DNA of 64,000 bases from Escherichia phage E26. Location: sequence record MN655998.1. The stretch is one strand, 5' to 3'. Both the position numbers and the translations under genes were made by a program. Below, piece after piece: positions 1-64,000 of this stretch. The notes beneath the pieces are model-generated. The model was not told the DNA's origin. It saw nothing but the letters and a program-made list of their open reading frames with translations, and searched no databases. How positions within the stretch are numbered: position 1 is the stretch's first letter; every line of letters begins with the position of its first letter.

Positions 1-10
1 TAATTCCAAA

Positions 11-39
11 GGGAAGACTCGAAAGGGTCTTCCCTTTTT
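11..39 (+). terminator. Rho-independent terminator, probably ending the upstream late gene
   Basis: Hairpin GGGAAGAC-loop-GTCTTCCC followed by TTTTT. Confidence 0.5.
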
Positions 40-55
40 GCGTATTATATCCCGT

Positions 56-63
56 TATAAATA
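56..63 (+). promoter_or_regulatory. T4-type late promoter motif TATAAATA
   Basis: Exact TATAAATA just after the terminator. Confidence 0.4.
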
Positions 64-423
64 AGGTTGCAAGCCTATATTCTATTGTGAGCGAAAATAG
101 ATACACACAACAAAGACAGGAAGATGCAGAACATCGGTGGGTTGCTAGCCTAAATCCGGTGGCTATGATATGTGATTTCTTTTGATGCTGGATTTATTAA
201 AACACAACAAACAATTCCACCAATTTTCGTAGTAACTGCATGGCAAAGGGACCAATGAATGAAATGAGCGTTCATGTTGATATTGGGTCGGATAGATTTG
301 GTAGATATACAGATCTGGTGTATGCCGACCTTGTTATGACATTCCAGTGTGACGCTAGCGGTATTTTTGGTTTTGGTACGCTGTTCCCTGAATTAACCCA
401 AAATTCTCCATAAGGAGGAATGC

Positions 424-576
424 ATGAGTAAGAAAGAAAACAGCTATGTTATGACTCGTAAGGAATACAACAAATTGATGTTAGCATTAGCTTATGCAAT
501 TATTCGTTCTGATCATGCAATTAATCTGGTAAACAAAGTTAACCGTAGCGTTGATAATGTTTCTAGGAAGAAGTAA
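424..576 (+). CDS. small hypothetical protein (50 aa)
   Basis: Manual translation MSKKENSYVMTRKEY...; strong SD AAGGAGGAA 6 nt upstream; not in ORF track (<60 aa); terminator downstream. Confidence 0.4.
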   Translation: MSKKENSYVMTRKEYNKLMLALAYAIIRSDHAINLVNKVNRSVDNVSRKK

Positions 577-585
577 GTTTATTTT

Positions 586-612
586 GGAATCCTTCGGATT
601 CCTTTTTCTTTT
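586..612 (+). terminator. Rho-independent terminator
   Basis: GGAATCC-TTC-GGATTCC hairpin followed by TTTTTCTTTTT. Confidence 0.55.
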
Positions 613-614
613 TG

Positions 615-622
615 TATAAATA
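615..622 (+). promoter_or_regulatory. T4-type late promoter TATAAATA for gene 24
   Basis: Exact TATAAATA about 37 nt upstream of the gp24 ATG. Confidence 0.55.
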
Positions 623-658
623 TGATATATCCATTAAGCAAATACAGGATTCATAAAC

Positions 659-1900
659 ATGACTCATATTTTTACTGAACTGTTGCGGGAATCTACTTCC
701 TCAGTAGCTAACCAGACAGCGCGACCGCAACTATTATCATTAACTCGCGCGGTAAACAACCTGATTTTCTCTGATCTGGTAGCAATCCAGCCAACGGATC
801 AACCAGTATCTGCATTGTACGGCCTACGTTATCTTAATCGTGATGGTCAGATGACTTTCCGAACTGCTACAACCTACGGTGGCGCGGCTGGTGATCGCAC
901 AGAGATTGAAGAGTTTTCAAAAGAAAAATCTTATGACGAAGGCGCACTGTTCAAATCAGACGATGTTGTATACGAAGTTGTGACCGCTGGTACAGTCGGT
1001 GAAGATGCCGAAACTCCAGAAGCTGCAATCTTTAAAGGCGTAATGACAAACAAAATTCGTTTCTATAGCGATTGTGCATCGGTAGAATACTTTGAAGATA
1101 AAAACACCGAAATTTCGTCTACCTCTATGCAGTTTGATAAATGGCAGGTTAATGTAGGTTCTCGTAAACTGAAAACCTCATTCACGACCGAATTGATGCA
1201 GGATCTTGAGGCAAGCCAAATCAACTCTGAAAACTCTGTAATTGATCTTCTGGCTACGATCGCTTCCGAAGAGATCAACAAAGATATTATTCAGAAGTTG
1301 ATCACTGTATCATCTCGCTATAAAATTAAAGGGATCACCCCTGACGGCGTACTTTCTCTCGTTAGCGTTCAGGATGCACCAGCACAAGCGCGTGAACTTT
1401 ACCGCTATGCTTGCGAAATGAGCAATCAAATGTTGCGGACTTCCTCCTTTGCTGGTACATACGTTTTGGCGTCTTCTCGCGTGGTTGGCCTCCTGCAATC
1501 TTCCGGTTGGATGGAAGAAACCGACAATGCTCTAAGCGAAGGTCGTCTACGTTGCGGTCTGGAAGTGTACGCAGACACGACAACACCTTTCGATTATATG
1601 CTCGTTGGTTGTAAGCACATGATCGGTGATATGGAGAGTGTAGGTTCTCTGTTCTACTCCCCATATACAGAAGCCGACGGCGCTGGCGCGTATAAGAGTG
1701 TAATTGACCCTAATAGCTTCCAGCATCATGTAGCTATTATGAATCGTTATTCACTCTCTGTCAACCCATATACATCAAAAGTTGATCAGGAAGAACACCA
1801 GGTCATCAAGGGTGACGATTGGGGTAAAATGGCTGGACGCTCTGAAATGTCCTACATTTTAGGAATCGAACTGCCACCGCTTGAGATTGACAACGCTTAA
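659..1900 (+). CDS. 24: head vertex protein gp24
   Basis: 413 aa; motifs shared with T4 gp24 (ELLRES, LTRA, INKWQ, SRKLKT, EINKDI.QKLITVS, MAGRS) and gp23-like fold. Confidence 0.9.
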   Translation: MTHIFTELLRESTSSVANQTARPQLLSLTRAVNNLIFSDLVAIQPTDQPVSALYGLRYLNRDGQMTFRTATTYGGAAGDRTEIEEFSKEKSYDEGALFKSDDVVYEVVTAGTVGEDAETPEAAIFKGVMTNKIRFYSDCASVEYFEDKNTEISSTSMQFDKWQVNVGSRKLKTSFTTELMQDLEASQINSENSVIDLLATIASEEINKDIIQKLITVSSRYKIKGITPDGVLSLVSVQDAPAQARELYRYACEMSNQMLRTSSFAGTYVLASSRVVGLLQSSGWMEETDNALSEGRLRCGLEVYADTTTPFDYMLVGCKHMIGDMESVGSLFYSPYTEADGAGAYKSVIDPNSFQHHVAIMNRYSLSVNPYTSKVDQEEHQVIKGDDWGKMAGRSEMSYILGIELPPLEIDNA

Positions 1901-2488
1901 CTAAATATCTAACCAAGACAAGTCAGATCCGCCCAAGATTTTTTCGACGGCGGATCTATTTTCTTGATGATATAAGTTAAAACATGGTATCCCATGTCTA
2001 CGGGCAACATAAACAGCAATTCTAGTTCCTCCCGAAACGATTCCATTAACTTCTTTCGCCCAGAATATCACACAATCTACAGGATCATCAAGTGTCTCAC
2101 CTAAGACTTGAGCAACATTTCTAGAAAACAGATTTTGCATGTATAACGGTATAGAACGAGGATTATCATAAACGTGTTCTAATTCATCCATCGCCAGATT
2201 TTTTTGTTCTAAGGTTTGCCATGCAATCACATCATGACCGTTATGCTTGTGGTCATAAAACTTCCAATTTGGAATGAAAATTTTTCTATAATCTGGATCG
2301 TAATACTTCATGAAAGCATTGTCCATACCGTAAGCCCCTCCAGAATGCGCTACAACGCGATTTTCTGACAATACCCTCCCAATGGTACTAGCCATTATCA
2401 AAATGTCGCTAGGCGCTTTTCTAGAGCCTATTAAAGCACATCTACGAAGTGGTTTTACTCCAAATAGATCTTGTAACTGGTCAAACAT
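1901..2488 (-). CDS. SLOG/DprA-like Rossmann-fold protein, function unknown
   Basis: 195 aa; motifs AHSGGAYGMD and SGGTRIAVYVARRHGIP resemble DprA/Smf-LOG nucleotide-binding folds; occupies the T4 rnlB position but is not an RNA ligase. Confidence 0.5.
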   Translation of the reverse strand: MFDQLQDLFGVKPLRRCALIGSRKAPSDILIMASTIGRVLSENRVVAHSGGAYGMDNAFMKYYDPDYRKIFIPNWKFYDHKHNGHDVIAWQTLEQKNLAMDELEHVYDNPRSIPLYMQNLFSRNVAQVLGETLDDPVDCVIFWAKEVNGIVSGGTRIAVYVARRHGIPCFNLYHQENRSAVEKILGGSDLSWLDI

Positions 2489-2640
2489 AATATTTCCTCC
2501 ATAGAAAGCAATATCATACTACAAGTTAATAACAAATACAAGTATCCGCGTAGCGGAAGCGAGCACAGCGAGCAATAAAACACTTCCAGTAATTGATTAA
2601 TAAATGTTCGAAACAAATTTTTATTATTCTATAAGATAAG

Positions 2641-2666
2641 TCTTCGTTTTGATCATAATTTAATCA
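2641..2666. repeat. 26-bp direct repeat copy 1 (TCTTCGTTTTGATCATAATTTAATCA)
   Basis: Identical copy at 2791-2816 inside a 414-bp ORF-free AT-rich gap. Confidence 0.8.
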
Positions 2667-2790
2667 TACATGTAAAAAACTACACAAAAGGATATCGCTT
2701 CGCGAACTCCTACGGAGTATAACATTTGTGTTACAATATGTAGTGATTAATAATTAACCAAAGATACATTTTCTATGTTCTAAAGATCTT

Positions 2791-2816
2791 TCTTCGTTTT
2801 GATCATAATTTAATCA
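2791..2816. repeat. 26-bp direct repeat copy 2
   Basis: Identical to 2641-2666. Confidence 0.8.
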
Positions 2817-2867
2817 AACAGTATTAATATTGTGCACATGTAAACTAAAATTATGTTAATAACATAT

Positions 2868-2894
2868 ACAAAAAAGCCGCCCCGAAGGACGGCT
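2868..2894 (-). terminator. Rho-independent terminator (minus strand)
   Basis: On minus-strand RNA GCCGUCC-UUCG-GGGCGGC followed by UUUUU; downstream of ORF 2903..3340. Confidence 0.6.
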
Positions 2895-2902
2895 AATGTT
2901 AA

Positions 2903-3340
2903 TTATTTGTTGATAACGATCTGATTTCGGCGAATGGTAACATTACTCTTAGAGATGATCAGATCATCCGGCACTACGTTAGTTTTGTATGGCTGGAAGC
3001 GAACAAGCATCTGATTGCGTTTAGACCCTTCCTTAATCTTGATTTCCATCTGGATATTGTTGCCTACGTGAGCAACCGCAATTTCACCTTTATTCTCATA
3101 GACCAACTTGCTGGTAACGTCTCCTGCAAAAGCCTTAATAACTTGCAATGCTTCGTCGTATGCGGTAGAGCTGTGAACTTTCAGAAGGCCAGCCGTAGCA
3201 AGACGGGAGCAAGTGATCGCCGGAGATTGCCAAACATCAACATTAATTTGCTCAATCAGAGTAACACCGCCCTGATCAACTGCTTTGAATGCTTCAAACA
3301 TTGCCTTTTTCATTGCTACGTGGTTTTTACGGAATTTCAT
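2903..3340 (-). CDS. hypothetical protein
   Basis: ORF track 145 aa; no recognisable motif. Confidence 0.5.
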   Translation of the reverse strand: MKFRKNHVAMKKAMFEAFKAVDQGGVTLIEQINVDVWQSPAITCSRLATAGLLKVHSSTAYDEALQVIKAFAGDVTSKLVYENKGEIAVAHVGNNIQMEIKIKEGSKRNQMLVRFQPYKTNVVPDDLIISKSNVTIRRNQIVINK

Positions 3341-3386
3341 AATTAGTCACCTCTATTGATTAGTTATTCAAAATATTAATTACAAA

Positions 3387-3662
3387 TCAGGACATTGCCC
3401 GTTTGAATGCGTCCATTATAACAGTGTTATTTGGCTTGTCAACACGTTTTTGAACTTTATTTTTAAATTTTTTGTTGATGTGGTGTTTACGATAAACAAC
3501 CTTTTCACGGTTGGCGTAAGCCTCGCGTGCGTCTTTTACCATCAACCATGCCTTAGCCGCATCTTGTCCGCTGATCCCGCCAATCTTCTTAGCAATATCA
3601 ACAAAATTAAGACCGTGGTCTTCGCGTAGCATGTAAACCATTAACGCTGTTTTCTTGTCCAT
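3387..3662 (-). CDS. hypothetical protein (start placed at internal Met MDKKTALM)
   Basis: Track ORF 3387..3770 overlaps upstream ORF by 108 nt in another frame; internal ATG gives a 1-nt overlap with the stop of the 3662..3859 ORF. Confidence 0.4.
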   Translation of the reverse strand: MDKKTALMVYMLREDHGLNFVDIAKKIGGISGQDAAKAWLMVKDAREAYANREKVVYRKHHINKKFKNKVQKRVDKPNNTVIMDAFKRAMS

Positions 3663-3859
3663 CACTTCGCCCCATTGACGATTAACAGGATAGTGATCAG
3701 TACCGGAAACTGGATCATGACAGTACCAAAAAACCGGATAAACGCATTTTCCGACTTCCACACATGACATGCGACTAGCTGATAGACCATTGTTGCAACC
3801 AAAGCCAGAAAATACATCTCGATTGGTGCTTCTTTGATCAATCGTACAATCTCATTCAT
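3662..3859 (-). CDS. small membrane protein
   Basis: 65 aa with two hydrophobic helices. Confidence 0.4.
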   Translation of the reverse strand: MNEIVRLIKEAPIEMYFLALVATMVYQLVACHVWKSENAFIRFFGTVMIQFPVLITILLIVNGAK

Positions 3860-4021
3860 ACTTCACCTCATACATTCATAAACACAACAACGAATAATAC
3901 AGTAACAGTTATCAACGCCATTTTCAACCCCATATTCATAATATTTTCTTCGCCTCACGATGACAGTAGCATGTCGATGCGTGCCATTATAGGCATCTAA
4001 ATCGCTCTGTCAAGCACTAAA

Positions 4022-4050
4022 AACAAAAAAGCCACCCCGAAGGATGGCTG
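4022..4050 (-). terminator. Rho-independent terminator (minus strand) after hoc
   Basis: Minus-strand RNA GCCAUCC-UUCG-GGGUGGC followed by UUUUUU. Confidence 0.6.
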
Positions 4051-4060
4051 ATAGATTTCA

Positions 4061-5275
4061 TTAAGCAGGATGCGTTTCACGAATGCATAGAACTCGCTCT
4101 AACGTATCTCGGTCCAGTTTATGTAAATCTTTGGAATGATACATGAAACCATTGCGAGATTCCATGCAAGTGCAATCACTATATTTTTCTTCCGCTGCCG
4201 CGATTGTCTCCAGATCTTTGGCGTACTTGCTGGTAGAATAAACTTCTCGGTCACGCCACTCTAACCCAGCCTCATTGAATTTAACAATCTCGTCAAATAC
4301 CCACCATCCAATGTAGATAAATGAAGTTTTGCGCCACGGGATCGGGTGTACGTAACGAAACATTTTAACAACTTCCATTGAACATTTTCTACTTGTACTT
4401 GTTGCAACTTCTACTGTTTCATTTTCGATCTGTTGATATAGTTTAGCAACACACCAGAATTTGGCTGTGTCATCGTAAGTAGCACTCTCTTTGAACAGAT
4501 GACCGTCTGGAGTGATAGAAAATCCTTCCTGTGCTTCGCCGACCTCATTACCGATCAGAGTCGGTGACAGTTGCCCTTCGCGCTGCAAATACCAGTTATG
4601 TTTGATCGTCAATTCAGGCATACCGCTAGAATCGCCTACAATGTCCTCTGACACAACATAATTAAGTAAGATCTCATTACCTAGTGCCACGGTCTTTGAT
4701 TCCACCACATCCTGTTCTACGTTCATTGTTGCCAGCATGATTTTAGTCGATGCGCTATTGGCTGAATCTTCCGACTCACCCCACACTTTTACAGTATACA
4801 CGCCGTTTTTATCTGCTGTAAATTTTTGGATTGTAATATCCTGTTTTGTGTCTATAACTTCTTCGCCCTTACTCCAACTATAATGTAGTTCATAGTTGTC
4901 TGATGGAGTCTTCCCACCAGAAAAATTTACTGTTGCATGTAATTCTACGTCTGTTTGTGATGATACGTAGAAATGCTGCGGTTCGGTGATATTTACGATT
5001 AATTCCGCTTCTTCCATGAGGAAAACTTCAGATTCTACTGATGTCGTCGTATCGGTATCTTGTACCGTTACTTTATAGCTACCCGCATTTTCACTTGTTG
5101 CGCCTTCTACAGTTAGCGTAGCTGTGTTATTTTCATGCGGTTGGTCGTCTTTTGTCCATGTATATGTCAAATTGCTGGGTAATGGTTCGTCACCCTCTAC
5201 AGTCGCCGTTAAGGTGAAACCATCGCCAGCAAGAAAACATCTTTTGTCAGATTTAATTGATACTGTGAAAGCCAT
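4061..5275 (-). CDS. hoc: highly immunogenic outer capsid protein Hoc
   Basis: 404 aa; Ig-like N-terminal repeats; C-terminal capsid-binding motifs YVHPIPWR, GWWVFDEIV, ESRNGF matching T4 Hoc. Confidence 0.85.
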   Translation of the reverse strand: MAFTVSIKSDKRCFLAGDGFTLTATVEGDEPLPSNLTYTWTKDDQPHENNTATLTVEGATSENAGSYKVTVQDTDTTTSVESEVFLMEEAELIVNITEPQHFYVSSQTDVELHATVNFSGGKTPSDNYELHYSWSKGEEVIDTKQDITIQKFTADKNGVYTVKVWGESEDSANSASTKIMLATMNVEQDVVESKTVALGNEILLNYVVSEDIVGDSSGMPELTIKHNWYLQREGQLSPTLIGNEVGEAQEGFSITPDGHLFKESATYDDTAKFWCVAKLYQQIENETVEVATSTSRKCSMEVVKMFRYVHPIPWRKTSFIYIGWWVFDEIVKFNEAGLEWRDREVYSTSKYAKDLETIAAAEEKYSDCTCMESRNGFMYHSKDLHKLDRDTLERVLCIRETHPA

Positions 5276-5444
5276 ATAAAGCCACTCCCATCGAAAATCC
5301 GAATTTAATTAATTGAAATAGTTGATTGTCATCAACCAGATAACCATTGCGAGATTCCAATACATGAGTATTAGAATAGTGATGCAACGAGGCCGAAATA
5401 GTATCGATCTCGTCTGGGTATTTGTTCTGTTTGATGTAATACAT
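5253..5444 (-). CDS. small ORF carrying a Hoc C-terminal-like motif (ESRNGY)
   Basis: 63 aa; KYPDEID...ESRNGYLV resembles the Hoc C-terminus; overlaps hoc start by 23 nt. Confidence 0.35.
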   Translation of the reverse strand: MYYIKQNKYPDEIDTISASLHHYSNTHVLESRNGYLVDDNQLFQLIKFGFSMGVALYGFHSIN

Positions 5445-5540
5445 TGATTTTGTTAGACATGTAGTATCCTCTTTTTAATTGCATAACGGAACTACAATTA
5501 AAATTATAACAAATATTTCACAACTTTTATCACCCAAAAA

Positions 5541-6266
5541 TTACTTGAGTGTGTGGAATTGGCTATGTTTAGTCTCTCGCACCTTGACAGACCCATCGCG
5601 TTTGATATAATAGATCAGTGACTTGAGGGTGTCGTGTACATACGCGTGCGGGAAACGCTCTGGATACTTCTTCCAATCTGGAGTATTAACGATCCAGTCG
5701 AAAATCCACCACGGGCAGGAGTAGTAACCACGACCGCCACCGATCAAGCAAATGGTCGGACGGAAGCCAGTAAGATCGCAAAATGAATCAGTGTCATGTG
5801 ATGGGGAACGATGTTCTGCTTCGTCAGAGAAAATGTTTGCTACCGGAGATTTCACTTTAACTTCCGGTGCTTCTTCAACATCTGACTTAACTTCTTCGAC
5901 CACTGGTTCAACTGCTGGAGATTCTTCTTTTGTTTCTTCAATGACGATCTCAGTTTCTTTCATTGCTTCAACCAGAGACGGGTCAACTTCGTCGAATACC
6001 ACTTTATCATCTGCGGTGTCTGCTGCCAGAATAAGATCGTTAATACTGGTTCCTTCTGCCGGAGTTTCTTCTTCCATTTCGGAAGCCAGTTTAGTTAATT
6101 CGGTTTCTACGAACTCGATCATGTTCTCTAGTGATAAAGTCTTTTTGACCTTAATATCAAATTGTTTTGCGTAGTCAGCTAATTCTGTTTTAGCTGTTTT
6201 CTGTGCTTCTTTGTCGTCGGACGCCGCAATAGCGCGGAGTTCTTCGAAATATTCTTTATCAAACAT
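5541..6266 (-). CDS. acidic protein with Hoc-like capsid-binding C-terminal motif; possibly Inh-like by position
   Basis: 241 aa; acidic N-terminal half; C-terminal CPWWIFDWIV...YYIK resembles Hoc GWWVFDEIV; located between hoc and uvsW where T4 has inh. Confidence 0.55.
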   Translation of the reverse strand: MFDKEYFEELRAIAASDDKEAQKTAKTELADYAKQFDIKVKKTLSLENMIEFVETELTKLASEMEEETPAEGTSINDLILAADTADDKVVFDEVDPSLVEAMKETEIVIEETKEESPAVEPVVEEVKSDVEEAPEVKVKSPVANIFSDEAEHRSPSHDTDSFCDLTGFRPTICLIGGGRGYYSCPWWIFDWIVNTPDWKKYPERFPHAYVHDTLKSLIYYIKRDGSVKVRETKHSQFHTLK

Positions 6267-6292
6267 GTTATTCTCCTGATTGGGGGTGTTTG

Positions 6293-6300
6293 TATAAATA
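6293..6300 (+). promoter_or_regulatory. T4-type late promoter TATAAATA for uvsW
   Basis: Exact TATAAATA 22 nt upstream of the uvsW ATG. Confidence 0.5.
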
Positions 6301-6321
6301 TTTGTATACTGTATTTATTGA

Positions 6322-7839
6322 GTGAGGCTATTCGCTATGCAAGATATTAAAATTCACTTTCTGAACTACTCCCATGTTCAAATTGAATGTAGCGATTCAA
6401 TTTTATTAGAAATGCGAGATTATTTTAGTTTTGAAGTCGAGGGAGCGCGGTTCCAAAAAAGATTTAAGTATGGTGGATGGGATGGGCGTATTCGTCTTTT
6501 AGATTACAACGGAAAGCTGCCAATCGGCCTAACTAAAACCGTGGGAATCTTCGCTAAAAATATGGGCTATAGCGTATGGGTAGATCCTCGCTTATTCGAA
6601 AAAGAACAAGTTACAGAAGAAGAAATTACAAAATGGTGTAATGACTTAGAATTATATTCCGGTGCTAACAGGATCACCCCGCACTGGTATCAATCAAAGG
6701 CTGTCTTTGAAGGTATTCATCATAAACGCCGTATGTTAGTTTTGCCTACGTCCGCTGGTAAATCTGCGATTGCTTGTATGTTGTCTCGTTGGTACTTAGA
6801 GAACTACGAAGGGAAAGTGCTGATCATCGTTCCTACCACGTCGCTAGTGCTGCAAATGCGTGATGATTTTGTTGATTATCGCCAGTTTCCTTATGAAGCA
6901 ATTCATACTATCATGAGCGGTACTAGTAAACACGTAGGTGATCGCCTGATCGTTGTTAGTACGTGGCAATCAGCATGTAAACAGCCTCGTGAGTGGTTCC
7001 AACAATTCGGGATGGTTATTGTTGACGAATGTCACAAGGCTACTGCTAAAAACCTGCTAAACATCGTTACTGATATGGATCATTGCCAGTTTAAGATCGG
7101 CATGACTGGTTCCCCTCGTGACGGGAAAGCTAACATGATGCAGTATGTCGGGCTTTTCGGTGATATTTCTAAGATCGTGAGTATTGACCGCCTGATGGAA
7201 GAAGGGCAGGTGACAAAACTGAAAATTAACTGTCTTTTCCTTCGTTATACCGATGAGGAATGTAGCGCGGTTAAGGGTAGAGAATATGCGGAAGAGATCA
7301 AGTATATTACGTCTAACCCACGACGAAATAAGTTTGCTTGTAATTTGGCGCTAAAACTCGCTAAGAAGGGCGAAAACGTATTCCTGATGTTCCGCAATAC
7401 TAAGCACGGAAAACTTATGTATGATGCGTTACAGAAGGTACACGACAAGGTTTATTATATTGACGGTGGAGTTAAGACAGAAGAACGTGATGAATTTAAG
7501 AAAATGGCGGAGGGTGACACCGGGATCATTTGTGTTGCGTCTTATGGTGTGTTCTCTACTGGTGTTTCAATTAAGAATTTGCACCATGTTATTTTCGGTC
7601 ATCCAGTGAAGGAATCAACTATCGTTCGTCAGAGTATCGGTCGTGCATTGCGTAAACATGGTTCTAAGGATATTGCAACGGTCTGGGATCTTATCGATCA
7701 TCTGGCGGTGAAGACAAAGAGCAAGAATGCTAAGAAACAGTTTAGTCACCTTAATTATGCTCTTAAACATGCCCTTGAAAGAATAAAAATTTACAACACC
7801 GATCGATTCGAATATGTCACGAAAACCATCGAGATTTAA
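6322..7839 (+). CDS. uvsW: UvsW RNA-DNA and DNA-DNA helicase
   Basis: 505 aa; near-colinear with T4 UvsW (IKIHF, FRYGxWDGRIRLLDYN, PTSAGKS Walker A, DECH, helicase C motifs). Confidence 0.92.
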   Translation: MRLFAMQDIKIHFLNYSHVQIECSDSILLEMRDYFSFEVEGARFQKRFKYGGWDGRIRLLDYNGKLPIGLTKTVGIFAKNMGYSVWVDPRLFEKEQVTEEEITKWCNDLELYSGANRITPHWYQSKAVFEGIHHKRRMLVLPTSAGKSAIACMLSRWYLENYEGKVLIIVPTTSLVLQMRDDFVDYRQFPYEAIHTIMSGTSKHVGDRLIVVSTWQSACKQPREWFQQFGMVIVDECHKATAKNLLNIVTDMDHCQFKIGMTGSPRDGKANMMQYVGLFGDISKIVSIDRLMEEGQVTKLKINCLFLRYTDEECSAVKGREYAEEIKYITSNPRRNKFACNLALKLAKKGENVFLMFRNTKHGKLMYDALQKVHDKVYYIDGGVKTEERDEFKKMAEGDTGIICVASYGVFSTGVSIKNLHHVIFGHPVKESTIVRQSIGRALRKHGSKDIATVWDLIDHLAVKTKSKNAKKQFSHLNYALKHALERIKIYNTDRFEYVTKTIEI

Positions 7840-7882
7840 TAAATAGGGACTTTAATGTCCCTTTATTCTACGGAGATTAAAA

Positions 7883-8119
7883 ATGATTAGCTTTAAACGT
7901 TTTTTGGTTGAGGCCGCTATTGACGGTTTCATGAGTAAGATTTATTCTTGTAATACTATCGAGGGATTAAATGAACTTGAGGCATATTATGAGAAGCGCA
8001 AGAAAGAAACAGAATTGAAACCTGCTGATGATATTTCGATCCGTGATGCCATCGCTGGACGCCGTAAGCAATTGGAAGCGGACAACGAGCCAGAAGAGGA
8101 GCCGGAAGAGGATTTTTAA
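7883..8119 (+). CDS. uvsW.1: UvsW.1-like small protein
   Basis: 78 aa directly downstream of uvsW, matching T4 uvsW.1 position and size; acidic C-terminus. Confidence 0.65.
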   Translation: MISFKRFLVEAAIDGFMSKIYSCNTIEGLNELEAYYEKRKKETELKPADDISIRDAIAGRRKQLEADNEPEEEPEEDF

Positions 8120-8124
8120 GATAT

Positions 8125-8149
8125 AAAAAAGCCCCATCATTGATGGGGC
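8125..8149 (-). terminator. Stem-loop terminator (minus-strand orientation)
   Basis: GCCCCATCA/TGATGGGGC inverted repeat preceded by A6 on plus strand (U-run on minus). Confidence 0.45.
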
Positions 8150-8182
8150 AAAATAAACCAATTAAAATCGGTTATCAACAAA

Positions 8183-8359
8183 TTACATTAACAGCATTGT
8201 TTGCTCTACGAGTTGTTCTTGTTCTTCGCCGTTCGCATCTTCACTAATCGAACGTTCTGTTACTAGCTGTAAGCAGTAGCCAGTGTGAACAACGCCGTTT
8301 TCTGTCTGGACGGCTAACGCATCCTCGACAGGTTGTTTACAACAAATACAGATTTTCAT
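8183..8359 (-). CDS. small Cys-rich hypothetical protein (58 aa, uvsY.-2 position)
   Basis: Manual translation MKICICCKQPVEDALAVQTENGVVHTGYCLQL...; SD AGGAGG; not in ORF track. Confidence 0.45.
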   Translation of the reverse strand: MKICICCKQPVEDALAVQTENGVVHTGYCLQLVTERSISEDANGEEQEQLVEQTMLLM

Positions 8360-8379
8360 AAAATTCCTCCTGTATGTAT

Positions 8380-8787
8380 TTAGCGACCAGATTCCAGCAT
8401 ACGCAATTCTATAGCATTCTTGATCGCAAATCCACGAGATTTAACGATATCAAGTGCGCGACCAGCGAAATCCATTACCATCTGGTAATATGCAATTTTC
8501 GTATCAAGTGGTAAGATCTCGTCGTCTGCTGCCATGACAACTTTCAATTCTGATTTCTCATACTCAGCGCGACACCAGTCATCACTACGATTAGTGTAAA
8601 AGTCAAGACGATTTTTCATAGCCTTTTTCTTTTTAGCCTCAAGAGCAATCGTCTCTCTTTTCGCCTCGCTGTAAATCCTTAACCACTTTGAGTATACTAC
8701 CGGATTATTCAGCGCCTCCCATTGCAACTTAGTCGCATCGATCTTCATGTCAGCTTCTAATTGTTCTTTCAAATCGTTTAGGTCCAT
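8380..8787 (-). CDS. uvsY: UvsY recombination mediator
   Basis: 135 aa; motifs shared with T4 UvsY (LQWEALNN, YSKWL, RLDFY, YEKSE, IKSRGFAIKN). Confidence 0.9.
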   Translation of the reverse strand: MDLNDLKEQLEADMKIDATKLQWEALNNPVVYSKWLRIYSEAKRETIALEAKKKKAMKNRLDFYTNRSDDWCRAEYEKSELKVVMAADDEILPLDTKIAYYQMVMDFAGRALDIVKSRGFAIKNAIELRMLESGR

Positions 8788-8834
8788 AATATCCCCTTAT
8801 TCACACTAAGACCTATATCATATCACACACAAAA

Positions 8835-9233
8835 TCACTTTGCAAGTCTTATGCGTAGTTGTTCAAGATCATCTGGGTTATCTATTACTGAAAAGTAGAT
8901 TGATACTATGATTGAGTTATCGTCGTACTGCGGAGTTACTTCTACTGTCAGGTTTCGGACCCGTGGTTCATAGTTTCGGATCGCCTCATTGATGTTTTTT
9001 GATAAGGTATCCACTGTCAGTGGGTTCATGTTCTCAAACAGTGATTTATTGAGATCGCATCCAAACAGTGGATCAAATGGACGAGATCCCTTGCGAGTAG
9101 TAACGATCAGTAGAATAGAATCCTTAACCGCTTTAATCCCTATGTTCTTTTTAACGTCGTTATTCCACGATCTGGATATATTGAGATCCAAATCAGTATA
9201 CATCTGATTAATAGTTGCCATGTTATACCTCAA
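8835..9233 (-). CDS. 25: baseplate wedge subunit gp25
   Basis: 132 aa; TTRKGSRPFDPLFGCDL, NYEPR, FSVIDNPDD match T4 gp25. Confidence 0.92.
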   Translation of the reverse strand: MRYNMATINQMYTDLDLNISRSWNNDVKKNIGIKAVKDSILLIVTTRKGSRPFDPLFGCDLNKSLFENMNPLTVDTLSKNINEAIRNYEPRVRNLTVEVTPQYDDNSIIVSIYFSVIDNPDDLEQLRIRLAK

Positions 9234-9859
9234 AGAATTTTAAGGAAACTGGATAGACCTGATAATGAATATACACCAGATTCCCCGCATTCGCACTTGA
9301 TCGGTACTGCCAGCGTGATTTGATTTCTTGTTAGCTCGTCGATCACTTCTTCCACTTTATCCGTGGTAAGCATATCCAGCACGCGGTCAAAGTCCTGTGC
9401 GTTCAGGTCGTCTATATTGAATTGCTGATCGCCGATCACGATATATTCGATACATGCAATTACCATCTGCATAATATCAACATCTTCTGTAAACTTAGGT
9501 TGACGAAACTTGATTTTTACTTGTCCTAAGTCCAGAATATACGGTTCAACTTCTGGTATCTGTGTGCGTGAAACATCAAGAGAATATACTTTCTCTTTAT
9601 TGCATACACCGCATACCCAAGTAGCATCAATTTTCATCTTATTGAGGCTGTGACACCATAAGAGAAGAAAAATATATTCTGCTTCGCATTTCTCTAGCTC
9701 TAATGCATTGATCCCCGTACATTCATGTATGATCTCTATAACAACCTCTGACAGCTTGCCAGTCTCTTTTGCTGCTACCAGTTTTTGAAATTCGCCGAAG
9801 GTGAAAGCACGGGCGTGTATCAACTTTTCGCCTAATTGGATCTTGAAAAAGTATTGCAT
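9230..9859 (-). CDS. 26: baseplate hub subunit gp26
   Basis: 209 aa; position between 25 and 51; overlaps 25 by 4 nt; CxxC pairs. Confidence 0.75.
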   Translation of the reverse strand: MQYFFKIQLGEKLIHARAFTFGEFQKLVAAKETGKLSEVVIEIIHECTGINALELEKCEAEYIFLLLWCHSLNKMKIDATWVCGVCNKEKVYSLDVSRTQIPEVEPYILDLGQVKIKFRQPKFTEDVDIMQMVIACIEYIVIGDQQFNIDDLNAQDFDRVLDMLTTDKVEEVIDELTRNQITLAVPIKCECGESGVYSLSGLSSFLKIL

Positions 9860-9901
9860 AATAAAACACCCTTTATAAACACATAGAATTATTTAGTATT
9901 T

Positions 9902-9909
9902 TATAAATA
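9902..9909 (+). promoter_or_regulatory. T4-type late promoter TATAAATA for gene 51
   Basis: Exact TATAAATA about 21 nt upstream of the gp51 ATG. Confidence 0.55.
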
Positions 9910-9929
9910 CCCGAAAGGGGGATTATACC

Positions 9930-10700
9930 ATGAATATTATCCGAATAAAACTACCGGAAGGTGTGCAGAGATTTAAACCATTCACGGTAAAAGATTATAG
10001 AGATTTCCTTCTGGTGTCAACTGAAATTAAGATGAATCCAGAAGAAGAACAAACGATTCTTGATGAGCTATTAGAAGAAATATATCCAGAAGTAGATCCT
10101 GCATTTCGTGAATATATTTTCCTGAATGTCTTTACTAGTTCAATTGGTAAAACTAAGATACCGCTTTGTTTTACTTGCCCGACTTGCAACAAAGAAAGAA
10201 AAATGTTGCTTAACTTACAGATTGAAGCACTAAAACCAATCGTTCTGGAGGCCGCAGGGCTTAAAATAACTTTCCGGTATGTGAAACCATCAACCGACTA
10301 TGCAAAAACGTTTCTAGATGCGATAGAGCGTGTATCTGATGGTATTAATGATTATCTATGGACTGAATTACCGGAAGAAGTTAGAGAACAGGTTATCGAT
10401 TCAATCTCATTTGCTGAATTTGAAGAAGTTGTTAAGCAGATGCACACGATCAAGATCGAACAAAAGATATCTTGTTGTGAAAGTCATGATCTAAAATACA
10501 TAGGTCTTCTTCCATTATTCAAATTGTTGTTGAATCCAGATGAGTTATTCATCTTTTATCGAATAAACCATCTATTGGCAAAATCAAATTATTCTATCAG
10601 TGATCTTATGGATATGTTACCGATTGAGAGAAACATTGCATTGACACTGGTCGAGAAAGACGTAAAAGAGGCAAACAATGCAAAGAACGGGGTTTCCTAA
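9930..10700 (+). CDS. 51: baseplate hub assembly protein gp51
   Basis: 256 aa; position and size as T4 gp51; shares a CxxC-containing segment with gp26. Confidence 0.75.
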   Translation: MNIIRIKLPEGVQRFKPFTVKDYRDFLLVSTEIKMNPEEEQTILDELLEEIYPEVDPAFREYIFLNVFTSSIGKTKIPLCFTCPTCNKERKMLLNLQIEALKPIVLEAAGLKITFRYVKPSTDYAKTFLDAIERVSDGINDYLWTELPEEVREQVIDSISFAEFEEVVKQMHTIKIEQKISCCESHDLKYIGLLPLFKLLLNPDELFIFYRINHLLAKSNYSISDLMDMLPIERNIALTLVEKDVKEANNAKNGVS

Positions 10701-11787
10701 TGTCTCAATAAAACTTTATCAGGATTATGAGGCGTTTCTAAATCATCGCTTTATAGAGTTGGGTGCTACCTTTGTTACAATGACTCTGCGTGATTCGATC
10801 CGTGGGGTCAATGAAGGATTGTTGCAATTCTATGATAATAAAGCGATGCATACAAAATTAAACGGACGAGAGATTATTCAGATTTCGCTATCCACTGCCA
10901 ACACAGATGAAGTGTTCAACCGAATCTATGGGATCTCTCATAGTAATGTAACTATTGACCAAAAATCTGACAACATTTTAACATTCCAGTTAAAGAGCTA
11001 TCACGAAACACTAAACCTTAAATTTTCTCGCGCATTGACAAATAACGCTGTTAATAACGTAACCAGTATGATTGATGCCATCTATAAGGAAGTTCCTTTA
11101 TGGAAACCTACTATAAAGGGCGATAACGTTGTTATTCCTCGTTGCCCGTGGGTTAGTACCATAAATGACTATATGGATTTTGTTAGGGCATACGGGCAAA
11201 GCGTAGAAACCGAGTCTTTCGTGTATTGCTGGGAAGATTTTGATGGTATAACGATCGCTGGACACGATACAATATTAAAAAATGAGCCAATACCAGCTAT
11301 AATCTGTGAGCCTAGACTCATGGGGCAATTTATTGATATGTCGCCTAATCTGATGGTTTTTAATTTCGAGTGGCAGACTAAGAGCAATGCTAAAGTTAAA
11401 AATTCATTTAGCAATGTGACATACACAACTATTGATTTTGTTACTAAGCAGTATAATAAAATTGTTGTTGGTAATGGGGATAATATTGCACACTTTGCTC
11501 ATGGTGGCGCTTATGGTAATTTAACTTATAAGAATGCGTTTTTGGAAGGTTCTAAACTTGCCATAATAGAACAATATGATTCATATGCTACCGCCGTGTG
11601 TCACGGTAATTTTTCGTTGCGCCCCGGTATGGTTATTCGATTCTTTGATGAGAAACAACAAGCACGCAATGATTTTATTGTTGACGAAGTTGTGCATGAA
11701 ATTAGCCGAGAGCAATCATTAACTCACCTGTATATGATCGGTAACAGCGAAGAATTACAGGAAGTAAAATTTGAAGGTAAGATATAA
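10678..11787 (+). CDS. 27: baseplate hub subunit gp27
   Basis: 369 aa; synteny 51-27-28-29; size close to T4 gp27. Confidence 0.8.
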   Translation: MQRTGFPNVSIKLYQDYEAFLNHRFIELGATFVTMTLRDSIRGVNEGLLQFYDNKAMHTKLNGREIIQISLSTANTDEVFNRIYGISHSNVTIDQKSDNILTFQLKSYHETLNLKFSRALTNNAVNNVTSMIDAIYKEVPLWKPTIKGDNVVIPRCPWVSTINDYMDFVRAYGQSVETESFVYCWEDFDGITIAGHDTILKNEPIPAIICEPRLMGQFIDMSPNLMVFNFEWQTKSNAKVKNSFSNVTYTTIDFVTKQYNKIVVGNGDNIAHFAHGGAYGNLTYKNAFLEGSKLAIIEQYDSYATAVCHGNFSLRPGMVIRFFDEKQQARNDFIVDEVVHEISREQSLTHLYMIGNSEELQEVKFEGKI

Positions 11788-12305
11788 TGACAGAAACTAA
11801 ACCTATGTTAAAATTTGTTGTTCCTGTAAAAAAATTAGAGATAAACGGGAAACATATTAAGATCCCAAAAATGGGGATTAAGCAACATCGATTATTAAAA
11901 GATGTTCGTAGCTGTGATGAAACATTAAAGATTCTTCTTGATTCAATCTGTCCTGGGTTAAACGCTGCCGAGTCTGAATTGGTTATGCTTAACCTTTGTG
12001 CGTTTAATGGTAAGTGTCTGGAAGAAAAAGATGGTCTTAAGCTGTCTGATGTGTATATTTGTACAGAGACCGAATTTACTTTAAATGGTAAAGTCTTTAA
12101 ATTTAAAAATCCAATGTATACTTCTGACCCCATTATCGATGACGCTGATTTCTTGAGTCATCATTATCACGATCCTAGCGTAGACTTCCATGATTTCCCA
12201 GCTTTTATTATGGATTGGGCTACAGGATTAAGAAAAACTATTGCACTGGATACACCGGAAGGTACTATCTATGGTGGAATTAACATATTGGATCGCCTAT
12301 CATGA
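11787..12305 (+). CDS. 28: baseplate hub distal subunit gp28
   Basis: 172 aa; synteny and size as T4 gp28. Confidence 0.75.
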   Translation: MTETKPMLKFVVPVKKLEINGKHIKIPKMGIKQHRLLKDVRSCDETLKILLDSICPGLNAAESELVMLNLCAFNGKCLEEKDGLKLSDVYICTETEFTLNGKVFKFKNPMYTSDPIIDDADFLSHHYHDPSVDFHDFPAFIMDWATGLRKTIALDTPEGTIYGGINILDRLS

Positions 12306-14035
12306 ATGACGCATTAACATCATTTCGCGGGATGCGCAAGGAAGCGGAAGAAAACCCGATTGATAAACTTAACAAATTAGATAAACTTGATTCTATTGAT
12401 AATTTGCAAGCCGCTACCGAATTGGTGGCAGAGACAGTAGAACAAAAATCTAATGAAGTTGTTGGTGCGGTAGAGGATAACACCGCAGCCAATGAATTGA
12501 CGGCAGAGAATACCCAATCTACCGCTGGCAATACCCAAAAAACTTATGAAGAATTGCAAAAACTCAATAATTTCTCTTCTCAGATGAATGAGAAATTACG
12601 TGGTTTTGGTGTTATGATGGAACGTAGATTTGGTGTTGTCAGTAAAATGGCTAGCGGTATTGGTGCGATTGAAGAAGCACTGAAAAAACCGGAACAACCG
12701 CAAACAATGCCATCACCTCAGCCAGTTTTGCCTACTGTACCGGAACAGCCTAATAATGACAACTATCAAGGTCTTCCAAAGAAAAAACCAGATGTTGAGG
12801 AACGGAAGAAAAAGAACGCCGCAGATAAGCGTAATGCGGATTCTATGGAAAATCTTCTTAAAGTTGTTCGTGGAGGATTTAAAGAAACCATAGGCATCTC
12901 TAATAAGGTCTTAGGGATGTTATTTAAGATCACCTTGACCGCTATGGCAGAAGCCGCAAAATGGGGCGCTATTTTGATGGGTATTGTTTTTGCCATCGAT
13001 ACCCTTATGATTCATTTCAGATATTGGAGTGATTTATTCGAAACACAATTCGATGAATTTATGGATAAGGCCGGAGAATGGGCTGGACCAATTAGTGATA
13101 TTCTAACAACTATTCGTCAAGTTCGAGATTATTGGTCTAAAGGTGAATATGGAGAATTAATTAAATCGCTGGTTATGGGTATTGGTGATGCATTCTATAA
13201 AACCTTTATCCAACTTGATCGAATTATCACTACTGGTATTGCTAAAATTCTTCGCATGATCCCTGGTATGGGTGATTATGCCGATAAGTTAGAATATGGT
13301 GCTTTAAAATCTGCTGTCGCTCAAGGCTATACGCCAAATGAAAGAGAACTCGAATTAATGGATAAGGTCGAGTCTGAACACGAAGAGGACAAATACGGGG
13401 AGCGCACAGGGTGGACCGGAAAAGCCCGTGATATTGGCGAAGCTATTGGGGATTCTATTAAGGATAAAGTTAACGAAGGTCTTGTTAGTCTGGGTTGGAG
13501 AGATCAAAAGGATGTTGACGCAGAGAAACGACAAGAAGAGTTAAAGCGCGGGGAATACAAGTCTGTTTCTGCTGAACAACGATCTGCTAGTCGTAAACTT
13601 AAAATTAAAAGCGAGGGAGCGATCAATAATATTAATGAAGTTATGGAGAATTTGAGCGGTGACTATGACAAAGAAAGAATGGGAGAGTTGAAAAAGGATA
13701 TTGATGTTTACCGTGAGAAAGTTCAAGATCCTACATTAGTTGAAAGTGATCGTTCTCAGTTAGAGCGTCTTATTGAAAAATTTGATGAGATGTATGCTGA
13801 TAAAACTAAGGGTGTTGTGCAAACACAGCCAGTTCCGGCAACTGAAACGGAAACAGCAAAACAAGCGGAGCGTACTGAACAAATGCAGAAACAAGCTGCA
13901 ATCCAGCAACAAACGACAAATCAGACCTCAAACGTAAATAATACACAAATTGTAACAAACAATAGAACTATTAAACAGGGTGCACCAACAACTAGAATTG
14001 ATGCCCCCGGTACAATTAATATGGGGAACTTTTAA
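12302..14035 (+). CDS. 29: baseplate hub subunit and tail length determinator gp29
   Basis: 577 aa; tape-measure-like low-complexity helical protein in the T4 gp29 position. Confidence 0.8.
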   Translation: MNDALTSFRGMRKEAEENPIDKLNKLDKLDSIDNLQAATELVAETVEQKSNEVVGAVEDNTAANELTAENTQSTAGNTQKTYEELQKLNNFSSQMNEKLRGFGVMMERRFGVVSKMASGIGAIEEALKKPEQPQTMPSPQPVLPTVPEQPNNDNYQGLPKKKPDVEERKKKNAADKRNADSMENLLKVVRGGFKETIGISNKVLGMLFKITLTAMAEAAKWGAILMGIVFAIDTLMIHFRYWSDLFETQFDEFMDKAGEWAGPISDILTTIRQVRDYWSKGEYGELIKSLVMGIGDAFYKTFIQLDRIITTGIAKILRMIPGMGDYADKLEYGALKSAVAQGYTPNERELELMDKVESEHEEDKYGERTGWTGKARDIGEAIGDSIKDKVNEGLVSLGWRDQKDVDAEKRQEELKRGEYKSVSAEQRSASRKLKIKSEGAINNINEVMENLSGDYDKERMGELKKDIDVYREKVQDPTLVESDRSQLERLIEKFDEMYADKTKGVVQTQPVPATETETAKQAERTEQMQKQAAIQQQTTNQTSNVNNTQIVTNNRTIKQGAPTTRIDAPGTINMGNF

Positions 14036-15093
14036 TGAAAATTAGTGTTATCAATGATGCCGTTGATAGCTTTAAAGCGGGGGTTAAAACCTCCGCTGGT
14101 TTTACCTCAAAAAATAAAGGGAAAACATTAACCGCTCAATTCCCCGCTGAACGTGCTAGCGGTAATGATGCTAGCGGTTATTATATCAACGACTTATATA
14201 ATAATGGTCTGTTATTCACTGCATACGATTATACATCTCGTACTACTGGATCGTTGCGTGATTTCAGGAAAAAGAAAAATGTTGCTAGCGGTTTTGGCGG
14301 TAGCGTTAATATCGCTGGTTTTGATTTAAATTTGGGTGGGAGAAATGCTGCATTTGACCGAGAGGCAATTGCTAATATTCTTCTTCCTCGTAGTCAATCT
14401 GACGTTGACGCTGCTAGCCATAAGTTTAATGATGTTGGTGAATCTGTCATTTCTCGCGGCGGTGGTACTTTAGGCGGTGCTCTTTCTAATATGGCATCTA
14501 CTGCCGTTTTTGGTGGTATCGAAAGTATTACTGGTGGATACCTTGCCGATCACGGTGAACAGATTTATAATACTGCGCGAAGCATGTATGCGGGTGCTGA
14601 CGCACGAACTAAAAACTACGTATGGCATCTAACCCCACGTAGTATTGAAGACCTTCGCAATATTCTGATCATATACGAAACGTTTTTAGAATTGTCTTAT
14701 GGTTCTAGTGGTATTTCCAGCACCGCAAAAGAATTAAAAGCGGAAGTTGATGCGTGGTATAAAAATACACTATTGAGAAAATCCACCCCAGAGGAAGCGA
14801 AGAGAAATGATACTCTGTTTGAAGGGATCACCGATTTTCTATCAAACGCAATTACTGTATCTAACCCGACAATATGGATGATCTCTAACTTCGGTAAGCG
14901 TACATCGTTTGAAGGGCGTAGCGATGTATTTGGTCCCGCTCAGATCTCAAGTGTACGTCTGGACAAGTCGCCTGATGGTAAGTTTAATGGCCTTGCTATT
15001 TCTCCTAACTTGCCGAGTACCTTTGTTCTGGAAGTATCATTTAGAGAGATCTTGACACTTTCCCGTGGTACTATATTTGGGAGTGCGGCATAA
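14035..15093 (+). CDS. 48: baseplate tail tube cap gp48
   Basis: 352 aa; synteny and size as T4 gp48. Confidence 0.8.
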   Translation: MKISVINDAVDSFKAGVKTSAGFTSKNKGKTLTAQFPAERASGNDASGYYINDLYNNGLLFTAYDYTSRTTGSLRDFRKKKNVASGFGGSVNIAGFDLNLGGRNAAFDREAIANILLPRSQSDVDAASHKFNDVGESVISRGGGTLGGALSNMASTAVFGGIESITGGYLADHGEQIYNTARSMYAGADARTKNYVWHLTPRSIEDLRNILIIYETFLELSYGSSGISSTAKELKAEVDAWYKNTLLRKSTPEEAKRNDTLFEGITDFLSNAITVSNPTIWMISNFGKRTSFEGRSDVFGPAQISSVRLDKSPDGKFNGLAISPNLPSTFVLEVSFREILTLSRGTIFGSAA

Positions 15094-16025
15094 TGTTTGA
15101 TTTAAATGACTTTAACGAACAAGCCGCTAACCTTGACTTTCAGCGATCTAACTTATTCAGCGTGGCATTTGCCACCACTCCAAGTAATAAGACACAAGCG
15201 ATCCTAGAAAGTATGGGCGGTGCGGTATATGATATTATACCAAATGCATTAAATGACTATTTCGGGATTACTCGTGGTGATTATACTGACGCATTAACAA
15301 ATCTTGCTGTACAGGGTGTTAGGCGTGCTGTTGATTCATCTGGTGTCAAAAAGTATCTTTTAGGTGCAATGTCATCCCGCGTAGTTCAATCTCTTCTGGG
15401 GCAATTTGATGTTGGTACATATGCGCTTGACTGGTTCAATATGGCATATAAGACAAGCGGTCTTCTGGTGTATGCTGTTAAGGTTCCAGAAAACAGATTG
15501 AATTATGAAATGGACCGTAACCACAATGCGCCAAACATTCGAATTACCGGACGTGATTTCGATCCGCTTGTATTGAGCTTTAGAATGGACTCTAGCGCAT
15601 CAAACTATCGAGCAATGCAGGATTGGGTTAACTCAGTAGAAGACCCCGTTACAGGGCTTCGTGCGCTTCCTGTTGACGTTGAAGCAGATATTCAGGTCAA
15701 CTTACATAACCGAATGGGAGTTCCTCACACGATCATGATGTTTAATGGTTGTGTTCCTGTTGGTGTGAGTGCACCGGAATTAAACTATGAAAACAACAAC
15801 GAAATCACAACATTCGATGTTACTTTCGCATATCGTTCTATGCAAACTGGTGCTGTAGGAGAGCAAGCCGCGCGAGAATGGATTGAGGATAAGGCAATAA
15901 ACGCAATAACAAACACGTTCGGCAATAATTTACTTGATAGTGGGTTATCTGCTGCTGGTAATGCTTTATCGCGTCTAAATGGCGTTGGTGGGCGTGTGGT
16001 GAATACTGTCACTAACTGGTTCTGA
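15093..16025 (+). CDS. 54: baseplate tail tube initiator gp54
   Basis: 310 aa; synteny and size as T4 gp54. Confidence 0.8.
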   Translation: MFDLNDFNEQAANLDFQRSNLFSVAFATTPSNKTQAILESMGGAVYDIIPNALNDYFGITRGDYTDALTNLAVQGVRRAVDSSGVKKYLLGAMSSRVVQSLLGQFDVGTYALDWFNMAYKTSGLLVYAVKVPENRLNYEMDRNHNAPNIRITGRDFDPLVLSFRMDSSASNYRAMQDWVNSVEDPVTGLRALPVDVEADIQVNLHNRMGVPHTIMMFNGCVPVGVSAPELNYENNNEITTFDVTFAYRSMQTGAVGEQAAREWIEDKAINAITNTFGNNLLDSGLSAAGNALSRLNGVGGRVVNTVTNWF

Positions 16026-16035
16026 TAAGCGAAAG

Positions 16036-16060
16036 GCGGGGATAATCCCCGCCTTTTTAT
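16036..16060 (+). terminator. Rho-independent terminator after gene 54
   Basis: GGCGGGGA-TAA-TCCCCGCC hairpin followed by TTTTTATTT. Confidence 0.65.
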
Positions 16061-16569
16061 TTGATTAAATCATCACATTGTTTGCGTAGTTTATAGCGAT
16101 ACTGTTTTGATTGTAGCAATTGAAGTTTTTCATAATCCCCTTCCTCATATGCAGCCGAAAGATCATCTTGATATGCTGCTTCCGTCCCGATTACACATAC
16201 TCCAAATTTTCTACGACGGTCGGCATCTTCCATTGCTTTGCGATTCATTTCTTCAATTGAATTTTCATGACCATAATAATATTCGTAAATGCGTTTCTTC
16301 TCTGCTTCTTTATCTGCCTTAATCTTTGCGATCTGTTCTGCTGATTCCGGTTGACGACCTAAACGCTGTAATGAGGCGTCTTTCTTTTCAAGGTAGTCAA
16401 TCACGCAATCTTCAACGCTATTAAATGGAAAACGTGACTCTTTCTGCCATCGTTCACATGACCGTACAAACTCGTGTGTATTCTTAGATGCAAGTGCCAG
16501 ATCATGCACAGCGCACCCATTAAGCATAGCCACTAAAGCCGCAAGACCAATCAGTTTAATCATTTTCAT
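16057..16569 (-). CDS. predicted lipoprotein
   Basis: 170 aa; signal peptide MKMIKLIGLAALVAMLNGC with lipobox-like LNGC; ATGA start-stop overlap with upstream Alt-like gene. Confidence 0.6.
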   Translation of the reverse strand: MKMIKLIGLAALVAMLNGCAVHDLALASKNTHEFVRSCERWQKESRFPFNSVEDCVIDYLEKKDASLQRLGRQPESAEQIAKIKADKEAEKKRIYEYYYGHENSIEEMNRKAMEDADRRRKFGVCVIGTEAAYQDDLSAAYEEGDYEKLQLLQSKQYRYKLRKQCDDLIK

Positions 16570-17390
16570 TTAGTCACCTCACCGAAAATTGTAAATTGTC
16601 TACGATTCTCATCACCGAAAGATTCTACTACGTCGTTTACCTTGACGCAAGTCCCGCGCGGTAAAATTACTTCACATTCGCAAGGATTCCATGCAATTGA
16701 CCCAACAACAAAACCTTTATGATCTTTTACGTCAATTACCCACGATACATTACAAGAATGTTGCATCTTTCCGGTCATGGATTCATATCGATTCTCACAA
16801 TAAAGGCTAGTGCTGTTTGATAGCCAGCCTCCAAAGATGATCGGTGTCATGCTGGTTGACACAAAGTTTTTAAAGGTAAATTCCTTATCTTCAATAATAC
16901 GCTCTATTGTCTGAATGTCAAGATGTTGACCGCGATAAAGAGTACCGTTTAACTTTTCGGTTTTATCCATGACGCAATCCATCAAATCAACAATCTCTGA
17001 TATCTCATCGGTCATGTCTTCTTCCCCTAAGAGAGCACCATTTACCCATTCGTATTGTTCAGACACATAATCACAGATTGCATTATATTCTGCTGGGGTT
17101 ATGTTGTTATGTTTGTAATGTTTGAATACATTATCTCCAAAGTCTTCGGAGTGTACTTCATACATCACATTAATGATTTTCTTGACAAATCCATAATCTT
17201 GTGTCTCACGCTCAAGGAAGCGGATAACCTTCACATAATCATCAAAGTTAATCTGATCGCTGATCATCTCAGTGATCATGTAACCATTAATCCCCTCAAT
17301 GTCATATGTTTCGATGTAATTATCCATACGTTCCATCATTGATTCGCGTGATTCTTCTGAAAGACGAAAATCCTGTAATTTCTTGAACAT
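16566..17390 (-). CDS. Alt-like ADP-ribosyltransferase paralog (catalytic domain only)
   Basis: 274 aa; R-S-E ART motifs LYRGQHLD, FVSTS, ECEVILPRG, parallel to those in the adjacent Alt. Confidence 0.7.
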   Translation of the reverse strand: MFKKLQDFRLSEESRESMMERMDNYIETYDIEGINGYMITEMISDQINFDDYVKVIRFLERETQDYGFVKKIINVMYEVHSEDFGDNVFKHYKHNNITPAEYNAICDYVSEQYEWVNGALLGEEDMTDEISEIVDLMDCVMDKTEKLNGTLYRGQHLDIQTIERIIEDKEFTFKNFVSTSMTPIIFGGWLSNSTSLYCENRYESMTGKMQHSCNVSWVIDVKDHKGFVVGSIAWNPCECEVILPRGTCVKVNDVVESFGDENRRQFTIFGEVTK

Positions 17391-17409
17391 TTTAAGCCTC
17401 CCATATAAC

Positions 17410-17442
17410 AGAAAACGGGGCTAGTATAAAACTAGTCCCCGT
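17410..17442 (-). terminator. Rho-independent terminator (minus strand) after alt
   Basis: ACGGGGCTAGT/ACTAGTCCCCGT inverted repeat; U-run on minus strand. Confidence 0.55.
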
Positions 17443-17468
17443 TTGAGTCAACCATTATTTCTTAAAAA

Positions 17469-19520
17469 TTACATTTTAAATTTATCTGGCATTGCGTCTA
17501 CAGATACCAGATCAGCGATAAGCTGACGTAGAGTTGCCTTATCTGCTTTCTTACGTTCGGTTTTAGCTTCGCTAATGAAGCTGGAGAAAGACAGGTCAGA
17601 AGCAGGTTTAACAACACCTTCACGGATGAATGCATCACCGTCCGCGATCATCTCGCCAGATTCTTGTAATGCTGCCAGTTCATTTTTGTTCATAATATGT
17701 GCCTCAATGTAATAAGTTTCTTGTGAATCCGTCGATGCCGTAGCACGAGTTACCGTATCAAAGGATAACACAACACCGCGAGGAAGTAAAATCTCGCATT
17801 CTTTGTAAGCAAATGCTTTGTTACCTACTGGCAAGACAGGGATGTTTTCCGCGCCAGCAATGGAGAAAGCAACATTAGCGCCACCTTCACCGCGAGAGCC
17901 AGCCATAGAATCAACACCAGCAACGGCACTAGCCACGTTTGCATTCCAGCCGCCAAAAATGTTAGGTGCAAGGGAAGTGCTCACATAGTTTTTAAAGTAA
18001 AACGCTTTTTGCTTACGTGCAGTTTCCCACATTTGCGACCGGAAGTCCATACCACGATACAGAATAGTACCCGGATCAAGTTTAACTCCATAGTTGGAGA
18101 AGGCATTATCCAGTGCATCGCACATCTTGACCAATTCTTCTGGATCTGCGATGCCTTCAAACTCTTCCAGCTTACGATCAGTTAGGAAGTTGTTCATATT
18201 GATGTATGCTGCATCGGCATATTCGCTCAATACAAAACCTTCCGCGCCAGGCAGATCAAGATCAATATCTGCCATCATTTCACCCATGTTGCTAGCAATT
18301 GCTTCAAACATACCGGAAGCAACATTACGTAGGGCATCGGTTTTAATCTGTGTGATGTGACTACGCAGCATTTCAGCTTTTACATCTGCTGGCATAGACT
18401 GGTCTACTCGATCCATTGCCAGGGCGGTGATCTTGTTTTCGAATACTTCCTCGCTCATGATTTCTTTTAAGCGTTTGATTGATGCTGCGATAACTTCCGC
18501 AGACAACGGATCATATTGATCCTGAACTTTTACCAGTTCGCTTACTGCGTATTTTGCATCGGCTTCGCTTTCAAAAATAGTACGCATGAAACCATAGCGA
18601 GTGATAATATCACTTGTCCAGTCATTCAGAGAACGGGCGGTTGAACGTTCTAAGGCTTGACGATCAATCAGAGTATTAAACTGTTTCTTAGGTTCGGCTT
18701 CGGTGATATCTTCTTCTGGTTTAAGATTAATTTTTTCTGGATGATTCACGTAGTCGCTGTTATATGTCGCTTGAGTTTTCAGCATTTCTTCTTTAGTCAA
18801 ACGAGATTTAGCCGCTACGCGTTGTTCTGCTTCCGCGTTTCGTTCTTCTTCTGACACAAGACTAGCCGCATATGCCTCATCTTTAGTCAGAGATTCACCA
18901 GTAGCCTTAGATACCCAGCGATCACCTAAATCACTTTCTACTTTAGTGAACAAGGATTCATCAAGTTTAATCCCTTTAATCTTATCAATCGCCATCCCGC
19001 GACGCTTGACAACAACTAAAGCGATCTTTTTGCTGGTCATTACTTCCTGCTGGAATACTTCAAACTTCGGTGTACGACGCACCAAACGCTCTATAACGCG
19101 CTTAACCAGTTCGGTCTTACCTTTCATGCGGGATACGTTAAAACGGAACATAACAGCGTCTAATTGCGCTTTACGGGCTGTTTCCATAACCACATCAAAA
19201 GCACTTGCCATAACTGCAATCGGGTTATCGCCTAGACCATTTTTAAGCTGTACAATACGACCGCTTTTGTTCATTTCGCACAGTACAACATGTGCGGTTT
19301 TGTCACCCATACGAATGATTTTAGGTGTTTTGTTGGTGAAGTTACAAAGACGGACAATCACATCTTTATCGCGTGTCTGTACTGCAAAAAGCTGTTTAGG
19401 ATTCTGCTTAGGCTTTAAGCACTGTACCGGAGCAATACTGCCAAAGTTTTCTTCCTCTTCCGTCAACAGCCATTTCTCGAAAGATTCAATCATTAGATCG
19501 TCGATTTCTAAGTTAAACAT
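17469..19520 (-). CDS. alt: Alt ADP-ribosyltransferase
   Basis: 683 aa; ART motifs LYRGMDF, YVSTSL, ECEILLPRG; size and position as T4 Alt. Confidence 0.85.
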   Translation of the reverse strand: MFNLEIDDLMIESFEKWLLTEEEENFGSIAPVQCLKPKQNPKQLFAVQTRDKDVIVRLCNFTNKTPKIIRMGDKTAHVVLCEMNKSGRIVQLKNGLGDNPIAVMASAFDVVMETARKAQLDAVMFRFNVSRMKGKTELVKRVIERLVRRTPKFEVFQQEVMTSKKIALVVVKRRGMAIDKIKGIKLDESLFTKVESDLGDRWVSKATGESLTKDEAYAASLVSEEERNAEAEQRVAAKSRLTKEEMLKTQATYNSDYVNHPEKINLKPEEDITEAEPKKQFNTLIDRQALERSTARSLNDWTSDIITRYGFMRTIFESEADAKYAVSELVKVQDQYDPLSAEVIAASIKRLKEIMSEEVFENKITALAMDRVDQSMPADVKAEMLRSHITQIKTDALRNVASGMFEAIASNMGEMMADIDLDLPGAEGFVLSEYADAAYINMNNFLTDRKLEEFEGIADPEELVKMCDALDNAFSNYGVKLDPGTILYRGMDFRSQMWETARKQKAFYFKNYVSTSLAPNIFGGWNANVASAVAGVDSMAGSRGEGGANVAFSIAGAENIPVLPVGNKAFAYKECEILLPRGVVLSFDTVTRATASTDSQETYYIEAHIMNKNELAALQESGEMIADGDAFIREGVVKPASDLSFSSFISEAKTERKKADKATLRQLIADLVSVDAMPDKFKM

Positions 19521-19560
19521 TTTATATCCTCTAGTTGATAACCTATAAACCTATATTTAT

Positions 19561-19582
19561 GAAAAGGGGGCTTAACGCCCCC
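19561..19582 (-). terminator. Rho-independent terminator (minus strand)
   Basis: GGGGGC-TTAAC-GCCCCC hairpin with U-run on minus strand. Confidence 0.55.
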
Positions 19583-19587
19583 ATTTA

Positions 19588-19800
19588 TTATAATGCACCA
19601 TCGAGCAATTGCTCTAATGTGTATCCTGAATAGTCTTTTTCAATCAGGATATATTTTCCTACTCGTTTAATACAACCGCGCATTTCAACGTATTCTGCGT
19701 AGTTGATGGTGCGAGTTGTTCCATCTTCTAGCAAAGCAGTACCGATTTCGTTAATGCGGTCATAAGTTACGTCGGTAATGATGATTTCGATGTTAGCCAT
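19588..19800 (-). CDS. small hypothetical protein
   Basis: 70 aa; preceded by promoter cassette and SD; N-terminus MANIE shared with ORF 21684..21935. Confidence 0.55.
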   Translation of the reverse strand: MANIEIIITDVTYDRINEIGTALLEDGTTRTINYAEYVEMRGCIKRVGKYILIEKDYSGYTLEQLLDGAL

Positions 19801-19836
19801 TTGATACTCCTTAGTAGTTCGTTTCGGTATGGGTGT

Positions 19837-19865
19837 ATTATGATATACACCCTCTGTTATGTCAA
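19837..19865 (-). promoter_or_regulatory. PeSL-like early promoter cassette 1
   Basis: Minus strand TTGACA-N17-CATAAT; palindrome GGGTGTAT..ATACACCC across the -10. Confidence 0.55.
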
Positions 19866-19871
19866 CAACTT

Positions 19872-20051
19872 TTAGAACATTTTTGAAATTAATTCTGCTT
19901 TGATTTCGCAGAGAACATCTAAAGATTTCTCGTCACCCGCTTTTGCTGCTTCTGATTGCATTTTTGAAATGGCTTCAACGTAAGTGCAATTATAAGCCGC
20001 TTGAACTTTAGCGATTGCGATGATTGCCGATTCGATGGTTAAGTGTTTCAT
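19872..20051 (-). CDS. small hypothetical protein (59 aa)
   Basis: Manual translation MKHLTIESAIIAIAKVQAAY...; SD GGAGAATCAA; not in ORF track. Confidence 0.4.
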   Translation of the reverse strand: MKHLTIESAIIAIAKVQAAYNCTYVEAISKMQSEAAKAGDEKSLDVLCEIKAELISKMF

Positions 20052-20083
20052 GTTTGATTCTCCTTTCGTTTCGGTATGTGTGC

Positions 20084-20112
20084 ATTATAGGGGATCACCG
20101 ATCCCCTGTCAA
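20084..20112 (-). promoter_or_regulatory. PeSL-like early promoter cassette 2
   Basis: TTGACA-GGGGATCGGTGATCCCC-TATAAT; perfect palindromic spacer with two GATC sites. Confidence 0.6.
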
Positions 20113-20676
20113 CAACTTTTTTGAATTATTTTTTAATTGCTCATCTTGTAATAGAGCAATAACATGCTGGCGATGTTCTTCCGATTGAGGCACACCGAAA
20201 AAGTTTGTTTTGTAGAAATATTCTAATCGATCTTCTCGTGTGCTCTCTTCCATCATGATCGCGGGTAGTCCGAGATTTCGGAAACGTCGCTTTTCTGCTG
20301 GCGTAAAATCACTGTAATACAACATAGAATCATCATTACCAGCAATGCTAAACTCATCTTTCATAAAGGAGAATATTGCGTTTAAACGCTGTTTACCGTC
20401 CACGATTTCGATCTCATAGCGAGAGCCATCATCAATCTTAGCCATTGCGATAGCACCAACCGGAAAATCATTAATCAGGTTTTCGATAAACATACGTTTG
20501 TTTTCGGTGTCCCATACCAAAGGACGCTGATAATCTGGGTTCATGTTGATATAGCCATCTTCTAACCACGCCTCATAAACAGAGATGACAAAGTTTTTAG
20601 TATTGGTATAGTAACGGCGTTTAGGCGTTAAACGGTTCATGTTATAGTCTCCTGAATGGATCATCACGTAAATCAA
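20095..20676 (-). CDS. DUF262 (ParB-like / GmrSD N-terminal domain) protein
   Basis: 193 aa; signature motifs PDYQRPLVW and VDGKQRLNAI. Confidence 0.7.
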   Translation of the reverse strand: MIYVMIHSGDYNMNRLTPKRRYYTNTKNFVISVYEAWLEDGYINMNPDYQRPLVWDTENKRMFIENLINDFPVGAIAMAKIDDGSRYEIEIVDGKQRLNAIFSFMKDEFSIAGNDDSMLYYSDFTPAEKRRFRNLGLPAIMMEESTREDRLEYFYKTNFFGVPQSEEHRQHVIALLQDEQLKNNSKKLLTGDR

Positions 20677-20971
20677 TATCTTTTAAGAACTCATCCCATG
20701 AATGGCGGATATTGTTCTTAATTCTCCAGATAAGCGCAGGGATTGAACGCTCTCCCATCTGGAAGTAAGGATCATATGATCCATATGCCCAATATGCTAC
20801 TACAATTCCACAATCAGCGCAATAATATTCTATTTCACTTGCTGGCGACCAAAGTCCATCAATATGATCGGTGATCCTGCTTTCGATGTTATGGCTATGG
20901 CAATCAGGGCAACGGATGCAATGACCTTGTTTATCGTAATTTGACGTTAGCGAATACTTAAACAATCTCAT
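20642..20971 (-). CDS. zinc-ribbon protein
   Basis: 109 aa; CIRCPDCHSH and CADCG Cys pairs; overlaps both neighbours. Confidence 0.5.
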   Translation of the reverse strand: MRLFKYSLTSNYDKQGHCIRCPDCHSHNIESRITDHIDGLWSPASEIEYYCADCGIVVAYWAYGSYDPYFQMGERSIPALIWRIKNNIRHSWDEFLKDIDLRDDPFRRL

Positions 20972-21687
20972 TATAGATCCTTATTTGCTTCAAATACTGC
21001 CTTTGCGAATCCTCGCGGGGTAAGTGACCTTATAGTCTTTGTTTTCGTTCCTTTCCCGCCTAGCTTAGAATGCTGTTTACTGTACCCTTTATTAATCTGC
21101 AACGGTTTCTTTTCTGGCATTATAAAGCCTTGTCCGGTCCATAAGCAAGTCCTTTTCGGGTACATATCACGGGCGGCAATATACTCAGGAAAAGTAGGAT
21201 GTTTATCATCTTCCGGCAAATAACCGCCATATTCCCACGGATGGAACATATAATCAGGCTTACGCCACATGCTAGAGATAACGCTTACAGGATTCTCTAT
21301 CATGTAGGGAACTCCTAGCCATTCACCCAAATAAGCGGTTATTTTAGCTGCCCGTACATCATGAACTTGAATCAATGGTCCTTGCTCTCGTTTCTTTCGT
21401 TCAAAGTGTGCAGCGCCACTAACAGCTAAATTGGTGCACGGTGGGAATGCAAATATAATATCCGGTTTCCCCCATTCAAGGTCCATTGCTCTTTCTAGCC
21501 AGTTCAAATCAATCCATGTGTTTACATATGTAATGTTTGGATGTTCAAATCGGGTATTATATTTTTTGTATGTACCGTGGTCGCCATCGTCAGCATTAAA
21601 GCAGATCACCTTATGACCTGCTTTAGCCCATTCTAACCCCATTATCCCCGATCCGTCAAAGTTGCAGAATATTAATTTTTGTTTCAC
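20971..21687 (-). CDS. minimal C5-cytosine methyltransferase-like protein
   Basis: 238 aa; motif I-like FDGSGIMGLE, motif IV-like FAFPPCTNLAVSGA, motif VI-like MIENPV, motif IX-like RSLTPRGFAKAV in correct order and spacing. Confidence 0.6.
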   Translation of the reverse strand: MKQKLIFCNFDGSGIMGLEWAKAGHKVICFNADDGDHGTYKKYNTRFEHPNITYVNTWIDLNWLERAMDLEWGKPDIIFAFPPCTNLAVSGAAHFERKKREQGPLIQVHDVRAAKITAYLGEWLGVPYMIENPVSVISSMWRKPDYMFHPWEYGGYLPEDDKHPTFPEYIAARDMYPKRTCLWTGQGFIMPEKKPLQINKGYSKQHSKLGGKGTKTKTIRSLTPRGFAKAVFEANKDL

Positions 21688-21935
21688 GCTGCCCCCATTG
21701 GTTTGATAGTAACAGAATCTAAAAGACCTTTGTTAGCCAGTTCGCGGCAAGTTTTCAGATCCGCAACTTCCCAGCCAGCCGCAATCAGGTTATCAATCAG
21801 GCTGTTAGCAATTTCTTCGCTCATGAAAGAGCACTGTTTGCCGATGGTGTAGCGTACACGCTGTAATTTCAGTTTACGGAAGCCTTTAACGTTCAGGTCT
21901 TTAGCGATTTTCTTTGCGGTTTCGATGTTAGCCAT
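21684..21935 (-). CDS. small hypothetical protein
   Basis: 83 aa; preceded by promoter cassette and SD. Confidence 0.55.
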   Translation of the reverse strand: MANIETAKKIAKDLNVKGFRKLKLQRVRYTIGKQCSFMSEEIANSLIDNLIAAGWEVADLKTCRELANKGLLDSVTIKPMGAA

Positions 21936-21975
21936 TGTTTGATTCTCCTAAGTGGTATCTCGTCTTGATGGTTGT

Positions 21976-22004
21976 ATTGTAGGGGAGTTATCCTCCCCTG
22001 TCAA
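21976..22004 (-). promoter_or_regulatory. PeSL-like early promoter cassette 3
   Basis: TTGACA-GGGGAGGATAACTCCCC-TACAAT; palindromic spacer. Confidence 0.55.
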
Positions 22005-22018
22005 CACTTTTTATAAAA

Positions 22019-22186
22019 TTATTTGTTAATTTCCGGTGCGTTGCTTGGATAGTAACCTTCTTTAACTCCGAGGTATTTCGCAACCATCCCTACAATCTTC
22101 TGTGCTACTACAATGTCAAATTTCAGATAATCTTCACCGTAGGTTTCAATGATATATGCTTCACATGCTGCTTTAGTCTCGAACAT
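22019..22186 (-). CDS. small hypothetical protein (55 aa), paralog of 25287..25454
   Basis: Manual translation MFETKAACEAYIIETYGEDYLKFDIVVAQKIVGMVAKYLGVKEGYYPSNAPEINK; not in ORF track. Confidence 0.5.
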   Translation of the reverse strand: MFETKAACEAYIIETYGEDYLKFDIVVAQKIVGMVAKYLGVKEGYYPSNAPEINK

Positions 22187-22219
22187 TTTGATTCTCCTAT
22201 TTCGTTTCGGTATGTGTGT

Positions 22220-22248
22220 ATTATAGGGGATCTCCCGATCCCCGTCAA
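22220..22248 (-). promoter_or_regulatory. PeSL-like early promoter cassette 4
   Basis: TTGACG-GGGATCGGGAGATCCCC-TATAAT; palindrome with GATC sites. Confidence 0.6.
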
Positions 22249-22263
22249 CAACTTTTTTTAAAA

Positions 22264-22545
22264 TTATTCGTGATTAGTTTCGATGTTGTGCATTTTGCAC
22301 CAGTTCAGCCAATCGCCCAGTTCTTGATAGTTGATGCTTTTATCTGCTGCCATCGTTTTTGTCTTGATACCCATATGTGCGTTATGAGTAAGCATTTTTA
22401 CAGTGAACTCGATTTTATCGCCTTTAGCTTTAACATCAACCAGTTTGGTCCACTGGCTACCAGCACCGCGAATGTTCATGCCAACGATGTTTCCGATGTA
22501 TGCTTCTTTGTTTTTCAGGATTTCGGTTGCTTTGATGAATTTCAT
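22264..22545 (-). CDS. small hypothetical protein
   Basis: 93 aa; promoter cassette and SD upstream. Confidence 0.55.
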   Translation of the reverse strand: MKFIKATEILKNKEAYIGNIVGMNIRGAGSQWTKLVDVKAKGDKIEFTVKMLTHNAHMGIKTKTMAADKSINYQELGDWLNWCKMHNIETNHE

Positions 22546-22578
22546 TTTTGATTCTCCAGTTCGTTTCGGTATGGGTGT

Positions 22579-22607
22579 ATTATGCTATGTTCTTACTTTG
22601 GTGTCAA
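22579..22607 (-). promoter_or_regulatory. PeSL-like early promoter cassette 5
   Basis: TTGACA-N17-CATAAT. Confidence 0.5.
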
Positions 22608-22615
22608 CAACTTTT

Positions 22616-22885
22616 TTAGATATTTTCAGAAATAAATTTTAAAACTTGACGTAAATGTTTCTCATCTTTGATAGTCGCCGGAAGTTCTTCTTTTACTTCC
22701 TGTGCAAGATAGATATTTCCGTTCCAAGTGAAAGATCCGTCTTCGTTTACGCGATAGCTGAACATCCACTCGCAATCATTTTCGATTTCATATACACACA
22801 GAAGAGTGTAATCTTCAAAGCTATTGAGTTCAAGGTCGAAGCCGTGACGTTTTGCAAAGTTGGTAGTGGTTTTAGTCAGTGCCAT
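22616..22885 (-). CDS. small hypothetical protein
   Basis: 89 aa; promoter cassette and SD upstream. Confidence 0.55.
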   Translation of the reverse strand: MALTKTTTNFAKRHGFDLELNSFEDYTLLCVYEIENDCEWMFSYRVNEDGSFTWNGNIYLAQEVKEELPATIKDEKHLRQVLKFISENI

Positions 22886-22925
22886 TGTTTGATTCTCCTA
22901 AGTGGTATCTCGTTTCGATGTGTGT

Positions 22926-22954
22926 ATTATGCTATAGGCGTGTTCTGGTGTCAA
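22926..22954 (-). promoter_or_regulatory. PeSL-like early promoter cassette 6
   Basis: TTGACA-N17-CATAAT. Confidence 0.5.
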
Positions 22955-22978
22955 TTCTTTTTTTAAAATTTTATGCAA

Positions 22979-23004
22979 TAAAAAAGCCGACGCTAAGGTC
23001 GGCT
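22979..23004 (-). terminator. Rho-independent terminator (minus strand)
   Basis: AGCCGAC-GCTAAG-GTCGGCT hairpin; U-run on minus strand. Confidence 0.55.
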
Positions 23005-23011
23005 AATAAAA

Positions 23012-23320
23012 TCATTTAGACAAATAATCATTCTGTGCAATCCGGTCAGCATGTTCCGGCGTTACGTCAATTGCAATCACTTTAACGCGTGCTTTCTTGC
23101 GACCTGGGTTTTCTCGTAGCCAGTGCGTGTGACCGTACAAATTTTTATACTTTGATGCTTCTTCGAAGGTACGGATCGGACCTGGGTAATCAGCGTAAAG
23201 GATCTCTAGATCTTCGGTGATGTAAAAATATACATCGTAATTGCTGTTCTCTAGCTTAAGCAGAGACTTTCGGAACATTGGGAGATTTTCGCGGGTAAAT
23301 TCAAAGATATTATCTTTCAT
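23012..23320 (-). CDS. HxHW-AVDV family protein, copy A
   Basis: 102 aa from internal Met MKDNIFEF; motifs VYFYITEDL, HTHW, IAIDV; track N-terminus reads through the terminator hairpin. Confidence 0.55.
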   Translation of the reverse strand: MKDNIFEFTRENLPMFRKSLLKLENSNYDVYFYITEDLEILYADYPGPIRTFEEASKYKNLYGHTHWLRENPGRKKARVKVIAIDVTPEHADRIAQNDYLSK

Positions 23321-23343
23321 AGTATTATCCTCAATAGTTGGAT

Positions 23344-23366
23344 GAAAAGGGGGGCTTAACGCCCCC
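23344..23366 (-). terminator. Rho-independent terminator (minus strand)
   Basis: GGGGGGC-TTAAC-GCCCCC hairpin. Confidence 0.5.
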
Positions 23367-23371
23367 ATATA

Positions 23372-23659
23372 TTAAAACAGTCCTTCCTGTACACCGTAAT
23401 AGAGTTCGTCGCTGATAATTTCATTAATGCGACGGTGTGCATATTCCTGATTTGCGAAGTTGTCAGCAAGTTCTACTTTAGTTTCTCCGTCATGAGTCCA
23501 TTTAGTGATAACTTTACCATCTGCAAATTTGAAGTTGAACTCTTTAGCTACCGCATCGCGTACCAGACGTGCAAACTTATTGTTGCGGATTGCATTGTCG
23601 GTTTCGTGTGCAGCGTGAGCGAATTTGTTAACTTTCAGAGTGATAGTAATGTATGCCAT
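23372..23659 (-). CDS. small hypothetical protein (AKEFN motif)
   Basis: 95 aa; shares AKEFN-containing segment with ORF 26672..26983. Confidence 0.55.
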   Translation of the reverse strand: MAYITITLKVNKFAHAAHETDNAIRNNKFARLVRDAVAKEFNFKFADGKVITKWTHDGETKVELADNFANQEYAHRRINEIISDELYYGVQEGLF

Positions 23660-23705
23660 AATTTGATTCTCCTAGTTAGAAAGTGTATCTCGTTTCGATG
23701 GGTGT

Positions 23706-23734
23706 ATTATGCTATACACCCGACCTTATGTCAA
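23706..23734 (-). promoter_or_regulatory. PeSL-like early promoter cassette 7
   Basis: TTGACA-N17-CATAAT; palindrome GGGTGTAT..ATACACCC across -10. Confidence 0.55.
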
Positions 23735-23740
23735 CACTTT

Positions 23741-24019
23741 TTATAAAATAATTTTTTGATATTTTTCTATGATGTTCGTGTAAGTCACATCAACCGCTAG
23801 CACCGTTGCTTCGAATCCACCGTTTAGCCAATGGCTATGGTCATGATCGTGAAAGAAACCAAGACCAGTACGAAGACCTTCTTTATATTCTGCGCGTACA
23901 TTTAGATCATCATCGATAAACAGATAAAACCATGAATTTTTACTAGGATTGATGATACAACCTTTCAGATTAGGGAGAATATCACGACTAAGAATAAACT
24001 TATCACCTACTTTGAACAT
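23741..24019 (-). CDS. HxHW-AVDV family protein, copy B
   Basis: 92 aa from internal Met MFKVGDKF (SD GAGGA); motifs WFYLFIDDDL, HDHDHSHW, LAVDV. Confidence 0.55.
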   Translation of the reverse strand: MFKVGDKFILSRDILPNLKGCIINPSKNSWFYLFIDDDLNVRAEYKEGLRTGLGFFHDHDHSHWLNGGFEATVLAVDVTYTNIIEKYQKIIL

Positions 24020-24033
24020 AATATTTTCCTCAC

Positions 24034-24342
24034 TTATAAAGTTTGACCGTTGTTTTTCGCGTAATGCTGAATGCGTGCTTGATCTGCTTCCGCTGGTGAT
24101 AGATTCCATGCAACCACTACAACTTCTGACGCATCGTCATCCGTTTTTGATACCCAATGATTATGATTCATACAATTGTTTGCTATCGCGTGAGCAAATG
24201 ATTTCATCACTGGAGATGTATAATCATAGTAACGGATTTTCAGATTTTCATCAACATACAAGTAGATCGTATAAGGTTTATATTCAGTAACCAGTAACAG
24301 ACAGTTACGCAATTCTGGGAAAATCTTTTTAGTTAATTTCAT
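24034..24342 (-). CDS. HxHW-AVDV family protein, copy C (divergent)
   Basis: 102 aa from internal Met MKLTKKIF (SD GAGGA); motifs YLYVDENL, NHNHW. Confidence 0.5.
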   Translation of the reverse strand: MKLTKKIFPELRNCLLLVTEYKPYTIYLYVDENLKIRYYDYTSPVMKSFAHAIANNCMNHNHWVSKTDDDASEVVVVAWNLSPAEADQARIQHYAKNNGQTL

Positions 24343-24343
24343 T

Positions 24344-24565
24344 TTATAATCCTCGGTCGCGGCTATAGTACACGGTACGCCATACAATTTCATGTTTCGT
24401 GTCGCTCCAGCACACGATCTCATTTACTCTTAAATCTTTGTTATCAACAAAAGATGAACATTGTGACGTTTCTTTCATCATTTTATCTGCTGTTTTCTCA
24501 TCAAATACAGCACAGATTTCTTTATACACTCGATAATCTTTAAACTTGCTCATAATTAACACCAA
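24344..24565 (-). CDS. small hypothetical protein (MSKFKDY family)
   Basis: 73 aa; tandem paralog of 24556..24765; start may be the internal MSKFKDY Met. Confidence 0.5.
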   Translation of the reverse strand: MVLIMSKFKDYRVYKEICAVFDEKTADKMMKETSQCSSFVDNKDLRVNEIVCWSDTKHEIVWRTVYYSRDRGL

Positions 24566-24765
24566 TCAAGAGTTTTTGAAAACACATCTATCCATTGTTG
24601 AGTATATGCGGTTTCTTTCCATGATACAATACCGGTAGAATAATGGTTTTTGTTTCCAGAAAAGGACGGGCATTTTGATGCATCTTCCATCATCTTTTCG
24701 GCGAACTCTGGTTCGTATACTCGCAAGATCTGTTGATATGCTTTGTAGTCTTTAAATTTGCTCAT
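24556..24765 (-). CDS. small hypothetical protein (MSKFKDY family)
   Basis: 69 aa; MSKFKDYKAY...MMEDASKCPSF parallel to neighbour. Confidence 0.5.
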   Translation of the reverse strand: MSKFKDYKAYQQILRVYEPEFAEKMMEDASKCPSFSGNKNHYSTGIVSWKETAYTQQWIDVFSKTLDWC

Positions 24766-25030
24766 AATCGTTAACTACCTTATCAGCTTCTTTTATTGTT
24801 TTTACATCAACTGCGATAACCCGTAAAGGTTCGTCGTGGTTCCACCAATGATCGTGAATATCAGCTTGTGATTTATCACCAAAGGAATCACGAATATCAT
24901 TTTTACATTTATAGCTAATGTGACCGTCATAGTCAACATAAAGGTAATTATCGAAAATCGGCGTTTTTAAGATCATACCGAAAAATCTTTCTTTGTGTGT
25001 CTTATCCAGCGTTGCAGTAATTCGCATCAT
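24752..25030 (-). CDS. HxHW-AVDV family protein, copy D
   Basis: 92 aa; motifs YLYVDYDG, HDHWW, IAVDV. Confidence 0.55.
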   Translation of the reverse strand: MMRITATLDKTHKERFFGMILKTPIFDNYLYVDYDGHISYKCKNDIRDSFGDKSQADIHDHWWNHDEPLRVIAVDVKTIKEADKVVNDYEQI

Positions 25031-25042
25031 AATATATTCCTC

Positions 25043-25222
25043 TTAGAAAGGGATGGTCATTTCTTGAGCTTGTACATTCTCGTTAGGATTAAACTTCATC
25101 CAACCGATATTGTCTACCAGCATATGTACATTTTTATCATACCCTACGTGAGTAGTCAACACTAAATGTGCTTTACCTTCAACGATGATTTCCATGTACT
25201 TCTGAACTTCGATAGCTTTCAT
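25043..25222 (-). CDS. small hypothetical protein (59 aa)
   Basis: Manual translation MKAIEVQKYMEIIVEGKAHLV...; SD GGAGAATCAA; not in ORF track. Confidence 0.4.
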   Translation of the reverse strand: MKAIEVQKYMEIIVEGKAHLVLTTHVGYDKNVHMLVDNIGWMKFNPNENVQAQEMTIPF

Positions 25223-25254
25223 TTTGATTCTCCGTTTGTTGTCTTGATGGGAGT

Positions 25255-25283
25255 ATCTTACTACTCCCTTTAATCATTGTCAA
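25255..25283 (-). promoter_or_regulatory. PeSL-like early promoter cassette 8
   Basis: TTGACA-N17-TAAGAT; palindrome GGGAGTA..TACTCCC across -10. Confidence 0.5.
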
Positions 25284-25286
25284 CTA

Positions 25287-25454
25287 TTATTTGTTAATTT
25301 CCGGTGCGTTGCTTGGATAGTAACCTTCTTTAACACCCAGATATTTTGCAACCATTCCGGTGATCTTCTGTGCTACTACGATATCGAATTTCAGGTAGTC
25401 TTCACCGTGGGTTGCTACAATGTATGCTTCGCATTCTGCTTTAGTCTGGAACAT
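25287..25454 (-). CDS. small hypothetical protein (55 aa), paralog of 22019..22186
   Basis: Manual translation MFQTKAECEAYIVATHGEDYLKFDIVVAQKITGMVAKYLGVKEGYYPSNAPEINK; not in ORF track. Confidence 0.5.
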   Translation of the reverse strand: MFQTKAECEAYIVATHGEDYLKFDIVVAQKITGMVAKYLGVKEGYYPSNAPEINK

Positions 25455-25488
25455 TTTTGATTCTCCTATATCTCGTTGGTATGTGTGT

Positions 25489-25518
25489 ATTATAGGGGAT
25501 CTCCCGATCCCCTGTCAA
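25489..25518 (-). promoter_or_regulatory. PeSL-like early promoter cassette 9
   Basis: TTGACA-GGGGATCGGGAGATCCCC-TATAAT (18-nt palindromic spacer with GATC sites). Confidence 0.6.
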
Positions 25519-25526
25519 CAACTTTT

Positions 25527-25835
25527 TTATTCTTCATCTTCATTTTTATCTTTATATGCGTACTTCATAAATTTGTCTGCTACTTTGTCCGCGTTTTCAG
25601 GTTCTACGTCTGACGCTAGGACAACAGCTAGTTCGGTTTTGTCGTTTCCATCATACCAATGATTATGAGTGTCGTTTTCTTTGATATAAAACGAATCATT
25701 TGGAGTTGTGCGACAATATACGTCTAAATTCCCATCGATATAAAAGATCCAATCCGAATACAAAATGATTGTTTTAGCCAGATTTTTATTGTCTCTTACA
25801 AAAGGTTCCGCGACAAATAGCTTAGTTTGTTCCAT
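25527..25835 (-). CDS. HxHW-AVDV family protein, copy E
   Basis: 102 aa from internal Met MEQTKLFV (SD GAGGAAA); motifs IFYIDGNL, THNHW, LAVVLASDV. Confidence 0.55.
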   Translation of the reverse strand: MEQTKLFVAEPFVRDNKNLAKTIILYSDWIFYIDGNLDVYCRTTPNDSFYIKENDTHNHWYDGNDKTELAVVLASDVEPENADKVADKFMKYAYKDKNEDEE

Positions 25836-25851
25836 AGTAATTTCCTCAAAA

Positions 25852-26043
25852 TTATACAGCTTCGTAAACTTCCCAATGTCCAACACCAGCACGCTTAACG
25901 AAAAGGTTTTCTTTGATGTTATTCATAAACGTCTGGATGGATTTAATGCGGTTGGAAGGTTTCCAGTCTTCGTTAGCATTGCGGCGATACATTATAACAT
26001 TACCAGATCGCTTATATTCAGCAACCATTTTAAGACCACACAT
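25852..26043 (-). CDS. small hypothetical protein
   Basis: 63 aa; SD GAGGA upstream. Confidence 0.45.
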   Translation of the reverse strand: MCGLKMVAEYKRSGNVIMYRRNANEDWKPSNRIKSIQTFMNNIKENLFVKRAGVGHWEVYEAV

Positions 26044-26099
26044 AATAATATCCTCAATTTGTGGGAGAGTATTACCCTCCCAATTATTGTTATACTACA

Positions 26100-26402
26100 T
26101 TACGCAAAATGGCGTGTCAATGCTTCTTTTGCTGTTCCGCTAAGATTCTCGATCTCTCCTGGCATAACATCAACCGCCAGAACTTCTACAACATCCTCTG
26201 ATCCTAACCAGTGAGTATGACCTTTGTAGAACTTGATATCCCATTTAACGCTATCGCTAGCCCACCACACATCACCGTCGATAAAGTTGATGTAAAGCAC
26301 ACTACGACACATTGAATTAATTACTTTCAATACTGCGCCTTTCATCTCTTCCACGGTATGGTCTTCCATTTTGAAGACCTCACCTACCTGAACTTTTGCC
26401 AT
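26100..26402 (-). CDS. HxHW-AVDV family protein, copy F
   Basis: 100 aa; motifs LYINFIDGDV, HTHW, LAVDV; SD AGAGGTG. Confidence 0.55.
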   Translation of the reverse strand: MAKVQVGEVFKMEDHTVEEMKGAVLKVINSMCRSVLYINFIDGDVWWASDSVKWDIKFYKGHTHWLGSEDVVEVLAVDVMPGEIENLSGTAKEALTRHFA

Positions 26403-26419
26403 TTAGTCACCTCTCTTTA

Positions 26420-26599
26420 TTACATAACAATCACGCCAGCCGTTGAAAGTTGATGTTTCAACTGAGCATTTTCTGCTACCGTCAAATCAATGATTTCTTG
26501 TGACGCTGCAATCATATAGCCATTGGTGATATTGTTTTGCATCAGTTCAATGGTTTCTTCGTTGTAGCGGATTTTAGCGATGATTTCGTTGAAGTTCAT
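26420..26599 (-). CDS. small hypothetical protein (59 aa)
   Basis: Manual translation MNFNEIIAKIRYNEETIELMQNN...; not in ORF track. Confidence 0.4.
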   Translation of the reverse strand: MNFNEIIAKIRYNEETIELMQNNITNGYMIAASQEIIDLTVAENAQLKHQLSTAGVIVM

Positions 26600-26633
26600 A
26601 ATTGATTCTCCTAGTTCGTTTCGGTATGTGTGT

Positions 26634-26663
26634 ATTATAGGGGAGTTTAGCCTCCCCTGTCAA
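26634..26663 (-). promoter_or_regulatory. PeSL-like early promoter cassette 10
   Basis: TTGACA-GGGGAGGCTAAACTCCCC-TATAAT; palindromic spacer. Confidence 0.55.
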
Positions 26664-26671
26664 CAACTTTT

Positions 26672-26983
26672 TTAAAGTTTTTCCATGATAACGGTCATAA
26701 TTACATCTTCTGCGCGAGCGGTCAGATTATCAGCGTCAGCATGTGGGCGGTTGGTTGTTACAGAGATAACACCGTTGCGCACTGGTTTGATATTGATATC
26801 AAGATGATCCGCGAAACGTTCGCCAGTTACAGAATGAATTTTGGTGTTAAATTCTTTTGCCAGTGCCTTGCGAACTTCACGAATCAGGATAGCGTTTTTC
26901 AGTTGGTTCTCCGCGCTCATGGTCTTCTGGGTGTTCATGGTTCCGTCGAAGTCAATCATTGGCAGCGTTACGATGTATTTCAT
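26672..26983 (-). CDS. small hypothetical protein (AKEFN motif)
   Basis: 103 aa; paralogous segment with 23372..23659. Confidence 0.55.
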   Translation of the reverse strand: MKYIVTLPMIDFDGTMNTQKTMSAENQLKNAILIREVRKALAKEFNTKIHSVTGERFADHLDINIKPVRNGVISVTTNRPHADADNLTARAEDVIMTVIMEKL

Positions 26984-27028
26984 TTTTGATTCTCCGTTTA
27001 AGAAAGTGTGTTTCGTTTTGATGTGTGT

Positions 27029-27057
27029 AGTATAGGGGATCGGTGATCCCCTGTCAA
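27029..27057 (-). promoter_or_regulatory. PeSL-like early promoter cassette 11
   Basis: TTGACA-GGGGATCACCGATCCCC-TATACT. Confidence 0.55.
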
Positions 27058-27070
27058 CAACTTTTTTGAA

Positions 27071-27415
27071 TTATTTTTTCATGAGCTTAATTGCTTCTTC
27101 CATAGCCAACACATTTCGATAGTTAGGGTATCGTGTTAGATCGTCATACATTCGCTTAAGGGTGGAAACTTCCTCAAACTCTGGGTTTTCTAGATACAGT
27201 TGAACAAATTGTTTCTCTATCATCTCTGCTTTTAGCTTGTCTGCTTGTTCCTGTTCATATGATTTAGTTGGACCCAACACCAACAAAATGATAAAGGTGA
27301 TCAACGGGCTAATGATCAACGATAGGATAACATAACCGATAACGCTACGGTTTAAACGGCTTGCATACATGCCTACCAGGAAAACAAAAAGGATATAGAT
27401 AAACAGAAAGAACAT
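27071..27415 (-). CDS. membrane protein
   Basis: 114 aa; two N-terminal transmembrane helices. Confidence 0.5.
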   Translation of the reverse strand: MFFLFIYILFVFLVGMYASRLNRSVIGYVILSLIISPLITFIILLVLGPTKSYEQEQADKLKAEMIEKQFVQLYLENPEFEEVSTLKRMYDDLTRYPNYRNVLAMEEAIKLMKK

Positions 27416-27422
27416 ATAATGG

Positions 27423-27896
27423 TTACTCCTTATTTTCGCGCTCGTACTTTTCGAAATAAAATTCTACTGGCTGGTCATTAATTGACAGCAAGCCAAAGCG
27501 TTTAGCCGCTCGCAATCCCATATTGCGCTGAATGTACTTCTGGAAGTTCTCGCGTATACACTTACGCCAGTATTCTAAGCCCATACAGCTTTTATAAAGA
27601 TTGCATTGCACACACGCCGGATTCATGTTATCAAGTATATCATGTTCCGGTTTATGCATTCCTACAACCTTATACTTCCACGATCCATCATCATTACGGG
27701 CAATTCGTCCATTTTCATCATAGACTACCTTTGAGCGTCGCAATACTGGTTTGATGTGGTCTGCGTGCCAGCGATCCCCTAGTTCCTCGCCACAATAGGC
27801 ACAACGTCCACCATATTTCATTTTCAGGATCTGGCGTTGCTCTTTCTTTGACAATTTTTTAGGTTTAGGGGCTTTTGCCCCTTCATTATCACACAT
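27423..27896 (-). CDS. HNH endonuclease (freestanding, homing-endonuclease-like)
   Basis: 157 aa; CAYCGEEL...WHADHIKP HNH core and second Cys pair CVQCN; start overlaps end of ligase gene. Confidence 0.75.
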   Translation of the reverse strand: MCDNEGAKAPKPKKLSKKEQRQILKMKYGGRCAYCGEELGDRWHADHIKPVLRRSKVVYDENGRIARNDDGSWKYKVVGMHKPEHDILDNMNPACVQCNLYKSCMGLEYWRKCIRENFQKYIQRNMGLRAAKRFGLLSINDQPVEFYFEKYERENKE

Positions 27897-29391
27897 CGAA
27901 TACCTCTTTTACTGTATTTGCAGTGGTCTTGTCGTAGCGAATACGTTTGATGATTGGGAGAAATAAAGAGAACTCCGGTTCATCTTCTTTACGTGATTTG
28001 CTGCGGATATACCCGTTGCATGTCATCTCAATGACTTTTCCAATCAGGTTATGACGATCAGCCCATAACATTTCTCGGTCGAGTTCATTTCTACGATCGA
28101 ACGGAATTACACGTTCAATACCATCATCACCTTTTTCGGTTGTAGTGTCGGTTAATCCAGATCCGGTGTTAGTCATCATTCGTCCGCACGCACTACGGAC
28201 AGTAAAACCGCCTACCTTATTGGGGTCTTTACTATGCGGATATACATCAACAATTTCCGCGTCGAAGTCAATCACTTCTTTAAATTTAACCTGATCTTTA
28301 CTACGGCGATCTTCAAATACACCATGTAAATTTTTAAGGATAATACCTTCTAAGCCCATGTTTACATAGCGATGATATACTTCGCGAGCTTCGTCTATAT
28401 TGTTAACTACAGTGTTTTCGATTATCTGAACACGAGGATCGTTAAGTTCTTCAACAATCTGTTTTAGTTCTTCGAATCGATCTTTATATTGCTTCGTTGC
28501 TTTCTCGTTTCCGTAATACACATCACGGTCGATAACATCCCAGACAGTGTAAACAATACATTGGGCTTCTTCTTTTGGAATAGTTCCTTTCAGTGATTTG
28601 TTGAGGATACCATTTCCGGTCTGACGATCTGCAACAACGGATTCTTTTACTGCTTCCGCTACTGGAGTTAATGGCATTTCCTCTTCTTCAAATATCCATG
28701 ACAGAGTACCATCATAAACGCTCTCAACGAAGTTCTGCGCTGGTGTTTGTGAAAGGGTAGGCATATATACCAATTCGCCATCTAGAACAATTCCACGGCC
28801 TCGTAGACGCTCTAAAACCGCAAACAAATCATCAAGCCCTTGATAGGTATTACCTGAGCGGGTATAGATTGCTAATGTTTCCCCGTCAATATCAGCCATA
28901 CCACGAGCGCCATCGCTTTTAAGTTGTGCATACGCCGGATATTTGATATTGGCAATAGTCTTATCAGAACATGACGATGCAAGGTGGCACGGTTGCTGAG
29001 GAATCAGTTTCTTCCATACCTTGTTTGCAGTGGTAGCGGAACAGCCGCATTCCAGATCACGATTCAGGACCATCATCGCAACTTTAGCATCATCCTCTGA
29101 CAAGCAAGTCAGAGTATCGGTAACTAGCTGTAATGCTGCATTACCAGTTACTTGACGCGTGGCAAGTTTATTTTTAAAGACCTGTAATGCACCGGATAAA
29201 GACAATACAGACGAATAGCGAGATGGTTTATCGTATTTCTTTACGCCAAACGTAACCTGTTTGCAATATGCCAGATAAAAGCATTCTTTCAGCGTTTCAT
29301 TGCTCGCGGATTCTTTCAGGATCTTTTCTTTCAGCGATGTTTTGTCGGTTGCTGCAAGCTGATTAATGATATTAAGAATTGACATTTTCAC
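27889..29391 (-). CDS. 30: ATP-dependent DNA ligase gp30
   Basis: 500 aa; KADGAR adenylation motif, DGELV, EGIILK, near-colinear with T4 DNA ligase. Confidence 0.92.
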   Translation of the reverse strand: MKMSILNIINQLAATDKTSLKEKILKESASNETLKECFYLAYCKQVTFGVKKYDKPSRYSSVLSLSGALQVFKNKLATRQVTGNAALQLVTDTLTCLSEDDAKVAMMVLNRDLECGCSATTANKVWKKLIPQQPCHLASSCSDKTIANIKYPAYAQLKSDGARGMADIDGETLAIYTRSGNTYQGLDDLFAVLERLRGRGIVLDGELVYMPTLSQTPAQNFVESVYDGTLSWIFEEEEMPLTPVAEAVKESVVADRQTGNGILNKSLKGTIPKEEAQCIVYTVWDVIDRDVYYGNEKATKQYKDRFEELKQIVEELNDPRVQIIENTVVNNIDEAREVYHRYVNMGLEGIILKNLHGVFEDRRSKDQVKFKEVIDFDAEIVDVYPHSKDPNKVGGFTVRSACGRMMTNTGSGLTDTTTEKGDDGIERVIPFDRRNELDREMLWADRHNLIGKVIEMTCNGYIRSKSRKEDEPEFSLFLPIIKRIRYDKTTANTVKEVFDV

Positions 29392-29851
29392 CTCGTTTTG
29401 TTAAACGTTCACGAATATCATTGAGGATACTACAAAATTCCGATTCAGTCAATATAGTCTTTAACGGATCAGTTCCACCTATACTATGACGTAATTTCTT
29501 ATTTCCGGTCGAGAGTAATGCTTTACAAAATTCTGGGTTATTCCGTGCCATCGTAACAAATGCCAGATGTACCAGTCTGTAATAATGCTCACTCATTCGA
29601 TGAATCGGGCGACCCTGAAAATATAACATGTGATTCTCAATCTTTTCAGTTCTTCCGGTTCTTTTTGCTTTGCCACCATGCATCAAAAAGATTTCTCTTT
29701 GTCTCTGAGGGTTCTTAAATCTTAGCCCCTGTAAAAATCCTTCTGTGCTGTTAATATCGCAACCAAATAGACGGAATGGTCTTTTATTGAAATTACTCAA
29801 TTCACCAGATGGATAAGGTCCACCCGCATAGATATCAATTTCAGAAGTCAT
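29372..29851 (-). CDS. NADAR / YbiA-like (DUF1768) protein
   Basis: 159 aa; N-terminal GELSNF...PF...EGFLQGLRF pattern typical of YbiA/NADAR. Confidence 0.55.
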   Translation of the reverse strand: MTSEIDIYAGGPYPSGELSNFNKRPFRLFGCDINSTEGFLQGLRFKNPQRQREIFLMHGGKAKRTGRTEKIENHMLYFQGRPIHRMSEHYYRLVHLAFVTMARNNPEFCKALLSTGNKKLRHSIGGTDPLKTILTESEFCSILNDIRERLTKRGENVNS

Positions 29852-30005
29852 TGAAACTAATCTCGCTAATCAGAGAGAACGGATCATAATCGTCATGAGG
29901 AATATCGACAGTAATCGAATGAGGATTTACCCATACACCAAACTGGTCTTCTTCGGTGAATACTTCGGTATGGATTTCGTGGATGTTTACATTCATAGTT
30001 TTCAT
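29841..30005 (-). CDS. small hypothetical protein (54 aa)
   Basis: Manual translation MKTMNVNIHEIHTEVFTEEDQFGVWVNPHS...; SD AAGGAA; overlaps next gene by 11 nt. Confidence 0.4.
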   Translation of the reverse strand: MKTMNVNIHEIHTEVFTEEDQFGVWVNPHSITVDIPHDDYDPFSLISEISFNDF

Positions 30006-30087
30006 AATAAAATTCCTTAATAATCAATAACTTACAAAATCATATAGCCAAAATATAGGCGGGATTATTTCCCGCCGTTTAAAATCA

Positions 30088-30411
30088 TTAACCGTAAACT
30101 ACCACAATATTCTGTTTGTGCGTTACAGTCCATTTCAGGTCGATCTCTTCTTCCTTCTTAACGCCGTTAATAACGTCTGGATGAGGAACTTTATTAAGTT
30201 TCCCATGAGGAAGCAATACAGTCTTGCCCAGCAATTCTTTATCAACGTTATCACCGATATCAATAATCTTACCGACTAAAGGAATCTCTCCCATAGTTCG
30301 TTTTTGCTCGATGATAATACCAAAATCGCTCTTTACTTCGGTCCCTGCGCTTTCCGCTTTAGCTTCAATGATCACATAGTCACCAAGTGCTTTAGGAGTT
30401 TTAACGGTCAT
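30088..30411 (-). CDS. 31: co-chaperonin GroES homolog gp31
   Basis: 107 aa; position after gene 30 region; GroES-like pattern GDYVIIEAKAESAG...G.IIE...GEIPLVGKIIDIG. Confidence 0.75.
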   Translation of the reverse strand: MTVKTPKALGDYVIIEAKAESAGTEVKSDFGIIIEQKRTMGEIPLVGKIIDIGDNVDKELLGKTVLLPHGKLNKVPHPDVINGVKKEEEIDLKWTVTHKQNIVVVYG

Positions 30412-30447
30412 AATTTTCTTACCTCTTCAATTCATCTCAATAGTAAA

Positions 30448-31065
30448 TTATTTATATTTCGCGACCTTTGGATTTCTCCGCAGACCGGAATGTATTTGCG
30501 CTATACAACAATAAGAAACATTAAACATATCAGCTATAATTTGCTTCTTAACTTTTCCTTTAAGCCGCATTATTTCTTCGACTTGCGCATTTGTCAGTTT
30601 TGCCCGTGAGTGGTTTTCACCGACATTGTTATTGAGTCCAGTTCTAAATGAATGTCTCATATTTTCTAGTAAGGTTACTATTTCTAGATTCCACACATAA
30701 TTGCAGGTTTTTACACCATTGATGTGATTAACCTCAAGTCCGGTAACGTCTCCTAGAAATGCATTTGCTACAAGTCGATGTATCTTTTCGGCTTTAACTG
30801 AGATTTTACCATTGTCTTTTTGTTTTGACAATGTTGAATAATAATATCCATATCGGTCTAAAATTGGTTTTATTATTTTACCAGCACGTTTTTGTTTTAC
30901 GAGCTTAATATTACCGGGAGAAACTTCTCTATAAAATTCGATACTTCGGTCAATAGATCTCAATCTACCATAATTAGAGATTTCATACCACGGATAACCT
31001 ACAGCTTGTCTCCATTCTTCCGGCGCTGGTAATACGATATTATCATCTTTTGTTTCCATTGTCAA
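30448..31065 (-). CDS. HNH homing endonuclease with NUMOD4-like N-terminus
   Basis: 205 aa; WYEISNYGRLRS (NUMOD4-like) and HRLVANAF...EVNHINGVKTCNYVWNLE (HNH_3). Confidence 0.75.
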   Translation of the reverse strand: MTMETKDDNIVLPAPEEWRQAVGYPWYEISNYGRLRSIDRSIEFYREVSPGNIKLVKQKRAGKIIKPILDRYGYYYSTLSKQKDNGKISVKAEKIHRLVANAFLGDVTGLEVNHINGVKTCNYVWNLEIVTLLENMRHSFRTGLNNNVGENHSRAKLTNAQVEEIMRLKGKVKKQIIADMFNVSYCCIAQIHSGLRRNPKVAKYK

Positions 31066-31388
31066 CTGCCACCGTAAATTTCGACGATCTGCGCTGGAGT
31101 CAGCCCGTCTACATTAATCAGACTATCAAGCCCAAAACTACGGAAACCTTCAACTGCAATTTCATATACTGGCAAAGATGTTTCTGAGTCTTTACGCGGT
31201 TTTTCAACATTCGGAACTAACCACTTTTCGTATGTTTCGAAAGGCATCAGTGCCGGATCTCGCGTGGCGATCATCTCACGGACAGTACCATCTTTCTTAG
31301 TAAACTGCAAAGAGTGAGTACCGACCGAAAACATTTTCTTTAGTGCTTCACGAAGTGCGATATTATCAACTTGTTCAGTCATTATCAA
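31062..31388 (-). CDS. hypothetical protein
   Basis: ORF track 108 aa. Confidence 0.5.
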   Translation of the reverse strand: MIMTEQVDNIALREALKKMFSVGTHSLQFTKKDGTVREMIATRDPALMPFETYEKWLVPNVEKPRKDSETSLPVYEIAVEGFRSFGLDSLINVDGLTPAQIVEIYGGS

Positions 31389-31881
31389 TACCCTTCAAAT
31401 CAGTCAATAATGCTTTTGGAATACGCGTGATCGTAATATCTGCATTATTCAGAATATCAGCCCAATCACGCCCACCATTTCGATCATATGTGTCGCAATA
31501 GTATAGATGTTTAATTCCACTGTTTGCAATTGCTTTAGCGCAATCTGGACACGGTGAAGCAGTACACCACATACTAGCGCCTTCAATCGATACACCGCTA
31601 CGGGCAGCAAACAAAATAGCATTTAATTCAGCGTGGATCTCGTTTTTCTGTGACCATGCACTATGCTCTGGTCGTTTTTCTGGGATCATTTTGCCGTCAT
31701 CATCCAGCCAACCGTTTTTATGTGCATGACAGCTACAATTTACTTGCCCTGCTGGAGTTCCGTTAAATCCAGTAGAAATGATTCGCCCGTCTTTTTCGAT
31801 CAGTGCGCCTACCTTCCACGAAACACATTTAGAGTTCTTTGCGATCAGATAGGCGATCTGCATGTAAGTTTGTGACAACAT
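31375..31881 (-). CDS. cd: dCMP deaminase
   Basis: 168 aa; zinc-binding deaminase motifs HAELNAI and PCPDCA. Confidence 0.88.
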   Translation of the reverse strand: MLSQTYMQIAYLIAKNSKCVSWKVGALIEKDGRIISTGFNGTPAGQVNCSCHAHKNGWLDDDGKMIPEKRPEHSAWSQKNEIHAELNAILFAARSGVSIEGASMWCTASPCPDCAKAIANSGIKHLYYCDTYDRNGGRDWADILNNADITITRIPKALLTDLKGIDND

Positions 31882-31902
31882 AATATAATCCTCACATATT
31901 AA

Positions 31903-32106
31903 TTAACCGTATACGCGAAAGTATTCTACTGACCCGTCGCTATACTGTTTTACATTGAATGTATTCACACCATGATTATTTCTCATGATGACATATACAC
32001 TACGACGTTCATCGCTAAACGGCATAACTGGTGCGGGTTCAATATCAACATTAAAACCACGTTTAGCAAGTGCTTCGCCCAATTTCTTGATTTTATCGGT
32101 AAACAT
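31903..32106 (-). CDS. small hypothetical protein
   Basis: ORF track 67 aa. Confidence 0.45.
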   Translation of the reverse strand: MFTDKIKKLGEALAKRGFNVDIEPAPVMPFSDERRSVYVIMRNNHGVNTFNVKQYSDGSVEYFRVYG

Positions 32107-33005
32107 TAAAAGTCTCCGTAGTTAACCTGAAAACATTCTACACCAATTGAGCGGTACATGTCAACCACTTGATCACGATCATCTACTGCCAACACAACAT
32201 GATAACGTGGTGCAATTTCAGAGAAGAAAATCTCTTTCTTCACTTCATGATCAGGACGACGATCATTAGTTTCACGTTGAAAGTGATCACTCGGTTCAAT
32301 ACCCTGTTCACGCAACCATTGCAGAGTATCTTCTTCGCAAACATCCTCACGCCCTGAGCATGTAATGATACGATAACCATTATCACGATACAGTTTAAGC
32401 ATTTCGATAACTTGCGGACGCGGTTTATCTTCTTTGACCTTTGTCCAGTCAAACGGATGACGACCGCCCTTATCCGCTAATGTTCCATCAATATCAAAGA
32501 TCACTGCCTTCGGCAGCATGGTATTCGGTTTGTATACTTCTTGACCCATATATTCCTGCATCAGATAAAATTGGTTACGCAAATGAGAAAGTGGAATTGC
32601 TTTCTCGCCTCGATAGAAATTACGTTTCTTTAGTGTCTCAAATGATTCATTGAACACTTGTTCAGTATACACCGCGTTAAATTCTTTTGCAAGTTCTTTG
32701 TAGAATACACGATGTTTTTCTTTCAGGTTGGTATCGGAGATAATGATACTCAATCCGCGTGATAGAGTCTCGCGAGCAATCATTCTCTGAATAGACTCTA
32801 CCAGCTTTTCCTTTTCCTTAGTATATTTGTATTTCAAAGGTGAGTCAACACCAAACAACATAAGACGAAGATCATCACGATTCACATTACGATAATTACT
32901 AAACCGTTTACATGTTTCCATAGCCCATGTAGTTTTACCGGACCCAGAACAACCAACGGTTAAAATCACTTCACATTTCGGCATTATTTCTCCTTCGGTT
33001 TGCAC
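32106..33005 (-). CDS. pseT: polynucleotide 5'-kinase / 3'-phosphatase
   Basis: 299 aa; Walker A GCSGSGKTTWA, HAD motif VIFDIDGTLA, LAVDDRDQVV; colinear with T4 Pnk. Confidence 0.92.
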   Translation of the reverse strand: MQTEGEIMPKCEVILTVGCSGSGKTTWAMETCKRFSNYRNVNRDDLRLMLFGVDSPLKYKYTKEKEKLVESIQRMIARETLSRGLSIIISDTNLKEKHRVFYKELAKEFNAVYTEQVFNESFETLKKRNFYRGEKAIPLSHLRNQFYLMQEYMGQEVYKPNTMLPKAVIFDIDGTLADKGGRHPFDWTKVKEDKPRPQVIEMLKLYRDNGYRIITCSGREDVCEEDTLQWLREQGIEPSDHFQRETNDRRPDHEVKKEIFFSEIAPRYHVVLAVDDRDQVVDMYRSIGVECFQVNYGDF

Positions 33006-33436
33006 CGTTCCTCATTAAGTTCTTTGCGATAATAACACAGGATCAACTTACTTTCAAGTGTATATCTCTTAATATCAGCCAACCAGACTCTAAATTTTTG
33101 GGAGTCCTCCCACGACATAGAAACTCTAGGTTTACCGTCTATTGTATCCACTTTCAGGTCAATGTCAACTTTTTCTATTGGTGCTGGTAGTGGAGGATGT
33201 AATTTCGGTTCCTGTGAATAATGGTCCATTGTACACGAAGAAAGAGCAAATACAATAGGCACAGCGAAGACATGGATTATGGCGGTCTGAAAATTCTTAT
33301 GTGCTTTCTTAAACATCCAGTGTATCACGAAAATTGAAAACACCATCAGGATAATAATGCTTGCACCTATCCACAGATAATCAACCAGATTAAAATTGCT
33401 TATCTGCTCTTGTGTAGGCAATATTTCTATGCTCAT
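32984..33436 (-). CDS. membrane protein
   Basis: 150 aa; N-terminal transmembrane helices. Confidence 0.5.
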   Translation of the reverse strand: MSIEILPTQEQISNFNLVDYLWIGASIIILMVFSIFVIHWMFKKAHKNFQTAIIHVFAVPIVFALSSCTMDHYSQEPKLHPPLPAPIEKVDIDLKVDTIDGKPRVSMSWEDSQKFRVWLADIKRYTLESKLILCYYRKELNEERCKPKEK

Positions 33437-33756
33437 TTAGTAGCCTCCTTTAATTCTTCGGTAAACTCCTTAAATGAGTCATTAAGCTGTTTCTCTACCA
33501 ACCTGGGTTTTTGTGCTACTACATAGCCTCGTGTAGCGTCTTTCATTGCTTTGTTTTGTTCTTCTGCAAACTTAGTTCTTATTCCGTACATCTCTTTTTG
33601 CAGCGAGTCTACGACCTTCATCTTTTCATCTGTCTTTTTCTTATACTCTGTAAATTCCTGATTCAGTCGATCTACCTCCTTTTTATTTTCCCACCACATA
33701 TTGCCACCGACCCCCAGCAATACAGAGATGATAACAATGTATATCAGCTTTGACAT
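33433..33756 (-). CDS. membrane-anchored coiled-coil protein (start at internal Met MSKLIYIV)
   Basis: Track ORF start 33807 lies upstream of the terminator hairpin; internal start is after the terminator. Confidence 0.45.
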   Translation of the reverse strand: MSKLIYIVIISVLLGVGGNMWWENKKEVDRLNQEFTEYKKKTDEKMKVVDSLQKEMYGIRTKFAEEQNKAMKDATRGYVVAQKPRLVEKQLNDSFKEFTEELKEATK

Positions 33757-33769
33757 ATTACCCCCAACG

Positions 33770-33794
33770 ACAAAAGGCGGGGAACTAGCCCCGC
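33770..33794 (-). terminator. Rho-independent terminator (minus strand) after rnlA
   Basis: GCGGGG-AACTA-GCCCCGC hairpin; U-run on minus strand. Confidence 0.55.
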
Positions 33795-33800
33795 TTATTA

Positions 33801-34970
33801 TTACCAATCAATCTTATCAGCCGGAATCAGTTTCTTATAATTCCGTAGATAGTAAGTTTTCATTGAATCCAGAATACGGTCATAATCAAGACCATCAAAT
33901 GCAATCATCAGACACATGAAAATATATGCTTGTGCATCACCATGTTTACGCGATTCGATAGTCGCATTGGATGCATATGTCTTTCTATCTTCTCCCGCGT
34001 GTGCGTTATAAAACTCTGTTGCTGTCGTAAAGGCATTGCGAAGAATAGACCTGAATGCTTCCTCGAATAGCTCGATTCGTTCCAGTGCTTCCGGTTCGCC
34101 TTCATATGCAGCACGCAAATCATCGGTTTCGCTTTCTACGACATAGTAGATCAGGTTATTAGGAAACATCGATGTGTTTTTAATGTTATGCACACCAATA
34201 TACCATTCACTCTTCACTTTGAACATTTGACCGTCTTTAGTGCGTGCAACAATTCCTTCGATGCCTTCTGCGATCCGAACTTCATCAAGAATATTGCTAA
34301 AACGCGCTGAATCAACCTGTAACGCATTTACCAGATGAGGACGTAGGATTGCGTCCGCAAATAGCATTTGATGCGGTACGTACTCTCCTGTGACGTTATG
34401 GCGTACATTCAGAAGTGTTAGCGACGGTTCAGAATATTCTACAACAATTCGGTTGCTGGGCGCTGTATATTCAAAGTTGAAAGTATAATCAGACCCAATA
34501 TCAGCAATCTTAGCGCGTAGATCCGCATACTTCTCTGAATACAGAAGACCGTTTGCTCTCTCTGCCTGGCTTGAGTACAAGGCCGCTTTAGACTTCAACT
34601 GAACATAGCCGTTATCAATGTATGTGCTTACTAGACTACCGTCCATTTTGTCCATGACCATTTCCACATCTTCCGGCTTAAAGCGAGCGCGATCATTCTC
34701 ACCCAAATTAAAAAACTTCTCCATAGGACGAGATGCGATGCGGACCGGACGACCTTTATCGTCAATTTCAAACATGATCCCGCGACACTCTAACGCATCT
34801 GGTTTATTCCACATTTCAGGTTTGCTCAAGTACATATAGCTAAAAATGCGCATACGGGTTTGCATCGCCGTAATTTCATCTTTGTAATAGAACGTATCAG
34901 ATCCGTCACACAGTGCCATAAGATTTTTGAACAATGCTAAAACTTTTTTGTTGTTTTCTTTTGTTGACAT
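33801..34970 (-). CDS. rnlA: RNA ligase 1
   Basis: 389 aa; ALECRGIMFE, RIASRPMEKFFNL, KMDGSLVS (lysine-adenylate motif), KDGQMFKVKSEWY; colinear with T4 RnlA. Confidence 0.92.
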   Translation of the reverse strand: MSTKENNKKVLALFKNLMALCDGSDTFYYKDEITAMQTRMRIFSYMYLSKPEMWNKPDALECRGIMFEIDDKGRPVRIASRPMEKFFNLGENDRARFKPEDVEMVMDKMDGSLVSTYIDNGYVQLKSKAALYSSQAERANGLLYSEKYADLRAKIADIGSDYTFNFEYTAPSNRIVVEYSEPSLTLLNVRHNVTGEYVPHQMLFADAILRPHLVNALQVDSARFSNILDEVRIAEGIEGIVARTKDGQMFKVKSEWYIGVHNIKNTSMFPNNLIYYVVESETDDLRAAYEGEPEALERIELFEEAFRSILRNAFTTATEFYNAHAGEDRKTYASNATIESRKHGDAQAYIFMCLMIAFDGLDYDRILDSMKTYYLRNYKKLIPADKIDW

Positions 34971-35367
34971 AATTTGTGTTCCATTCTGGTTTAAATTTGG
35001 TGATCAAAACAGGTTCTTCGATATCGGCAGTGCTTATAATATCCTTACCCGTTGGATTCTCGATGTACAACTCAAAGCACTGGCGGTAATAGAATGTTAC
35101 TGTCTTACCTTCCTCTAGCGCCTTATGAATATTCTTACTCTTGCGAGTATCCGCTGTTGGTGTTTGTCTGTTAATGCTAGTCCGGTAATAATTGATCCGC
35201 TTTCTGAGATTGACAGTCTGACCAATATATACCAGTTCATCATCAACCGCAATAGCGTAAAGAACATTTAAACGGTTCTTCTGAGGCGGCAGAATCACAT
35301 CACCATCTTTACACTCTAAACATGAATATTTAACGAATCCATAGTTTTCTATTAGCTCATTAATCAT
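34906..35367 (-). CDS. denA: endonuclease II (GIY-YIG family)
   Basis: 153 aa; VLYAIAVDDELVYIGQTVNLRKRINYYRT closely matches T4 DenA. Confidence 0.88.
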   Translation of the reverse strand: MINELIENYGFVKYSCLECKDGDVILPPQKNRLNVLYAIAVDDELVYIGQTVNLRKRINYYRTSINRQTPTADTRKSKNIHKALEEGKTVTFYYRQCFELYIENPTGKDIISTADIEEPVLITKFKPEWNTNYVNKRKQQKSFSIVQKSYGTV

Positions 35368-35384
35368 TATCCTTTCCTCACGTC

Positions 35385-35410
35385 ACAACAAAGGCGGGAT
35401 TTCTCCCGCC
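35385..35410 (-). terminator. Rho-independent terminator (minus strand)
   Basis: GGCGGGA-TTTC-TCCCGCC hairpin; U-run on minus strand. Confidence 0.55.
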
Positions 35411-35417
35411 CACCTTA

Positions 35418-35816
35418 TTAACTTTCCAGAATATCGCGAGCTTCGTTACGCTCCTTGATGATTTTCAGGACAAATTCCAGTTTTTCTTTGTTCAGCGTTC
35501 CATTTTCCATTGCTTCTTTGACGGTAAACACTCCGCCACCTTGCCCGTATACAGTGACAGTGATTTCACCTAACATCGTGGTATGAAAACCGCCAATTTT
35601 CGGTGATTCGAAAGAAACAATTACCTCGCGGACAGTATTACCGTCGTTGATTTCTGAGAGGGTAATGTCGTTTTTGTAGGCGGTTGCTTTAACCATACGG
35701 ATCAGCATAGTCTGATCTGGGGAGATGGTCATTTTGTCCATTGCATGTTGCAATGCAGCGTAACCGAAAACTTTAACGAAGTCCAGAACGTCTTTGCGAG
35801 TTTGAAATTTAATCAT
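35418..35816 (-). CDS. hypothetical protein
   Basis: ORF track 132 aa; promoter cassette upstream. Confidence 0.5.
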   Translation of the reverse strand: MIKFQTRKDVLDFVKVFGYAALQHAMDKMTISPDQTMLIRMVKATAYKNDITLSEINDGNTVREVIVSFESPKIGGFHTTMLGEITVTVYGQGGGVFTVKEAMENGTLNKEKLEFVLKIIKERNEARDILES

Positions 35817-35849
35817 CTTGATACTCCTTAGTTGTTTTGGTATGGGAGT

Positions 35850-35878
35850 ATCTTACTACTCCCGTGATATGCTGTCAA
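35850..35878 (-). promoter_or_regulatory. PeSL-like early promoter cassette 12
   Basis: TTGACA-N17-TAAGAT; palindrome GGGAGTA..TACTCCC. Confidence 0.5.
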
Positions 35879-35886
35879 CTGCTTTT

Positions 35887-36036
35887 TTATGCAACCGCAA
35901 ACATCAACATTTGAACATTCTTGGCTGTCTGGCTTTCAAAGTTCTGACATTCTTTGATAATGTCCTCTACTTTCTCGCCGGAGATCTCCGCGTAAGTTTC
36001 GATTGCCATTTTCAGTACCGCGTCAAAGTTGTTCAT
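35887..36036 (-). CDS. small hypothetical protein (49 aa)
   Basis: Manual translation MNNFDAVLKMAIETYAEISGEKVEDIIKECQNF...; not in ORF track. Confidence 0.4.
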   Translation of the reverse strand: MNNFDAVLKMAIETYAEISGEKVEDIIKECQNFESQTAKNVQMLMFAVA

Positions 36037-36074
36037 TTGATTCTCCTTAAAGTGTATTTCGTTTCGATGGGGGT

Positions 36075-36103
36075 ATATTACTACCCCCGTTATTCAGTGT
36101 CAA
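36075..36103 (-). promoter_or_regulatory. PeSL-like early promoter cassette 13
   Basis: TTGACA-N17-TAATAT; palindrome GGGGGTA..TACCCCC. Confidence 0.5.
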
Positions 36104-36322
36104 CTACTTTTTAATGACAAGTTCGAATTTTGCTACCTTGCGTCCTCGTTTATTGAAAGCAACCCACGGACGGTTTTCAATGTAGAACAATTCTTCGCCA
36201 ATAATGAATACTGGCTGATTGTAAAGGCGACCCATCAGGTCACGCTGGCGAATGGTAGTAGATTCGTATACTTCTCCTACTACAAAGTGCTTGCTGATAG
36301 AGTCGGTGCAAGTAAATTTCAT
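36104..36322 (-). CDS. small hypothetical protein (72 aa from internal Met MKFTCTD)
   Basis: Track N-terminal extension is read-through of the promoter cassette leader. Confidence 0.45.
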   Translation of the reverse strand: MKFTCTDSISKHFVVGEVYESTTIRQRDLMGRLYNQPVFIIGEELFYIENRPWVAFNKRGRKVAKFELVIKK

Positions 36323-36353
36323 TTTGATTCTCCTTTGTTTTCTTGATGGGAGT

Positions 36354-36382
36354 ATTATGCAATACCCCCTAATGTGTGTCAA
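36354..36382 (-). promoter_or_regulatory. PeSL-like early promoter cassette 14
   Basis: TTGACA-N17-CATAAT. Confidence 0.5.
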
Positions 36383-36546
36383 CTGCCTTTTTGAAAGTTT
36401 TCTGCTTTTCTTAGGTGAAATTTCGAGGAATAAAATTTAAAGTCTTCCTCTTTCACGATACTAATTGACGTTGCAAGGTTTTCGTCCCAATGGTTGATGA
36501 TATAGAGATTTCCTTCCGCTCTAAAATACCAACGTTGTGCTTTCAT
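36379..36546 (-). CDS. small hypothetical protein (about 55 aa)
   Basis: Manual translation MKAQRWYFRAEGNLYIINHWDENL...; SD AAGAGGTG; 3' end overlaps promoter cassette; low confidence. Confidence 0.3.
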   Translation of the reverse strand: MKAQRWYFRAEGNLYIINHWDENLATSISIVKEEDFKFYSSKFHLRKAENFQKGS

Positions 36547-36555
36547 GTTCACCTC

Positions 36556-36723
36556 TTAGCTAAACCAGATTTTACCATCGTTAGATACTTCGCAGATCAG
36601 GCGATTGCGCCATGTGCAGAAGTAAACACGTCCGAATTTACCTTCACCTGCATCGTGCTCGAAAGTAACGCCTTTGTTTTTCTTAGCCATGTTGCAAGCC
36701 TGACGATAAGTTAAAGTTTTCAT
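36556..36723 (-). CDS. small hypothetical protein (55 aa)
   Basis: Manual translation MKTLTYRQACNMAKKNKGVTFEHDAGEGKFGRVYFCTWRN...; not in ORF track. Confidence 0.4.
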   Translation of the reverse strand: MKTLTYRQACNMAKKNKGVTFEHDAGEGKFGRVYFCTWRNRLICEVSNDGKIWFS

Positions 36724-36756
36724 TTGATTCTCCTTAAAGTGTGTTTCGATGGGTGC

Positions 36757-36785
36757 ATTATGCTATACCCCGATCCGATTGTCAA
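36757..36785 (-). promoter_or_regulatory. PeSL-like early promoter cassette 15
   Basis: TTGACA-N17-CATAAT; GATC in spacer. Confidence 0.5.
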
Positions 36786-36832
36786 CACCCAATAACAAAA
36801 AAGTCGCCACTATGGGCGACTTTGAACAAACA

Positions 36833-37309
36833 TTAATCATGACCGTGATTTGCAATATCCGCGCGTGTCTTATCTTTGTGGTTCCCTACATCAAAGACAC
36901 GATAGCCGTTTTCTCTGAGAACTTTAATCACTTCTGGGTTATCCTCAAAGACTCCCACTACTTCATCTTTATCAAAGGATTTAATTACCTCTAATTTGAT
37001 GTGATAGTCTTTACGGGAATCGGTACGGCCTCTCATAAAGATTTTATCAAAACACACCCCGTTAGAAATTAACCAATCAATTGTTTCCATGTAAGCATGT
37101 GAACTTCGTCCGGTGAGGATGTAAATCAAATGCCCGTTGTCGGAAAGAGCATTAATAACACGAATTACATCGTAAATGGGGGAATCTCCCCCACATGCCT
37201 TGTTATATTCGATCCATGACTCTACTTTATCAAGATTTTCGGTTGGCATCTTTGCTAGTCGATGTGTTGGATCTGTGATCGTAAAATCTAAATCAACAAA
37301 ATATATCAT
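36833..37309 (-). CDS. HAD-superfamily phosphatase-like protein
   Basis: 158 aa; N-terminal DLDFTITD (DxD motif I), later ILTGRS and FEDNPE motifs. Confidence 0.55.
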   Translation of the reverse strand: MIYFVDLDFTITDPTHRLAKMPTENLDKVESWIEYNKACGGDSPIYDVIRVINALSDNGHLIYILTGRSSHAYMETIDWLISNGVCFDKIFMRGRTDSRKDYHIKLEVIKSFDKDEVVGVFEDNPEVIKVLRENGYRVFDVGNHKDKTRADIANHGHD

Positions 37310-38466
37310 AGATATTTCCCGAATCGGTTGTAGTCATCGTCTGTTAAATCGGTATTAACCTGAGATACCAGATACATGATCTCTACTTCTTGCGCCGCGT
37401 TTTGAACTTCGTCAGAGTTCAACCATTTACGCATCCACGGTAAAGGATGACGACGAACACTAAACGGGCTTTTCAGTCCGGCAGCACGCATACGGGAATC
37501 TGCCAGGTATTCTACATAGGTTTTCAGAATTTCCGGTGACAGGTTAGGAATTGCCCCCATTGCGAATAGGTGGTCTACCCATTCTTTTTCTTGCTCGACA
37601 ACATCCAGAAAGATTTTCGTTGCTTCGCCTTCAAGTTCTTCCGCAATCTGTTTCCACTCATCACCATCAACCCCCGTTTGCCATTGACGAATAATGTATT
37701 GTGTGCCTTTTAAGTGAAGTTGTTCATCACGCGCAATAAATTTCATGATCTTCGCGTTACCTTCCAGTAAACCACGTTCGGCAAAGCTGAAAGTACATGC
37801 AAAGGACACATAAAAACGAATTGCTTCCAAAGCATTAACGCAGTGTGCACACAGATAAATCGAAGCCATCAGATCTCGTTTTGTATCTTCAAAAAATCTT
37901 CTTGCATCATCTAATGCTGCCTGGTCGTCTCGTTCTTCCCAATAGCGGAGATCTTCTTTTGCATTCTCATACTTACGAATCCAATAAAGAACATCATCAT
38001 AATATTTCCCGATAGATTCCGCTCGCTTCATGATAGCAGGGTTATCGATGATCTGGTCGAACTCACTAGCCGGATCAATAAAACAGTTACGCATAATGTG
38101 AGTATAACTGCGGCTATGAATCGTTTCGCTGAATGTCCATGTTTGTAACCATGTATCGAGAGTTGGATCAGATACAATTGGACCAAATGCTGCGGACGGT
38201 GCGCGACCTTGAATAGAATCAAGTAATGTCTGATACTTCAAGTTTTCGGTAAAGAAACGCTTTTCAACGTCACCCATATTAAGATATTGAATGCGGTCGG
38301 TTGCAAGTGAAATCTCTTCTGGACGCCAGAAAAATGACAATTGCTTTTCGATTAGTTCTTCAAATACTTGATGACGCTGAATATCATAGCGAGCGATACC
38401 CAACCCACTACCCAGAAACATCGGTTCGTTCATAATATCAACATGTTCGCGGTTAAATACGCTCAT
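37306..38466 (-). CDS. nrdB: ribonucleotide reductase small subunit
   Basis: 386 aa; di-iron R2 motifs (EAIRFYVSFA, ERGLLEGN); no intron interruption. Confidence 0.9.
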   Translation of the reverse strand: MSVFNREHVDIMNEPMFLGSGLGIARYDIQRHQVFEELIEKQLSFFWRPEEISLATDRIQYLNMGDVEKRFFTENLKYQTLLDSIQGRAPSAAFGPIVSDPTLDTWLQTWTFSETIHSRSYTHIMRNCFIDPASEFDQIIDNPAIMKRAESIGKYYDDVLYWIRKYENAKEDLRYWEERDDQAALDDARRFFEDTKRDLMASIYLCAHCVNALEAIRFYVSFACTFSFAERGLLEGNAKIMKFIARDEQLHLKGTQYIIRQWQTGVDGDEWKQIAEELEGEATKIFLDVVEQEKEWVDHLFAMGAIPNLSPEILKTYVEYLADSRMRAAGLKSPFSVRRHPLPWMRKWLNSDEVQNAAQEVEIMYLVSQVNTDLTDDDYNRFGKYL

Positions 38467-38481
38467 TAATTCACCTCACTA

Positions 38482-38649
38482 TCACTTTTTAACACAAAAG
38501 AACTTAGTATTTCTGTTTATTTCGCTATCCTGTTGTAGTTCCCGCAAAGCCTCAAAACAACTTTGATGAGATGTAAACTCTACACCAGTGACCGTGCCTT
38601 TATTATACACACCAACACTAACGGAAAGCAATAACCATATTGTAGCCAT
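38482..38649 (-). CDS. small signal-peptide/membrane protein (55 aa), tandem paralog
   Basis: Manual translation MATIWLLLSVSVGVYNKGT...; TAATG stop-start overlap. Confidence 0.4.
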   Translation of the reverse strand: MATIWLLLSVSVGVYNKGTVTGVEFTSHQSCFEALRELQQDSEINRNTKFFCVKK

Positions 38650-38822
38650 TAGTTCACCTTCTGCTTTTCAACACAGTACAGATTCATAAAGCGTTTATTG
38701 TCTTCGCGGATAATCTCGCGAGCTTTAACGCAATCCTGCTTTGTGGAAAATTCAATGCTTGACATATTTCCGTAATTATACATTGAATTGCTTATTGCAA
38801 TCAATAACCATACAGTAGCCAT
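38649..38822 (-). CDS. small signal-peptide/membrane protein (57 aa), tandem paralog
   Basis: Manual translation MATVWLLIAISNSMYNYGN...; TAATG overlap with upstream ORF. Confidence 0.4.
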   Translation of the reverse strand: MATVWLLIAISNSMYNYGNMSSIEFSTKQDCVKAREIIREDNKRFMNLYCVEKQKVN

Positions 38823-38989
38823 TATCCGACAACCTCAAAACATTTATCATCAGGAAGAATAGCCCATTCTACGCCGTATTCATCCTTAACGTAGTAGCAA
38901 GTCCCATCATGTCGAGCATCATATTCATCACCGACAACAAAGCTATCAGCTAGCTCAAAATCTACCGCAACACATTTTAATTTTGCCAT
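38822..38989 (-). CDS. small hypothetical protein (55 aa from internal Met MAKLKCVAVDF)
   Basis: Track start 39052 lies inside the promoter cassette; internal ATG has SD GAGGA. Confidence 0.45.
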   Translation of the reverse strand: MAKLKCVAVDFELADSFVVGDEYDARHDGTCYYVKDEYGVEWAILPDDKCFEVVG

Positions 38990-39020
38990 AATAAAATCCT
39001 CATTTGTTTTTGATGGTTGA

Positions 39021-39049
39021 ATTATAGCGGGGATTTCTCCCCGCGTCAA
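39021..39049 (-). promoter_or_regulatory. PeSL-like early promoter cassette 16
   Basis: TTGACG-CGGGGAGAAATCCCCGC-TATAAT; palindromic spacer. Confidence 0.6.
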
Positions 39050-39057
39050 CACTTATT

Positions 39058-41301
39058 TTACAGCTTGCAAGATGAGCACTCGCTAGCGTCTTCCGTACCA
39101 TCTGCACCATCACGCACGTTAGCGTAATACAGTGTCTTGAGGCCGTAATATTGAGCAAACAACATATCATCTAATACATCAGCAATATCGACTTTACCAG
39201 TCTTATAAGTGCTTGGATCGTAGGATGTGTTGGAACTAATCGCCTGATCTACAAACTTCTGCATGATCGCTGCCAGTGTCAGATAAGGCTTGTTACCTTT
39301 CTTGATCAGTGTCCAAAGCAGGTCAATAACATCAGCATTATTCTCTACGTTCGGAATAACCTGATTAAATTGCCCTTCTTTCGATCCTTTAACCGATACA
39401 ATCCCGCGAGGCGGTTCAATACCGTTTGTGCTGTTAGACACCTGAGAAGACGACTCACAAGGCATCAGAGCCGAAAGCGTACTGTTACGAATGCCATATT
39501 TTTTCAGGTCTTCGCGCAGTTCTTCCCAATCCATCTCATACACCGGATCAACCAGTTCATCTACTGTCTTTTTGTACCAGTCAATAGGAAGTTCACCGCG
39601 ACCATAACGTGTTTCGTGCATCAGTTCGCAAGCGCCCTTCTCTTTAGCCAGTTGCACACTAGCTTTAATCAGAGCATATTGCAAGCGTTCAAACGTTTTA
39701 TGCGTAAACTCGTTAGCGTCTTCATATGTGAAGAAATTATCCGCAAGATATGATGCAAAGTTAGTCACGCCAACACCCAGAGAGCGACGTTTTTTGGCTG
39801 TCAGAGCTTGTTCTACTGGATAATCCTGGTAATCTAACAAGTTGTCAAGCGCACGCACCATAACCATAGCAATGCGTTCTACTTCTTCCATGTTTTCGAT
39901 ATCGAAATTACCTAAAACATATGCTGCCAAAGTGCATAGACTGATCTCTGAATCATCACGACCCATCGGTTTTGTCGGCAGAGCAATTTCACAACACAGG
40001 TTAGATTGTTTAATCGGTGCTACATTACGAATAAACGCCCCGTGATTGTTCATGTTGTCTGTGAACGCTGGATAGATTCGACCAGTGTTAAAACGTTCAA
40101 TTGCCACCGCTAAAAACAGGTCTTCGGCTTTAACACGAGTTTTACGAACACTCGGATCTTTTTCCAGTTTTTCGTAAAGCTGACGGAATCCTTCCTCATC
40201 TCGGAAGTACAGATCCCACAACAAGCCACCCGCAACATCTGGACTAAACAGAGTAATGTAATCCCGTTTAAGGAATCGCTCTACCATCAGGTTATTAATC
40301 TGTACGCCGTAATCAAGATGACGAATGCGGTTATCTTCTACCCCTTTGTTGTTCTTCAACACAATAAGACTTTCAAACTCTAAATGCCACATTGGGTAAT
40401 AGAGAGTCGCCGCTCCGCCACGAATACCGCCTTGCGAGCATGACTTAACAGCAGTCTGAAAATGTTTCCAGAATGGGATAACGCCAGTATGACGAACTTC
40501 ACCATGTCCGATCTTAGATCCTTCCGCGCGAATCATACCAGCATTGATACCGATACCAGCACGCTTACTAATATACTTGATGATTGCATTTGCTGTTTCA
40601 TTGATGCCCTGCAATGAGTCATCACTTTCAATCACCACACACGAACTAAATTGTCGTGTTGGAGTACGCACACCCGCCATAATCGGAGTAGGCAGAGAAA
40701 TTTGCTTATTCGCAACAGCATTATAAAAATCAATCACATGTTCAAGTCGATTTTCTGTCTCTTCTTGATGTAAGCACATACCGATCAGCATATAAGCAAA
40801 TTGCGGTGTTTCAATGATTTTCTTAGTGCTGCGATCCTGAACAAGATATTTCTCTTTTAACTGCATCGCACCAGCGTAGGTCATTTTAAAATCAAGTTTA
40901 TGATCGATGAATTTCTCCAGATATTCCACTTCTTCACGGGAATACTTTTGCAGAATTTCGCGATCATATTTTCCGGTTGCAATATTACGCTCAATATGGC
41001 TATAAAAATCAATCGGTTGGAATTGACCGTATACTGATTTACGAAGCGCGAACATTGCAAGGTTACTTGCTACATATTGATAATCAGGTGTTTCTACAGT
41101 AATGTTATCTGCGGCGACCTTAATCAATACTTTCTGGATATCATTGGTAGACATACCTTCTGTCAGAAGTGGTTCAACCATATCAAACAATTCATATGGA
41201 TCAACGTTATGACCTTCGGCTGCCGCTTCCAGAATTTTCATTACTTTTTCTTTTTCAAACGGAACAGTCAGACCGGAAGACTTAACAACATTTTTAATCA
41301 T
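39058..41301 (-). CDS. nrdA: ribonucleotide reductase large subunit
   Basis: 747 aa; ATP-cone N-terminus, class Ia R1 catalytic motifs, C-terminal CSSCKL. Confidence 0.92.
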   Translation of the reverse strand: MIKNVVKSSGLTVPFEKEKVMKILEAAAEGHNVDPYELFDMVEPLLTEGMSTNDIQKVLIKVAADNITVETPDYQYVASNLAMFALRKSVYGQFQPIDFYSHIERNIATGKYDREILQKYSREEVEYLEKFIDHKLDFKMTYAGAMQLKEKYLVQDRSTKKIIETPQFAYMLIGMCLHQEETENRLEHVIDFYNAVANKQISLPTPIMAGVRTPTRQFSSCVVIESDDSLQGINETANAIIKYISKRAGIGINAGMIRAEGSKIGHGEVRHTGVIPFWKHFQTAVKSCSQGGIRGGAATLYYPMWHLEFESLIVLKNNKGVEDNRIRHLDYGVQINNLMVERFLKRDYITLFSPDVAGGLLWDLYFRDEEGFRQLYEKLEKDPSVRKTRVKAEDLFLAVAIERFNTGRIYPAFTDNMNNHGAFIRNVAPIKQSNLCCEIALPTKPMGRDDSEISLCTLAAYVLGNFDIENMEEVERIAMVMVRALDNLLDYQDYPVEQALTAKKRRSLGVGVTNFASYLADNFFTYEDANEFTHKTFERLQYALIKASVQLAKEKGACELMHETRYGRGELPIDWYKKTVDELVDPVYEMDWEELREDLKKYGIRNSTLSALMPCESSSQVSNSTNGIEPPRGIVSVKGSKEGQFNQVIPNVENNADVIDLLWTLIKKGNKPYLTLAAIMQKFVDQAISSNTSYDPSTYKTGKVDIADVLDDMLFAQYYGLKTLYYANVRDGADGTEDASECSSCKL

Positions 41302-41312
41302 ATTACCTCACT

Positions 41313-41615
41313 TCATATATCAAGCGTATTTTCTGGAGTATCGCCGAAAACTCTATTAACGAGATCCGCCAATACTTCACCGTGGCATTTCTTAGGGTAG
41401 CAAGTACAACCTAAGCGCATATGTCTTAATACTTCTAAATGCGCTCGTGTTATCTCACCATTTCGAATCTTATTATACAACCACTCTTTGTATAATGCAA
41501 TAGCTTTCTCGCGTCCGTATTCTTTGGCGGTGTATGGATTTCCCCACATAGTACCACGCTGAATATTAACATCAAAATCGCTATTGTACTTGTTTACAAC
41601 GCGGCATATTTTCAT
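41313..41615 (-). CDS. DUF4326-like protein
   Basis: 100 aa; N-terminal pattern KIxxVVNK...FDVNIQRGTMWGNPY. Confidence 0.45.
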   Translation of the reverse strand: MKICRVVNKYNSDFDVNIQRGTMWGNPYTAKEYGREKAIALYKEWLYNKIRNGEITRAHLEVLRHMRLGCTCYPKKCHGEVLADLVNRVFGDTPENTLDI

Positions 41616-41650
41616 TTGATACTCCTGGCGGGGATTTCTCCCCGCCTTTG

Positions 41651-42871
41651 TTAGACTGCCATTTGAGCGGTGATCGCTGGATGGCTTTGATAGTTGTGAA
41701 TTTTAAAGTCTTTCGGAGTTTTTGTCAATACCTCCTCTAAAGATTTAAATTCCGGCAACTCAATTGTTGGTTTATCAAACGGAACACGGTTTAATTGCTC
41801 CATAACTTGATCAAAATGGTTTTTGTAAATGTGAGTATCTCCACCAGAGAAAATCAGTTCTCCTACCTCAAGATCACACATTTTCGCTATGATGTGAGTT
41901 AACAGCGCATAGCTGGCGACGTTAAAGGGCAAGCCCAAAAAGCTGTCTACGCTTCGCTGAAACCACATACAAGACAGTTTACCTTCATTGACGTAGAATT
42001 GCACGAAAGGATGACATACACCTAATACAGCATTATGTGTTCCTTGTACGTTCCATGAGTCAATAATGATCCGGCGATCCGTTGGATTGTTTTTAATTTG
42101 TTCAATCACGTTTTGTAACTGGTCTTCCCAAATCTTCGGGCGATAGACATATTCTTCATCGTCTTTAGTGCTTGATGTGTCTACGTCCATACTAACAAAC
42201 ATCGTGGTATCCGGTGCTAAAATGTCGCCACCCAGATAATCACTATCAAGCAGATAATCGAAATAACCACTATCTACCCATTCCTGGAATCCCCACAAGC
42301 AATATGCATCATTAACAAAATTAGATTGAGTCTTCCAGTGGTCTGCTACCAGAATACAATCAAACTCTTCATAAATCATACCACGCCAGATAGCACATAA
42401 ACGGTCTTCTGTTTCATTGGTTGGCGTAAAGTCTTCTACCCACGGGTGTTTAAATGTATGTGTATATTTGCTCTTAACACGCTTAATTTTGATCTCACCG
42501 TGTGGATGAATCGGTTTGCGTCGCCATGCCATGCCATACATATTCCCAACATTATAACCATTGAATCGCAAAGGATTCTTTTCTTTCATATCAAGACAGT
42601 TGCCGCGCCAAATGTCGAAGGCTTCTTCGTCAAACTTACCGCGTGTAATTTCCTGTAAGCGACGGCGGTCAAGTGATCCCTCCATAAACCATAGCAATTC
42701 GCCAATTACAGAGGCTGTAGCCATCTTTTTAGTGGTAAGTAAGGGGAAACCCTTGCTTAAGTCAATTCGCATTTCTGTACCGAATTTAGAGAGCGTACCT
42801 ACCCCAGTTCGGTCGTCACGAGGCCAACCATTATCAAGAACATCACGCAATAGTTTCAAATATTCTTTCAT
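41651..42871 (-). CDS. td: thymidylate synthase with large in-frame insertion
   Basis: 406 aa versus about 286 in T4 Td; conserved ThyA blocks flank an extra segment of about 115 aa. Confidence 0.85.
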   Translation of the reverse strand: MKEYLKLLRDVLDNGWPRDDRTGVGTLSKFGTEMRIDLSKGFPLLTTKKMATASVIGELLWFMEGSLDRRRLQEITRGKFDEEAFDIWRGNCLDMKEKNPLRFNGYNVGNMYGMAWRRKPIHPHGEIKIKRVKSKYTHTFKHPWVEDFTPTNETEDRLCAIWRGMIYEEFDCILVADHWKTQSNFVNDAYCLWGFQEWVDSGYFDYLLDSDYLGGDILAPDTTMFVSMDVDTSSTKDDEEYVYRPKIWEDQLQNVIEQIKNNPTDRRIIIDSWNVQGTHNAVLGVCHPFVQFYVNEGKLSCMWFQRSVDSFLGLPFNVASYALLTHIIAKMCDLEVGELIFSGGDTHIYKNHFDQVMEQLNRVPFDKPTIELPEFKSLEEVLTKTPKDFKIHNYQSHPAITAQMAV

Positions 42872-43205
42872 CCCACATCACCTTTTTCTTGTTGATTGCT
42901 TTCTTACGCAGTTTTGCTACTGTCTCGTCAATATCGATAAAGACAACGCCACGGTCGAATACAGTTGCAGGTCTTGAGATATCGCTATTTTCTTGCACAG
43001 GAAGCCATGATGCGCTCGCTTCATCATAGAGATATTGTAAACCGTAATAATCTACGGCTACTGCGTAGTTTTCACTGGTAGCTGACCATAATTGAATAAT
43101 ACCGACTTTCATTATTGTTCCCGTCCGCAATGTAAGCACCGGACTACCAGCAAACATCAAAGATTCACCACAATGTTTGCACTCATAATCTGTCAGAATT
43201 TTCAT
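42843..43205 (-). CDS. hypothetical protein
   Basis: ORF track 120 aa; N-terminal CKHCG. Confidence 0.5.
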   Translation of the reverse strand: MKILTDYECKHCGESLMFAGSPVLTLRTGTIMKVGIIQLWSATSENYAVAVDYYGLQYLYDEASASWLPVQENSDISRPATVFDRGVVFIDIDETVAKLRKKAINKKKVMWDERIFETIA

Positions 43206-43206
43206 G

Positions 43207-43806
43207 TTACGCCTTCTTACGTTCTAAAATTTGTTCGCTGATCAGGTAATCATCAAGGAAGTAATTATGTTCTTCTTTTGTTGCAAAGTCAAAATATAAT
43301 TCCTGAATCATTTCCTTAGAGATACCAACATCATATTCAAATGGATCGTTGATCCCTGAACGTTGAACATACGTTAACACAATACGGTCCGCAAAGTCAA
43401 CTGCTTTTTCAATCAGGGAAGGTCCACCGATAACGCTTACCATACCTTGCAATTTCTCTATGACTTCCAATAAATCCTTCAAACCACCATCATTAGTAAT
43501 CGCGGTATACACATCAGGATGTTCGCCGTTTTTTGCTTTCGGTGCTGGCTTACTGGTATCGGTGCTAACAACCACATTCACACGACCTTCCAGTGCTTTA
43601 GGGAGACTTTCAAAGGTATTACGTCCCATTACAACCGCCGCAAGATCAACATCTCCCATAGTGCGCATTTTAAAGTTTTCCATGTCCTTTTTGATTGGAC
43701 GTCCCCACGGTAAGCCGCCTTTAAAACCAAACGCCCAATTTTCATCCGACATTTTAGTGTCACCAATCGCAAATACACATTGAATCATAATATAATCTCC
43801 TGTCAA
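43207..43806 (-). CDS. frd: dihydrofolate reductase
   Basis: 199 aa; DHFR motifs FAIGD, GLPWGRP, VIGGPSL; start may be the internal Met at 43788. Confidence 0.82.
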   Translation of the reverse strand: MTGDYIMIQCVFAIGDTKMSDENWAFGFKGGLPWGRPIKKDMENFKMRTMGDVDLAAVVMGRNTFESLPKALEGRVNVVVSTDTSKPAPKAKNGEHPDVYTAITNDGGLKDLLEVIEKLQGMVSVIGGPSLIEKAVDFADRIVLTYVQRSGINDPFEYDVGISKEMIQELYFDFATKEEHNYFLDDYLISEQILERKKA

Positions 43807-44132
43807 ATCAGTTTAAAGAAGTTTTCGTTTACATTTTCTTCGGTGATTGCTGTCTTAAATTCTTGACCGTTATCCGGTGTGATGAAATAACGGTCAGAAT
43901 AATCACGAAAACGTTTTAAGTGAGATAACCCAACATTAACACCATTTTCCCAAAAACGAAAGGTAATCATTTTTGGTTCATATCGATAGTCGCTGGTTAA
44001 CACAGTACCATCACCGCGACGGGCTTCATAAACCGTAATACATTCACGATTAGCGGCTTTAAGGCATTCTTCAATAGTGCCACACGAGATAATACTTACT
44101 TTTTCATCTACGATTTGCTCTACAGTCCACAT
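43803..44132 (-). CDS. hypothetical protein
   Basis: ORF track 109 aa. Confidence 0.5.
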   Translation of the reverse strand: MWTVEQIVDEKVSIISCGTIEECLKAANRECITVYEARRGDGTVLTSDYRYEPKMITFRFWENGVNVGLSHLKRFRDYSDRYFITPDNGQEFKTAITEENVNENFFKLI

Positions 44133-44162
44133 AATATAATCCTCTCTTCGTTTCGATGTTTG

Positions 44163-44191
44163 TATTATACATCATCTGTGTTCGGCGTCAA
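44163..44191 (-). promoter_or_regulatory. PeSL-like early promoter cassette 17
   Basis: TTGACG-N16/17-TATAAT. Confidence 0.5.
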
Positions 44192-44517
44192 CCTTTTTGT
44201 TCCATGAAAAGCGGTGCTGTTTCTTCTTTCAGTTTAATAACTAGCGCGGAAACTTCATCAAGAAAATCTTTTTCCATATGAGCAAGCATTGATTTAGAAT
44301 CTTTGATGACTTTCAAAGAATATTCACTTAGATTTCCGTTTCCTAACAATAATGCAGGATACACACTATGTGGGATCTCGATTTCATGATATTCGCTCAT
44401 AGTATAATATTTGTGAATTTTTAAATCTATATTTCTTCGTTGTACGTCCACATCAGCAATGACATACAGAAGTTCGATTTTATCGCTTTTCTGGGAAAGG
44501 GTAGCATTCAAAAACAT
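44188..44517 (-). CDS. hypothetical protein
   Basis: ORF track 109 aa. Confidence 0.5.
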   Translation of the reverse strand: MFLNATLSQKSDKIELLYVIADVDVQRRNIDLKIHKYYTMSEYHEIEIPHSVYPALLLGNGNLSEYSLKVIKDSKSMLAHMEKDFLDEVSALVIKLKEETAPLFMEQKG

Positions 44518-44546
44518 TGTTAATCCTCCATTGTTTCGATGTGTGC

Positions 44547-44574
44547 ATTATACATTACCACATAAGCATGTCAA
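44547..44574 (-). promoter_or_regulatory. PeSL-like early promoter cassette 18
   Basis: TTGACA-N16-TATAAT. Confidence 0.5.
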
Positions 44575-44599
44575 CATCTTTTCATAAATTTTTAGGCAA

Positions 44600-44626
44600 T
44601 AAAAAAGCCTCCCCGAAGGAAGGCTT
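44600..44626 (-). terminator. Rho-independent terminator (minus strand) after gene 32
   Basis: Minus-strand RNA GCCUUCC-UUCG-GGGAGGC followed by UUUUUU. Confidence 0.6.
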
Positions 44627-44635
44627 TAAAATTCA

Positions 44636-45610
44636 TTACATCCCTAACAGAGCGTCAAGATCATCCAGATCAGAAGCGGAGGAAGTACCGCCACCCAGGT
44701 CCAGAGATGCCATCAGGTCATCAGCGGAAGAATCTAACGCCGTGCTAGCTGCGTTAATACCAACTACAGTGCTAGCTGCGGTCATACCAGAATCGAATGC
44801 ATTCATCTGTGCGTCAAAATCGTCAAGCTGGCTGTTAATCGCTGCCGCAGCACTGGAAGCCGCAGCACCAGCTACCATAGAAACGCCCATAGTTTTCTTA
44901 AATTTGGTTTCCAGTTCATCGAACGGTTTAAACTGGCTAGGCGCTACAATCTCACTCAGATCAACCATGTTTTCCATCAGATATTTCTGATATGCTTCGT
45001 CTTCAATTTTCGGAAGCTGTGATTGCTGCATGAAACGAGAATCATCATAGTTCTGGTGTTTATCAACCTTCTTAGCTTTCAGGAGGAAGTTAGCACCGGA
45101 GAACACACAAGTTACATCTACCGGAACTTCGCCCATATCGGTATTCACGTTCACCATCGCAACGATCTTATCATAAATTTTCTGACCGAAGCGGAATTTG
45201 AATACCTTACCTTCGTTTTCTGGTGCTTGAGGATCTTTCAGTACCAGAATATTTGCGTAGTAAGACGCTTTACGTTTAATCAGTTGCCATTCGGTTTTAT
45301 CGGTATTGTACAGATCTTTTTCGTTAATATATTTGCACACCGGGCAAGAATCAAAATCACCGTGGGTGCTGGAGCAGTTTTCCCAATACCATTTTCCATT
45401 AACTTTGAAGGAATGGTTTACCAGTTTCACAATCGGCAGACCGTCTTCTGTCTTAGACGGCAGGAAGCGAATCAGGGCTTCACCGTTACCCGCTGCATCA
45501 GTCTTAATCTTCCACTCTTTCGGATCTTCTTTGGAGAAACCGTTGCCACCTTTCAGTGCGGCCAGTTGAGCTTGCAGTTTGGAGCTATCTTGACGTTTAA
45601 ACATATTCAC
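44636..45610 (-). CDS. 32: single-stranded DNA-binding protein gp32
   Basis: 324 aa; [20 protein letters not shown] zinc site, [12 protein letters not shown]; colinear with T4 gp32. Confidence 0.92.
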
Positions 45611-45657
45611 TATTCCTTCTTTTGATTAATTTACTAGACTATTATACAGATTTAAAT

Positions 45658-46251
45658 TTACTTGTCAAATACTTTATTAATTATATCTAACAACTTTGGT
45701 TTTCTATTTTCAAATTCTAACATTTCTTCGGGAGAAATGTCAACTACTTCTGTTTTATGAAAGAAATCAGGATCTATTGCATCGGCAACAAAGTTTCTAG
45801 CTAACGCAGCGGCCTTTTCGTAATCATAAAGACCTAGATACAAAAGTTTCCCTCTATCAACCTGAATACATGCTTTATATTTACCATCTCGTTTATAAAA
45901 ACTTACTCCGATATACTCAGACGTCTTACCTTTTTGCTTTCCAACATTTCTTGAGTTTTGTTGGTCGGTCGCATCTCTCAAGTTTTCAATCCGATTATCG
46001 GTTATAACTCTGTTTACATGGTCAACACATTTTGGCATATATCCATGATGCATGAAGAAAATTATTCTATGCTCTTTGTGCAATCGACCATCAAACTTAA
46101 CTACTCTATATCCAGTTCTTGGATTTACATAGCCCGCTCTAGATCCGACTTTATGCTTTCGGTTTGTCGATATCTTGCGAATCAGCTTACCGTTATCATA
46201 TTTAAAGAGTTCATGACAACGAGCATACAATTCAGGGTCATATGTTTTCAC
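45658..46251 (-). CDS. HNH endonuclease with AP2-like DNA-binding domain (freestanding)
   Basis: 197 aa; HVNRVITDNRIENLRDATDQQNSRN (HNH_3) plus SEYIGVSFYKRDGKYKACIQ (AP2-like). Confidence 0.7.
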   Translation of the reverse strand: MKTYDPELYARCHELFKYDNGKLIRKISTNRKHKVGSRAGYVNPRTGYRVVKFDGRLHKEHRIIFFMHHGYMPKCVDHVNRVITDNRIENLRDATDQQNSRNVGKQKGKTSEYIGVSFYKRDGKYKACIQVDRGKLLYLGLYDYEKAAALARNFVADAIDPDFFHKTEVVDISPEEMLEFENRKPKLLDIINKVFDK

Positions 46252-46915
46252 CTTTTAACCTCGATATTTCTTTACACTCTTTAACTACTTTAACAAATAA
46301 TGCTCTTGCTTTTGCGGCGTCAATAACAAGTAGTTTCTTGTACGCCTTCATTTTAACACTATAAGTTTGCCAAATCAAGTCTTTGGCTACCTTGTCGTGT
46401 TCGTCGATTATATTTAGAAAGCTATCTAACAACATAAACGACTCAAACGATATAATCCGATTTTGCAGTAGTTTAAAGATACCGCTTGTTTCGGTTGCGG
46501 GATTGTATGTAATTAGCTCTTTAAGAGTAACCCCGCGTTTCTCGGAGAAGTATACCAGACTTTTAATGTCATCGTCAAATCGTGTTGCTGCATCGGTTAT
46601 CTTTCCTATGTATTCCATATAAAAGCCGTATGCGTCAACATCAGTGATTTCACCTACCCATGCATCGGTATTGGCTACCAGATTGCTTAGGAATAGGAAG
46701 TATAATTCTCTTAGATTGTACTTTTCCGCTAATTTTGCGAAATAATACTTATCTCTGCGTTTATTGAATGCGGCATCAGACAACCGCATCCTCCAATTGT
46801 ATTTTACGCAATCATAACGCCCGTTCATATGAGCTTTCATCATGCAATATAACATATACACAGATTTAGCATTAATTCGCATATCTGGATCTGGAGGAAG
46901 ACGGTTTCTGATCAT
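46238..46915 (-). CDS. 59: gp59 helicase loader
   Basis: 225 aa; NGRYDCVKYNWRMRLSDAAFNKRRDKY, LVANTDAW, FKLLQNRIISFESFMLLDSFLNIID match T4 gp59. Confidence 0.9.
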   Translation of the reverse strand: MIRNRLPPDPDMRINAKSVYMLYCMMKAHMNGRYDCVKYNWRMRLSDAAFNKRRDKYYFAKLAEKYNLRELYFLFLSNLVANTDAWVGEITDVDAYGFYMEYIGKITDAATRFDDDIKSLVYFSEKRGVTLKELITYNPATETSGIFKLLQNRIISFESFMLLDSFLNIIDEHDKVAKDLIWQTYSVKMKAYKKLLVIDAAKARALFVKVVKECKEISRLKGENI

Positions 46916-46924
46916 ACATACCCC

Positions 46925-47194
46925 TTAAATATCGAGAGTGTTGGTCGGTTCGTCGATCACTCCCTTCCTGAGCGTTCTATTTACTATACATTCTTGTGTG
47001 ATCTTGTCAATAATGGACACCGGAATATACTTCTGATAGTGACCATATTCTATAGAGTTTTCCTCTACAAACTGAGTGGTCGCTTCAAGATAAGTCAATC
47101 CCTCTTCAACAACCAGTTTTTCGATTGCAAGACCGTTTGCTGTTTTGTTCGCGGCTTTTACCGCATGTTCATTAAGCATTGAACACCCGATCAT
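46925..47194 (-). CDS. 33: late transcription co-activator gp33
   Basis: 89 aa; segment TYLEATTQFVEENSI resembles T4 gp33; synteny 59-33-dsbA. Confidence 0.65.
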   Translation of the reverse strand: MIGCSMLNEHAVKAANKTANGLAIEKLVVEEGLTYLEATTQFVEENSIEYGHYQKYIPVSIIDKITQECIVNRTLRKGVIDEPTNTLDI

Positions 47195-47447
47195 AGAGTT
47201 CTACTGCTTCATCGCGTTCTGCTTCGAAGGTTTCGCGCTGTTGCTGGTGATACAGTTTAAACAGAATGCCCCACATTTTACCATCTACGCCTAATTCTTC
47301 TTTAGCACGCTGTTTGATCTCTTTGATCTTATCGCCATATGCTTCTTGAATGGTTTTCTGATCGCTGGCTTCTTTAATCAGTTGTGCCAGGGTATTTCCG
47401 TGCACTGCTTCGTCAAATACTACTTTTTCTTTTTTCTGTTCAGTCAT
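47172..47447 (-). CDS. dsbA: dsDNA-binding late transcription protein DsbA
   Basis: 91 aa; LFKLYHQQQRETFEAE resembles T4 DsbA; synteny. Confidence 0.65.
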   Translation of the reverse strand: MTEQKKEKVVFDEAVHGNTLAQLIKEASDQKTIQEAYGDKIKEIKQRAKEELGVDGKMWGILFKLYHQQQRETFEAERDEAVELYDRVFNA

Positions 47448-47451
47448 AATA

Positions 47452-48048
47452 TTAACCCTCTTTAGTCATTAATTGAAAACCACGTTCAGCTTTTGAAATT
47501 TCGCTAGGACTTAAATCGTCACCAACATATTCTAGCATCATTTCTCGGATAATGTCAAGTGCTTTTTCATCACCTGATTTTAACTCGAACTCAAGTTCAT
47601 AGTGAGCCTCTCCCATTCTTTCGCCGACTTTACAATAATAGAAAGTGTCTTTGCACATTTCCACTATAGCACACTCAAAGTCAAGTGTCAATGACTTGCG
47701 GTATGTCATTACTTGCAATAAAGGAACGATAAGGTCGGAGTTTACGCCTAGACTATCAACATAGTGATAGAAATCATCCGTTGTTGAAAAAGTAATTTCT
47801 TCTCGGTTGAATAGTCCAGATTCACTATCACCTATTTTGACCATGATCAATGATCTGTTAACGTCAAGTCGAGCATAAATTCCTTTTCGACGCAGTGCAT
47901 GATCTTCGGTATCATAATAAAATTCGTGTTTTAATATGTTATATCGATCGACGAGATTGTACCCGTCATACATTGCTACCCACAAATCACAGATGGTTTC
48001 GACGCCAATTGGTGATTGTGCATAGTATTTTAATTCAAGTTCTTTCAT
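47452..48048 (-). CDS. CYTH-like (triphosphate tunnel metalloenzyme) protein
   Basis: 198 aa; N-terminal ELELKY (ExExK) and C-terminal HYELEFELK acidic motifs typical of CYTH domains. Confidence 0.5.
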   Translation of the reverse strand: MKELELKYYAQSPIGVETICDLWVAMYDGYNLVDRYNILKHEFYYDTEDHALRRKGIYARLDVNRSLIMVKIGDSESGLFNREEITFSTTDDFYHYVDSLGVNSDLIVPLLQVMTYRKSLTLDFECAIVEMCKDTFYYCKVGERMGEAHYELEFELKSGDEKALDIIREMMLEYVGDDLSPSEISKAERGFQLMTKEG

Positions 48049-48058
48049 ATGTCAACCC

Positions 48059-49006
48059 TTAGAACTCACCAATTTTCTGCAACATTTTAACTAACGCATT
48101 TGTTACAAAATAGTTATAAATTTTACCGCGTGGTGCTGGTTTAGATTTTTCCCATGCTAACAAAATTTCATATTCGATGTTATCAGGAATAAATTCAAAA
48201 TCAATAAGTTCGCGGTTTTCGTCAAAGCGTCGTGCTTCTTCCTCTGTCATCAAAGACTTTGGATCTTCGGCATCGAAAATTTGCTCTAACCATTTGGTTG
48301 CAATTGGTTTAGCTCGTTCACCTTCCAGCCGTGAGATAATGAAATCACTACGGCACTTGATAGAAGCTACACCGTCTTTTGCGTCACCCTTAACACATTT
48401 TACCATAAGGTCTTTGTAAGGACTACCATATTTGCATTTCTTCCATGCTTTCTGTACTGGTGCCCACTGTTTCACATTTTTGTATTTGTGCAACTGTGTG
48501 TAGTCACCATCGCCGGAGTTGATTAGCACCTGGCGACCTTCTACAGAAAACTTTTTAGTTAATACAGCGATTATATCATCTGCTTCAACTTTGTCAACCT
48601 TAATAACGTGATAAGGCATGTTCTCTTTAAACTCTTCGGTGATCTTATTGATCGCAGCAAAGATCATCTCCCAATCACGCGGATCTGCGTCTCGTTTTTC
48701 CTTACGGTTGCGTTTATAGTAAGATGCGATATCACGTCGCCAGTAACCTTTGCTTGAATCAAAGGCAAGTACCGTAATTGGGTATTGCTCTTTGAATTTT
48801 GTCATATTATAACGCATGGTGTCAAGGATAAGATGACGGATCATGCCTTCATTAATAGGATCTTCCGGTTTAAAGGTATGCGAGATAGTAGCAATCATAA
48901 GCTGCGACATATCAATCAAATGCACACCGTCCGGTAGTTTATCTTCTGGATCATCGAAGAAATCATTAAGTGTAGCGGTAGTTTTTGTAAACGGGTTATA
49001 AGTCAT
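48059..49006 (-). CDS. rnh: RNase H (5'-3' exonuclease)
   Basis: 315 aa; GYWRRD, KVDKVEADDIIAVL, SGDGDYTQLHKY, PRGKIYNYF; colinear with T4 Rnh. Confidence 0.92.
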   Translation of the reverse strand: MTYNPFTKTTATLNDFFDDPEDKLPDGVHLIDMSQLMIATISHTFKPEDPINEGMIRHLILDTMRYNMTKFKEQYPITVLAFDSSKGYWRRDIASYYKRNRKEKRDADPRDWEMIFAAINKITEEFKENMPYHVIKVDKVEADDIIAVLTKKFSVEGRQVLINSGDGDYTQLHKYKNVKQWAPVQKAWKKCKYGSPYKDLMVKCVKGDAKDGVASIKCRSDFIISRLEGERAKPIATKWLEQIFDAEDPKSLMTEEEARRFDENRELIDFEFIPDNIEYEILLAWEKSKPAPRGKIYNYFVTNALVKMLQKIGEF

Positions 49007-49008
49007 AA

Positions 49009-49194
49009 TTAAGTTCTCTCCACTCTCACAACAACATATTCACCAAACGAGTTAGATACTTCACGGTCATACCCGTACTTCTCCATAACTCGCAGAATTG
49101 CATTGTTTAATTCGGCACGGAAATAATTATAATCCTTATCAGGGATTCTGTCAACTACCCATTTTGCACCGTCTGACAAATCAAATTTAACCAT
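49009..49194 (-). CDS. small hypothetical protein
   Basis: ORF track 61 aa. Confidence 0.45.
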   Translation of the reverse strand: MVKFDLSDGAKWVVDRIPDKDYNYFRAELNNAILRVMEKYGYDREVSNSFGEYVVVRVERT

Positions 49195-49232
49195 AATATA
49201 TCATCCTCTTTTGTTTCTATCAAGCCTTATTT

Positions 49233-49240
49233 TATAAATA
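49233..49240 (+). promoter_or_regulatory. T4-type late promoter TATAAATA for gene 34
   Basis: Exact TATAAATA 29 nt upstream of the gp34 ATG. Confidence 0.55.
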
Positions 49241-49268
49241 TGAACATACTATAAAAGGAGACCCAATA

Positions 49269-52200
49269 ATGGCAGATTTTTCTCAACATTTCAAGGCCAC
49301 GTTTGGCTTTGACGCTGGTAATGAAAAGGTCGTCAATGTAGCATTGGCTGATAAGAATGTCAACACCGATGCGGTCAACGTTGAATTTTTCAATTACCAT
49401 AATGGTATTACTCAGTATGACACAACTCGCGGTTATGATCAATACGGAACTACAATCTATCAAAACCGTCCGTATTATGCAAAAGAAGATATCACAAAAC
49501 CGGCAGGTGATTTTGACCCGACTAAATGGCAAGCACTGCGCACGGACCCACGTTGGGATTATATTGCAGCAACTTCCGGTGATACTCCTTTAAAGTCTGG
49601 TGATTATATCGCAGCAGATGGTCAATTTGCAAACTTGACTTTCTCTATGCCAACTAAACCAGCAGAGGGAGACACTATAACAGTAAAAGATATCGGTGGC
49701 AAGTGTGGTGTTAACGAATTATCGTTCTTGAGTTCAGGACATGAGTTTTACCATAACGGTAATGTGTATAACCGAAAATGGTATTGCACTACCCCGTATG
49801 CAATGAACTATTTCATCTTTGTTCGTAATCGTTGGCATGTTTATCAGACAGGAACAGAGCCACGCGGTGTGTACGCACAGCCAGCGATTGATGCTATTCA
49901 AATGCAGAATGGTGACCAGGTATTTCGTCGTAGTTCGTTGGGTAATATTACCTTAGTGCTTCCTAAGTTTGCCAACAATGGCGACATGATCCAGACTACA
50001 GACCTTGACGGATTAACCGCAACCAACCACGTTACGGTTAAAGTTCATGAGCACGCAGAAGAACAATCAATTGGCACGTCCGGTCTAAAAGAGATTATCG
50101 GTAAGCGTAGCGGTCATGGTGTATTCATCTTTGACAAGACGGAAAACTTATGGCGTTTGTGGGATGGTGATCAGTCTGTTCGTCTTAAACCGATCATCGA
50201 TGACACTCGCTTGCAACCTAATAGCTATGTTGCTGTATTTGGTGATCGTGATGTTACTCTGACGCTGCCGACCAATGTCGAGCCGGGTGATCGTATTCAA
50301 GTTTCTATGCAGTATATGCACGGAAACCAGAATTGCCGTATTATCACCGCCACAGAGGATACAAAAATCCTTATGTCGAAAAACATGGTTCAGTTTCCGA
50401 AGCGTAGCGAGTACCCATTCAACGGGACCGACACATGGAAGGAAGTGTCTGAATTGTCGTTCAATGCGGCTAGTGATTATGTACCTTATCTGGAGTTCTC
50501 TTATTCAGAAGGTGATGATGGTAAGAAACATTGGCTGGTAGCACACTCTCATCCGATCGTCGAACGAGTAGACCCTACTCGTAAAGAGCGTGTTGGTGTA
50601 ATTGCACTGGCTACCCAAACTGAAACGAATAAAAACCATGAAGAGAATCCTAGCGACGAAGTTGCAGTAACACCAAAAATGCTGGCTAATAAAACCGCCA
50701 ACGAAACTCGACGCGGTATTGCTCGCATTGCGACTCAAGCGGAAACGCATCAAGATACTGGTTCTAACTTCCTGGATGATGTTATCGTTACGCCTAAAAA
50801 GTTAAATGACTGTGTTGCTACCGAAGCCCGTCGTGGTGTGATGGAAATTGCAACTCAACATGAAACCAATGAAGGTTTAGACGATACCCGCGCTATTACT
50901 CCTAAGAAATTAGAAGAACGTCGCGCTTCCGAAGATCTCGCTGGCATTGCTGAAATTGTTCAGGCTGGCGGTAGTGCTGCCGCTCGACGTGGCGAAGCTG
51001 GTACAGGGATCTATAACATCAACGACCATGCTAAAATTGTTACGCCACAAAACATCAACGAAGTCAAGGCGACCGAAACTTCCCGTGGTGTTGGCTATCT
51101 GGCAACTGACGCGGAAGTGCAAGGGGCTACAGAATCAACCCCGCAAGATGCTTTACTAATCACGACTCGCACGCTAACGAAACGTACTGCTACCGAATCG
51201 CGCACTGGTATCGCTGAAATTGCAACTCAGGAAGAAACAAACTTAGGTCAAAGTGATAACCATATCATCACGCCTAAAAAGCTGCATGGCAAAAAAGCCA
51301 CCGAAGGTAAAGAAGGTATTATCCGAGTTGGTACTCAAGCCGAAACCGTGGCTGGTACACTGGCTAATGTAGCAATTTCTCCGAAGAACTTCAAATATGT
51401 TGTTCAGACAGAGGATACATGGAAAGCAACAGAAGCGCGTCGTGGATTCTTGAAAGTTGCTACTCAGGAAAACTGTTTTGTTGGTGATAATCTGCAAGGT
51501 TCTACTCAAGAACTAGGAAACTACCAGCATGACGGAATTGCTGTTACCCCTAAAGGATTAAACTACGCACTTGCTAATTTCTTACCTAAGATGGCAACCG
51601 CTCAGAATAGTTTGAAATTGGGTAACGTAGAGGCCGCTAAATGGGCGCGTAGAGACATTGACCAGACCATAGAGAGCAATTACACGTTTAATAAAAAAGT
51701 TAACGTGAAGGGCGATTTAGAGTGCTTAAAATCAGGTTCCTTTGAAACTCTGTATGTGACTAAGAACTCTACTGATGATCCGAGTAATGGTCATCTGGTG
51801 TTGGGTGAGCGTGGAGTTGACGGTCACACCGGAATTACTCTGCATGGCACAACCGCATCGGAAGGCATGAAAAACTCCTGGTCTATTATCGTTGGTGGTA
51901 CTGGAACGGCGCAAGCAGTTAATAGTGGCGCTATCGCTTTCGGTCAAATCAATGATGGTGGAGTCGTCGAGCATTACGCCTTTGCTATGGAACACACTGG
52001 CGACGCGACAGCATATAGAAACTTAATGGCAGGTCGTAACCTGTATGCAAAACAAGGCGGTTTATACATTGTTGACCTGTCTAATCCGGCAATGACTCGT
52101 TCCTCAGATGGTATGCTGAATATCGGTCACGGTGGAAGTGTTAACATCAAGGCAGGTTATCAGAATCTGACTACAGAGATCGCCGGACAGAAATATCAGA

Positions 52201-52703
52201 TCGTACACACAGGAAACGCTGACGAAGTTCTTAACCGTCAGTTTGTTAAGAATGCTGGCGATACAATGGTCGGTAAGCTGACTATGGATAATGCGCCTAT
52301 TGTTTCTGTTAAGCATGAAGCTAGCGCGGCAACCGCCCCAGCAATCGGTAACATCGGTTTCTGGAATATGCGAGTTACTACCCAGAACATCAAAGAAACT
52401 TATCCAGAGAAGAAAAACGGTACTCTGATGCAATGGGGTACTGACGCGGACGGGCTTACCCAGCTTTGGTCCCCTGATGGTACTCATAAACATTATATCC
52501 GTTCCGGTACTGGTGGTCAATGGACCGCATGGGGTGAAATTTACACCAAACAGAATAAGCCTACCGCTCAGGAAATCGGGGCAGTAGTTGCAGAAGGTGG
52601 TTTAATGAACTCTATGACGGTTCGTGATTGGATCAAAGTTGGTAATGTTAAAATCATCGCCAATAATCTGACTCGTACCGTAGACTTTATCTGGGAAGAC
52701 TAA
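49269..52703 (+). CDS. 34: long tail fibre proximal subunit gp34
   Basis: 1144 aa; MADFSQHFKA N-terminus and repeated GIAEIATQ.ET.. motifs as in T4 gp34. Confidence 0.88.
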   Translation: MADFSQHFKATFGFDAGNEKVVNVALADKNVNTDAVNVEFFNYHNGITQYDTTRGYDQYGTTIYQNRPYYAKEDITKPAGDFDPTKWQALRTDPRWDYIAATSGDTPLKSGDYIAADGQFANLTFSMPTKPAEGDTITVKDIGGKCGVNELSFLSSGHEFYHNGNVYNRKWYCTTPYAMNYFIFVRNRWHVYQTGTEPRGVYAQPAIDAIQMQNGDQVFRRSSLGNITLVLPKFANNGDMIQTTDLDGLTATNHVTVKVHEHAEEQSIGTSGLKEIIGKRSGHGVFIFDKTENLWRLWDGDQSVRLKPIIDDTRLQPNSYVAVFGDRDVTLTLPTNVEPGDRIQVSMQYMHGNQNCRIITATEDTKILMSKNMVQFPKRSEYPFNGTDTWKEVSELSFNAASDYVPYLEFSYSEGDDGKKHWLVAHSHPIVERVDPTRKERVGVIALATQTETNKNHEENPSDEVAVTPKMLANKTANETRRGIARIATQAETHQDTGSNFLDDVIVTPKKLNDCVATEARRGVMEIATQHETNEGLDDTRAITPKKLEERRASEDLAGIAEIVQAGGSAAARRGEAGTGIYNINDHAKIVTPQNINEVKATETSRGVGYLATDAEVQGATESTPQDALLITTRTLTKRTATESRTGIAEIATQEETNLGQSDNHIITPKKLHGKKATEGKEGIIRVGTQAETVAGTLANVAISPKNFKYVVQTEDTWKATEARRGFLKVATQENCFVGDNLQGSTQELGNYQHDGIAVTPKGLNYALANFLPKMATAQNSLKLGNVEAAKWARRDIDQTIESNYTFNKKVNVKGDLECLKSGSFETLYVTKNSTDDPSNGHLVLGERGVDGHTGITLHGTTASEGMKNSWSIIVGGTGTAQAVNSGAIAFGQINDGGVVEHYAFAMEHTGDATAYRNLMAGRNLYAKQGGLYIVDLSNPAMTRSSDGMLNIGHGGSVNIKAGYQNLTTEIAGQKYQIVHTGNADEVLNRQFVKNAGDTMVGKLTMDNAPIVSVKHEASAATAPAIGNIGFWNMRVTTQNIKETYPEKKNGTLMQWGTDADGLTQLWSPDGTHKHYIRSGTGGQWTAWGEIYTKQNKPTAQEIGAVVAEGGLMNSMTVRDWIKVGNVKIIANNLTRTVDFIWED

Positions 52704-52736
52704 TTAAAGGGGGCGAAAGCCCCCTATGGGGTTATT

Positions 52737-53876
52737 ATGACACAAGAGATAGAATTACGCAACACTGGAATTAGGTTTGCGCATTTCGACGAAGACTCTG
52801 CGACATTTACCAGCATTTCAGAAAATAACTCTGTGATGTATAAGCTGGAAGTGCGCGGATCTAATGCGGATTCTACCAAACCAGCAAGGATTAGATTTAA
52901 TGGAGTGGAGATCGTTGGCACTGGCTATGAAAATGGCCTAAATTTTAAAGTTCTTACTCCAACTGGACAATTACACGAAGAAAAGGTATTCTATGGTCGC
53001 GGTGCTGTTTTGGCAATGCGTGATTATCTTTCTTTGCTGAAAGGTGACTATATCATTGCGATGGCAACGCATGGAGAATTGTTTGCAGATCCGGTAAGTG
53101 ATGTTGTATTTTCTAAGCTGGGATCTGTATCATTCCCGAATCACATTTTGTTACAGCAAATGCCTCGTGTATCATATGCAGCAATTTATTCTACTAAAAT
53201 GGGTAAAATTGTGTGCGAAGGGATGCAAGCAACTCACGGGGAAGGACAAGATTCATCTATACAAATTGAGAAAGTCTATGATACTATAGATGATCTTGCT
53301 ATAACAGGAACACCACAACGATTTTTAGATTATCCGGTTGAGTATGTTAGCGAAGATGCCGAACATTTCGAGCTAATACAATGGCCTCACGATGAGATCA
53401 GCGCCCCACTTGAGGATTTTAACATAAAGGCAGGTGACAAACTATCAATATCCTTTGAATTGTTCCGTGATAGTGCCGCAGCCGCAGCCAACGTAACCGC
53501 GCGTTTCTATCACAACTACTTCACCGATGGACAATATCAAACTGGTGTTCGATACAATGCCAGCAAAAAAGATCAATGGGAAAAGTTTGAAGCAGTCTAT
53601 ACCGTACCGGAAGGTGTCGATAGTGTAGTAACTGGTTGTATCAGATATCCAACCAACTCAAATGAAGGTATTGTTAAAATTAGAAACATACTAATAACGC
53701 CGATCAGTGGAGTCGTCAAAACTACTGGTCCTACTTCATTTGGTGTTAATGGTGTTAGAACAACTCATATTCAGGATAACGGTGATTTTACTAACCCTGT
53801 AATGAGTCTTCTTAAACTGCCTAGAGATAATAAACACATCACATCCAACAACTTTAAAGAGTTCGATGTTGATTAA
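52737..53876 (+). CDS. 35: long tail fibre hinge gp35
   Basis: 379 aa; synteny between 34 and 36. Confidence 0.75.
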   Translation: MTQEIELRNTGIRFAHFDEDSATFTSISENNSVMYKLEVRGSNADSTKPARIRFNGVEIVGTGYENGLNFKVLTPTGQLHEEKVFYGRGAVLAMRDYLSLLKGDYIIAMATHGELFADPVSDVVFSKLGSVSFPNHILLQQMPRVSYAAIYSTKMGKIVCEGMQATHGEGQDSSIQIEKVYDTIDDLAITGTPQRFLDYPVEYVSEDAEHFELIQWPHDEISAPLEDFNIKAGDKLSISFELFRDSAAAAANVTARFYHNYFTDGQYQTGVRYNASKKDQWEKFEAVYTVPEGVDSVVTGCIRYPTNSNEGIVKIRNILITPISGVVKTTGPTSFGVNGVRTTHIQDNGDFTNPVMSLLKLPRDNKHITSNNFKEFDVD

Positions 53877-53887
53877 CATTTTTAACA

Positions 53888-53917
53888 AGCCGATCCATGT
53901 GGTCGGCTTTATTTTTA
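53888..53917 (+). terminator. Rho-independent terminator after gene 35
   Basis: GCCGATC-CATGT-GGTCGGC hairpin followed by TTTATTTTTAT. Confidence 0.6.
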
Positions 53918-54037
53918 TACAGTTGGTTAAATTGTAACCAAAACGAAGAAAGATCTTTAGAATAATAGAAAATTTGTTTCGGTTAAAAATTAGTCAGTGC
54001 CTACGGCACGTCGCGAAGCGATATTTTGTTAACATTC

Positions 54038-54045
54038 TATAAATA
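54038..54045 (+). promoter_or_regulatory. T4-type late promoter TATAAATA for gene 36
   Basis: Exact TATAAATA 34 nt upstream of the gp36 ATG. Confidence 0.55.
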
Positions 54046-54078
54046 CTCGGAACTATAACTAATTTTTGAGGTTACTTT

Positions 54079-55569
54079 ATGGCAGATTTGAAATATGGAT
54101 CTACTGTAGGCGGATCTCCCATTTGGACGCAAGGAAACTTGACGATCCAGCCAGCGGGGGATCAGCTTTTCTACAAAGGTCATAAAATCTATACCGCTTT
54201 TGATAGACCTTCGGCTACCGATTTTGATGCTGTTAGTGCATCCGAAGGTGGCACATTTCAAAAGCAAGTTCATTTCGAGGAAGGTTTAAGCGTAGGTAGC
54301 GCATCGGCTGGAGAAACCAAAAAGAATGGTATCTTTAAAGGCCAGAGTGATGCCGCTAATTTTGACGGCGTAAGCTGGGGTTTGCATTCATGGAAGTCAA
54401 TCGGCTTTGTTAATGCCCGTGATGGCGTTATTATGGCGTATATTGACACCACAACGGGCGAATTTAAGTCTAAAGGGACTATCGAAGGGACAACCATTAA
54501 AGACACAGGTCAACGCGTCTATAGCCCTGTTAATAAACCAACGAATAATGATTTAGATTTGGTATCTCGTCGCGGTGATACTCTCACAGGAACATATAAT
54601 TTAAACACTGTCACTGTTAAACTATCGGTTGATTCGAAATTAATTGCAAGGGAACGTGATTTAATTAATTTTGATGCGACTAAGATCTATTATGGTAACG
54701 TTCTTGATACGTTGGTATTCCGAAGTAAAGATGAGCCTACCATTTTTGTTAATGGCAGAGAAGGTCGTTTTTATCACACCAACAATAAACCAACTAAAGC
54801 CGATGTTGGGCTAGGCAATGTCACCAATGATGCACAGGTTAAACGTGCTGGTGATATTATGGAAGGTAACTTGCAAGCGCCTAGAATGTTGGCGACAAAC
54901 GATCCTGCTGGTCCTAATGAATTGGTTCGTTTGAGCTACTTTGAGAGAAAATCAATGGTAGCAAATCCAACCATCATTGGAAACGTTGATTGGAACACTC
55001 TTATTAATCGCGGTATCTATCGTGTGGAAAATGCTGGGTCGGGTACTAATAAACCGTCTGATAGTTATTATAACGGCGTTTTAATGGTATATCGCCCAGA
55101 AGATGCGGTCGGTACTCGTCGAATTGTTCAGGTGTATTATCCTGAATCTATTGACCATCCGATGTGCTGGCGTTCGTGTTCTAATGAATCATGGACTGCA
55201 TGGAACTATGTAGATCACCGTAAATTGGCTGATATTCGCTATGTTAACGTCACCGGCGATACCATGACAGGACCGTTAACTGTTCCGGCTGCAAACGGTG
55301 TTAGAACGGCTAGAGGTGCATATAATGGTGATAACTACTATGCCGGGTTAAATAGTGCTGATGGTACTGCTATGATTCACCGCATTAGTGATATTAAAGG
55401 GACCGAAAAGCTGGGGATCACCCACGACTCAAAGGTCGTGTTTTTCCGTTCTAGAAACAATACTCAAACCCTGGACCGCTATCAGCTTTATCATGAAGGT
55501 AATAAACCTACTCCGGCTGATGTTGGAGCGGTTCCACTTAATGCGGTGATTGATTTTGGTACTTTCTAA
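54079..55569 (+). CDS. 36: long tail fibre distal subunit gp36 (enlarged)
   Basis: 496 aa; N-terminus MADLKYGSTVGGSPIWTQGNL...PAGD matches T4 gp36, which is about 221 aa. Confidence 0.8.
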   Translation: MADLKYGSTVGGSPIWTQGNLTIQPAGDQLFYKGHKIYTAFDRPSATDFDAVSASEGGTFQKQVHFEEGLSVGSASAGETKKNGIFKGQSDAANFDGVSWGLHSWKSIGFVNARDGVIMAYIDTTTGEFKSKGTIEGTTIKDTGQRVYSPVNKPTNNDLDLVSRRGDTLTGTYNLNTVTVKLSVDSKLIARERDLINFDATKIYYGNVLDTLVFRSKDEPTIFVNGREGRFYHTNNKPTKADVGLGNVTNDAQVKRAGDIMEGNLQAPRMLATNDPAGPNELVRLSYFERKSMVANPTIIGNVDWNTLINRGIYRVENAGSGTNKPSDSYYNGVLMVYRPEDAVGTRRIVQVYYPESIDHPMCWRSCSNESWTAWNYVDHRKLADIRYVNVTGDTMTGPLTVPAANGVRTARGAYNGDNYYAGLNSADGTAMIHRISDIKGTEKLGITHDSKVVFFRSRNNTQTLDRYQLYHEGNKPTPADVGAVPLNAVIDFGTF

Positions 55570-55575
55570 TTTTAG

Positions 55576-55599
55576 CGGGGAGACAATCCCCGCTTTTCT
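55576..55599 (+). terminator. Rho-independent terminator after gene 36
   Basis: GCGGGGA-GACAA-TCCCCGC hairpin followed by TTTTCT. Confidence 0.5.
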
Positions 55600-55639
55600 A
55601 AATAATGTTATTCTAATAACCGTTTAAGGATTTTATAAA

Positions 55640-58585
55640 ATGGCAGATTTAAGCAGAATCCAATTTAAACGCACTAGCACTAAAGGTCGTCGACCGGATG
55701 CTAGTACGATGAATCCGGGGGAATTGGCAATCAACCTTGCGGATCAATATCTTCTTACTAAAAATGATTCCGGTGCTATTATCAATTTAAGTTGTCCTCC
55801 GGTTTATGACCGTGACGTTACAATGGCGGGTAAAGTTAAAGGTAATAATTATATCTTAAGTAAAACCGCTAACTATCTGGAAGATCAGACAGCGCGAGAT
55901 CTTAACTACTTTGGCGCTTTCCGTACCAATGGTCTTGATGGTTTTCTAGAACTAACGCTAAACGTTCCTCATCCTACTGGTGTTCAGCATGGTCGAGGAT
56001 TTACTTTCCAGTATGGACACACTGGATCGCGTGTAGAAACTTATGGCTATAATAAAGAAGGTCAAAAAGCATTTAGCTATAAAATGTATCATGAAGGTGA
56101 TAAACCAACTCCAGGAGAATTGAACGTTTATAGCAAACAAGAAGTAGATAGAATGTTTGTTAAGAACGTTAAACTTGCTACATCTCCTAGTGATATCGTT
56201 GAAGGCTATTTTAAATTAGCAACTGCAATGATTCCACAAAACGGTCTTAGCGTATTTTTCCGTATTCATGGTGGTAACGGATATAACGTTACTGCATACG
56301 ATCAAGTTGATATTGTAGAAATTGTTATTCGCAGTGGAAATGGTCGCCCTAAAGGTGTTAACGTTATTGCATATCGCCGAAATACAAACAAATCATTTGA
56401 TGTTTTGGCTGTTAATACTTCTGGTGATAACTATGATATCTATGTGAAATATCAGCGTTACACTGATAACGTTATTGTTGAATTTGGTAAAAGTGTTGGT
56501 GTTAATCTGGTAGTTCATGACGTTCCAGACTTTGTTGTTGATCGTCCTGTTGGTGATAATGTTATTGGCGGTCGCGCGGTAACTCTTTTTAACACCGAAA
56601 ACAAACGAGGTGTGTTGAGTTTTGACGATAACACACAAAATAGTTATGATATTGTTCACTTGAGTAATGATAAAGGTACTGGAAGGAAATATATTCGTAA
56701 ATTCCGTAGTAACTATAATGAAATGATCTGGCATGAGACTGTTCAAGGTTCTACTTATCGACTCGCCACGGGTAGTACAGATGCTCAGGAGATTCTATCC
56801 GTTGAATCTAGTAGCTCTATTGCTGGGACTCATAAAGGTAATATTCTTTCTGGTCGAATGATGTTAGGTGGCGGTAGTAATGTTATTACCTTGCGGCGTC
56901 CTGCTGGTCAATCCAACCATATTGCGTTTCAAGATAATCGGACTGGAGCTATTACCCGTCAAGGGTGGATCGGTTATGGTAATGCTGATACTAACGTTTT
57001 TGAATGGTATAGTGATGTAGGTGGTAGTTCTATTCGTCACCACATCGACGGACAGATCGAACTTGCAACCGGTAACACAAAACGCGTTTATACTAACGCT
57101 CAATTCATCTCAATGAATAGCGACGCCTACCGCATGCTCTACGGTAATTATGGTGCATTCTGGCGTAATGACGGCGTTAAAGTTTATCTTCTTTCTACTG
57201 CCGAAAATGATACAATGGGCGGATGGAATGCCTATCGTCCATTCATTTATGATTTAACTTCCGGTAACGTTCAATTAGGCGGTGATGGTAACGAAGAAGC
57301 ATTAACGTTAGAACGTGCTTCTCGTGCCGCTCGCTTTAGTAATGACGTTTACATTAAGAAAGGGCTTTTGACTTTCGACGCTGGTCGCTCTGGATCTCGC
57401 GATTATATTCGATTTAATCATTGGGGTGATAGTAATAATGCCCGTGATAACGTTTTGTACATAGAAGATAGTCAAGGCCGACATTTTAGCACAGAACGTG
57501 CGATGGGTACTGGTGCTCTTAAAGCATACTTCTTAGGCGATCTTGAAGTCGGTGGTAAGTTTACTTGGGGTAAAAATACAGCTACATCTAGCTTTAATAT
57601 TCGTGCATGGGGTAATGATTCCCGTAAACAAGTATTAGAATGCGCGGATGAAAGTGGTTGGCATTGGTATACCCAACGTCCAGGCGGTCCGGGAACAAAT
57701 GAGATTATATTCAATGTTAACGGGAAAGTTCAATCTCAGGGTTTTGAGACTTCTGGTAATATTAAGATAACTGGACCAGACATTGAGTTTCGTCGCACTG
57801 GCAATAAGCACATCTGGTTTAGAGATCCTGACGGCTTAGAATTGGGTTTGATTTATTGTGACGACAACGGCGTTATTCGTTTCCGTGGTCAAAAACAAAC
57901 TCAAGATTGGATATTTGGCAATAAGACGATCCAATTAGGAACTAGTGCTACTGTTAGTGGATCTGGTAACGGTTTGATTCGCGGACAAGTTCAAGGTGGT
58001 GCTTGGACACAATGGAGAGATCGTGCTGCTGGCTTATTGGTTGATTGTCAGAATACCGAAAACTCTGCACATAACGTGTGGAAAGCGACACATTGGGGCA
58101 AATTCCACATTGCAGCTATGGGTATTCACGTTTCAGGTGGAAATATAGCAAACGCATTGGCGCGTCTACATGTTAATGATGCAACTTTTGACCATAGTGC
58201 GAGCGGTGACTTCCAGGCAAGCCGTAATGGTAGCTTTAACGATGTTTATATTCGTTCTGATGCTCGCCTTAAAATCAATAAGGAAGAGTATAAAGAGAAT
58301 GCCACAGATAAAGTTAATCGCTTGACGGTATACACCTATGACAAGGTTAAATCTTTAACCGACCGTACTGTCATTGCTCATGAAGTTGGTATTATTGCAC
58401 AGGATCTTGAAAAAGAATTGCCGGAAGCAGTAACAACTTCTAAGGTCGGCGATCCTGATAAGCCAGAAGAGATCTTAACAATTTCTAACTCTGCTGTCAA
58501 CGCTCTTTTAATTAAGGCGTTTCAGGAAATGAGCGAAGAATTGAAAGCCGTTAAAGCTGAACTAGCGGAACTTAAAAAGAATTAA
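55640..58585 (+). CDS. 37: long tail fibre distal subunit gp37 with C-terminal intramolecular-chaperone-like domain
   Basis: 981 aa; N-terminus MADLSRIQFKRTS...PGELAINL as T4 gp37; C-terminus SDARLKINKEEY...IAHEVGIIAQDLEKELPEAV resembles peptidase S74 chaperone domains. Confidence 0.85.
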   Translation: MADLSRIQFKRTSTKGRRPDASTMNPGELAINLADQYLLTKNDSGAIINLSCPPVYDRDVTMAGKVKGNNYILSKTANYLEDQTARDLNYFGAFRTNGLDGFLELTLNVPHPTGVQHGRGFTFQYGHTGSRVETYGYNKEGQKAFSYKMYHEGDKPTPGELNVYSKQEVDRMFVKNVKLATSPSDIVEGYFKLATAMIPQNGLSVFFRIHGGNGYNVTAYDQVDIVEIVIRSGNGRPKGVNVIAYRRNTNKSFDVLAVNTSGDNYDIYVKYQRYTDNVIVEFGKSVGVNLVVHDVPDFVVDRPVGDNVIGGRAVTLFNTENKRGVLSFDDNTQNSYDIVHLSNDKGTGRKYIRKFRSNYNEMIWHETVQGSTYRLATGSTDAQEILSVESSSSIAGTHKGNILSGRMMLGGGSNVITLRRPAGQSNHIAFQDNRTGAITRQGWIGYGNADTNVFEWYSDVGGSSIRHHIDGQIELATGNTKRVYTNAQFISMNSDAYRMLYGNYGAFWRNDGVKVYLLSTAENDTMGGWNAYRPFIYDLTSGNVQLGGDGNEEALTLERASRAARFSNDVYIKKGLLTFDAGRSGSRDYIRFNHWGDSNNARDNVLYIEDSQGRHFSTERAMGTGALKAYFLGDLEVGGKFTWGKNTATSSFNIRAWGNDSRKQVLECADESGWHWYTQRPGGPGTNEIIFNVNGKVQSQGFETSGNIKITGPDIEFRRTGNKHIWFRDPDGLELGLIYCDDNGVIRFRGQKQTQDWIFGNKTIQLGTSATVSGSGNGLIRGQVQGGAWTQWRDRAAGLLVDCQNTENSAHNVWKATHWGKFHIAAMGIHVSGGNIANALARLHVNDATFDHSASGDFQASRNGSFNDVYIRSDARLKINKEEYKENATDKVNRLTVYTYDKVKSLTDRTVIAHEVGIIAQDLEKELPEAVTTSKVGDPDKPEEILTISNSAVNALLIKAFQEMSEELKAVKAELAELKKN

Positions 58586-58625
58586 GGAAACTCCCAGGGA
58601 AGGGAACTACTAAGGAGAAACGGCT

Positions 58626-58865
58626 ATGGTCTATAATATCGTCATTGGTGCTTTGTCTAATTTCGGAATGAAATTATTGTCAAAGTTAATTAGTGAAAAG
58701 ATGCTCACTAAAATTTTCTTCTATTGCGCTCGTCGTCTTGCGGCTTATACCAATACGCCAATTGATGACCGTTTCGTGGAAGAACTTTATAAGGAGTTTA
58801 ATAAAGATCAGTCAGAAGATAGTAACGAGCAAGATAAACCTAGTGATAGTCAACTACCTAAATAA
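58626..58865 (+). CDS. small membrane protein
   Basis: 79 aa; N-terminal hydrophobic helix, acidic C-terminus; occupies the gene 38 position without resembling gp38. Confidence 0.4.
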   Translation: MVYNIVIGALSNFGMKLLSKLISEKMLTKIFFYCARRLAAYTNTPIDDRFVEELYKEFNKDQSEDSNEQDKPSDSQLPK

Positions 58866-58898
58866 GAGTACACTGTCATAGTTATCTTAGGGCATTAT

Positions 58899-59555
58899 AT
58901 GCAAGTTTCTGAAAAAGGGAAAGACTTTGCTATCTCAAATGTCCTGCGCGCTATTTTCACAACTAAAAGCACGGAGTTGCTCGTACTTCGTGTTTTTGCT
59001 GCCGTCGTGTTGTCCATATTGGCATTTGTCGTTTATAGTAAAAACGAGTTATTTGCGCTTTATAAAGAGACTCGTTATGAGACTTATGCTCACATTCTCC
59101 AGGTAGAGAAAGACCGCAATTTTGATAATGCAGCACAGGAGCAGTTACAGATAGTTCATGTGTCGGCTGATGCCGATTTTTCTGCTGTTTTTAGTTTTCG
59201 TCCGAAAAACCTAAACTATTTTGTTGATTTGGTGGCATATGAAGGAAAGCTACCGCACACAATCGATGAAAAAAATTTAGGCGGATTCCCTATCAATAAA
59301 ACGAGTGAAGAATATCGTAGGCATCTTTTAGGTAAATCATATTTTACCGATAAAGATTTCCAGTATATTCCATCAAGAGAAAAGAAATTAGAGAATATCG
59401 ATATAGGTTTCATGTATTCTTGTCCTATATTCAATCTCGATAATGTCTATTCTGGTAGTATCGCCATTTCATGGAAGAATAAACCGGATATTGACATTGA
59501 GAATTTAGATACTCTTTGCAATCAATCTGCCAGAATCCTCGGAAGGATTAGATAA
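58899..59555 (+). CDS. t: holin T
   Basis: 218 aa; QLQIVHVSADADFSAVFSFRPKNLNYFVDLVAYEGKLP, MYSCPIFNLDN, ARILGR match T4 holin. Confidence 0.9.
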   Translation: MQVSEKGKDFAISNVLRAIFTTKSTELLVLRVFAAVVLSILAFVVYSKNELFALYKETRYETYAHILQVEKDRNFDNAAQEQLQIVHVSADADFSAVFSFRPKNLNYFVDLVAYEGKLPHTIDEKNLGGFPINKTSEEYRRHLLGKSYFTDKDFQYIPSREKKLENIDIGFMYSCPIFNLDNVYSGSIAISWKNKPDIDIENLDTLCNQSARILGRIR

Positions 59556-59561
59556 CTTAAA

Positions 59562-59596
59562 GGGGAAGCCTTTCGGCCTCCCCTTCTTTTTATTGA
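59562..59596 (+). terminator. Probable terminator after t
   Basis: GGGGAAGCC-TTTC-GGCCTCCCC imperfect hairpin followed by TTCTTTTTATT. Confidence 0.45.
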
Positions 59597-59838
59597 CGCA
59601 TAGACGCGCCTGAATCACATTTTGACGCTGTATGATGAAAACATGTAGCGTACCAGTCATCGGCTTGTTTGTCTTCGTCAGAAAACGCGTAATTTCGTTG
59701 TATGCCGTTTTCTACTTTGACCAGTGCAATAGCTGTTTCTGGAAGATCAATCAATCGGACAAAATCACCATCTTCCCACTCTACACGAGCAATATCATAG
59801 CCCATCTCAAAGTATACAATCGCTTGTTCTAATTTCAT
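59590..59838 (-). CDS. hypothetical protein
   Basis: ORF track 82 aa. Confidence 0.45.
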   Translation of the reverse strand: MKLEQAIVYFEMGYDIARVEWEDGDFVRLIDLPETAIALVKVENGIQRNYAFSDEDKQADDWYATCFHHTASKCDSGASMRQ

Positions 59839-60164
59839 TCTGGAAACTTCCCGTAAACATTCTCTGCCAGCTTACGTGCATCTTTTACAATATCTTTCAT
59901 GTAATGACTATAATTTTTAGCTAGATCAATGATGCAATCAACAAAGAAGTAATAGCGTCGCAGTGCTACCAGCTCAACATCTTCAAGATGACCATTTTCT
60001 CCAATCGCTGAAATATGTTTAAATTCCTTTCGGATCGCGTCCATCGCTACATTAACTTCTTTTATAATATCTTTCGTATTATATGCACCTCGACTAATCA
60101 AAATTTTGGTTAGGTCTTCTGCTTTTTCGTGAAAGTTGTCAATTTCAAACTCGATCATAATCAC
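59835..60164 (-). CDS. hypothetical protein (tandem paralog pair with 60273..60605)
   Basis: 109 aa; C-terminus AENVYGKFPE parallels ENIFGKF of neighbour. Confidence 0.5.
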   Translation of the reverse strand: MIMIEFEIDNFHEKAEDLTKILISRGAYNTKDIIKEVNVAMDAIRKEFKHISAIGENGHLEDVELVALRRYYFFVDCIIDLAKNYSHYMKDIVKDARKLAENVYGKFPE

Positions 60165-60272
60165 CTCTCATAATTTCACGCTGTTGTTTCAACATTTTTT
60201 CGTGGTTTGCTAATTCTATACCTTGTAATAGCATAACCAGTGCAATTTTCAATGATTCATCATCTTTCATAA

Positions 60273-60605
60273 TCAAAATTTACCGAAAATATTCTCTGTC
60301 ATAATTCTTGCTTCGTCGATTATTTTCGTCATGTTCATGGTGTAGTTATGATCATTTAGTGCTTTAATGACAACGAGCAAGGAATCTAAAAACACTCGAT
60401 AACGGGTATATTCTACACTATTTGTGAATACCGATGTTTTCTCTACTTTATCGATCAGATAGCCTAAAACCGATAGCGCCTCGTTTACTTCCCTTGTTAC
60501 TTTATCGGCGCTAAACAGTACCGGATAAAGACGCGGTGTGATTAACCGCGCTGCCTCTTTCAATTCTGTCGCTTTCCATGATTCATATTTGTCATAGTTA
60601 AACAT
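60273..60605 (-). CDS. hypothetical protein (tandem paralog)
   Basis: 110 aa. Confidence 0.5.
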   Translation of the reverse strand: MFNYDKYESWKATELKEAARLITPRLYPVLFSADKVTREVNEALSVLGYLIDKVEKTSVFTNSVEYTRYRVFLDSLLVVIKALNDHNYTMNMTKIIDEARIMTENIFGKF

Positions 60606-60617
60606 TGTATAATCACC

Positions 60618-60962
60618 TTACAGATGAAAACCTGTTACGATCACCGCATCGATCATACCGCTAGGAATAAACGGTTCGCCCTCTTTTATTTCAACTTTGA
60701 ATTGATGCCATTTCGCTAATACTTCTTCCGGTACACCCAGCGATTCGGCGTCTGCTTTAGTTTCATCCATAATCCAACTAGGCTGCATGAGAGCATAGTT
60801 TACATAGTCCATTTCTGGGGTCATGTCATCAATGTTAATATATTTGCAGTTGACACGTTTCAGAATTTCAAATTCTTTATCGTCAACTTGTACCATATAC
60901 AATTCGGTAGTTTCTGGTATCAGTTCCCACACAATCAGTACATTTTTCATAGTTAACCTCAC
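60618..60962 (-). CDS. hypothetical protein
   Basis: ORF track 114 aa. Confidence 0.5.
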   Translation of the reverse strand: MRLTMKNVLIVWELIPETTELYMVQVDDKEFEILKRVNCKYINIDDMTPEMDYVNYALMQPSWIMDETKADAESLGVPEEVLAKWHQFKVEIKEGEPFIPSGMIDAVIVTGFHL

Positions 60963-61327
60963 TTAACAAAGATTTTCTTTAATGCTTTCAGGATCGTTGC
61001 TTCCGGCGCTTCTTCCGGTGGAGGAAGCAATTCTACAACTTCCTCTTCCAACTCGATATAGTCTACCAGATATTCTACATAGAATGCAAGTGCTTCCATG
61101 AAATTAGATGCTACATCCGATTCGCCACACGCGCCCACATGCATTGTATAAACATCACTGCGATCAAGTTTGTGGATGCTTCCCAGATAGTTTCGGTTAT
61201 ACCAAACTTCCCACACTTTCAGTTTTCCGGTTTTGGTTGCGGTTTTATAGTCTGTTTCGTAGTGATGCAATTGACGTTGCAAATCATTGATAATAACACA
61301 TTTTTCGTAATTGTTTTGAATTTCCAT
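60959..61327 (-). CDS. hypothetical protein
   Basis: ORF track 122 aa; 4-nt overlap with downstream gene. Confidence 0.5.
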   Translation of the reverse strand: MEIQNNYEKCVIINDLQRQLHHYETDYKTATKTGKLKVWEVWYNRNYLGSIHKLDRSDVYTMHVGACGESDVASNFMEALAFYVEYLVDYIELEEEVVELLPPPEEAPEATILKALKKIFVK

Positions 61328-61337
61328 GATTTAATCC

Positions 61338-61529
61338 TCACTTATCGTTAAGAAGTTCTAAAACTTTCTGTCGTACTTTGTCAATATCGGTTGATTCAAA
61401 AACTGTACGGTATCCCCAGCTTTGACCGTATGAGCGGTTGCAATCTCCATATCCCCATTGTTCAACCTGGTAGTATTCAAGGAATTGGTGCTGCCGAACT
61501 ATGATACCATCGCGATTAAAAATTACCAT
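61338..61529 (-). CDS. small hypothetical protein
   Basis: ORF track 63 aa. Confidence 0.45.
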   Translation of the reverse strand: MVIFNRDGIIVRQHQFLEYYQVEQWGYGDCNRSYGQSWGYRTVFESTDIDKVRQKVLELLNDK

Positions 61530-61551
61530 GATATAATCCTCACGTCAAAAC

Positions 61552-61830
61552 TTATCTTCGGTTGTACTTCTGCCACTTTCGGTAATACTGCTTGTAATGT
61601 TGTTTAATGTTTGTTGGTTCGTCACTATACATGTTATCAACCATCATGTCAATAAGACCTTCCGGTGTTTGATAGTTACCCGCTCGAATGAGTTCCTTAA
61701 TCAAAAGATCTTGTGTCGCTTTATACTTGACAATAACAATTGTCTTTTCTGCCTTTCCAATTCCGATCCGGTCGTTAGCTCTCATAGCATCCCACCAATC
61801 TTTTTTAAACTTCATGTTGTTAAATTTCAT
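61552..61830 (-). CDS. hypothetical protein
   Basis: ORF track 92 aa. Confidence 0.45.
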   Translation of the reverse strand: MKFNNMKFKKDWWDAMRANDRIGIGKAEKTIVIVKYKATQDLLIKELIRAGNYQTPEGLIDMMVDNMYSDEPTNIKQHYKQYYRKWQKYNRR

Positions 61831-61833
61831 AAT

Positions 61834-62634
61834 TTAACCCTTCTTATATTCGCAAACATATTGAGTACCATAATCATAGCTAATGCGACCTTTCTCGATG
61901 ACTTCAAAGCGGATTTCATCGTTTTCCCCTACCCACATTTTGTACTCGTTGAAGTATCCTGCTACATCCGGTTTGCTCATACCAACAACCATATTTTTAT
62001 ATTGTTTGCTGCGTGTCAGATTTGATTTAAACACTTCGCGCTCATCAACATATACGAAAGAAGACAATTCACCTTCGGTCATGGTCATTTTCAGCTTGCC
62101 GCCCTTGTTGCCATAAGTAGAGTTGCCATACAATGGATCTTTGCGGCTGTCTGTTTCAATACCATCAATGATTTTCCATGTAAATTTTGCAATGCACTGA
62201 TAAGTGATAGATCCAGAGATTTTCTCTTCTTTCTTCTGTTCTTCCACCACTTTTTCTTCCTGTTTCGGTTGTTCTTCGTCAACCTTCACAGAAGTCTCTG
62301 AATCGCTTTCTGATGCGGTTTCTTCTTTAGGTAATACATTCATCAAGTTTTGGATTTGAGCGTTATATACAGCCTCCAGTGGCTGGATCTGCCCGATATT
62401 GATCATTGTATCACGAACAGTTTTATTCCAGTTGCGTTGCTCTTGTTTAAGAGACGGATCAATCTTAACAGCCTTAACATACACTTCATGAAGTTTAGAA
62501 TCCAGTGCGGAGATTGACTCATTAGCACAAATAAACTTCTCTGATTTGGTAGTAGCTTTAGCGCAATCGAAGGAAGCAGCATTAGCACCGAAAGCAGTAG
62601 CAGAAAGAACGATAGCAGCGATAATGTTTTTCAT
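61834..62634 (-). CDS. secreted DUF1311/LprI-like protein
   Basis: 266 aa; signal peptide MKNIIAAIVLSATAFGANA; FDCAKATTKSEKFICANESISALDSKLHEVY...QRNW pattern typical of DUF1311. Confidence 0.55.
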   Translation of the reverse strand: MKNIIAAIVLSATAFGANAASFDCAKATTKSEKFICANESISALDSKLHEVYVKAVKIDPSLKQEQRNWNKTVRDTMINIGQIQPLEAVYNAQIQNLMNVLPKEETASESDSETSVKVDEEQPKQEEKVVEEQKKEEKISGSITYQCIAKFTWKIIDGIETDSRKDPLYGNSTYGNKGGKLKMTMTEGELSSFVYVDEREVFKSNLTRSKQYKNMVVGMSKPDVAGYFNEYKMWVGENDEIRFEVIEKGRISYDYGTQYVCEYKKG

Positions 62635-62667
62635 AATATATTCCTCAATGTTTTTCTTGATGGGAGT

Positions 62668-62696
62668 ATCTTACTACTCCCTTAATCCGGTGTCAA
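62668..62696 (-). promoter_or_regulatory. PeSL-like early promoter cassette 19
   Basis: TTGACA-N17-TAAGAT; palindrome GGGAGTA..TACTCCC. Confidence 0.5.
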
Positions 62697-62703
62697 CTAC
62701 TTT

Positions 62704-62859
62704 TTAAATTTCTTCTACAGTAAAGTCTTCAATGTTGTTGTGCTCGGAGAACGTTGCTAGACCAGCATCCCATGCATCATCCTCAGAGAAGAATACACCG
62801 TAACGTTCATATCCTTTAGCGCCTTCAAATTTAACCATTAATTTGTGAGTATGTTTCAT
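62704..62859 (-). CDS. small hypothetical protein (51 aa from internal Met MKHTHKLM)
   Basis: Track N-terminus is read-through of the promoter cassette leader. Confidence 0.4.
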   Translation of the reverse strand: MKHTHKLMVKFEGAKGYERYGVFFSEDDAWDAGLATFSEHNNIEDFTVEEI

Positions 62860-62890
62860 TTTGATTCTCCTTCGTTGTCTTGATGAGTTT

Positions 62891-62919
62891 AGTATAGGGG
62901 ATCGCCGATCCCCTGTCAA
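62891..62919 (-). promoter_or_regulatory. PeSL-like early promoter cassette 20
   Basis: TTGACA-GGGGATCGGCGATCCCC-TATACT. Confidence 0.55.
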
Positions 62920-62931
62920 CTATTTTTTAAA

Positions 62932-63192
62932 TTATTTTCGCCATTCACCGGAAACAATGAAGTTTGTAAAGTGATTGTGGTCCGTGATAATGTCATTAAG
63001 TACCATATGCGGATATGCTTTAGTGTAATCACGTTTACGATCAGTCATCCAGCCAACGAAAGTCGGTGCAAAGTACGGCACACCGTCAGACGATGCCATA
63101 TTAAACCCTTTATCAACCATAAATGCAGCCGCCCGAAGATTTTTAATTGAAGTAGTGCGACTAATTTCAAAAACTTTATCGGTAAAATTCAT
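62932..63192 (-). CDS. hypothetical protein
   Basis: ORF track 86 aa. Confidence 0.45.
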   Translation of the reverse strand: MNFTDKVFEISRTTSIKNLRAAAFMVDKGFNMASSDGVPYFAPTFVGWMTDRKRDYTKAYPHMVLNDIITDHNHFTNFIVSGEWRK

Positions 63193-63404
63193 TTTAAGCC
63201 CCCCGCTCGTGCATTAATACGCATTTTCTGCATAGCCATAATCTGGCGTACTGCTTCTTCTTTGCGTTCTTGTGTGATAACGTGACCAGATTCCGCAAAC
63301 TCTCCAGCGACCTCTTCCACGATCTCGCGAACTTGAGAACGTCCAAAGATGCGGTTTCCTTCGTAGCTCATAAATTCAGTCACTACTTGCTCAATAGATT
63401 TCAT
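63189..63404 (-). CDS. hypothetical protein
   Basis: ORF track 71 aa; SD GGAGAATCAC. Confidence 0.5.
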   Translation of the reverse strand: MKSIEQVVTEFMSYEGNRIFGRSQVREIVEEVAGEFAESGHVITQERKEEAVRQIMAMQKMRINARAGGLK

Positions 63405-63433
63405 GTGATTCTCCTTTCGTCTGGTATGGGAGT

Positions 63434-63462
63434 ATATTACTACTCCCGTTTCTTTACGTCAA
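63434..63462 (-). promoter_or_regulatory. PeSL-like early promoter cassette 21
   Basis: TTGACG-N17-TAATAT; palindrome GGGAGTA..TACTCCC. Confidence 0.5.
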
Positions 63463-63469
63463 CTGGTTT

Positions 63470-63712
63470 TTAGAAATTTTTCGCTTCTTCTTCGGTCATC
63501 ATAACCGCGCATTCGTGCATAACTTTGAAAACCGGATCAATCATGTCGAATGCTTCGCGAGACAGTTTACGAGAAGCGATTTTGATTGCTTCAACGTCTT
63601 CTACTACAGGAACAAAAACAGTTTTCAGTTCATCGAGCACGGCAGCTTCTTTTTCATTCAGGAAGATTCCAGCGTCGTACAGTGCAACTTCGATAACATT
63701 AACTTTAACCAT
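63470..63712 (-). CDS. hypothetical protein (start at internal Met MVKVNVIEV)
   Basis: Track N-terminal extension overlaps the promoter cassette. Confidence 0.45.
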   Translation of the reverse strand: MVKVNVIEVALYDAGIFLNEKEAAVLDELKTVFVPVVEDVEAIKIASRKLSREAFDMIDPVFKVMHECAVMMTEEEAKNF

Positions 63713-63746
63713 TTTTATTTCCTCCAGTTCGCTTCGGTATGTTAGT

Positions 63747-63775
63747 ATAATACTACCGATGACCTTTGGTGTCAA
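63747..63775 (-). promoter_or_regulatory. PeSL-like early promoter cassette 22
   Basis: TTGACA-N17-TATTAT. Confidence 0.45.
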
Positions 63776-63985
63776 CTAGTTTTTGTTATTTTCGTGAAAA
63801 TTTTTCGTCTCCTCTAGGTTCTTTTCGACCTTCATCCATTCCGCGTATTCTTGCGCGGCTACTTTCGGATTTAGTCCGTCTTCGTACATTGCTTCAAGTA
63901 ATTCTTCGTCGGTGGGCTTATACCCTAGATAAGCCTCCACCTGATTTTTCCAAATTTTATACCAGTTCATATTATCACCAATCAA
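63776..63985 (-). CDS. small hypothetical protein
   Basis: ORF track 69 aa; its upstream region runs off the window. Confidence 0.4.
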   Translation of the reverse strand: MIGDNMNWYKIWKNQVEAYLGYKPTDEELLEAMYEDGLNPKVAAQEYAEWMKVEKNLEETKNFHENNKN

Positions 63986-64000
63986 GAGCGCGTGTCTCTG

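Follow-up and report, generated by a model that had tools for sequence, protein, structure and literature searches.

Tandem ORF-less hairpin cassettes under purifying selection in an intergenic gap of Krischvirus coliphages

A 414-bp intergenic gap of Escherichia phage E26 (sequence record MN655998.1) holds two tandem, ~78%-identical copies (A and B) of a hairpin cassette of ~150 bp that contains no open reading frame (ORF). The window, i.e., the whole stretch of 64,000 nucleotides analyzed here, belongs to a genome of the Krischvirus type (coliphages like RB49, Phi1 and JSE) and includes a third copy (C) in the spacer between genes 35 and 36. These cassettes are under purifying selection. As a tentative reading, to which we give somewhat less than an even chance, they would represent an untranslated structured small-RNA or transcript-boundary cassette that originated from an early-gene leader and also serves as a homology patch for recombination.

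The gap (positions 2489-2902) is located between two minus-strand ORFs and was initially annotated as ORF-free and AT-rich, which agrees with the several stops found in each of the six frames and with a GC content of 29.7% compared to 40.1% in the whole window. According to the annotation tables, the equivalent gap of Phi1 (413 bp) is the longest intergenic region of that genome, followed by others of ~307 and 278 bp. The initial annotation held that a lack of conservation of the repeats in related phages would speak against their relevance; the gap is present in 58 of the 58 Krischvirus records. On the minus strand the order is the terminator of ORF165, a fast-evolving spacer, cassette A, cassette B and the leader of ORF164 (Table 1), both units pointing toward ORF164. 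The latter is annotated as DprA-like in Phi1 and GEC-3S, and its match to the Pfam family DNA_processg_A scores under the curated cut-off. The ORF165 terminator, annotated as such in GEC-3S and G2248, satisfied the intrinsic-terminator criteria of the scan (stem 2894-2875 with 8 pairs followed by TTTTT); intrinsic terminators account for only ~30 bp of the gap. The leader of ORF164 contains a candidate promoter formed by TTGTAT (2541-2536), a 17-nt spacer and TATGAT (2518-2513), which the promoter scan leaves unscored because the first hexamer matches at only 3 of 6 positions, and a Shine-Dalgarno sequence GGAGG (2500-2496) ahead of the ATG at 2488.

Table 1. Features of the gap, its flanking genes and the cassette copy in the gene 35-36 spacer (positions in the window).
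Feature	Position	Strand	Evidence and remarks
ORF164, DprA-like, 195 aa	1901..2488	-	ORF list; gene downstream of A/B, outside the cassette
ORF164 leader	2489..2541	-	Weak promoter candidate and Shine-Dalgarno; manual reading
Unit B GC region	2545..2577	-	GCTCGC-TGT-GCTCGC, hairpin TCCGC-TAC-GCGGA (2557-2545), T-rich tail
Unit B fold-back	2590..2670	-	nhmmer E 2.7e-29; covariance model 73 bits
Unit A GC mini-hairpins	2695..2718	-	ACTCC-GTA-GGAGT (2718-2706), TCGC-GAA-GCGA (2705-2695)
Unit A fold-back	2740..2820	-	nhmmer E 2.7e-33; covariance model 84.8 bits
Spacer, terminator to unit A	2821..2865	-	Fast-evolving; contains GTTTACATG, initially annotated as 'CATGTAAA'
ORF165 intrinsic terminator and bases after the stop codon	2866..2902	-	AGCCGTCC-TTCG-GGGCGGCT and T-run
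ORF165, hypothetical, 145 aa	2903..3340	-	ORF list; gene upstream of the gap
Unit C, gene 35-36 spacer	53920..54022	+	nhmmer E 1.1e-29; covariance model 94.4 bits

The cassettes came to light through short repeats. The 26-mer TCTTCGTTTTGATCATAATTTAATCA, previously noted as a perfect direct repeat, occurs twice exactly (2641-2666 and 2791-2816) with no other site within 3 mismatches, while zero duplications of this kind are expected (100 shuffles). The repeat extends to 38 nt at 89% identity, and a second one, TGATTAATAA, is spaced by the identical distance of 150 bp, a period that Tandem Repeats Finder did not report in the gap because the units are ~78% alike and contain indels. The segment CATGTAAA does follow each 26-mer, as had been described, at 2669-2676 (2 nt past the first copy) and 2836-2843 (19 nt past the second). 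The 20-mer AAAACGAAGAAAGATCTTTA also recurs near genes 35-36 (chance expectation 0.01), but the coordinates initially assigned to it were off by 2-3 nt, its true positions being 2781-2800 on the minus strand and 53940-53959 on the plus strand. This sequence had been taken as an isolated recurrence and is instead one arm of a cassette of ~110-150 nt with 3 copies in the window; likewise, the 26-mer constitutes the 5' arm of the cassette fold-back. Unit A is similar to the gene 35-36 spacer over 88 nt (80.7% identity) and unit B over 75 nt (82.7%).

The cassette consists of an AT-rich imperfect fold-back of ~78 nt followed by one or two short GC hairpins. The fold-back has a GC content of 19-28% (40% in the window) and comprises an outer stem (TGATTAA/TTAATCA), a middle stem in which CAAAACGAAG pairs with UUUGUUUCG and an apical hairpin (GAAGA/UCUUU), with the invariant core CAAAACGAAGA situated in its 5' arm; the GC hairpins show stems of ~5 bp, 3-nt loops and a T-rich tail. 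Unit A holds the second copy of the 26-mer, the core and the palindrome AAAGATCTTT, and its T-rich tail (2671-2694) comes after the mini-hairpins, a two-hairpin layout that recurs with different stems in C, in a fourth copy (D) and in a prophage homolog. Unit B holds the first copy of the 26-mer, the core and an inverted repeat (I1) with 31-nt arms, reads TAGAAT where unit A reads TAGAAC, and its stem at 2557-2545 gave a weaker terminator-like match in the scan. In unit C the fold-back (53920-54000) and the hairpins GTGCC-TAC-GGCAC (53997-54009) and GTCGC-GAA-GCGAT (54010-54022) are flanked by the gene 35 terminator (~53888-53909) and the late promoter TATAAATA of gene 36 (54038-54045).

Three cassettes occur in the window, four in the Phi1 genome, where copy D is placed upstream of gene 3, beyond the window, and one in each prophage; the fold-back covariance model, run on the window, Phi1 and the prophage loci, detected no weaker extra copies. 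The phage paralogs A-D are 78-92% identical and their orientation agrees with that of the downstream gene in all four. Units A/B and C were found in 58/58 Krischvirus records and D in ~56/58, always at identical sites, and the cassette is not annotated in any record inspected. Full-length homologs are present in an E. coli prophage integrated at hicB, in which the cassette heads a 1.26-kb non-coding region that also bears iterons, at a distance of 330-480 bp from iteron arrays that vary in specificity and in several variants are followed by a conserved AT-rich stretch. There, the cassette is embedded in AAAGTGAT(T/C) repeat arrays of operator-like appearance, ~110 bp upstream of an operon encoding a Rha/Ant-type antirepressor. 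The proteins shared by Phi1 and the prophage (tblastn) are one tail-fibre protein, one LprI-like protein and two small proteins with no assigned function. Beyond Krischvirus and this one prophage family, no cassette was found by blastn against distant phages or in plasmids, IMG/VR, metagenome contigs and GTDB representatives; IMG/VR was covered by four pattern scans, and one pattern used in this set of searches was badly designed and matched unit B only. No Rfam 15 covariance model matches the cassettes or the prophage region, the best scores in the gap (Ysr49, 23.9 bits, gathering threshold 95; TarB, 22.4 bits, gathering threshold 80) both falling on the ORF165 terminator, and the gap contains no tRNA or tmRNA.

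The comparison of the copies points to conservation of pairing. Pairing is retained in 88.5% of the fold-back cells compared to 28-54% when the 3' partners are slid 1-3 columns, a difference that is inflated because the structure was derived from those same sequences. Compensatory changes were observed at columns 17-65 (AU/CG/GC/GU) and 19-63 (CG/UA/UG), and the covariation score (0.150 vs. 0.093 in shuffled alignments) was reached by 0 of 500 shuffles. Minimum-free-energy folds of single sequences (A, B, C and prophage) produced an extended hairpin and two mini-hairpins each time. The GC stems are wholly different among copies (ACTCC/GGAGT, TCCGC/GCGGA, GTGCC/GGCAC, GCAACC/GGTTGC and GACGCTC/GAGCGTC) and, despite this, every one of them is ~5 bp long and closes a 3-nt loop. 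In the nine genomes compared for copy C, hairpin 1 always has an identical stem, and five forms of its 5-nt loop are found. RNAalifold alone yielded two short local hairpins only (-2.8 kcal/mol), several single-site variants disrupt predicted pairs (e.g., GAACAA of the G2248 unit B and CACCAA of some prophage copies), and the two strands give similar folding z-scores of modest size (-0.5 to -3.4). Since the cassette is a DNA palindrome, the functional strand is not fixed by folding.

Selection on the gap segments was assessed as the fraction of variable sites among 10 genomes. This fraction is 0.077 and 0.051 for the fold-backs of A and B, respectively. The corresponding value for the fold-back of C, in the gene 35-36 spacer, is 0.147, with the variation mostly in the hairpin-1 loop; for the GC parts, it amounts to 0/30 sites in the unit A mini-hairpins, 0.059 in unit B and 0.036 in the unit C hairpins. 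The ORF165 terminator segment (0.08) and the ORF164 leader (0.057) gave low values as well. Third codon positions of the flanking genes reach 0.29-0.40 (about 0.38-0.40 around copy C), and the spacer 2821-2865, used as internal neutral control, is near the synonymous-site level (0.378). Relative to synonymous sites, variation in the cassettes is 4-6 times lower. This purifying selection, together with pairing that is kept amid sequence change, makes the small-RNA locus suggested in the initial annotation plausible.

The signals by which such an RNA would be produced differ among copies. The promoter scan detected no sigma-70 promoter with correct spacing in the minus strand of the gap, and the regular expression TTGACA-N16-18-TAnnAT hit sites 3442 and 4013 and none in 2489-2902 or 53880-54080; the former is a canonical TTGACA-N-TATAAT promoter on the minus strand, at the ORF165 side. 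When GTTTAC/TTTACA was combined by hand with every candidate -10 in the gap, only spacers of 8-15 nt were obtained, therefore the CATGTAAA segment is not part of a definable working promoter. By eye, no match to sigma-E, sigma-54, sigma-28, sigma-32, MotA-box or late promoter (TATAAATA) sequences was seen in the gap. A -10-like hexamer abuts hairpin 1 in D (TATAGT) and in the prophage (CATAGT, CATAAT or CATGAT), and those upstream of A, B and C do not have the key T at -7; no consensus -35 accompanies the D and prophage hexamers or the internal TAGAAT.

The core CAAAACGAAGA resembles a motif of phage early-mRNA leaders. Consensus early promoters of Phi1 lead into leaders such as ACACACATCAAAACGAAACACACTTTCTTAAGGAGAATCAAAATG, the motif C[AG]AAAC[AG]A is present in 8/33 early leaders compared to 0.7% of random 45-nt windows, and it lines up with the cassette core in a MAFFT alignment. 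After the leader-like core, the cassette continues with TTTAGAAT and the hairpins, with no Shine-Dalgarno, start codon or ORF. The cassette would appear to derive from an early-leader cassette and to give rise, by transcription in the direction of the local genes, to a small RNA that is structured and untranslated. In copy D and the prophage, which have no co-directional upstream gene, the putative start signal would be the -10-like hexamer abutting hairpin 1, and in A, B and C, placed behind co-directional genes, this hexamer would have degenerated and the cassettes would be reached by read-through of the upstream terminator, which in the case of ORF165 would carry transcription into A and B. 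As A and C are directly behind strong terminators, little transcription may reach them. The predicted RNA could work as a module for transcript boundaries or processing, or it could be a regulatory RNA or a decoy akin to early leaders; the copies, as ~100 bp of repeated DNA, would double as homology patches for the phage recombination system. In the LF73P4 assembly, an inversion of ~87 kb has C and D as its two reciprocal junctions, and a second inversion is bounded by canonical PeSLs (promoter early stem-loop elements, see below); the recombination site proposed initially for the gap is thus supported as a consequence of the repeats.

Other functions of a transcript were discarded. Small peptides do not account for the cassettes, as the short ATG ORFs of units A/B (MIKTKKDL and MIKTKTYLIE) are absent from C, D and the prophage copy. 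Trans-antisense action on early mRNAs was rejected since the 3' arm forms no more stable duplexes with 33 leaders (-7.8 kcal/mol) than with random genome windows (-8.0 kcal/mol); only ~7 leaders reach -11 to -14 kcal/mol, and Phi1 has no other sites complementary to the 11-mer. A ToxI-like RNA antitoxin, built of head-to-tail units of ~34-45 nt, does not fit cassette units of ~150 bp that are two only and 78% alike, and PADLOC found no toxin gene beside the cassettes.

Among the alternatives, a T4-type R-loop replication origin working in a phage devoid of MotA, a form of the origin suggested in the initial annotation, is in our opinion unlikely, though a live rival. In such an origin, a promoter by hairpin 1 or at the internal TAGAAT would drive an untranslated transcript into the AT-rich fold-back as unwinding element, the RNA would stay hybridized while the displaced sense strand adopts the fold-back and GC mini-hairpin structures, and the RNA would then prime leading-strand synthesis. 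In T4, the minimal oriF and oriG elements are of ~100 bp and their promoters are MotA-dependent, and the main origins are near transcription strand switches and have no common sequence motif (Kreuzer and Brister 2010, PMC3016281). RB49 lacks motA and a middle-promoter consensus, which precludes origins of the MotA type in this phage; the cassette is also ~100 bp long, non-coding and 75-80% A+T, A/B and D are at transcription strand switches, and the iteron arrays and AT-rich stretch near the prophage cassette give it the look of an iteron-type origin, although these iterons could have another function. The three cassette loci, at about 62.5, 99 and 150 kb in Phi1 coordinates, lie within ~3-6 kb of what we take to be the syntenic positions of T4 oriE, oriF and oriG, a closeness that is weak and was noticed post hoc. 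Many hairpin loops are c-GAA-g or c-GTA-g, and loops of the d(GCGAAGC) type show unusual stability when the DNA is single-stranded; however, the loop is TAC in three of the first hairpins, and this sequence makes a GNA-type loop on the opposite strand only. An origin is further disfavored by the lack of a good -10 in A, B and C, by the TAGAAC of unit A, whose constraint nevertheless equals that of unit B, and by the homology among the cassettes, given that T4 origins share no motif.

The cassettes could also be decayed PeSL-type early-gene cassettes that lost the ORF and persist as generic intergenic terminators or spacers offering homology for rearrangements, which we regard as improbable. 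The core like early leaders from which Shine-Dalgarno and ATG have gone, the terminator-like hairpins with T-rich tails and the LF73P4 inversions bounded by C/D and by PeSLs are in line with decay, as is the recombination between repeated regulatory cassettes by which ORFans are deleted or shuffled in RB49 and phi1 (Arbiol et al. 2010, PMC2839356). Decay is difficult to reconcile with the AT-rich fold-backs, which, and not the hairpins alone, show the reduced variation relative to synonymous sites and spacer, with an unusual architecture retained in four paralogs and a distant prophage, and with the retention of A/B and C in every genome. Still less probable is a DNA-level operator or architectural site in which a host or phage protein would bind TGATTAA...TTAATCA, CAAAACGAAGA and the TAGAA repeats and organize local transcription or DNA bending. 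Such a site would explain that the invariant blocks are conserved in sequence and not in structure alone, that the element is palindromic on both strands and that the prophage copy lies amid operator-like arrays, but positions 17-65 and 19-63 differ as complementary pairs among copies of the same genome, a misfit with one protein recognizing them all, no sequence is common to the GC hairpin stems, and tblastn revealed no DNA-binding protein common to the prophage and Phi1. A miniature mobile element that is non-autonomous, like MITE, Correia or PATE elements, would be consistent with a short imperfect palindrome at several intergenic sites, with its homolog in an unrelated replicon of the same host and with gene exchange between the two phage groups; this origin is largely refuted and very improbable, considering that neither target-site duplications nor common terminal inverted repeats are seen at the boundaries of A, B, C, D or the prophage copy, no transposase gene was noted nearby, the sites are fixed without presence/absence polymorphism (56-58/58 genomes), and IMG/VR, metagenome contigs and GTDB representatives hold no more copies.

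A more speculative and rather doubtful proposal, compatible with either a small-RNA or an R-loop origin function, is that these elements form a new class of ORF-less early-leader mimics, which a T4-type phage without MotA would have maintained and exchanged with a temperate phage of E. coli. As small RNAs, they may act on early mRNAs that share the CAUC(A/G)AAACGAA leader; with either function, the inverted copies may also allow the ~87-kb genome segment to flip.

The genomes of T4-type phages are commonly regarded as coding almost throughout, and the cassette represents a non-coding module under clear purifying selection whose family has no match in the databases searched. RB49-type phages do not possess the MotA/AsiA middle-transcription system on which T4 oriF and oriG depend, and the four homologous cassettes, ORF-less and spread over three loci, offer concrete candidates, amenable to mutation, for the control of replication start or expression timing. 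As the cassette is common to Krischvirus and a prophage with which it shares genes, exchange among virulent and temperate phages of one host extends to regulatory DNA and is not limited to genes. Provided that the LF73P4 inversions are real, regulatory repeats of ~100 bp can flip half a T4-type genome in a non-lethal manner, which bears on the genome stability of therapeutic Krischvirus phages.

The closest known system is the PeSL of RB49/phi1, described in the same phages (Arbiol et al. 2010, PMC2839356; Comeau et al. 2014, PMC4122927), in which a near-consensus TTGACA-N17-TATAAT promoter with AT-rich upstream sequence is joined to a GC stem-loop lying in or beside the promoter and typically built of a G-run, a loop and a C-run, a Shine-Dalgarno and an ORF start (Arbiol et al. 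2010, PMC2839356). Both are repeated intergenic units that join GC stem-loops to promoter or leader sequence, the cassette core resembles the leader behind PeSL promoters, and both are recombination substrates, as illustrated by the cassette-bounded inversion of LF73P4 beside the PeSL-bounded one; a PeSL-like layout, with the GC stem-loop between a weak -35 and the -10, is seen in the prophage copy only. Nonetheless, the cassettes are not canonical PeSLs: they have neither the near-consensus promoter nor a following Shine-Dalgarno or ORF, they carry an additional AT-rich fold-back of ~78 nt, their hairpins are at the 3' end with ~5-bp stems and 3-nt loops instead of GGGG-loop-CCCC, they number 4 per genome compared to ~50 PeSLs, and they are located in core virion-gene regions whereas PeSLs are found in hyperplastic regions.

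With T4 oriF (uvsY) and oriG (34) the cassette has in common a size of ~100 bp, the absence of coding capacity, several copies per genome near strand switches and a -10-type element beside an A+T-rich segment; the T4 origins are MotA-dependent and mutually unlike, whereas the cassettes are homologous, occur where MotA is absent and would have putative promoter and replication roles. Correia, ERIC/IRU and REP sequences are likewise imperfect intergenic palindromes (100-150 bp) and are able to harbor promoter or terminator signals, to fold as RNA and to favor rearrangements. The cassette differs from these families in having no terminal inverted repeats or target duplications, fixed sites and 4 copies, and shows no sequence similarity to them and no Rfam match. 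Lastly, lambda OOP, P22 sar and P1 c4/P4 CI are also short structured non-coding units (~100-120 nt), and the prophage cassette, near an antirepressor operon, recalls the small phage RNAs encoded beside immunity or antirepressor genes. Unlike the OOP/sar/c4-type RNAs, the cassette matches no Rfam family, C4 included, has no overlapping antisense target and is present fourfold in a virulent phage devoid of an immunity region.

The region between ORF165 and ORF164 carries several stops in all six frames and has a GC content of 29.7%, against 40.1% for the window; in the Phi1 annotation it is the longest intergenic gap of the genome. The initial annotation had described a long ORF-free, AT-rich gap with repeats, which is confirmed and extended here. 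The 26-mer does occur twice exactly, where none would be expected by chance; it lengthens to 38 nt at 89% identity, and a second short repeat in the gap is likewise spaced 150 bp. The 20-mer said to be common to the gap and the gene 35-36 spacer is real, although the coordinates assigned to it were off by two to three bases. Both repeats are fragments of a larger unit, an ORF-less cassette of ~150 bp. With the gap as BLAST query against the window and the complete Phi1 genome, its two halves are 78% identical over 78 nt; each half aligns with the gene 35-36 spacer over 75-88 nt (81-83% identity), and Phi1 has a fourth copy that matches the spacer copy at 92% over 110 nt. A profile HMM and a covariance model agree on three copies in the window and four in Phi1 (A to D), with no weaker copies in either, and every copy is co-oriented with its downstream gene (ORF164, gene 36 or gene 3). 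On the minus strand the gap runs from the ORF165 intrinsic terminator through a 45-bp spacer, unit A and unit B to a 53-bp leader with GGAGG ahead of the ORF164 start codon.

Megablast with 1800-3500 matched 58 phage records at 95-99% identity, every one of them Krischvirus (among them RB49, Phi1, JSE and GEC-3S). The gap in full and copy C are kept in 58/58 and copy D in about 56, with no presence/absence polymorphism of the mobile-element kind among the 58. In a metagenomic Krischvirus contig (L087) a 1.8-kb locus alignment is just 80% identical to the window overall; the gap is conserved and the divergence lies on the ORF164 side. In UPWr_E1, ORF164 is annotated with an extra 129 nt that reach into the gap (L136 113-829 versus window 2489-2617), accompanied by a 1-nt insertion just 5' of the start codon (GGAGGAAAATATTATG); the extension is probably an annotation artefact. 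ORF164 has weak PADLOC matches to PsyrA (E 4e-5) and ShosA (E 3.5e-4), which are DprA-like antitoxins from the PsyrTA and ShosTA defence systems, and could be an antitoxin mimic serving counter-defence.

Coordinates of the gap, the cassette copies and associated features
Feature	Location	Strand	Remarks
ORF164, DprA-like protein	1901..2488	minus	borders gap; annotation in relatives, Phi1 numbering
ORF165, hypothetical protein	2903..3340	minus	borders gap
ORF-free gap	2489-2902		414 bp
26-mer	2641-2666; 2791-2816
20-mer	2781-2800; 53940-53959	minus; plus
Copy A	window about 2820 to 2690	minus	GC hairpins ACTCC-GTA-GGAGT, TCGC-GAA-GCGA
Copy B	window about 2670 to 2545	minus	GC hairpin TCCGC-TAC-GCGGA
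Copy C	window 53920-54022	plus	gene 35-36 spacer; GC hairpins GTGCC-TAC-GGCAC, GTCGC-GAA-GCGAT
Copy D	Phi1 62478-62585		outside window, upstream of gene 3; GC hairpins GTGCC-TAC-GGCAC, GTCGC-AAA-GCGAC
Early promoters, Phi1 examples	42652; 123651; 132014; 131733; 52074	minus
Early promoters, window	3442; 4013	minus
Prophage ORF-free unannotated region	L036 7752-8999; L082 8153-9415		1.26 kb; L082 = PK8568 NZ_CP080126 about 2407795-2409057
Phi1 genes matched by prophage loci L099, L082	gp37 151643-154585; ORF262 157890-158690; ORF190 118252-118503; ORF194 119184-119453
LF73P4 inversion loci (L131-L134)	LF 56749-56852; 141397-141500; ~37650; ~83250

The unit starts with TTG(A/G)TTAAA-N5-...CAA, which is able to form a local 7-bp hairpin (hairpin 1) in which an A-T pair of units A and B is G-C in C and D. 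It continues with the invariant CAAAACGAAGA, a small hairpin GAAGA-N4-UCUUU, TAGAAT (TAGAAC in unit A), the AT-rich stretch AAAATTTGTTTCGG and (A/T)TTA(A/G)TCA, and its 3' end consists of GC hairpins with stems of about 5 bp, 3-nt loops and a T-rich tail; the stems have no sequence common to the copies. The AT-rich portion, about 78 nt long, is imperfectly palindromic, and single-sequence folds of A, B, C and a prophage copy give one extended hairpin followed by two mini-hairpins. Under the fold-back model, derived from the same 13 distinct sequences on which pairing was counted, 88.5% of cells are paired, compared with 28-54% after a shift of the 3' partners by 1-3 columns. Two fold-back pairs display compensatory change (AU/CG/GC/GU and CG/UA/UG), and the observed covariation score was reached by 0/500 shuffles. 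RNAalifold alone retains just the two short local hairpins, and folding z-scores are modest and alike on both strands, so they do not fix the functional strand. With these caveats, base-pairing in the cassette appears to be selected.

The cassettes are under purifying selection, the TAGAAC-bearing unit A included, as their low variable-site fractions indicate in alignments of eight Krischvirus genomes for locus C (LF73P4 excluded) and ten for locus A/B. In gene 35, gene 36 and ORF165, 0.29-0.40 of third codon positions vary, and the fraction is 0.378 in the spacer adjoining unit A (2821-2865); the values are 0.077, 0.051 and 0.147 for the fold-backs of A, B and C, 0.00 (0/30) for the GC hairpins of A, 0.059 for the GC region of B and 0.036 for the GC hairpins of C. 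Changes in fold-back C fall mostly in the hairpin-1 loop, which takes five forms on a constant stem.

Comparison of all TTGAC(A/T)-N16-18-TAnnnT sites and their downstream sequence revealed an early leader common to Phi1 promoters, e.g. ACACACATCAAAACGAAACACACTTTCTTAAGGAGAATCAAAATG. The motif C[AG]AAAC[AG]A occurs in 8/33 promoter-proximal leaders versus 0.7% of random 45-nt windows, and MAFFT aligns the leader motif to the cassette core. Judged by this sequence similarity, the cassette looks like an early-gene leader minus the Shine-Dalgarno sequence and ORF, plus an apical insertion and hairpin 1, that leads directly into terminator-like hairpins. PeSL-type promoter leaders, those of the promoter-early stem-loop cassettes, have a conserved 5' sequence, ACNCCCATC(A/G)AAACGAAAC...CTTTCTTAAGGAGAATCAAAATG, about 30-fold enriched over random genome windows. 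A -10-like hexamer adjoins hairpin 1 in copy D (TATAGT, with GTTTTA 18 nt upstream) and in the prophage (CATAGT, CATAAT or CATGAT, the promoter spacer containing a GC stem-loop), both being contexts without a co-directional upstream gene. At the corresponding position A, B and C have degenerate hexamers (TAATAC/TACTGT, CATGTA, TATACA); these copies lie 3' of co-directional genes, and no clear promoter was found for them. In a metagenomic Krischvirus contig (L040 2743-2845, IMG/VR 3300045988_033703) what comes after copy D is not the gene 3 leader but a consensus promoter (TTGACATTATATACTGGATGTGTTAGATT) with a different sequence downstream; the right-hand neighbour of copy D thus varies between phages.

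An IMG/VR pattern scan followed by nhmmer gave full-length matches, at E values of about 1e-12 to 1e-13, in some 25 contigs (17-45 kb), and a separate metagenome scan gave no cassette group beyond Krischvirus and these contigs. The contigs correspond to a prophage that about 1% of complete E. coli genomes carry in their chromosomes (58/5426 with the prophage region as query, 53 with unit C). Rfam had no match on the gap or the prophage region, the plasmid collection and GTDB representative genomes had no cassette match, and the family carries no annotation in Rfam or in the inspected phage and E. coli records. The PK8568 prophage, about 36 kb and inserted in hicB, encodes a large serine recombinase, siphovirus-type structural proteins, a gpA-type large terminase and a Rha/Ant-type antirepressor; no recognisable replication protein was found in it. 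Amid its tail genes lies one for a NUMOD3-domain protein (L099 15439-16209), a domain typical of homing endonucleases, whose genes are common in T4-like phages.

The prophage cassette sits at the left end of a 1.26-kb ORF-free region with several AAAGTGAT(T/C) repeats, further GC hairpins (e.g. GAGC-GAA-GCGA), arrays of about 9-15 iterons, an AT-rich stretch conserved in several variants and a palindromic operator overlapped by a consensus promoter; the region looks like a control region plus an iteron-type origin. Iteron types (AGTGTAGGTTT, TTCAGGGGCAAAAAT, CTTGTACATC or ACGGGGA) differ between otherwise similar prophages, and iteron sequence and downstream protein change together between near-identical ones, which suggests that iterons and initiators are swappable modules. 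Prophage and Phi1 also have proteins in common: a gp37-like tail-fibre protein with 42% identity over 920 aa, an LprI-like protein with 67% identity overall and an almost identical N-terminal part, and two small proteins with no assigned function. These four gene types make gene flow between Krischvirus and the prophage group evident, and indicate recent exchange between virulent Krischvirus and a temperate hicB prophage of E. coli.

In the LF73P4 assembly (OZ035795.1) gene 35 leads through a hybrid cassette to gene 3, and at the reciprocal junction the ORF130 side of D adjoins the gene 36 side of C. Compared with Phi1 over the whole genome, the assembly shows two nested large inversions: both junctions of one fall within copies C and D, and the other is flanked by canonical PeSLs in an inverted pair of 92 bp (TTGACA-GGGGATC...GATCCCC-TATACT); the remaining records, compared by gap and copy-C coordinates, are collinear. 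Either this T4-type genome is truly rearranged or LF73P4 was misassembled at the repeats. The earlier suggestion of a recombination site gains support from these junctions, as a consequence of the repeats.

We tentatively read the gap as two conserved, ORF-less, leader-derived cassettes whose transcription, in the same sense as the local genes, would yield a small structured RNA that is not translated. This RNA may serve as a module for transcript boundaries or processing, or may have a regulatory role, and the DNA copies may double as homology patches for recombination. The structured-RNA reading is favoured because structure, selection, consistent orientation and leader similarity fit it, and the small-RNA locus initially suggested is plausible. 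No target for such an RNA was found. Its main rival is a T4-type R-loop origin, in which the cassette would supply a promoter and an A+T-rich unwinding element. RB49-type phages are without MotA, the cassette is non-coding and about 100 bp long, two of the three cassette loci lie at strand switches and iterons stand beside the prophage copy; the promoters are weak, however, and unit A is strongly constrained, and such an origin seems unlikely.

That the cassette is a functionless relic is improbable to a similar degree, given the selection data. A protein-binding site would be harder still to reconcile with covarying positions and unrelated hairpin stems, and is quite improbable, while a MITE is very unlikely indeed, since the copies keep their positions and target duplications are absent.

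The cassettes may finally be set beside the PeSLs of RB49 and phi1, which combine near-consensus sigma-70 promoters with G-run/C-run stem-loops, end 3' in a Shine-Dalgarno sequence and the start codon of an ORFan, and have been proposed as mediators of shuffling via recombination (Arbiol et al., 2010; PMC2839356). They have neither a consensus promoter nor a Shine-Dalgarno/ATG, unlike PeSLs, and the cassettes are therefore not PeSLs as Arbiol et al. define them. Although it departs from PeSLs in these two defining features, the cassette has in these regulatory elements its closest known counterpart.

Follow-up and report, generated by a model that had tools for sequence, protein, structure and literature searches.

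The short Alt-like ADP-ribosyltransferase gene of Escherichia phage E26 and the lipoprotein gene behind it probably constitute a conserved two-gene operon of the RB49-like phages, the products of which would act in different compartments and have separate functions (probability roughly 0.55). The window, i.e., the whole stretch of 64,000 nucleotides analysed in this study, derives from a Krischvirus (RB49-like coliphage) and stands at 99.8% to vB_EcoM_011D4. Three ORFs were confirmed on its minus strand, and the features of the locus are the following:

17469..19520, minus strand: alt, full-length Alt-like ADP-ribosyltransferase (683 aa), parent of the short paralogue (ORF, PF03496, phrog_802)
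17407..17441, minus strand: intrinsic-terminator-like hairpin with U-tract after alt (RNA fold)
17423..17451, minus strand: sigma-70-type promoter-like site (consensus match)
16566..17390, minus strand: short Alt paralogue (274 aa, the same as RB49p183/ORF183c), predicted R-S-ExE mono-ADP-ribosyltransferase (PF03496, phrog_15144, model)
16513..16569, minus strand: predicted lipoprotein signal peptide with lipobox L-N-G-C (alignments, lipobox rule)
16057..16569, minus strand: 170-aa predicted outer-membrane lipoprotein, in the position of RB49p182 (ORF, phrog_16112)
16083..16541, minus strand: hypervariable cassette, the mature part of the lipoprotein (DNA identity profile)
16031..16057, no strand assigned: bidirectional terminator-like hairpin between the lipoprotein gene and the convergent gene 54 (stem and T-runs)

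The short-enzyme ORF sits directly downstream of full-length alt and ends in ...ACT AAA TGA, with ATG AAA ATG in the overlapping frame; the 4-nt ATGA overlap with the start of the 170-aa ORF (16566-16569) is present as predicted. The two ORFs are real genes and not chance ORFs, because the enzyme scores against Pfam PF03496 (see below), both are conserved in 58 Krischvirus records, and the dN/dS of the enzyme is 0-0.03. In every fetched locus extending across the site (about seven lineages) the lipoprotein gene lies immediately 3' of the short-enzyme gene, and it still does so where the short Alt paralogue has diverged to 40% identity. However, the overlap does not imply a functional pair: 24 of the 85 same-strand junctions in the window overlap (under a crude gene model), and in relatives the junction of these two genes varies, being TAATG, an 8-nt overlap, or a 1-nt gap.

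The upstream gene had been proposed to encode a second, short Alt-like ADP-ribosyltransferase, and the comparisons agree with this. Its motifs TLYRGQHLD, NFVSTSM, and CECEVILPRG have the counterparts ILYRGMDF, NYVSTSL, and KECEILLPRG in Alt. The protein matched Pfam PF03496 with an E value of 4.3e-16 and 59.3 bits (cut-off 23.4), residues 82-266 covering profile positions 2-187 of 196, and matched phrog_15144 with an E value of 2.6e-198. The catalytic codons are those of Arg153 (16932-16934), Ser178 (16857-16859), Glu238 (16677-16679), and Glu240 (16671-16673). In the alignment, which had been suggested as a check, the catalytic Arg, S-T-S, and E-x-E are all intact: members of the short-enzyme family as distant as 40% identity, and the Alt of the window as well, all keep R153, S178-T179-S180, E238, and E240, and the two Glu residues are shared further by T4 Alt, ModA, and ModB. 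The AF2 model (pLDDT 81.8, pTM 0.77) matched Vis, C3bot, Certhrax, CDTa, C2-I, and iota Ia at E values from 7e-11 to 1e-8 and target TM-scores of 0.6-0.65. Family model, motifs, and predicted fold together assign the short enzyme to the R-S-E clade of mono-ADP-ribosyltransferases. No export signal was found in it. The window and RB49 enzymes differ by 12 synonymous and 0 non-synonymous changes, and the low dN/dS given above shows that the gene is under very strong purifying selection.

By family profiles, the counterpart of the short enzyme is the catalytic half of Alt at its C-terminus. Against phrog_802, the Alt family profile with 674 positions, the short enzyme covers positions 330-602, and it matches PF03496 alone, whereas Alt (the homologue in locus L025, identical in length to that of the window at 683 aa) also matches the N-terminal PF26846 (Tevenvirinae_ADPRT). 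The window Alt itself carries PF03496 at residues 425-610, matches phrog_802 over its full length (E 7e-180), and shares 27% identity with T4 Alt across 695 aa (E 8e-58). Compared with T4 Alt, the short enzyme is 31% identical to residues 413-593 (E 9e-20), shares the YRG, STS, and ExEVILPRG motifs, and adjoins alt. It differs in being 274 aa long instead of 682-683 aa, in lacking the N-terminal ~330 residues (the PF26846 region) and the C-terminal tail ...MPDKFKM, and in having its own promoter-like site; the last of these suggests that it is not packaged and injected.

The short enzyme was already known. It has been annotated since the deposition of the RB49 genome, where RB49p183 (AY343333, NC_005066) is described as 'similar to C-terminal part of T4 Alt protein', and ORF183c was published as a paralogue that arose by duplication of alt (Nolan et al. 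2006, PMC1524935); the short enzyme alone adds nothing new. RB49 has the same two genes in the same position. The enzyme protein is 100% identical, but the lipoprotein of the window has 170 aa against the 161 aa of RB49p182, with only 28% identity in the mature part. T4 ModA and ModB are comparable in their small size, their ExE motif, and their presumed synthesis after infection. However, the short enzyme is only 15-17% identical to them in the alignment, gives no tblastn match, and has another genomic location, and the likeness is one of analogy only. RB49 has one ModB-like gene (RB49p014), ModA is not detectable there by tblastn, and with the short Alt paralogue its ADP-ribosyltransferases number three, as in T4.

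Tandem duplications of alt at the same locus are also found in T4 and in the Aeromonas phage 44RR2.8t. In T4 (alt.-1/alt.-2) a broken N-terminal part was kept and not the catalytic part, whereas 44RR2.8t (ORF187c/188c) has two more copies. Neither locus contains a lipoprotein. The arrangement is thus absent from the T4 alt locus, as the original prediction held, since the genes present there (alt.-1, alt.-2, and alt.-3) include none for a lipoprotein. T4 Alt.-3 was considered as a counterpart of the lipoprotein and rejected, having no signal peptide and no similarity.

After alt there is a hairpin, CGGGGACUAGU-UUUAU-ACUAGCCCCG, followed by a U-tract. It folds at -23 kcal/mol (z = -3.3; 1 of 200 shuffles folded as well) and is conserved in the divergent locus L014. 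A promoter-like site, TTGACT-17-TATACT, with 10 of 12 consensus matches, is situated about 33 nt upstream of the short-enzyme start, its -10 box falling inside this hairpin; the equivalent in L014 is TTGACA-17-TATACT. The site is a consensus match only, and expression from this putative promoter may be early. The hairpin between the lipoprotein gene and gene 54 consists of a 12-bp stem, 7 pairs of which are GC, flanked by T-runs on either side, and it is likewise conserved in L014.

The lipoprotein signal claimed for the 170-aa ORF is also present. The leader, MKMIKLIGLAALVAMLNGC followed by Ala, combines Lys2 and Lys5 with a hydrophobic core and with Cys19 (codon 16513-16515). Of the 35 family members, 29 follow the PROSITE PS51257-type lipobox rule; the allele of the window (LNGC) breaks it at position -2 alone, where it has an atypical Asn, and leaders of the LNGC and LTGC kinds precede one and the same mature domain in Skers and RB49. 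The signal peptide is conserved across alleles in protein and DNA, with a DNA identity of 98-100% down to about position 16542. The charged N-region, the hydrophobic core, and the lipobox Cys within the first 35 residues predict a bacterial-type lipoprotein. At position +2 the 35 members have Ala, Val, Thr, or Ser and never Asp, and exactly four Cys are invariant in the 32 full-length members (32/32); an outer-membrane location and two disulfides are suggested by the sequences. Twenty-nine of these 32 members end in Lys, which is not invariant, and one may only speculate about an Lpp-like attachment through this residue.

The lipoprotein matched phrog_16112 (function unknown) with an E value of 3.7e-12, and nothing significant was returned by profile searches of Pfam, PADLOC, or PDB sequences. 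Its AF2 model is all-helical (pLDDT 83.7), and the fold search against PDB and BFVD found nothing beyond the protein itself and the KFS-EC allele. In an exhaustive profile search of 1.84 billion protein representatives, the family amounted to 10 clusters, and those whose contigs were looked up were all at the same locus. Several candidate identities were set aside. The Pfam matches Lysis_col and LPAM_1 had E values above 0.2 and look like signal-peptide matches. The nr label 'Outer membrane protein assembly factor' (P0020) seems to be automated, and the Foldseek E value for BamD was 7.8. A u-spanin or o-spanin was judged unlikely for a protein of 170 aa in which no C-terminal membrane segment was seen, RB49 having the PseT.2/PseT.3 spanins. 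A literature search on Krischvirus or RB49 together with lipoprotein or superinfection exclusion found nothing about the lipoprotein gene.

The mature part of the lipoprotein is a hypervariable cassette of about 460 bp with sharp boundaries within DNA of 97-100% identity. Against RB49, Skers, and KFS-EC its DNA is 23-50% identical, whereas the flanking DNA reaches 97-100% (alt/enzyme side) and 98-100% (gp54). The protein identities between the window and RB49 are 100% for the enzyme, 28% for the mature lipoprotein, and 100% for gp54; between the window and JK32 they are 97% for the enzyme and 44% for the mature lipoprotein. Across phages, the enzyme remains 97-100% identical while the mature lipoprotein is at 24-44%. 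When 83 ORFs of the window were compared with RB49 over about 52 kb, the lipoprotein was the most divergent positional orthologue. Three allele groups (window, JK32, and RB49 types) were distinguished, and the window allele was seen otherwise in only five phage records. Natural knock-outs were found as well: L023 and L024, one of them a 164,986-bp contig, share a 32-nt out-of-frame deletion in the lipoprotein, and L025 has a separate +1 frameshift, all with the 274-aa enzyme intact; these three loci are metagenome assemblies, in which viability is not directly seen. Positive selection on the lipoprotein was considered and is not demonstrated, since the closest allele pair with DNA gave a dN/dS of 0.22 and deeper alleles are saturated. 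What is new here is the hypervariable cassette, its invariant scaffold (the lipobox and four Cys), the tiny family, and the position directly after the short enzyme in all fetched loci extending across the site.

Based on the results of this study, the following course is proposed for the two-gene operon. A duplication of the catalytic C-terminal half of alt would have given rise to the short enzyme, which may be a catalytically competent mono-ADP-ribosyltransferase of the arginine type. It would probably not be packaged into the capsid, because it is without the N-terminal region and the C-terminal tail of Alt and has its own promoter-like site. Its synthesis would follow infection, possibly at an early stage, and be driven by its own sigma-70-type promoter; with cytoplasmic NAD+ as substrate, the enzyme would modify proteins of the host, RNA polymerase alpha or translation factors being the likeliest targets, in a role resembling that of T4 ModA, which is missing from this genus. 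The lipoprotein would leave the cytoplasm via Sec, acquire its lipid at Cys19, and end up in the outer membrane, given that its residue +2 is Ala and not Asp. The mature part, presumably helical and with its four Cys joined in two disulfides, would face the periplasm, and its surface would be swapped between phages as a recombination cassette. Its most likely role would be in envelope-level conflict, either as superinfection exclusion or as protection from an envelope-acting competitor or defence. The independence of the two products is supported by the different identities of enzyme, lipoprotein, and gp54, which have sharp breakpoints, by the frameshifted lipoproteins beside an intact enzyme, and by 44RR2.8t, which has three alt paralogues and no lipoprotein.

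The genes had also been suggested to form a toxin/immunity-like pair, in which the lipoprotein would bind and neutralise the ADP-ribosyltransferase or shield the producing cell. Adjacent genes with stop and start overlapping or at most 1 nt apart in all sampled lineages would suit such a pair; moreover, some solved fold relatives are toxin effectors with immunity proteins (e.g., 8za7), and there is a weak sequence match to Tre1. On the other hand, the enzyme has no signal peptide and its partner has an export and lipidation signal, which predicts different compartments, and there is no co-evolution, an identical enzyme standing beside mature lipoproteins of 24-44% identity. The lipoprotein was frameshifted and the enzyme intact in three samples, no comparable partner accompanies the Alt paralogues of T4 and 44RR2.8t, the lipoprotein resembles no known immunity fold (ARH and macro included), and overlapping junctions are common in the window. 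The pair is hence highly improbable, although an exclusion role for the lipoprotein alone is plausible. The constant adjacency could nevertheless mean a functional link of another kind. Both products could serve one shared pathway, e.g., with the envelope effect of the lipoprotein tied to ADP-ribosylation of a host envelope-biogenesis or stress factor, and the 10-cluster family does always lie directly behind the short Alt paralogue in fetched loci extending across the site. However, gene order is broadly kept in T4-like genomes whatever the function, the lipoprotein is swapped or lost while the enzyme remains unchanged, and a mechanistic precedent is lacking, making this explanation unlikely. 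A bolder form of the proposal seems rather unlikely to us: the lipoprotein would represent a new envelope-conflict class confined to RB49-like phages, tethered to the outer membrane, disulfide-stapled, helical, and exchanged as a cassette with the signal peptide and the terminator as anchors, and its linkage with the enzyme would be a real two-compartment module for host takeover or exclusion and not mere synteny.

Small exported early proteins that alter the envelope against other phages are known from T5 (Llp), phi80 and N15 (Cor), and T4 (Spackle and Imm); of these, Llp and Cor are lipoproteins of the outer membrane, and Spackle is helical and periplasmic. The lipoprotein differs from all of these in having no sequence or fold similarity to them and no covariation with receptor-binding proteins, and the lack of similarity to any exclusion protein speaks against an exclusion role. 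For Spackle, hhalign gave a probability of 6.7% over the signal peptide only, and its entries 6x6o and 7cn6 are in the searched PDB copy, yet were absent among the Foldseek matches of the lipoprotein. No homologues of T4 Imm and Spackle were detectable in RB49 by tblastn, which was counted in favour of the conflict reading. A Spackle-like role could be filled by another secreted protein of the window, which has an LprI lysozyme-inhibitor domain. A lipoprotein of the Llp or Cor type would inactivate the phage's own outer-membrane receptor and so prevent superinfection and the loss of progeny on debris; the predicted outer-membrane lipoprotein, the early-type promoter, the high variability, and the receptor specificity that also varies within Krischvirus are compatible with this. 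However, when alleles were compared with gp37 and gp38 identity classes in the 58 Krischvirus records, no covariation appeared. For gp37, the window-type 011D4 is 90.9% and G37-3 48.7% identical to the window, and the RB49-type ECD7 is 90.1%; for gp38, RB49-like (95% or more) and ~82% types occur in each of the three allele groups. This argues against masking of the own receptor, the commonest exclusion mechanism, and the lipoprotein gene is moreover not adjacent to the receptor-binding genes and its product matches no named family in sequence. Receptor masking is accordingly regarded as quite improbable. Counter-defence, in which the lipoprotein would neutralise a host envelope-associated anti-phage system or a periplasmic enzyme and host diversity would drive the alleles, could account for a scaffold that is conserved while its surface is hypervariable, for a gene that is accessory and dispensable, and for a promoter of early type. 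Yet neither similarity to known anti-defence proteins nor a PADLOC-related context was found, and this explanation is distinctly unlikely.

The RB49-like phages reach three ADP-ribosyltransferases by a route unlike that of T4, namely through Alt, an Alt-derived short enzyme, and a ModB-like enzyme, with no ModA. They offer a natural comparison of how RNA polymerase and translation factors get modified. The divergence of the lipoprotein between near-identical phages, its invariant scaffold, and its cassette-like exchange are the signature that would be expected of an envelope conflict gene, be the conflict between phages or between phage and host. Krischvirus phages are included in therapy cocktails, and the compatibility of the members could therefore be affected by an exclusion or envelope factor that varies.

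The window derives from an RB49-like T4-type coliphage of the genus Krischvirus. Its locus matched 58 phage records, every one of them an RB49 relative, and vB_EcoM_011D4 was 99.8% identical over the 1.7 kb around the two small genes considered here. The three ORFs of the original prediction, including the ATGA in which the stop of the short Alt-like enzyme overlaps the start of the predicted lipoprotein, were confirmed exactly as described. The features of the locus are as follows:

17469..19520, minus strand: alt, 683 aa
17407..17451 (within), minus strand: GC-rich terminator-like hairpin with U-run between alt and the short enzyme gene (fold -23 kcal/mol, z = -3.3)
17407..17451 (within), minus strand: promoter-like TTGACT-17-TATACT, a consensus match overlapping the hairpin after alt, its -10 box inside it
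16566..17390, minus strand: short enzyme, 274 aa
16057..16569, minus strand: lipoprotein, 170 aa
16031-16057: strong hairpin between the lipoprotein gene and the convergent gene 54

Three genes upstream of alt, adjoining a DNA methyltransferase gene, the window also encodes a protein of 193 aa bearing a GmrSD_N / DUF262 domain (20095..20676, minus strand; E 3.4e-20), which in PADLOC matches NsnA best (E 1.6e-20).

The short enzyme was rightly recognized as an Alt-like ADP-ribosyltransferase. It matches Pfam PF03496 well over the curated cut-off (E 4.3e-16), and Arg153 (YRG), Ser178-Thr-Ser and Glu238-x-Glu240 are invariant in the neighboring Alt and in all relatives, even those only 40% identical. 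Its AlphaFold model (pLDDT 81.8) matches the solved structures of Vis, C3, Certhrax, CDTa, C2-I and iota at E about 1e-10. By sequence and model it is a genuine R-S-E clade ADP-ribosyltransferase, with predicted activity. It aligns to positions 330-602 of the 674-position Alt profile, i.e., the C-terminal catalytic half, and lacks both the N-terminal region and the C-terminal tail of Alt. Among Krischvirus genomes only 0-8 non-synonymous differences accompany 8-24 synonymous ones (dN/dS 0-0.03 in most pairs, maximum 0.10), and the gene is therefore functional and under strong constraint.

The enzyme is, however, already known. In the RB49 record its identical counterpart, RB49p183, carries the label "similar to C-terminal part of T4 Alt protein", PHROGs holds a family for it, and RB49ORF183c was listed with 44RRORF188c and T4 alt.-1/alt.-2 among the paralogous duplications of alt (Nolan et al. 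2006, PMC1524935). At the same position T4 carries a broken duplicate of alt's N-terminal part together with alt.-3, which is not a lipoprotein. In the Aeromonas phage 44RR2.8t there are three paralogues of alt, again with no lipoprotein; these tandem genes (L026:11040-15908) encode 642, 639 and 319 aa, and the short one lies upstream instead of downstream. Duplication of alt is thus recurrent, and the lipoprotein is confined to the RB49 lineage; alt has expanded repeatedly among T4-like phages, in an architecture that differs from case to case.

With regard to expression, alt transcripts would tend to end at the hairpin, and the short enzyme and lipoprotein would have their own early-type promoter, judging from the consensus match. 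The composite element also occurs in the metagenomic locus L014 (positions 196-240), whose enzyme is only 44% identical. In the whole RB49 genome, tblastn detected no ModA and a single ModB-like gene (RB49p014, L010:8917-9420, after srd; 33% identity to T4 ModB, E 1.4e-7). Counting the short Alt paralogue, Krischvirus has three ADP-ribosyltransferases, the same number as T4. The most economical reading is a ModA-like role for the short enzyme, which would be made after infection and not packaged.

Charge, hydrophobic core and lipobox are all as expected in the lipoprotein leader (MKMIKLIGLAALVAMLNGC/A). A PROSITE-type lipobox rule holds for 29 of the 35 family members, the sole deviation of the window allele being Asn at -2; the same mature domain bears LNGC and LTGC leaders in Skers and RB49. 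Asp is found at +2 in no member, so sorting to the outer membrane is predicted. Beyond the lipid Cys, each of the 32 full-length members has exactly four further Cys, at conserved positions, which suggests two periplasmic disulfides. AlphaFold predicts an all-helical structure (pLDDT 83.7). No informative match was obtained in fold searches of PDB and BFVD, and no match in sequence searches of Pfam, PADLOC and PDB. T4 Spackle was considered as a relative and rejected, being unrelated on comparison. Only 10 clusters of the family emerged when 1.84 billion representative proteins were searched exhaustively with a profile.

Between the window and RB49, DNA identity is 97-100% across alt, the short enzyme and the lipoprotein signal peptide, falls to 23-50% from about 16541 to about 16083, and returns to 98-100% in gene 54; the corresponding protein identities are 100% for the enzyme, 28% for the mature lipoprotein and 100% for gp54. 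Among 83 window ORFs compared with RB49, the lipoprotein is the most divergent positional orthologue. The seven Krischvirus genomes that were aligned sort into three deep classes of allele (window, JK32/Whisky and RB49 types), between which the lipoprotein is 24-44% identical while the enzyme holds at 97-100%. Divergence of the RB49-type allele roughly parallels that of the enzyme in more distant lineages, and the window-type and JK32-type alleles look imported. The allele of phage AV108 (L009:2501-3013, against window 16024..16189) is a mosaic, with 92-100% DNA identity to the window over its 5' three quarters and 65-83% thereafter, and its C-terminal residues KEYRYKLRKQCE agree with those of the JK32 type, which points to intragenic recombination. 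In-frame length variants also occur in the K/E-rich middle of the lipoprotein gene (proteins P0013, P0015, P0041 and P0042). Elsewhere in the window, two HNH-type endonuclease ORFs (30448..31059, NUMOD4+HNH_3, and 45658..46053, HNH_3+AP2; both minus strand), with RB49 counterparts absent or only 40% identical, are probably mobile homing-endonuclease insertions.

The original prediction further proposed that enzyme and lipoprotein could form a toxin/immunity-like or exclusion pair. In favor of coupling are four of four divergent metagenomic loci (L014, L018, L020 and L022), in which the lipoprotein lies directly 3' of a short Alt paralogue only 40-62% identical to that of the window, the junction being TAATG, an 8-nt overlap or a 1-nt gap. 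A toxin and its antidote are nevertheless not supported. The enzyme has no export signal, whereas its partner is predicted to be exported, and the near-constant enzyme stands beside divergent lipoproteins with no sign of co-evolution. Moreover, the lipoprotein gene is inactivated beside an intact enzyme in three independent samples (L023:1626-2079, L024:864-1317 and L025:3299-3790), twice by a 32-nt deletion between AAAGAAGCG repeats, once of these on a 164,986-bp contig, and once by a 1-nt insertion. The ATGA overlap, from which co-expression had been deduced, is uninformative as a sign of pairing because 24 of the 85 same-strand junctions in the window overlap likewise.

The best fit was judged to be a candidate envelope-conflict factor, acting in superinfection exclusion or in protection from a competitor or host system that acts on the envelope, because the lipoprotein combines a conserved scaffold and variable surface with an early-type promoter, dispensability and a predicted envelope location. 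Imm and Spackle were undetectable by tblastn in the whole RB49 genome, which leaves room for such a factor. Masking of the phage's own receptor, the commonest exclusion mechanism, is disfavoured, as the lipoprotein alleles do not follow gp37 or gp38 types; that the lipoprotein by itself has some exclusion role is still plausible. Separately, a 266-aa protein (61834..62634, minus strand) only 66% identical to its RB49 version has a Sec-type signal peptide (MKNIIAAIVLSATAFGANA/AS). Pfam assigns it an LprI "lysozyme inhibitor" domain at E 3.5e-5 (24.6 bits, the cut-off being 22), and it may be the Spackle analogue, a candidate periplasmic factor in a genus in which Spackle itself is undetectable. 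The one element here worth an experiment is the lipoprotein cassette, which is hypervariable and restricted to one lineage.

Follow-up and report, generated by a model that had tools for sequence, protein, structure and literature searches.

The closest described counterparts of this locus are the hyperplastic regions of the T4-type coliphages RB49 and phi1, in which Arbiol, Comeau, Kutateladze, Adamia, and Krisch (2010, Genome Biol Evol, PMC2839356) described repeated promoter-stem-loop-SD cassettes (PeSLs), and which were revisited in a follow-up paper (Comeau et al. 2014, PMC4122927). Within the ORF185-212 cluster, whose member ORFan192 was assigned to 'HPR3', PeSL206/205 is a strong promoter in phi1, the PeSL211/210 stem-loop has terminator activity, and PeSL mini-circles were detected in RB49/phi1 for ORFan192 and ORF210, those of ORF210 in both phages (PMC2839356). 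The same paper reported homology between RB49 ORF211 and an ORF from a Vibrio superintegron and drew an analogy with integron gene cassettes; a term search of it gave no match for paralogs or gene duplication.

Here, we analyzed a 64,000-nt stretch of Escherichia phage E26 (MN655998.1; the window), which shares 93-97% DNA identity with 63 Krischvirus records and can be assigned to this RB49/phi1/JSE-like group of T4-type coliphages. Positions 19521-27888 very probably constitute the hyperplastic region between alt and gene 30 of an RB49-type (Krischvirus) T4-like coliphage, a unidirectional, PeSL-bounded array of 25 genes carrying accessory cargo. The region is the already published "hyperplastic region" of RB49-like coliphages, and its layout is understood. 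The original prediction, made from the letters alone, had placed such a region of minus-strand small ORFs between alt (17469-19520) and DNA ligase (27889-29391), which was borne out, every small ORF lying on the minus strand; the anticipated array of about 28 ORFs of 50-240 aa came to 25 credible ORFs of 55-238 aa. These correspond 1:1 to RB49/phi1 ORFs 185-212 (87-100% nucleotide identity). Among relatives, full-length identity of alt is 96-99% (12 of 12), and gene 30 is 96-98% identical. The genes are as follows.

17469..19520, minus strand: alt, Alt-like RNA polymerase ADP-ribosyltransferase, conserved downstream border; alt in the RB49 and phi1 annotation
19588..19800, minus strand: ORF185, 70 aa, ORFan with its own PeSL (19801-19865); phrog_10679 (3.5e-42); in 12/12 relatives
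19872..20051, minus strand: ORF186, 59 aa, PeSL-flanked single-gene cassette; missing in PHB13, Cognac, JK32, and MIZ4
20095..20640, minus strand: ORF187, 181 aa, DUF262/GmrSD_N-only; Pfam PF03235 (3.4e-20)
20642..20971, minus strand: ORF188, 109 aa, Cys-rich, zinc-ribbon-like; phrog_2993 (6.6e-34)
20971..21687, minus strand: ORF189, 238 aa, GTG start, C5-cytosine DNA methyltransferase-like; phrog_757 'DNA methyltransferase' (7e-90)
21684..21935, minus strand: ORF190, 83 aa, first gene of its operon, PeSL 191/190 (21936-22004); phrog_14908 (1.3e-58)
22019..22186, minus strand: ORF191, 55 aa, ORF205 paralog; phrog_8009; direct repeat D5
22264..22545, minus strand: ORF193, 93 aa, single-gene unit with its own PeSL; phrog_10521
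22616..22885, minus strand: ORF194, 89 aa, single-gene unit
23012..23320, minus strand: ORF197, 102 aa, HxHW member 1; phrog_9345; AF2 model, pLDDT 81.5
23372..23659, minus strand: ORF198, 95 aa, AKEFN motif, remote ORF210 paralog; phrog_7474 (4.8e-43)
23741..24019, minus strand: ORF199, 92 aa, HxHW member 2, end of the 204-199 operon; phrog_17255
24034..24342, minus strand: ORF200, 102 aa, HxHW member 3; phrog_9345
24344..24765, minus strand: ORF201 (24344-24553) and ORF202 (24556-24765), MSKFKDY tandem; both phrog_8471
24752..25030, minus strand: ORF203, 92 aa, HxHW member 4; phrog_15972
25043..25222, minus strand: ORF204, 59 aa, first gene of its operon, PeSL 205/204; phrog_15082
25287..25454, minus strand: ORF205, 55 aa, ORF191 paralog with its own PeSL 206/205; phrog_8009
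25527..25835, minus strand: ORF206, 102 aa, HxHW member 5; BLASTP links, shared H/H/W
25852..26043, minus strand: ORF207, 63 aa, ORFan; phrog_16334; in 12/12 relatives
26100..26402, minus strand: ORF208, 100 aa, HxHW member 6; phrog_16486
26420..26599, minus strand: ORF209, 59 aa, ORFan with its own PeSL 210/209; phrog_14803
26672..26983, minus strand: ORF210, 103 aa, AKEFN motif, PeSL-flanked cassette; phrog_7474; missing in JK32 and SFHK24
27071..27415, minus strand: ORF211, 114 aa, hydrophobic N-terminus as read from sequence; phrog_25625
27423..27896, minus strand: ORF212, 157 aa, HNH endonuclease; phrog_2118 (5e-54); in 12/12 relatives
27889..29391, minus strand: gene 30, ATP-dependent DNA ligase, conserved upstream border; gp30 in the relatives' annotation

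Flanking genes and ORF series are the same as in RB49/phi1, the cassettes are built alike (AT-rich tract, -35/-10, stem-loop in variable positions, SD), and cassette-bounded indels of the same kind occur in both. Only the mosaic sets this phage apart: ORFs 189.1, 192, and 195/196 are absent, ORF211 is of the RB49 type, and a phi1-type ORF206 allele is combined with an RB49-type ORF201 allele.

The repeat-family, promoter-scan, and intergenic listings place 12 PeSL cassettes (promoter plus SD) among the 25 ORFs. Each is a 60-90-bp composite of a near-consensus sigma-70 promoter, usually a G+C-rich stem-loop, and a leader with the SD GGAGAATCAA, arranged in the order AT-rich run, TTGACA, 16-18 nt, -10 box, conserved CGAAACGA block, GGAGAATCAA, and ATG. 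In the promoter scan, the 12 minus-strand promoters matched 10-12 of 12 consensus positions, with an SD block after each. A stem-loop is predicted for 10 cassettes; the other two, PeSLs 194/193 and 197/194, yield no convincing one. The region makes up 13% of the 64-kb window and holds 12 of its 24 promoter+SD cassettes. With 12 PeSLs, about half of the ORFs (12/25) have a cassette of their own, and not most of them as originally proposed; the others lie in short operons, with gaps of at most 17 nt or overlaps. The several internal terminators foreseen were recovered as two, plus a third at the array end, of which a near-copy (32 nt; repeat family D11, 91% identity) lies at 23346-23377.

19801..27057, minus strand: span of the 12 PeSL cassettes (repeat families D1-D4 and D6; promoter scan; whole-window count)
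19804-19865, 20057-20112, 21942-22004, 22191-22248, 22551-22607, 22892-22954, minus strand: PeSLs 1-6
23666-23734, 25227-25283, 25460-25518, 26050-26120, 26605-26663, 26989-27057, minus strand: PeSLs 7-12
19566..19582, minus strand: intrinsic terminator, GGGGGCGTTAAGCCCCC plus T-run, at the array end ahead of alt (terminator scan)
22985..23004, minus strand: internal intrinsic terminator after ORF197 (terminator scan; annotated in Ec_Makalu_001 and G2494)
23350..23366, minus strand: internal intrinsic terminator in the ORF198/ORF197 gap (terminator scan; annotated in G2494)

The 12 PeSLs divide the array into ∼13 short transcription units, each probably fired by the host RNA polymerase from its PeSL directly after infection, while the PeSL stem-loop may damp read-through out of the upstream unit. 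For this phage both steps are read from sequence, and for the orthologous phi1/RB49 cassettes they come from experiment; promoter, terminator, and mini-circle activities can be carried over by analogy from these 95-99% identical cassettes.

The genes to which a function can be assigned by sequence similarity are C5-methyltransferase-like (ORF189), DUF262-only (ORF187), and HNH endonuclease (ORF212, with 27 bits to Pfam HNH against a cut-off of 21.4 and a start overlapping the gene 30 end by 8 nt). ORF187, the final gene of the 190-189-188-187 operon, has the N-terminal DUF262 (PF03235) of GmrSD/BrxU-type DUF262-DUF1524 type IV restriction enzymes. Unlike these, it is phage encoded beside a methyltransferase-like gene and ends after DUF262, at 181 aa, therefore lacking the DUF1524/HNH nuclease half. 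It also matches the N-terminal halves of PADLOC NsnA (1.4e-20, confined to that half of the profile) and PD-T4-2_A, PADLOC matches thus being at domain level only. ORF189 matches the short phage C5-cytosine DNA methyltransferases of phrog_757 ('Dcm' in several phages) over its full length and is 57-65% identical to Salmonella/Escherichia phage homologs; its >7000 homolog clusters carry the UniRef name C-5 cytosine-specific DNA methylase, a few of them with PF00145. The PHROG/UniRef names, together with FDGSGIMG, FPPC, and ENP read by eye as motifs I, IV (PPC), and VI, point to a C5-methyltransferase-like protein. It differs from this type in that Pfam PF00145 and NCBIfam models were not reached at E ≤0.01, and Pfam, NCBIfam, and PDB sequence searches gave no match. 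Typical bacterial C5 methyltransferases are longer than its 238 aa. ORF188 matches Pfam Zn_Ribbon_TF weakly (8.5e-4, under the curated cut-off). One operon joins a C5-methyltransferase-like, a DUF262-only, and a zinc-ribbon-like protein, with self-methylation against restriction as its likely role.

Because function is assignable for few of the 25 genes, we can only infer host or defence modulation, which the ∼20 ORFans, the four paralog families below among them, would most likely exert early via protein binding. As originally suggested, an anti-defence role of the small ORFs is plausible. That the region is chiefly an anti-defence/host-takeover island, in which most small proteins, particularly the six paralogs of the HxHW family and ORF194 with its wide distribution, inhibit immune or housekeeping proteins of bacteria and an arms race underlies the plasticity, is a possible but rather doubtful reading, which would add to the structural explanation without replacing it. 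Early-type promoters precede all units, gene presence varies in close relatives with alternative alleles of ORFs 201, 203, and 206, and non-synonymous changes equal or exceed synonymous ones in ORFs 186, 197, 204, 206, 207, and 210. ORFs 188, 189, 193, and 194 are common to unrelated phage groups, as is often the case for accessory genes; the methyltransferase-like gene is compatible with anti-restriction, and the DUF262-only protein is similar to defence proteins in their N-terminal half. However, none of five tested ORFs matched a solved structure or known anti-defence protein by sequence, neither of two structure models could be convincingly assigned to the fold of a known inhibitor, and the best matches of ORF194 are generic RWD-like folds. 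The viability of the natural variants Cognac and MIZ4 without 13 and 6 region genes, respectively, fits dispensability but is silent on targets.

Sequence comparisons support four paralog families: HxHW (six members), 191/205, 201/202, and 198/210. As proposed originally, the HxHW family has six members, which pairwise BLASTP connects (E 4e-12 to 6e-2) and in which H, H, and W residues are invariant, and the MSKFKDY pair (24344..24565/24556..24765) is 42% identical (E 3e-17, z 23). The suggested kinship of the AKEFN pair ORF198/ORF210 held weakly: both belong to phrog_7474, and Smith-Waterman alignment matches them locally over 24 residues (z 5.8, a score that 2 of 2000 shuffles attained); BLASTP does not detect the pair. 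The MANIE ORFs (19588..19800/21684..21935), listed as a third pair, were rejected as paralogs: only their first five residues match (z 0.3), BLASTP returns no alignment, and their PHROGs differ. A stronger pair, missed earlier, is ORF191/ORF205, with proteins 89% identical (E 3e-36) and DNA 87% identical over the 172-nt direct repeat D5.

T4 shares neighbours and gene order with this phage (54, alt, 30, 30.3, 31, cd) and likewise clusters small early ORFs around gene 30, but its cluster (30.1-30.9) lies on the other side of that gene. The few small ORFs it was thought to hold between alt and gene 30 are exactly one, alt.1 (189 nt), which runs against the same ORF set being conserved and syntenic across distant T4-type phages. 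When 22 ORFs (all except 187, 189, and 212) were queried by tblastn against 50,697 phage records, matches outside Krischvirus among the sampled rows were limited to ORFs 188 (in unrelated phages), 193 (in Klebsiella T4-like phages), 194 (a family found across unrelated phage groups), and, weakly, 198, the only one matching the T4 group (Tequatrovirus, E 4e-4). The near-emptiness of the T4 interval, the superintegron homolog reported for RB49 ORF211, and the integron-like gain and loss of cassettes via circles could indicate a recently acquired foreign mobile element, e.g., an integron-like or transposon-borne island, not grown in place. We consider this highly improbable, since G+C content (0.36-0.43) and strand skews are those of the surrounding minus-strand genes, promoters of the type that forms the repeats recur in other parts of the window, all Krischvirus records examined carry the array, and the region showed neither an integrase or transposase nor any attC-like site, its sole nuclease being HNH. 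The PeSL array shares with integron cassettes its one- or few-gene units, small circular intermediates, and repeated boundaries; it differs in having neither integrase nor attC/attI, in repeats that are promoter-terminator cassettes, in an own promoter per unit, and in general homologous recombination. Scarcely credible is the reading that many of the small ORFs arose by chance and that regulatory or spacer DNA makes up most of the region, even though 14 of the 25 ORFs are <100 aa and only 3 reach a Pfam curated cut-off, since full-length matches to PHROG families exist for all 25 ORFs, an SD precedes most listed starts, two structure models fold with confidence (pLDDT 81 and 93), and variable sites among 12 relatives are strongly biased to the third codon position in nearly every ORF (ORF185 0/2/15, ORF198 3/1/25, ORF209 0/0/7), much as in alt (17/4/141), a bias that marks the ORFs as real genes.

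Returning to the PeSL-bounded array, comparison with relatives shows its plasticity: the alt-ligase interval spans 5093 to 9683 bp across 12 relatives, with ∼12 distinct indels or replacements. At least 80% of the region is covered in only 20 of 63 related records, and the neighbouring baseplate block, covered in 55 of 59, is far more stable. ORF211 is missing in Ec_Makalu_001, phi1, JK32, SFHK24, MIZ4, and kaaroe; ORF201 has two alleles (99% and ∼72% identity), as does ORF206 (95-99% or 76-78%). Breakpoints of two deletions fall in hybrid PeSLs. In PHB13 and Cognac, a single hybrid cassette, derived at its 5′ end from PeSL187/186 and at its 3′ end from PeSL186/185, stands precisely where ORF186 is missing, and in Cognac, which lacks ∼3.3 kb, a cassette of the 206/205 type has become fused to an ORF of the 191 type. 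Some indels end outside cassettes: ORF189.1, the JSE/G2494 extra ORF upstream of 208, and the kaaroe extra ORF lie at junctions between genes within operons, where homology extends over only 3-16 nt.

The cassettes are mutually 60-90% alike and thus offer portable homology to the phage's own recombination system. A crossover between two PeSLs would delete or excise the intervening genes, circular products having been detected experimentally in RB49 and phi1 and not in this phage; the same type of exchange could insert genes or swap alleles, and short homology at overlapping operon-internal junctions may provide a minor second route. The cargo genes are accessory. Most ORFs are nevertheless found in at least 10 of 12 relatives and the gene set is largely syntenic inside Krischvirus, so that "hyperplastic" denotes a common scaffold modified by indels and allele swaps.

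Megablast of the region under study, 19521-27888, against 50,697 phage records matched 63 of them, all from Krischvirus or RB49-like coliphages, with identities of 93-97%; the top matches Delraymugoa, Aragogtheria and vB_EcoM_011D4 covered 100% of the region at ~96% identity. These matches, together with the flanking alt (17469-19520) and ATP-dependent DNA ligase gene 30 (27889-29391), assign E26 by sequence to the pseudo-T-even RB49/phi1/JSE group of phages. The small ORFs between the two flanking genes had been put at about 28 in the original prediction. This was slightly high, and 25 credible ORFs of 55-238 aa, every one on the minus strand, remained after matching to the annotations of 12 relatives, among them phi1, RB49, and JSE. 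They correspond to ORFs 185-212 of RB49/phi1, whose numbering is used here; ORFs 189.1, 192, 195, 196, and 196.1 of that series are lacking in E26. Each of the 25 had a full-length match to a PHROG family, in almost all cases of unknown function. The comparison with the 12 relatives directly supported coding constraint, and the small ORFs are real genes: variable sites fell mainly at third codon positions (first/second/third: ORF185, 0/2/15; ORF198, 3/1/25; ORF193, 3/1/16; ORF209, 0/0/7; alt as comparison, 17/4/141). Non-synonymous variants equaled or outnumbered synonymous ones in ORFs 186, 197, 204, 206, 207, and 210.

Two further genes were observed next to the region. Directly downstream of alt, the minus strand encodes a second, shorter ADP-ribosyltransferase (16566-17390; 274 aa; PF03496, 4e-16; phrog_15144), whose RB49 counterpart carries an annotation of similarity to the C-terminal portion of Alt. 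A minus-strand ORF of 205 aa (30448-31065), located upstream of gene 31 (30088-30411), has NUMOD4 and HNH_3 domains and is therefore probably a homing endonuclease. A CDS of comparable size (612 nt) occupies this spot in PHB13, and RB49, Delraymugoa, and JSE have none, the next gene in RB49 being 31.1, a pattern that suggests insertion of a mobile endonuclease.

The reading of 19521-27888 as a hyperplastic region was correct in both nature and location, and has been in the literature since 2010. Comparison of phi1 and RB49 led to the definition of hyperplastic regions, in which ORFans and PeSL (promoter-early stem-loop) cassettes abound, and ORFan192 was assigned to an ORFan cluster in HPR3 (Arbiol et al. 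2010, PMC2839356). By the phi1 and RB49 annotations, the cluster comprises ORFs 185-212, flanked by alt and gene 30. Three phi1/RB49 cassettes were assayed, namely 206/205, 193/192, and 211/210 (each named after the ORFs on its two sides); PeSL206/205 proved to be a very strong promoter, and the PeSL211/210 stem-loop terminated transcription as well as rrnB T1 (PMC2839356). Recombination of neighboring PeSLs yields mini-circles with ORFs 192-193, 191-194, or 210 as cargo; their junctions fall in the stem-loop or in the stretch from the -10 box to the SD (PMC2839356). A subsequent study broadened the occurrence of PeSLs to further T4-like phages (PMC4122927). The E26 locus shares with the published region a promoter after an AT-rich tract, a variably placed stem-loop, and a 3′ end with an SD and an ORFan start codon, as well as the concentration of cassettes in a variable region where indels between close relatives break in cassettes. 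Early promoter strength, hairpin termination, and mini-circle formation would carry over to E26 from orthologous cassettes that are 95-99% identical. The description of promoter cassettes, SD sequences, and terminators in the original prediction is thus an independent rediscovery of a published feature. Since the 2010 publication already described the architecture and evolution of the region, from experiments on the same ORF cluster in RB49/phi1, the finding raises no new question.

The cassettes of E26 were delineated from the intergenic listing, repeat families D1-D4 and D6, and a scan for promoter-like sites, which together revealed 12 composite copies in the region. Each is composed of an A/T run, (GT)TGACA, a 16-18-nt spacer, the -10 box, a conserved leader of the ACACATACCGAAACGA type, the SD block GGAGAATCAA, and ATG. 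All 12 minus-strand promoter sites fit 10-12 of 12 consensus positions and have an A/T run upstream; the SD block GGAGAATCAA lies 3-6 nt ahead of the ATG in 10 cassettes, and an 11th has GGAGTATCAA. A G+C-rich hairpin occurs in 10 of the 12, located between -35 and -10 (six cassettes; GGGGATC...GATCCCC), over the -10 box (three), or downstream (one); two cassettes have none. This anatomy and the enrichment of cassettes in the region are directly supported by our data: the strict promoter plus SD pattern occurs 24 times in the 64-kb window, 12 of them within the region, which makes up 13% of the window. That most ORFs have a cassette of their own was an overstatement, as cassettes precede 12 of the 25, directly 5′ of ORFs 185, 186, 190, 191, 193, 194, 198, 204, 205, 207, 209, and 210. 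The remaining 13, with the exception of ORF197, overlap their upstream neighbor or lie at most 17 nt from it, and therefore form short operons such as 190-189-188-187 and 204-203-202-201-200-199.

Elsewhere in the window, further clusters of minus-strand promoter plus SD cassettes were observed at 35821-36785, 38996-39049, 44139-44574, and 62641-63775, some with the GGGGATC...GATCCCC hairpin (e.g., 62864-62919). These clusters probably mark additional hyperplastic regions of the E26 genome.

The internal terminators that had been claimed were recovered by a terminator scan, which found three classical intrinsic terminators:

19566-19582, intrinsic terminator, within one copy of the 32-nt repeat D11 (19562-19593)
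22985-23004, intrinsic terminator
23350-23366, intrinsic terminator, within the other copy of D11 (23346-23377)

The two D11 copies are 91% identical and lie after ORF185 and between ORF198 and ORF197; the array thus repeats terminators in addition to promoters, and the 32-nt element could also act as a recombination site. ORF197 (23012-23320), 51 nt downstream of ORF198, follows just after the terminator at 23350-23366 and has no cassette of its own, an arrangement that would make its expression dependent on read-through. Of all the ORFs, it also diverges most among the relatives (88-94% identity; 34 synonymous versus 37 non-synonymous variants).

To compare gene content, the locus was taken from the 12 relatives, each ORF of the window was mapped onto it, and alignments were chained for breakpoints. 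The interval from alt to gene 30 ranges from 5093 bp in Cognac to 9683 bp in RB49 (8368 bp in E26), and its flanks are kept at 96-99% identity.

Table. Gain, loss, and replacement of genes between alt and gene 30 in E26 and its relatives
ORF186: absent from PHB13, Cognac, JK32, and MIZ4
ORFs 186-191, including the methyltransferase operon (6 genes): missing from MIZ4
ORF189.1: absent from E26, JSE, and JK32; present in most relatives
ORF191: missing from JK32
ORF192: insertion in RB49 and G2494, at the 193/191 cassette; JSE carries a different ORF there
ORFs 193-205 (~3.3 kb, 13 genes): missing from Cognac
ORFs 195/196: inserted upstream of ORF197 in RB49, JK32, and MIZ4
ORF210: missing from JK32 and SFHK24
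ORF211: absent from Ec_Makalu_001, phi1, JK32, SFHK24, MIZ4, and kaaroe
Extra ORF upstream of ORF208: JSE and G2494
Extra ORF between ORFs 187 and 188: kaaroe
Allele replacement: ORF201 (99% or 72% identity), ORF206 (95-99% or 76-78%), ORF203 (70% in phi1)
ORFs 199-201: replaced in JSE

Two of these events, read base by base, left junctions inside cassettes. At the ORF186 site, PHB13 and Cognac carry a single hybrid cassette that combines a 5′ part of the 187/186 type (stem-loop GGGGATCGGTGATCCCC and -10 box) with a 3′ part of the 186/185 type (ACTACTAAGGAGTATCAA-ATG), the crossover lying within the shared CATACCGAAACGA block. The 3.3-kb deletion in Cognac joined a 206/205-type cassette to a 191-type coding sequence by a crossover inside GGAGAATCAAAATGTTC, at the SD/start-codon block, removing everything between the ORF191 and ORF205 copies. 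Both hybrid junctions agree with the prediction of the PeSL model. By rough alignment chaining, cassette intergenic regions also hold the breakpoints of the ORF192 and ORF195/196 insertions, of the ORF191 loss in JK32, and of the MIZ4 deletion. A minority of events, the loss of ORF189.1 and two others, map outside cassettes and involve short homology at gene junctions inside operons. In E26, the similar 5′ ends of ORFs 189.1 and 189 were joined (TGAAA.AAAATTAAT), leaving ORF189 with a GTG start (21671-21690); this was a recombination of short homology within the operon rather than a cassette-mediated one. Variability was also evident in coverage by related records: the region was covered to at least 80% in 20 of 63 records (334 places), and a neighboring control baseplate block of equal length (8000-16367; 8368 bp) in 55 of 59 (60 places). 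The indels and allele swaps at the genus level and the two junctions inside cassettes are direct observations. Together, the 12 genomes, most of them sequenced after the 2010 study, confirm the PeSL model with natural recombinants whose junctions lie inside cassettes. Origin of the region as a foreign island was rejected because its composition matches that of its surroundings and no recombinase was found in it.

The same ORF set was not found in synteny across distant T4-type phages. In T4 the corresponding interval holds alt.1 (189 nt) alone, and the 30.1-30.9 cluster is on the far side of gene 30. When 22 of the small ORFs (all but ORFs 187, 189, and 212) were concatenated as a tblastn query, 655 phage records matched, and among 60 matches sampled across the ranking, those outside Krischvirus involved only ORFs 194, 193, 188, and, weakly, 198. 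In this sample, ORF193 matched Klebsiella T4-like phages, ORF188 several unrelated phages of ~42-88 kb, ORF198 two Tequatrovirus-size phages, and ORF194 many ~50-kb siphoviruses, ~150-kb myoviruses, and Campylobacter, Vibrio, and Morganella phages. Homologs of ORF194 (22616-22885; 89 aa) with 40-70% identity occur in many unrelated phage groups, including the BASEL phage DanielBernoulli (a siphovirus of ~50 kb) and phages of Campylobacter, Vibrio, Serratia, and Pseudomonas, and its predicted structure is a confident, RWD-like model; ORF194 is a widely exchanged accessory protein.

Paralogy was assessed by all-against-all BLASTP, alignment, and Smith-Waterman with shuffling. The proposed six-member HxHW family held as a single family (ORFs 197, 199, 200, 203, 206, and 208) with invariant H64, H66, and W67 (ORF197 numbering), and so did the MSKFKDY pair, ORFs 201/202 (42% identity; E 3e-17). 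The AKEFN pair, ORFs 198/210, gave no BLASTP alignment but a local match over 24 residues at z 5.8, a score attained in 2 of 2000 shuffles; both proteins match phrog_7474 (~1e-43), and we accepted them as putative remote paralogs. In contrast, the MANIE pair, ORFs 185/190, was rejected, as BLASTP produced no alignment, the Smith-Waterman z was 0.3, the PHROGs differ, and the best local alignment spans the first five residues alone. A pair missed by the original prediction, ORF191 (22019-22186) and ORF205 (25287-25454), encodes proteins of 55 aa each that are 89% identical, within a 172-nt DNA repeat (87%); the cassettes upstream of them (22187-22263 and 25455-25526) are alike. The revised list, with one pair removed and one added, comprises 25 real genes and four paralog families. 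The HxHW family comprises 88 clusters at 90% identity, and an exhaustive profile search of 1.8 billion proteins recovered only 20 representative clusters at 50%. The AF2 model of ORF197 is reasonable (pLDDT 81.5; pTM 0.79) and consists of a beta-sheet and a C-terminal helix. Its significant Foldseek matches among viral models were Escherichia phage proteins of similar size, taken as family members, and this search yielded no structural match beyond them that would assign a fold.

Among the remaining ORFs, the operon 190-189-188-187 contains the sole DNA modification-related genes seen in the region, ORF189 and ORF187. ORF187 has an N-terminal DUF262/GmrSD_N domain (PF03235, 3.4e-20; 73 bits versus a cut-off of 33), which matches positions 5-78 of 199 of the Pfam profile and 47-189 of 385 of NsnA; its PADLOC matches cover the N-terminal half alone of NsnA and PD-T4-2_A. 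The protein ends at 181 aa and a C-terminal DUF1524/HNH nuclease domain was not found, so we did not class it as a member of the DUF262-DUF1524 group. ORF188 is Cys-rich and zinc ribbon-like, with a Pfam match under the curated cut-off. ORF189 matches phrog_757, "DNA methyltransferase" (7e-90), and its homologs form over 7000 clusters under the name C-5 cytosine-specific DNA methylase, a few close homologs carrying PF00145; ORF189 itself had no Pfam (PF00145), NCBIfam, or PDB sequence match at the thresholds used, and a weak PADLOC match to MTase_II (7e-4). Inspection of its translation by eye, with no profile alignment, pointed to the SAM-binding motif I (FxGxG; FDGSGIMG), the catalytic Pro-Cys motif IV (PPC; FAFPPCTNLAVSG), and the ENV motif VI (YMIENPV) of methyltransferases. 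ORF189 may methylate phage DNA against restriction. A module of DUF262, zinc ribbon, and methyltransferase was not found outside Krischvirus, and ORF189 homologs in two other phages have different neighbors. The Krischvirus phage SAP reportedly contains 5-hmdC and glycosylated (glucosyl/gentiobiosyl-methyl) cytosines, and TB34, 99.96% identical, canonical ones; the SAP modification was left unexplained, with no known pathway genes in the genus (2026, PMC13390438). Given this near identity, the gene content of the region cannot account for the difference between SAP and TB34 and was ruled out as its cause. ORF189 and ORF187 are worth comparing with the SAP cytosine modification (PMC13390438), no link being claimed.

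Next to gene 30, ORF212 is a predicted HNH endonuclease (HNH motif domain, PF01844, 27 bits versus a cut-off of 21.4; phrog_2118, 5e-54). ORF211 has a PHROG of its own and, by eye from sequence, a hydrophobic N-terminus. Its RB49 counterpart was likened to an ORF of a Vibrio superintegron (PMC2839356).

The original prediction had also pointed to the region as a likely location of anti-defense genes. This reading is plausible, as expression would be early, gene presence varies, some genes have alternative alleles, and some are common to unrelated phages, and we infer that the cargo modulates the host or its defenses. Among the ORFs searched by sequence or by structure model, none resembled a known anti-defense protein of solved structure (Acr, Tad, Acb, Ocr, Gp1.2, etc.), PDB sequence searches with ORFs 187, 189, 193, 194, and 198 gave no meaningful match (listed hits, E 0.08 or worse), and no known anti-defense family was found, PADLOC hits being at the domain level only. 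It is unlikely, on our own estimate, that the HxHW proteins are genus-restricted, recently expanded early inhibitors or small-molecule/metal binders, with a defense target for each paralog, or that ORF187, with ORF189, antagonizes GmrSD/BrxU-type restriction enzymes as a decoy or in a dominant-negative manner. What remains are ~20 early accessory proteins, of which the HxHW family and ORF194 are reasonable candidates for an anti-defense screen, and Cognac, without 13 genes, and MIZ4, without six, are ready-made natural deletion mutants. The remaining novelty of the region is in its uncharacterized proteins, the HxHW family foremost; if true, either the HxHW or the ORF187 reading would represent a new anti-defense mechanism within an otherwise known region.
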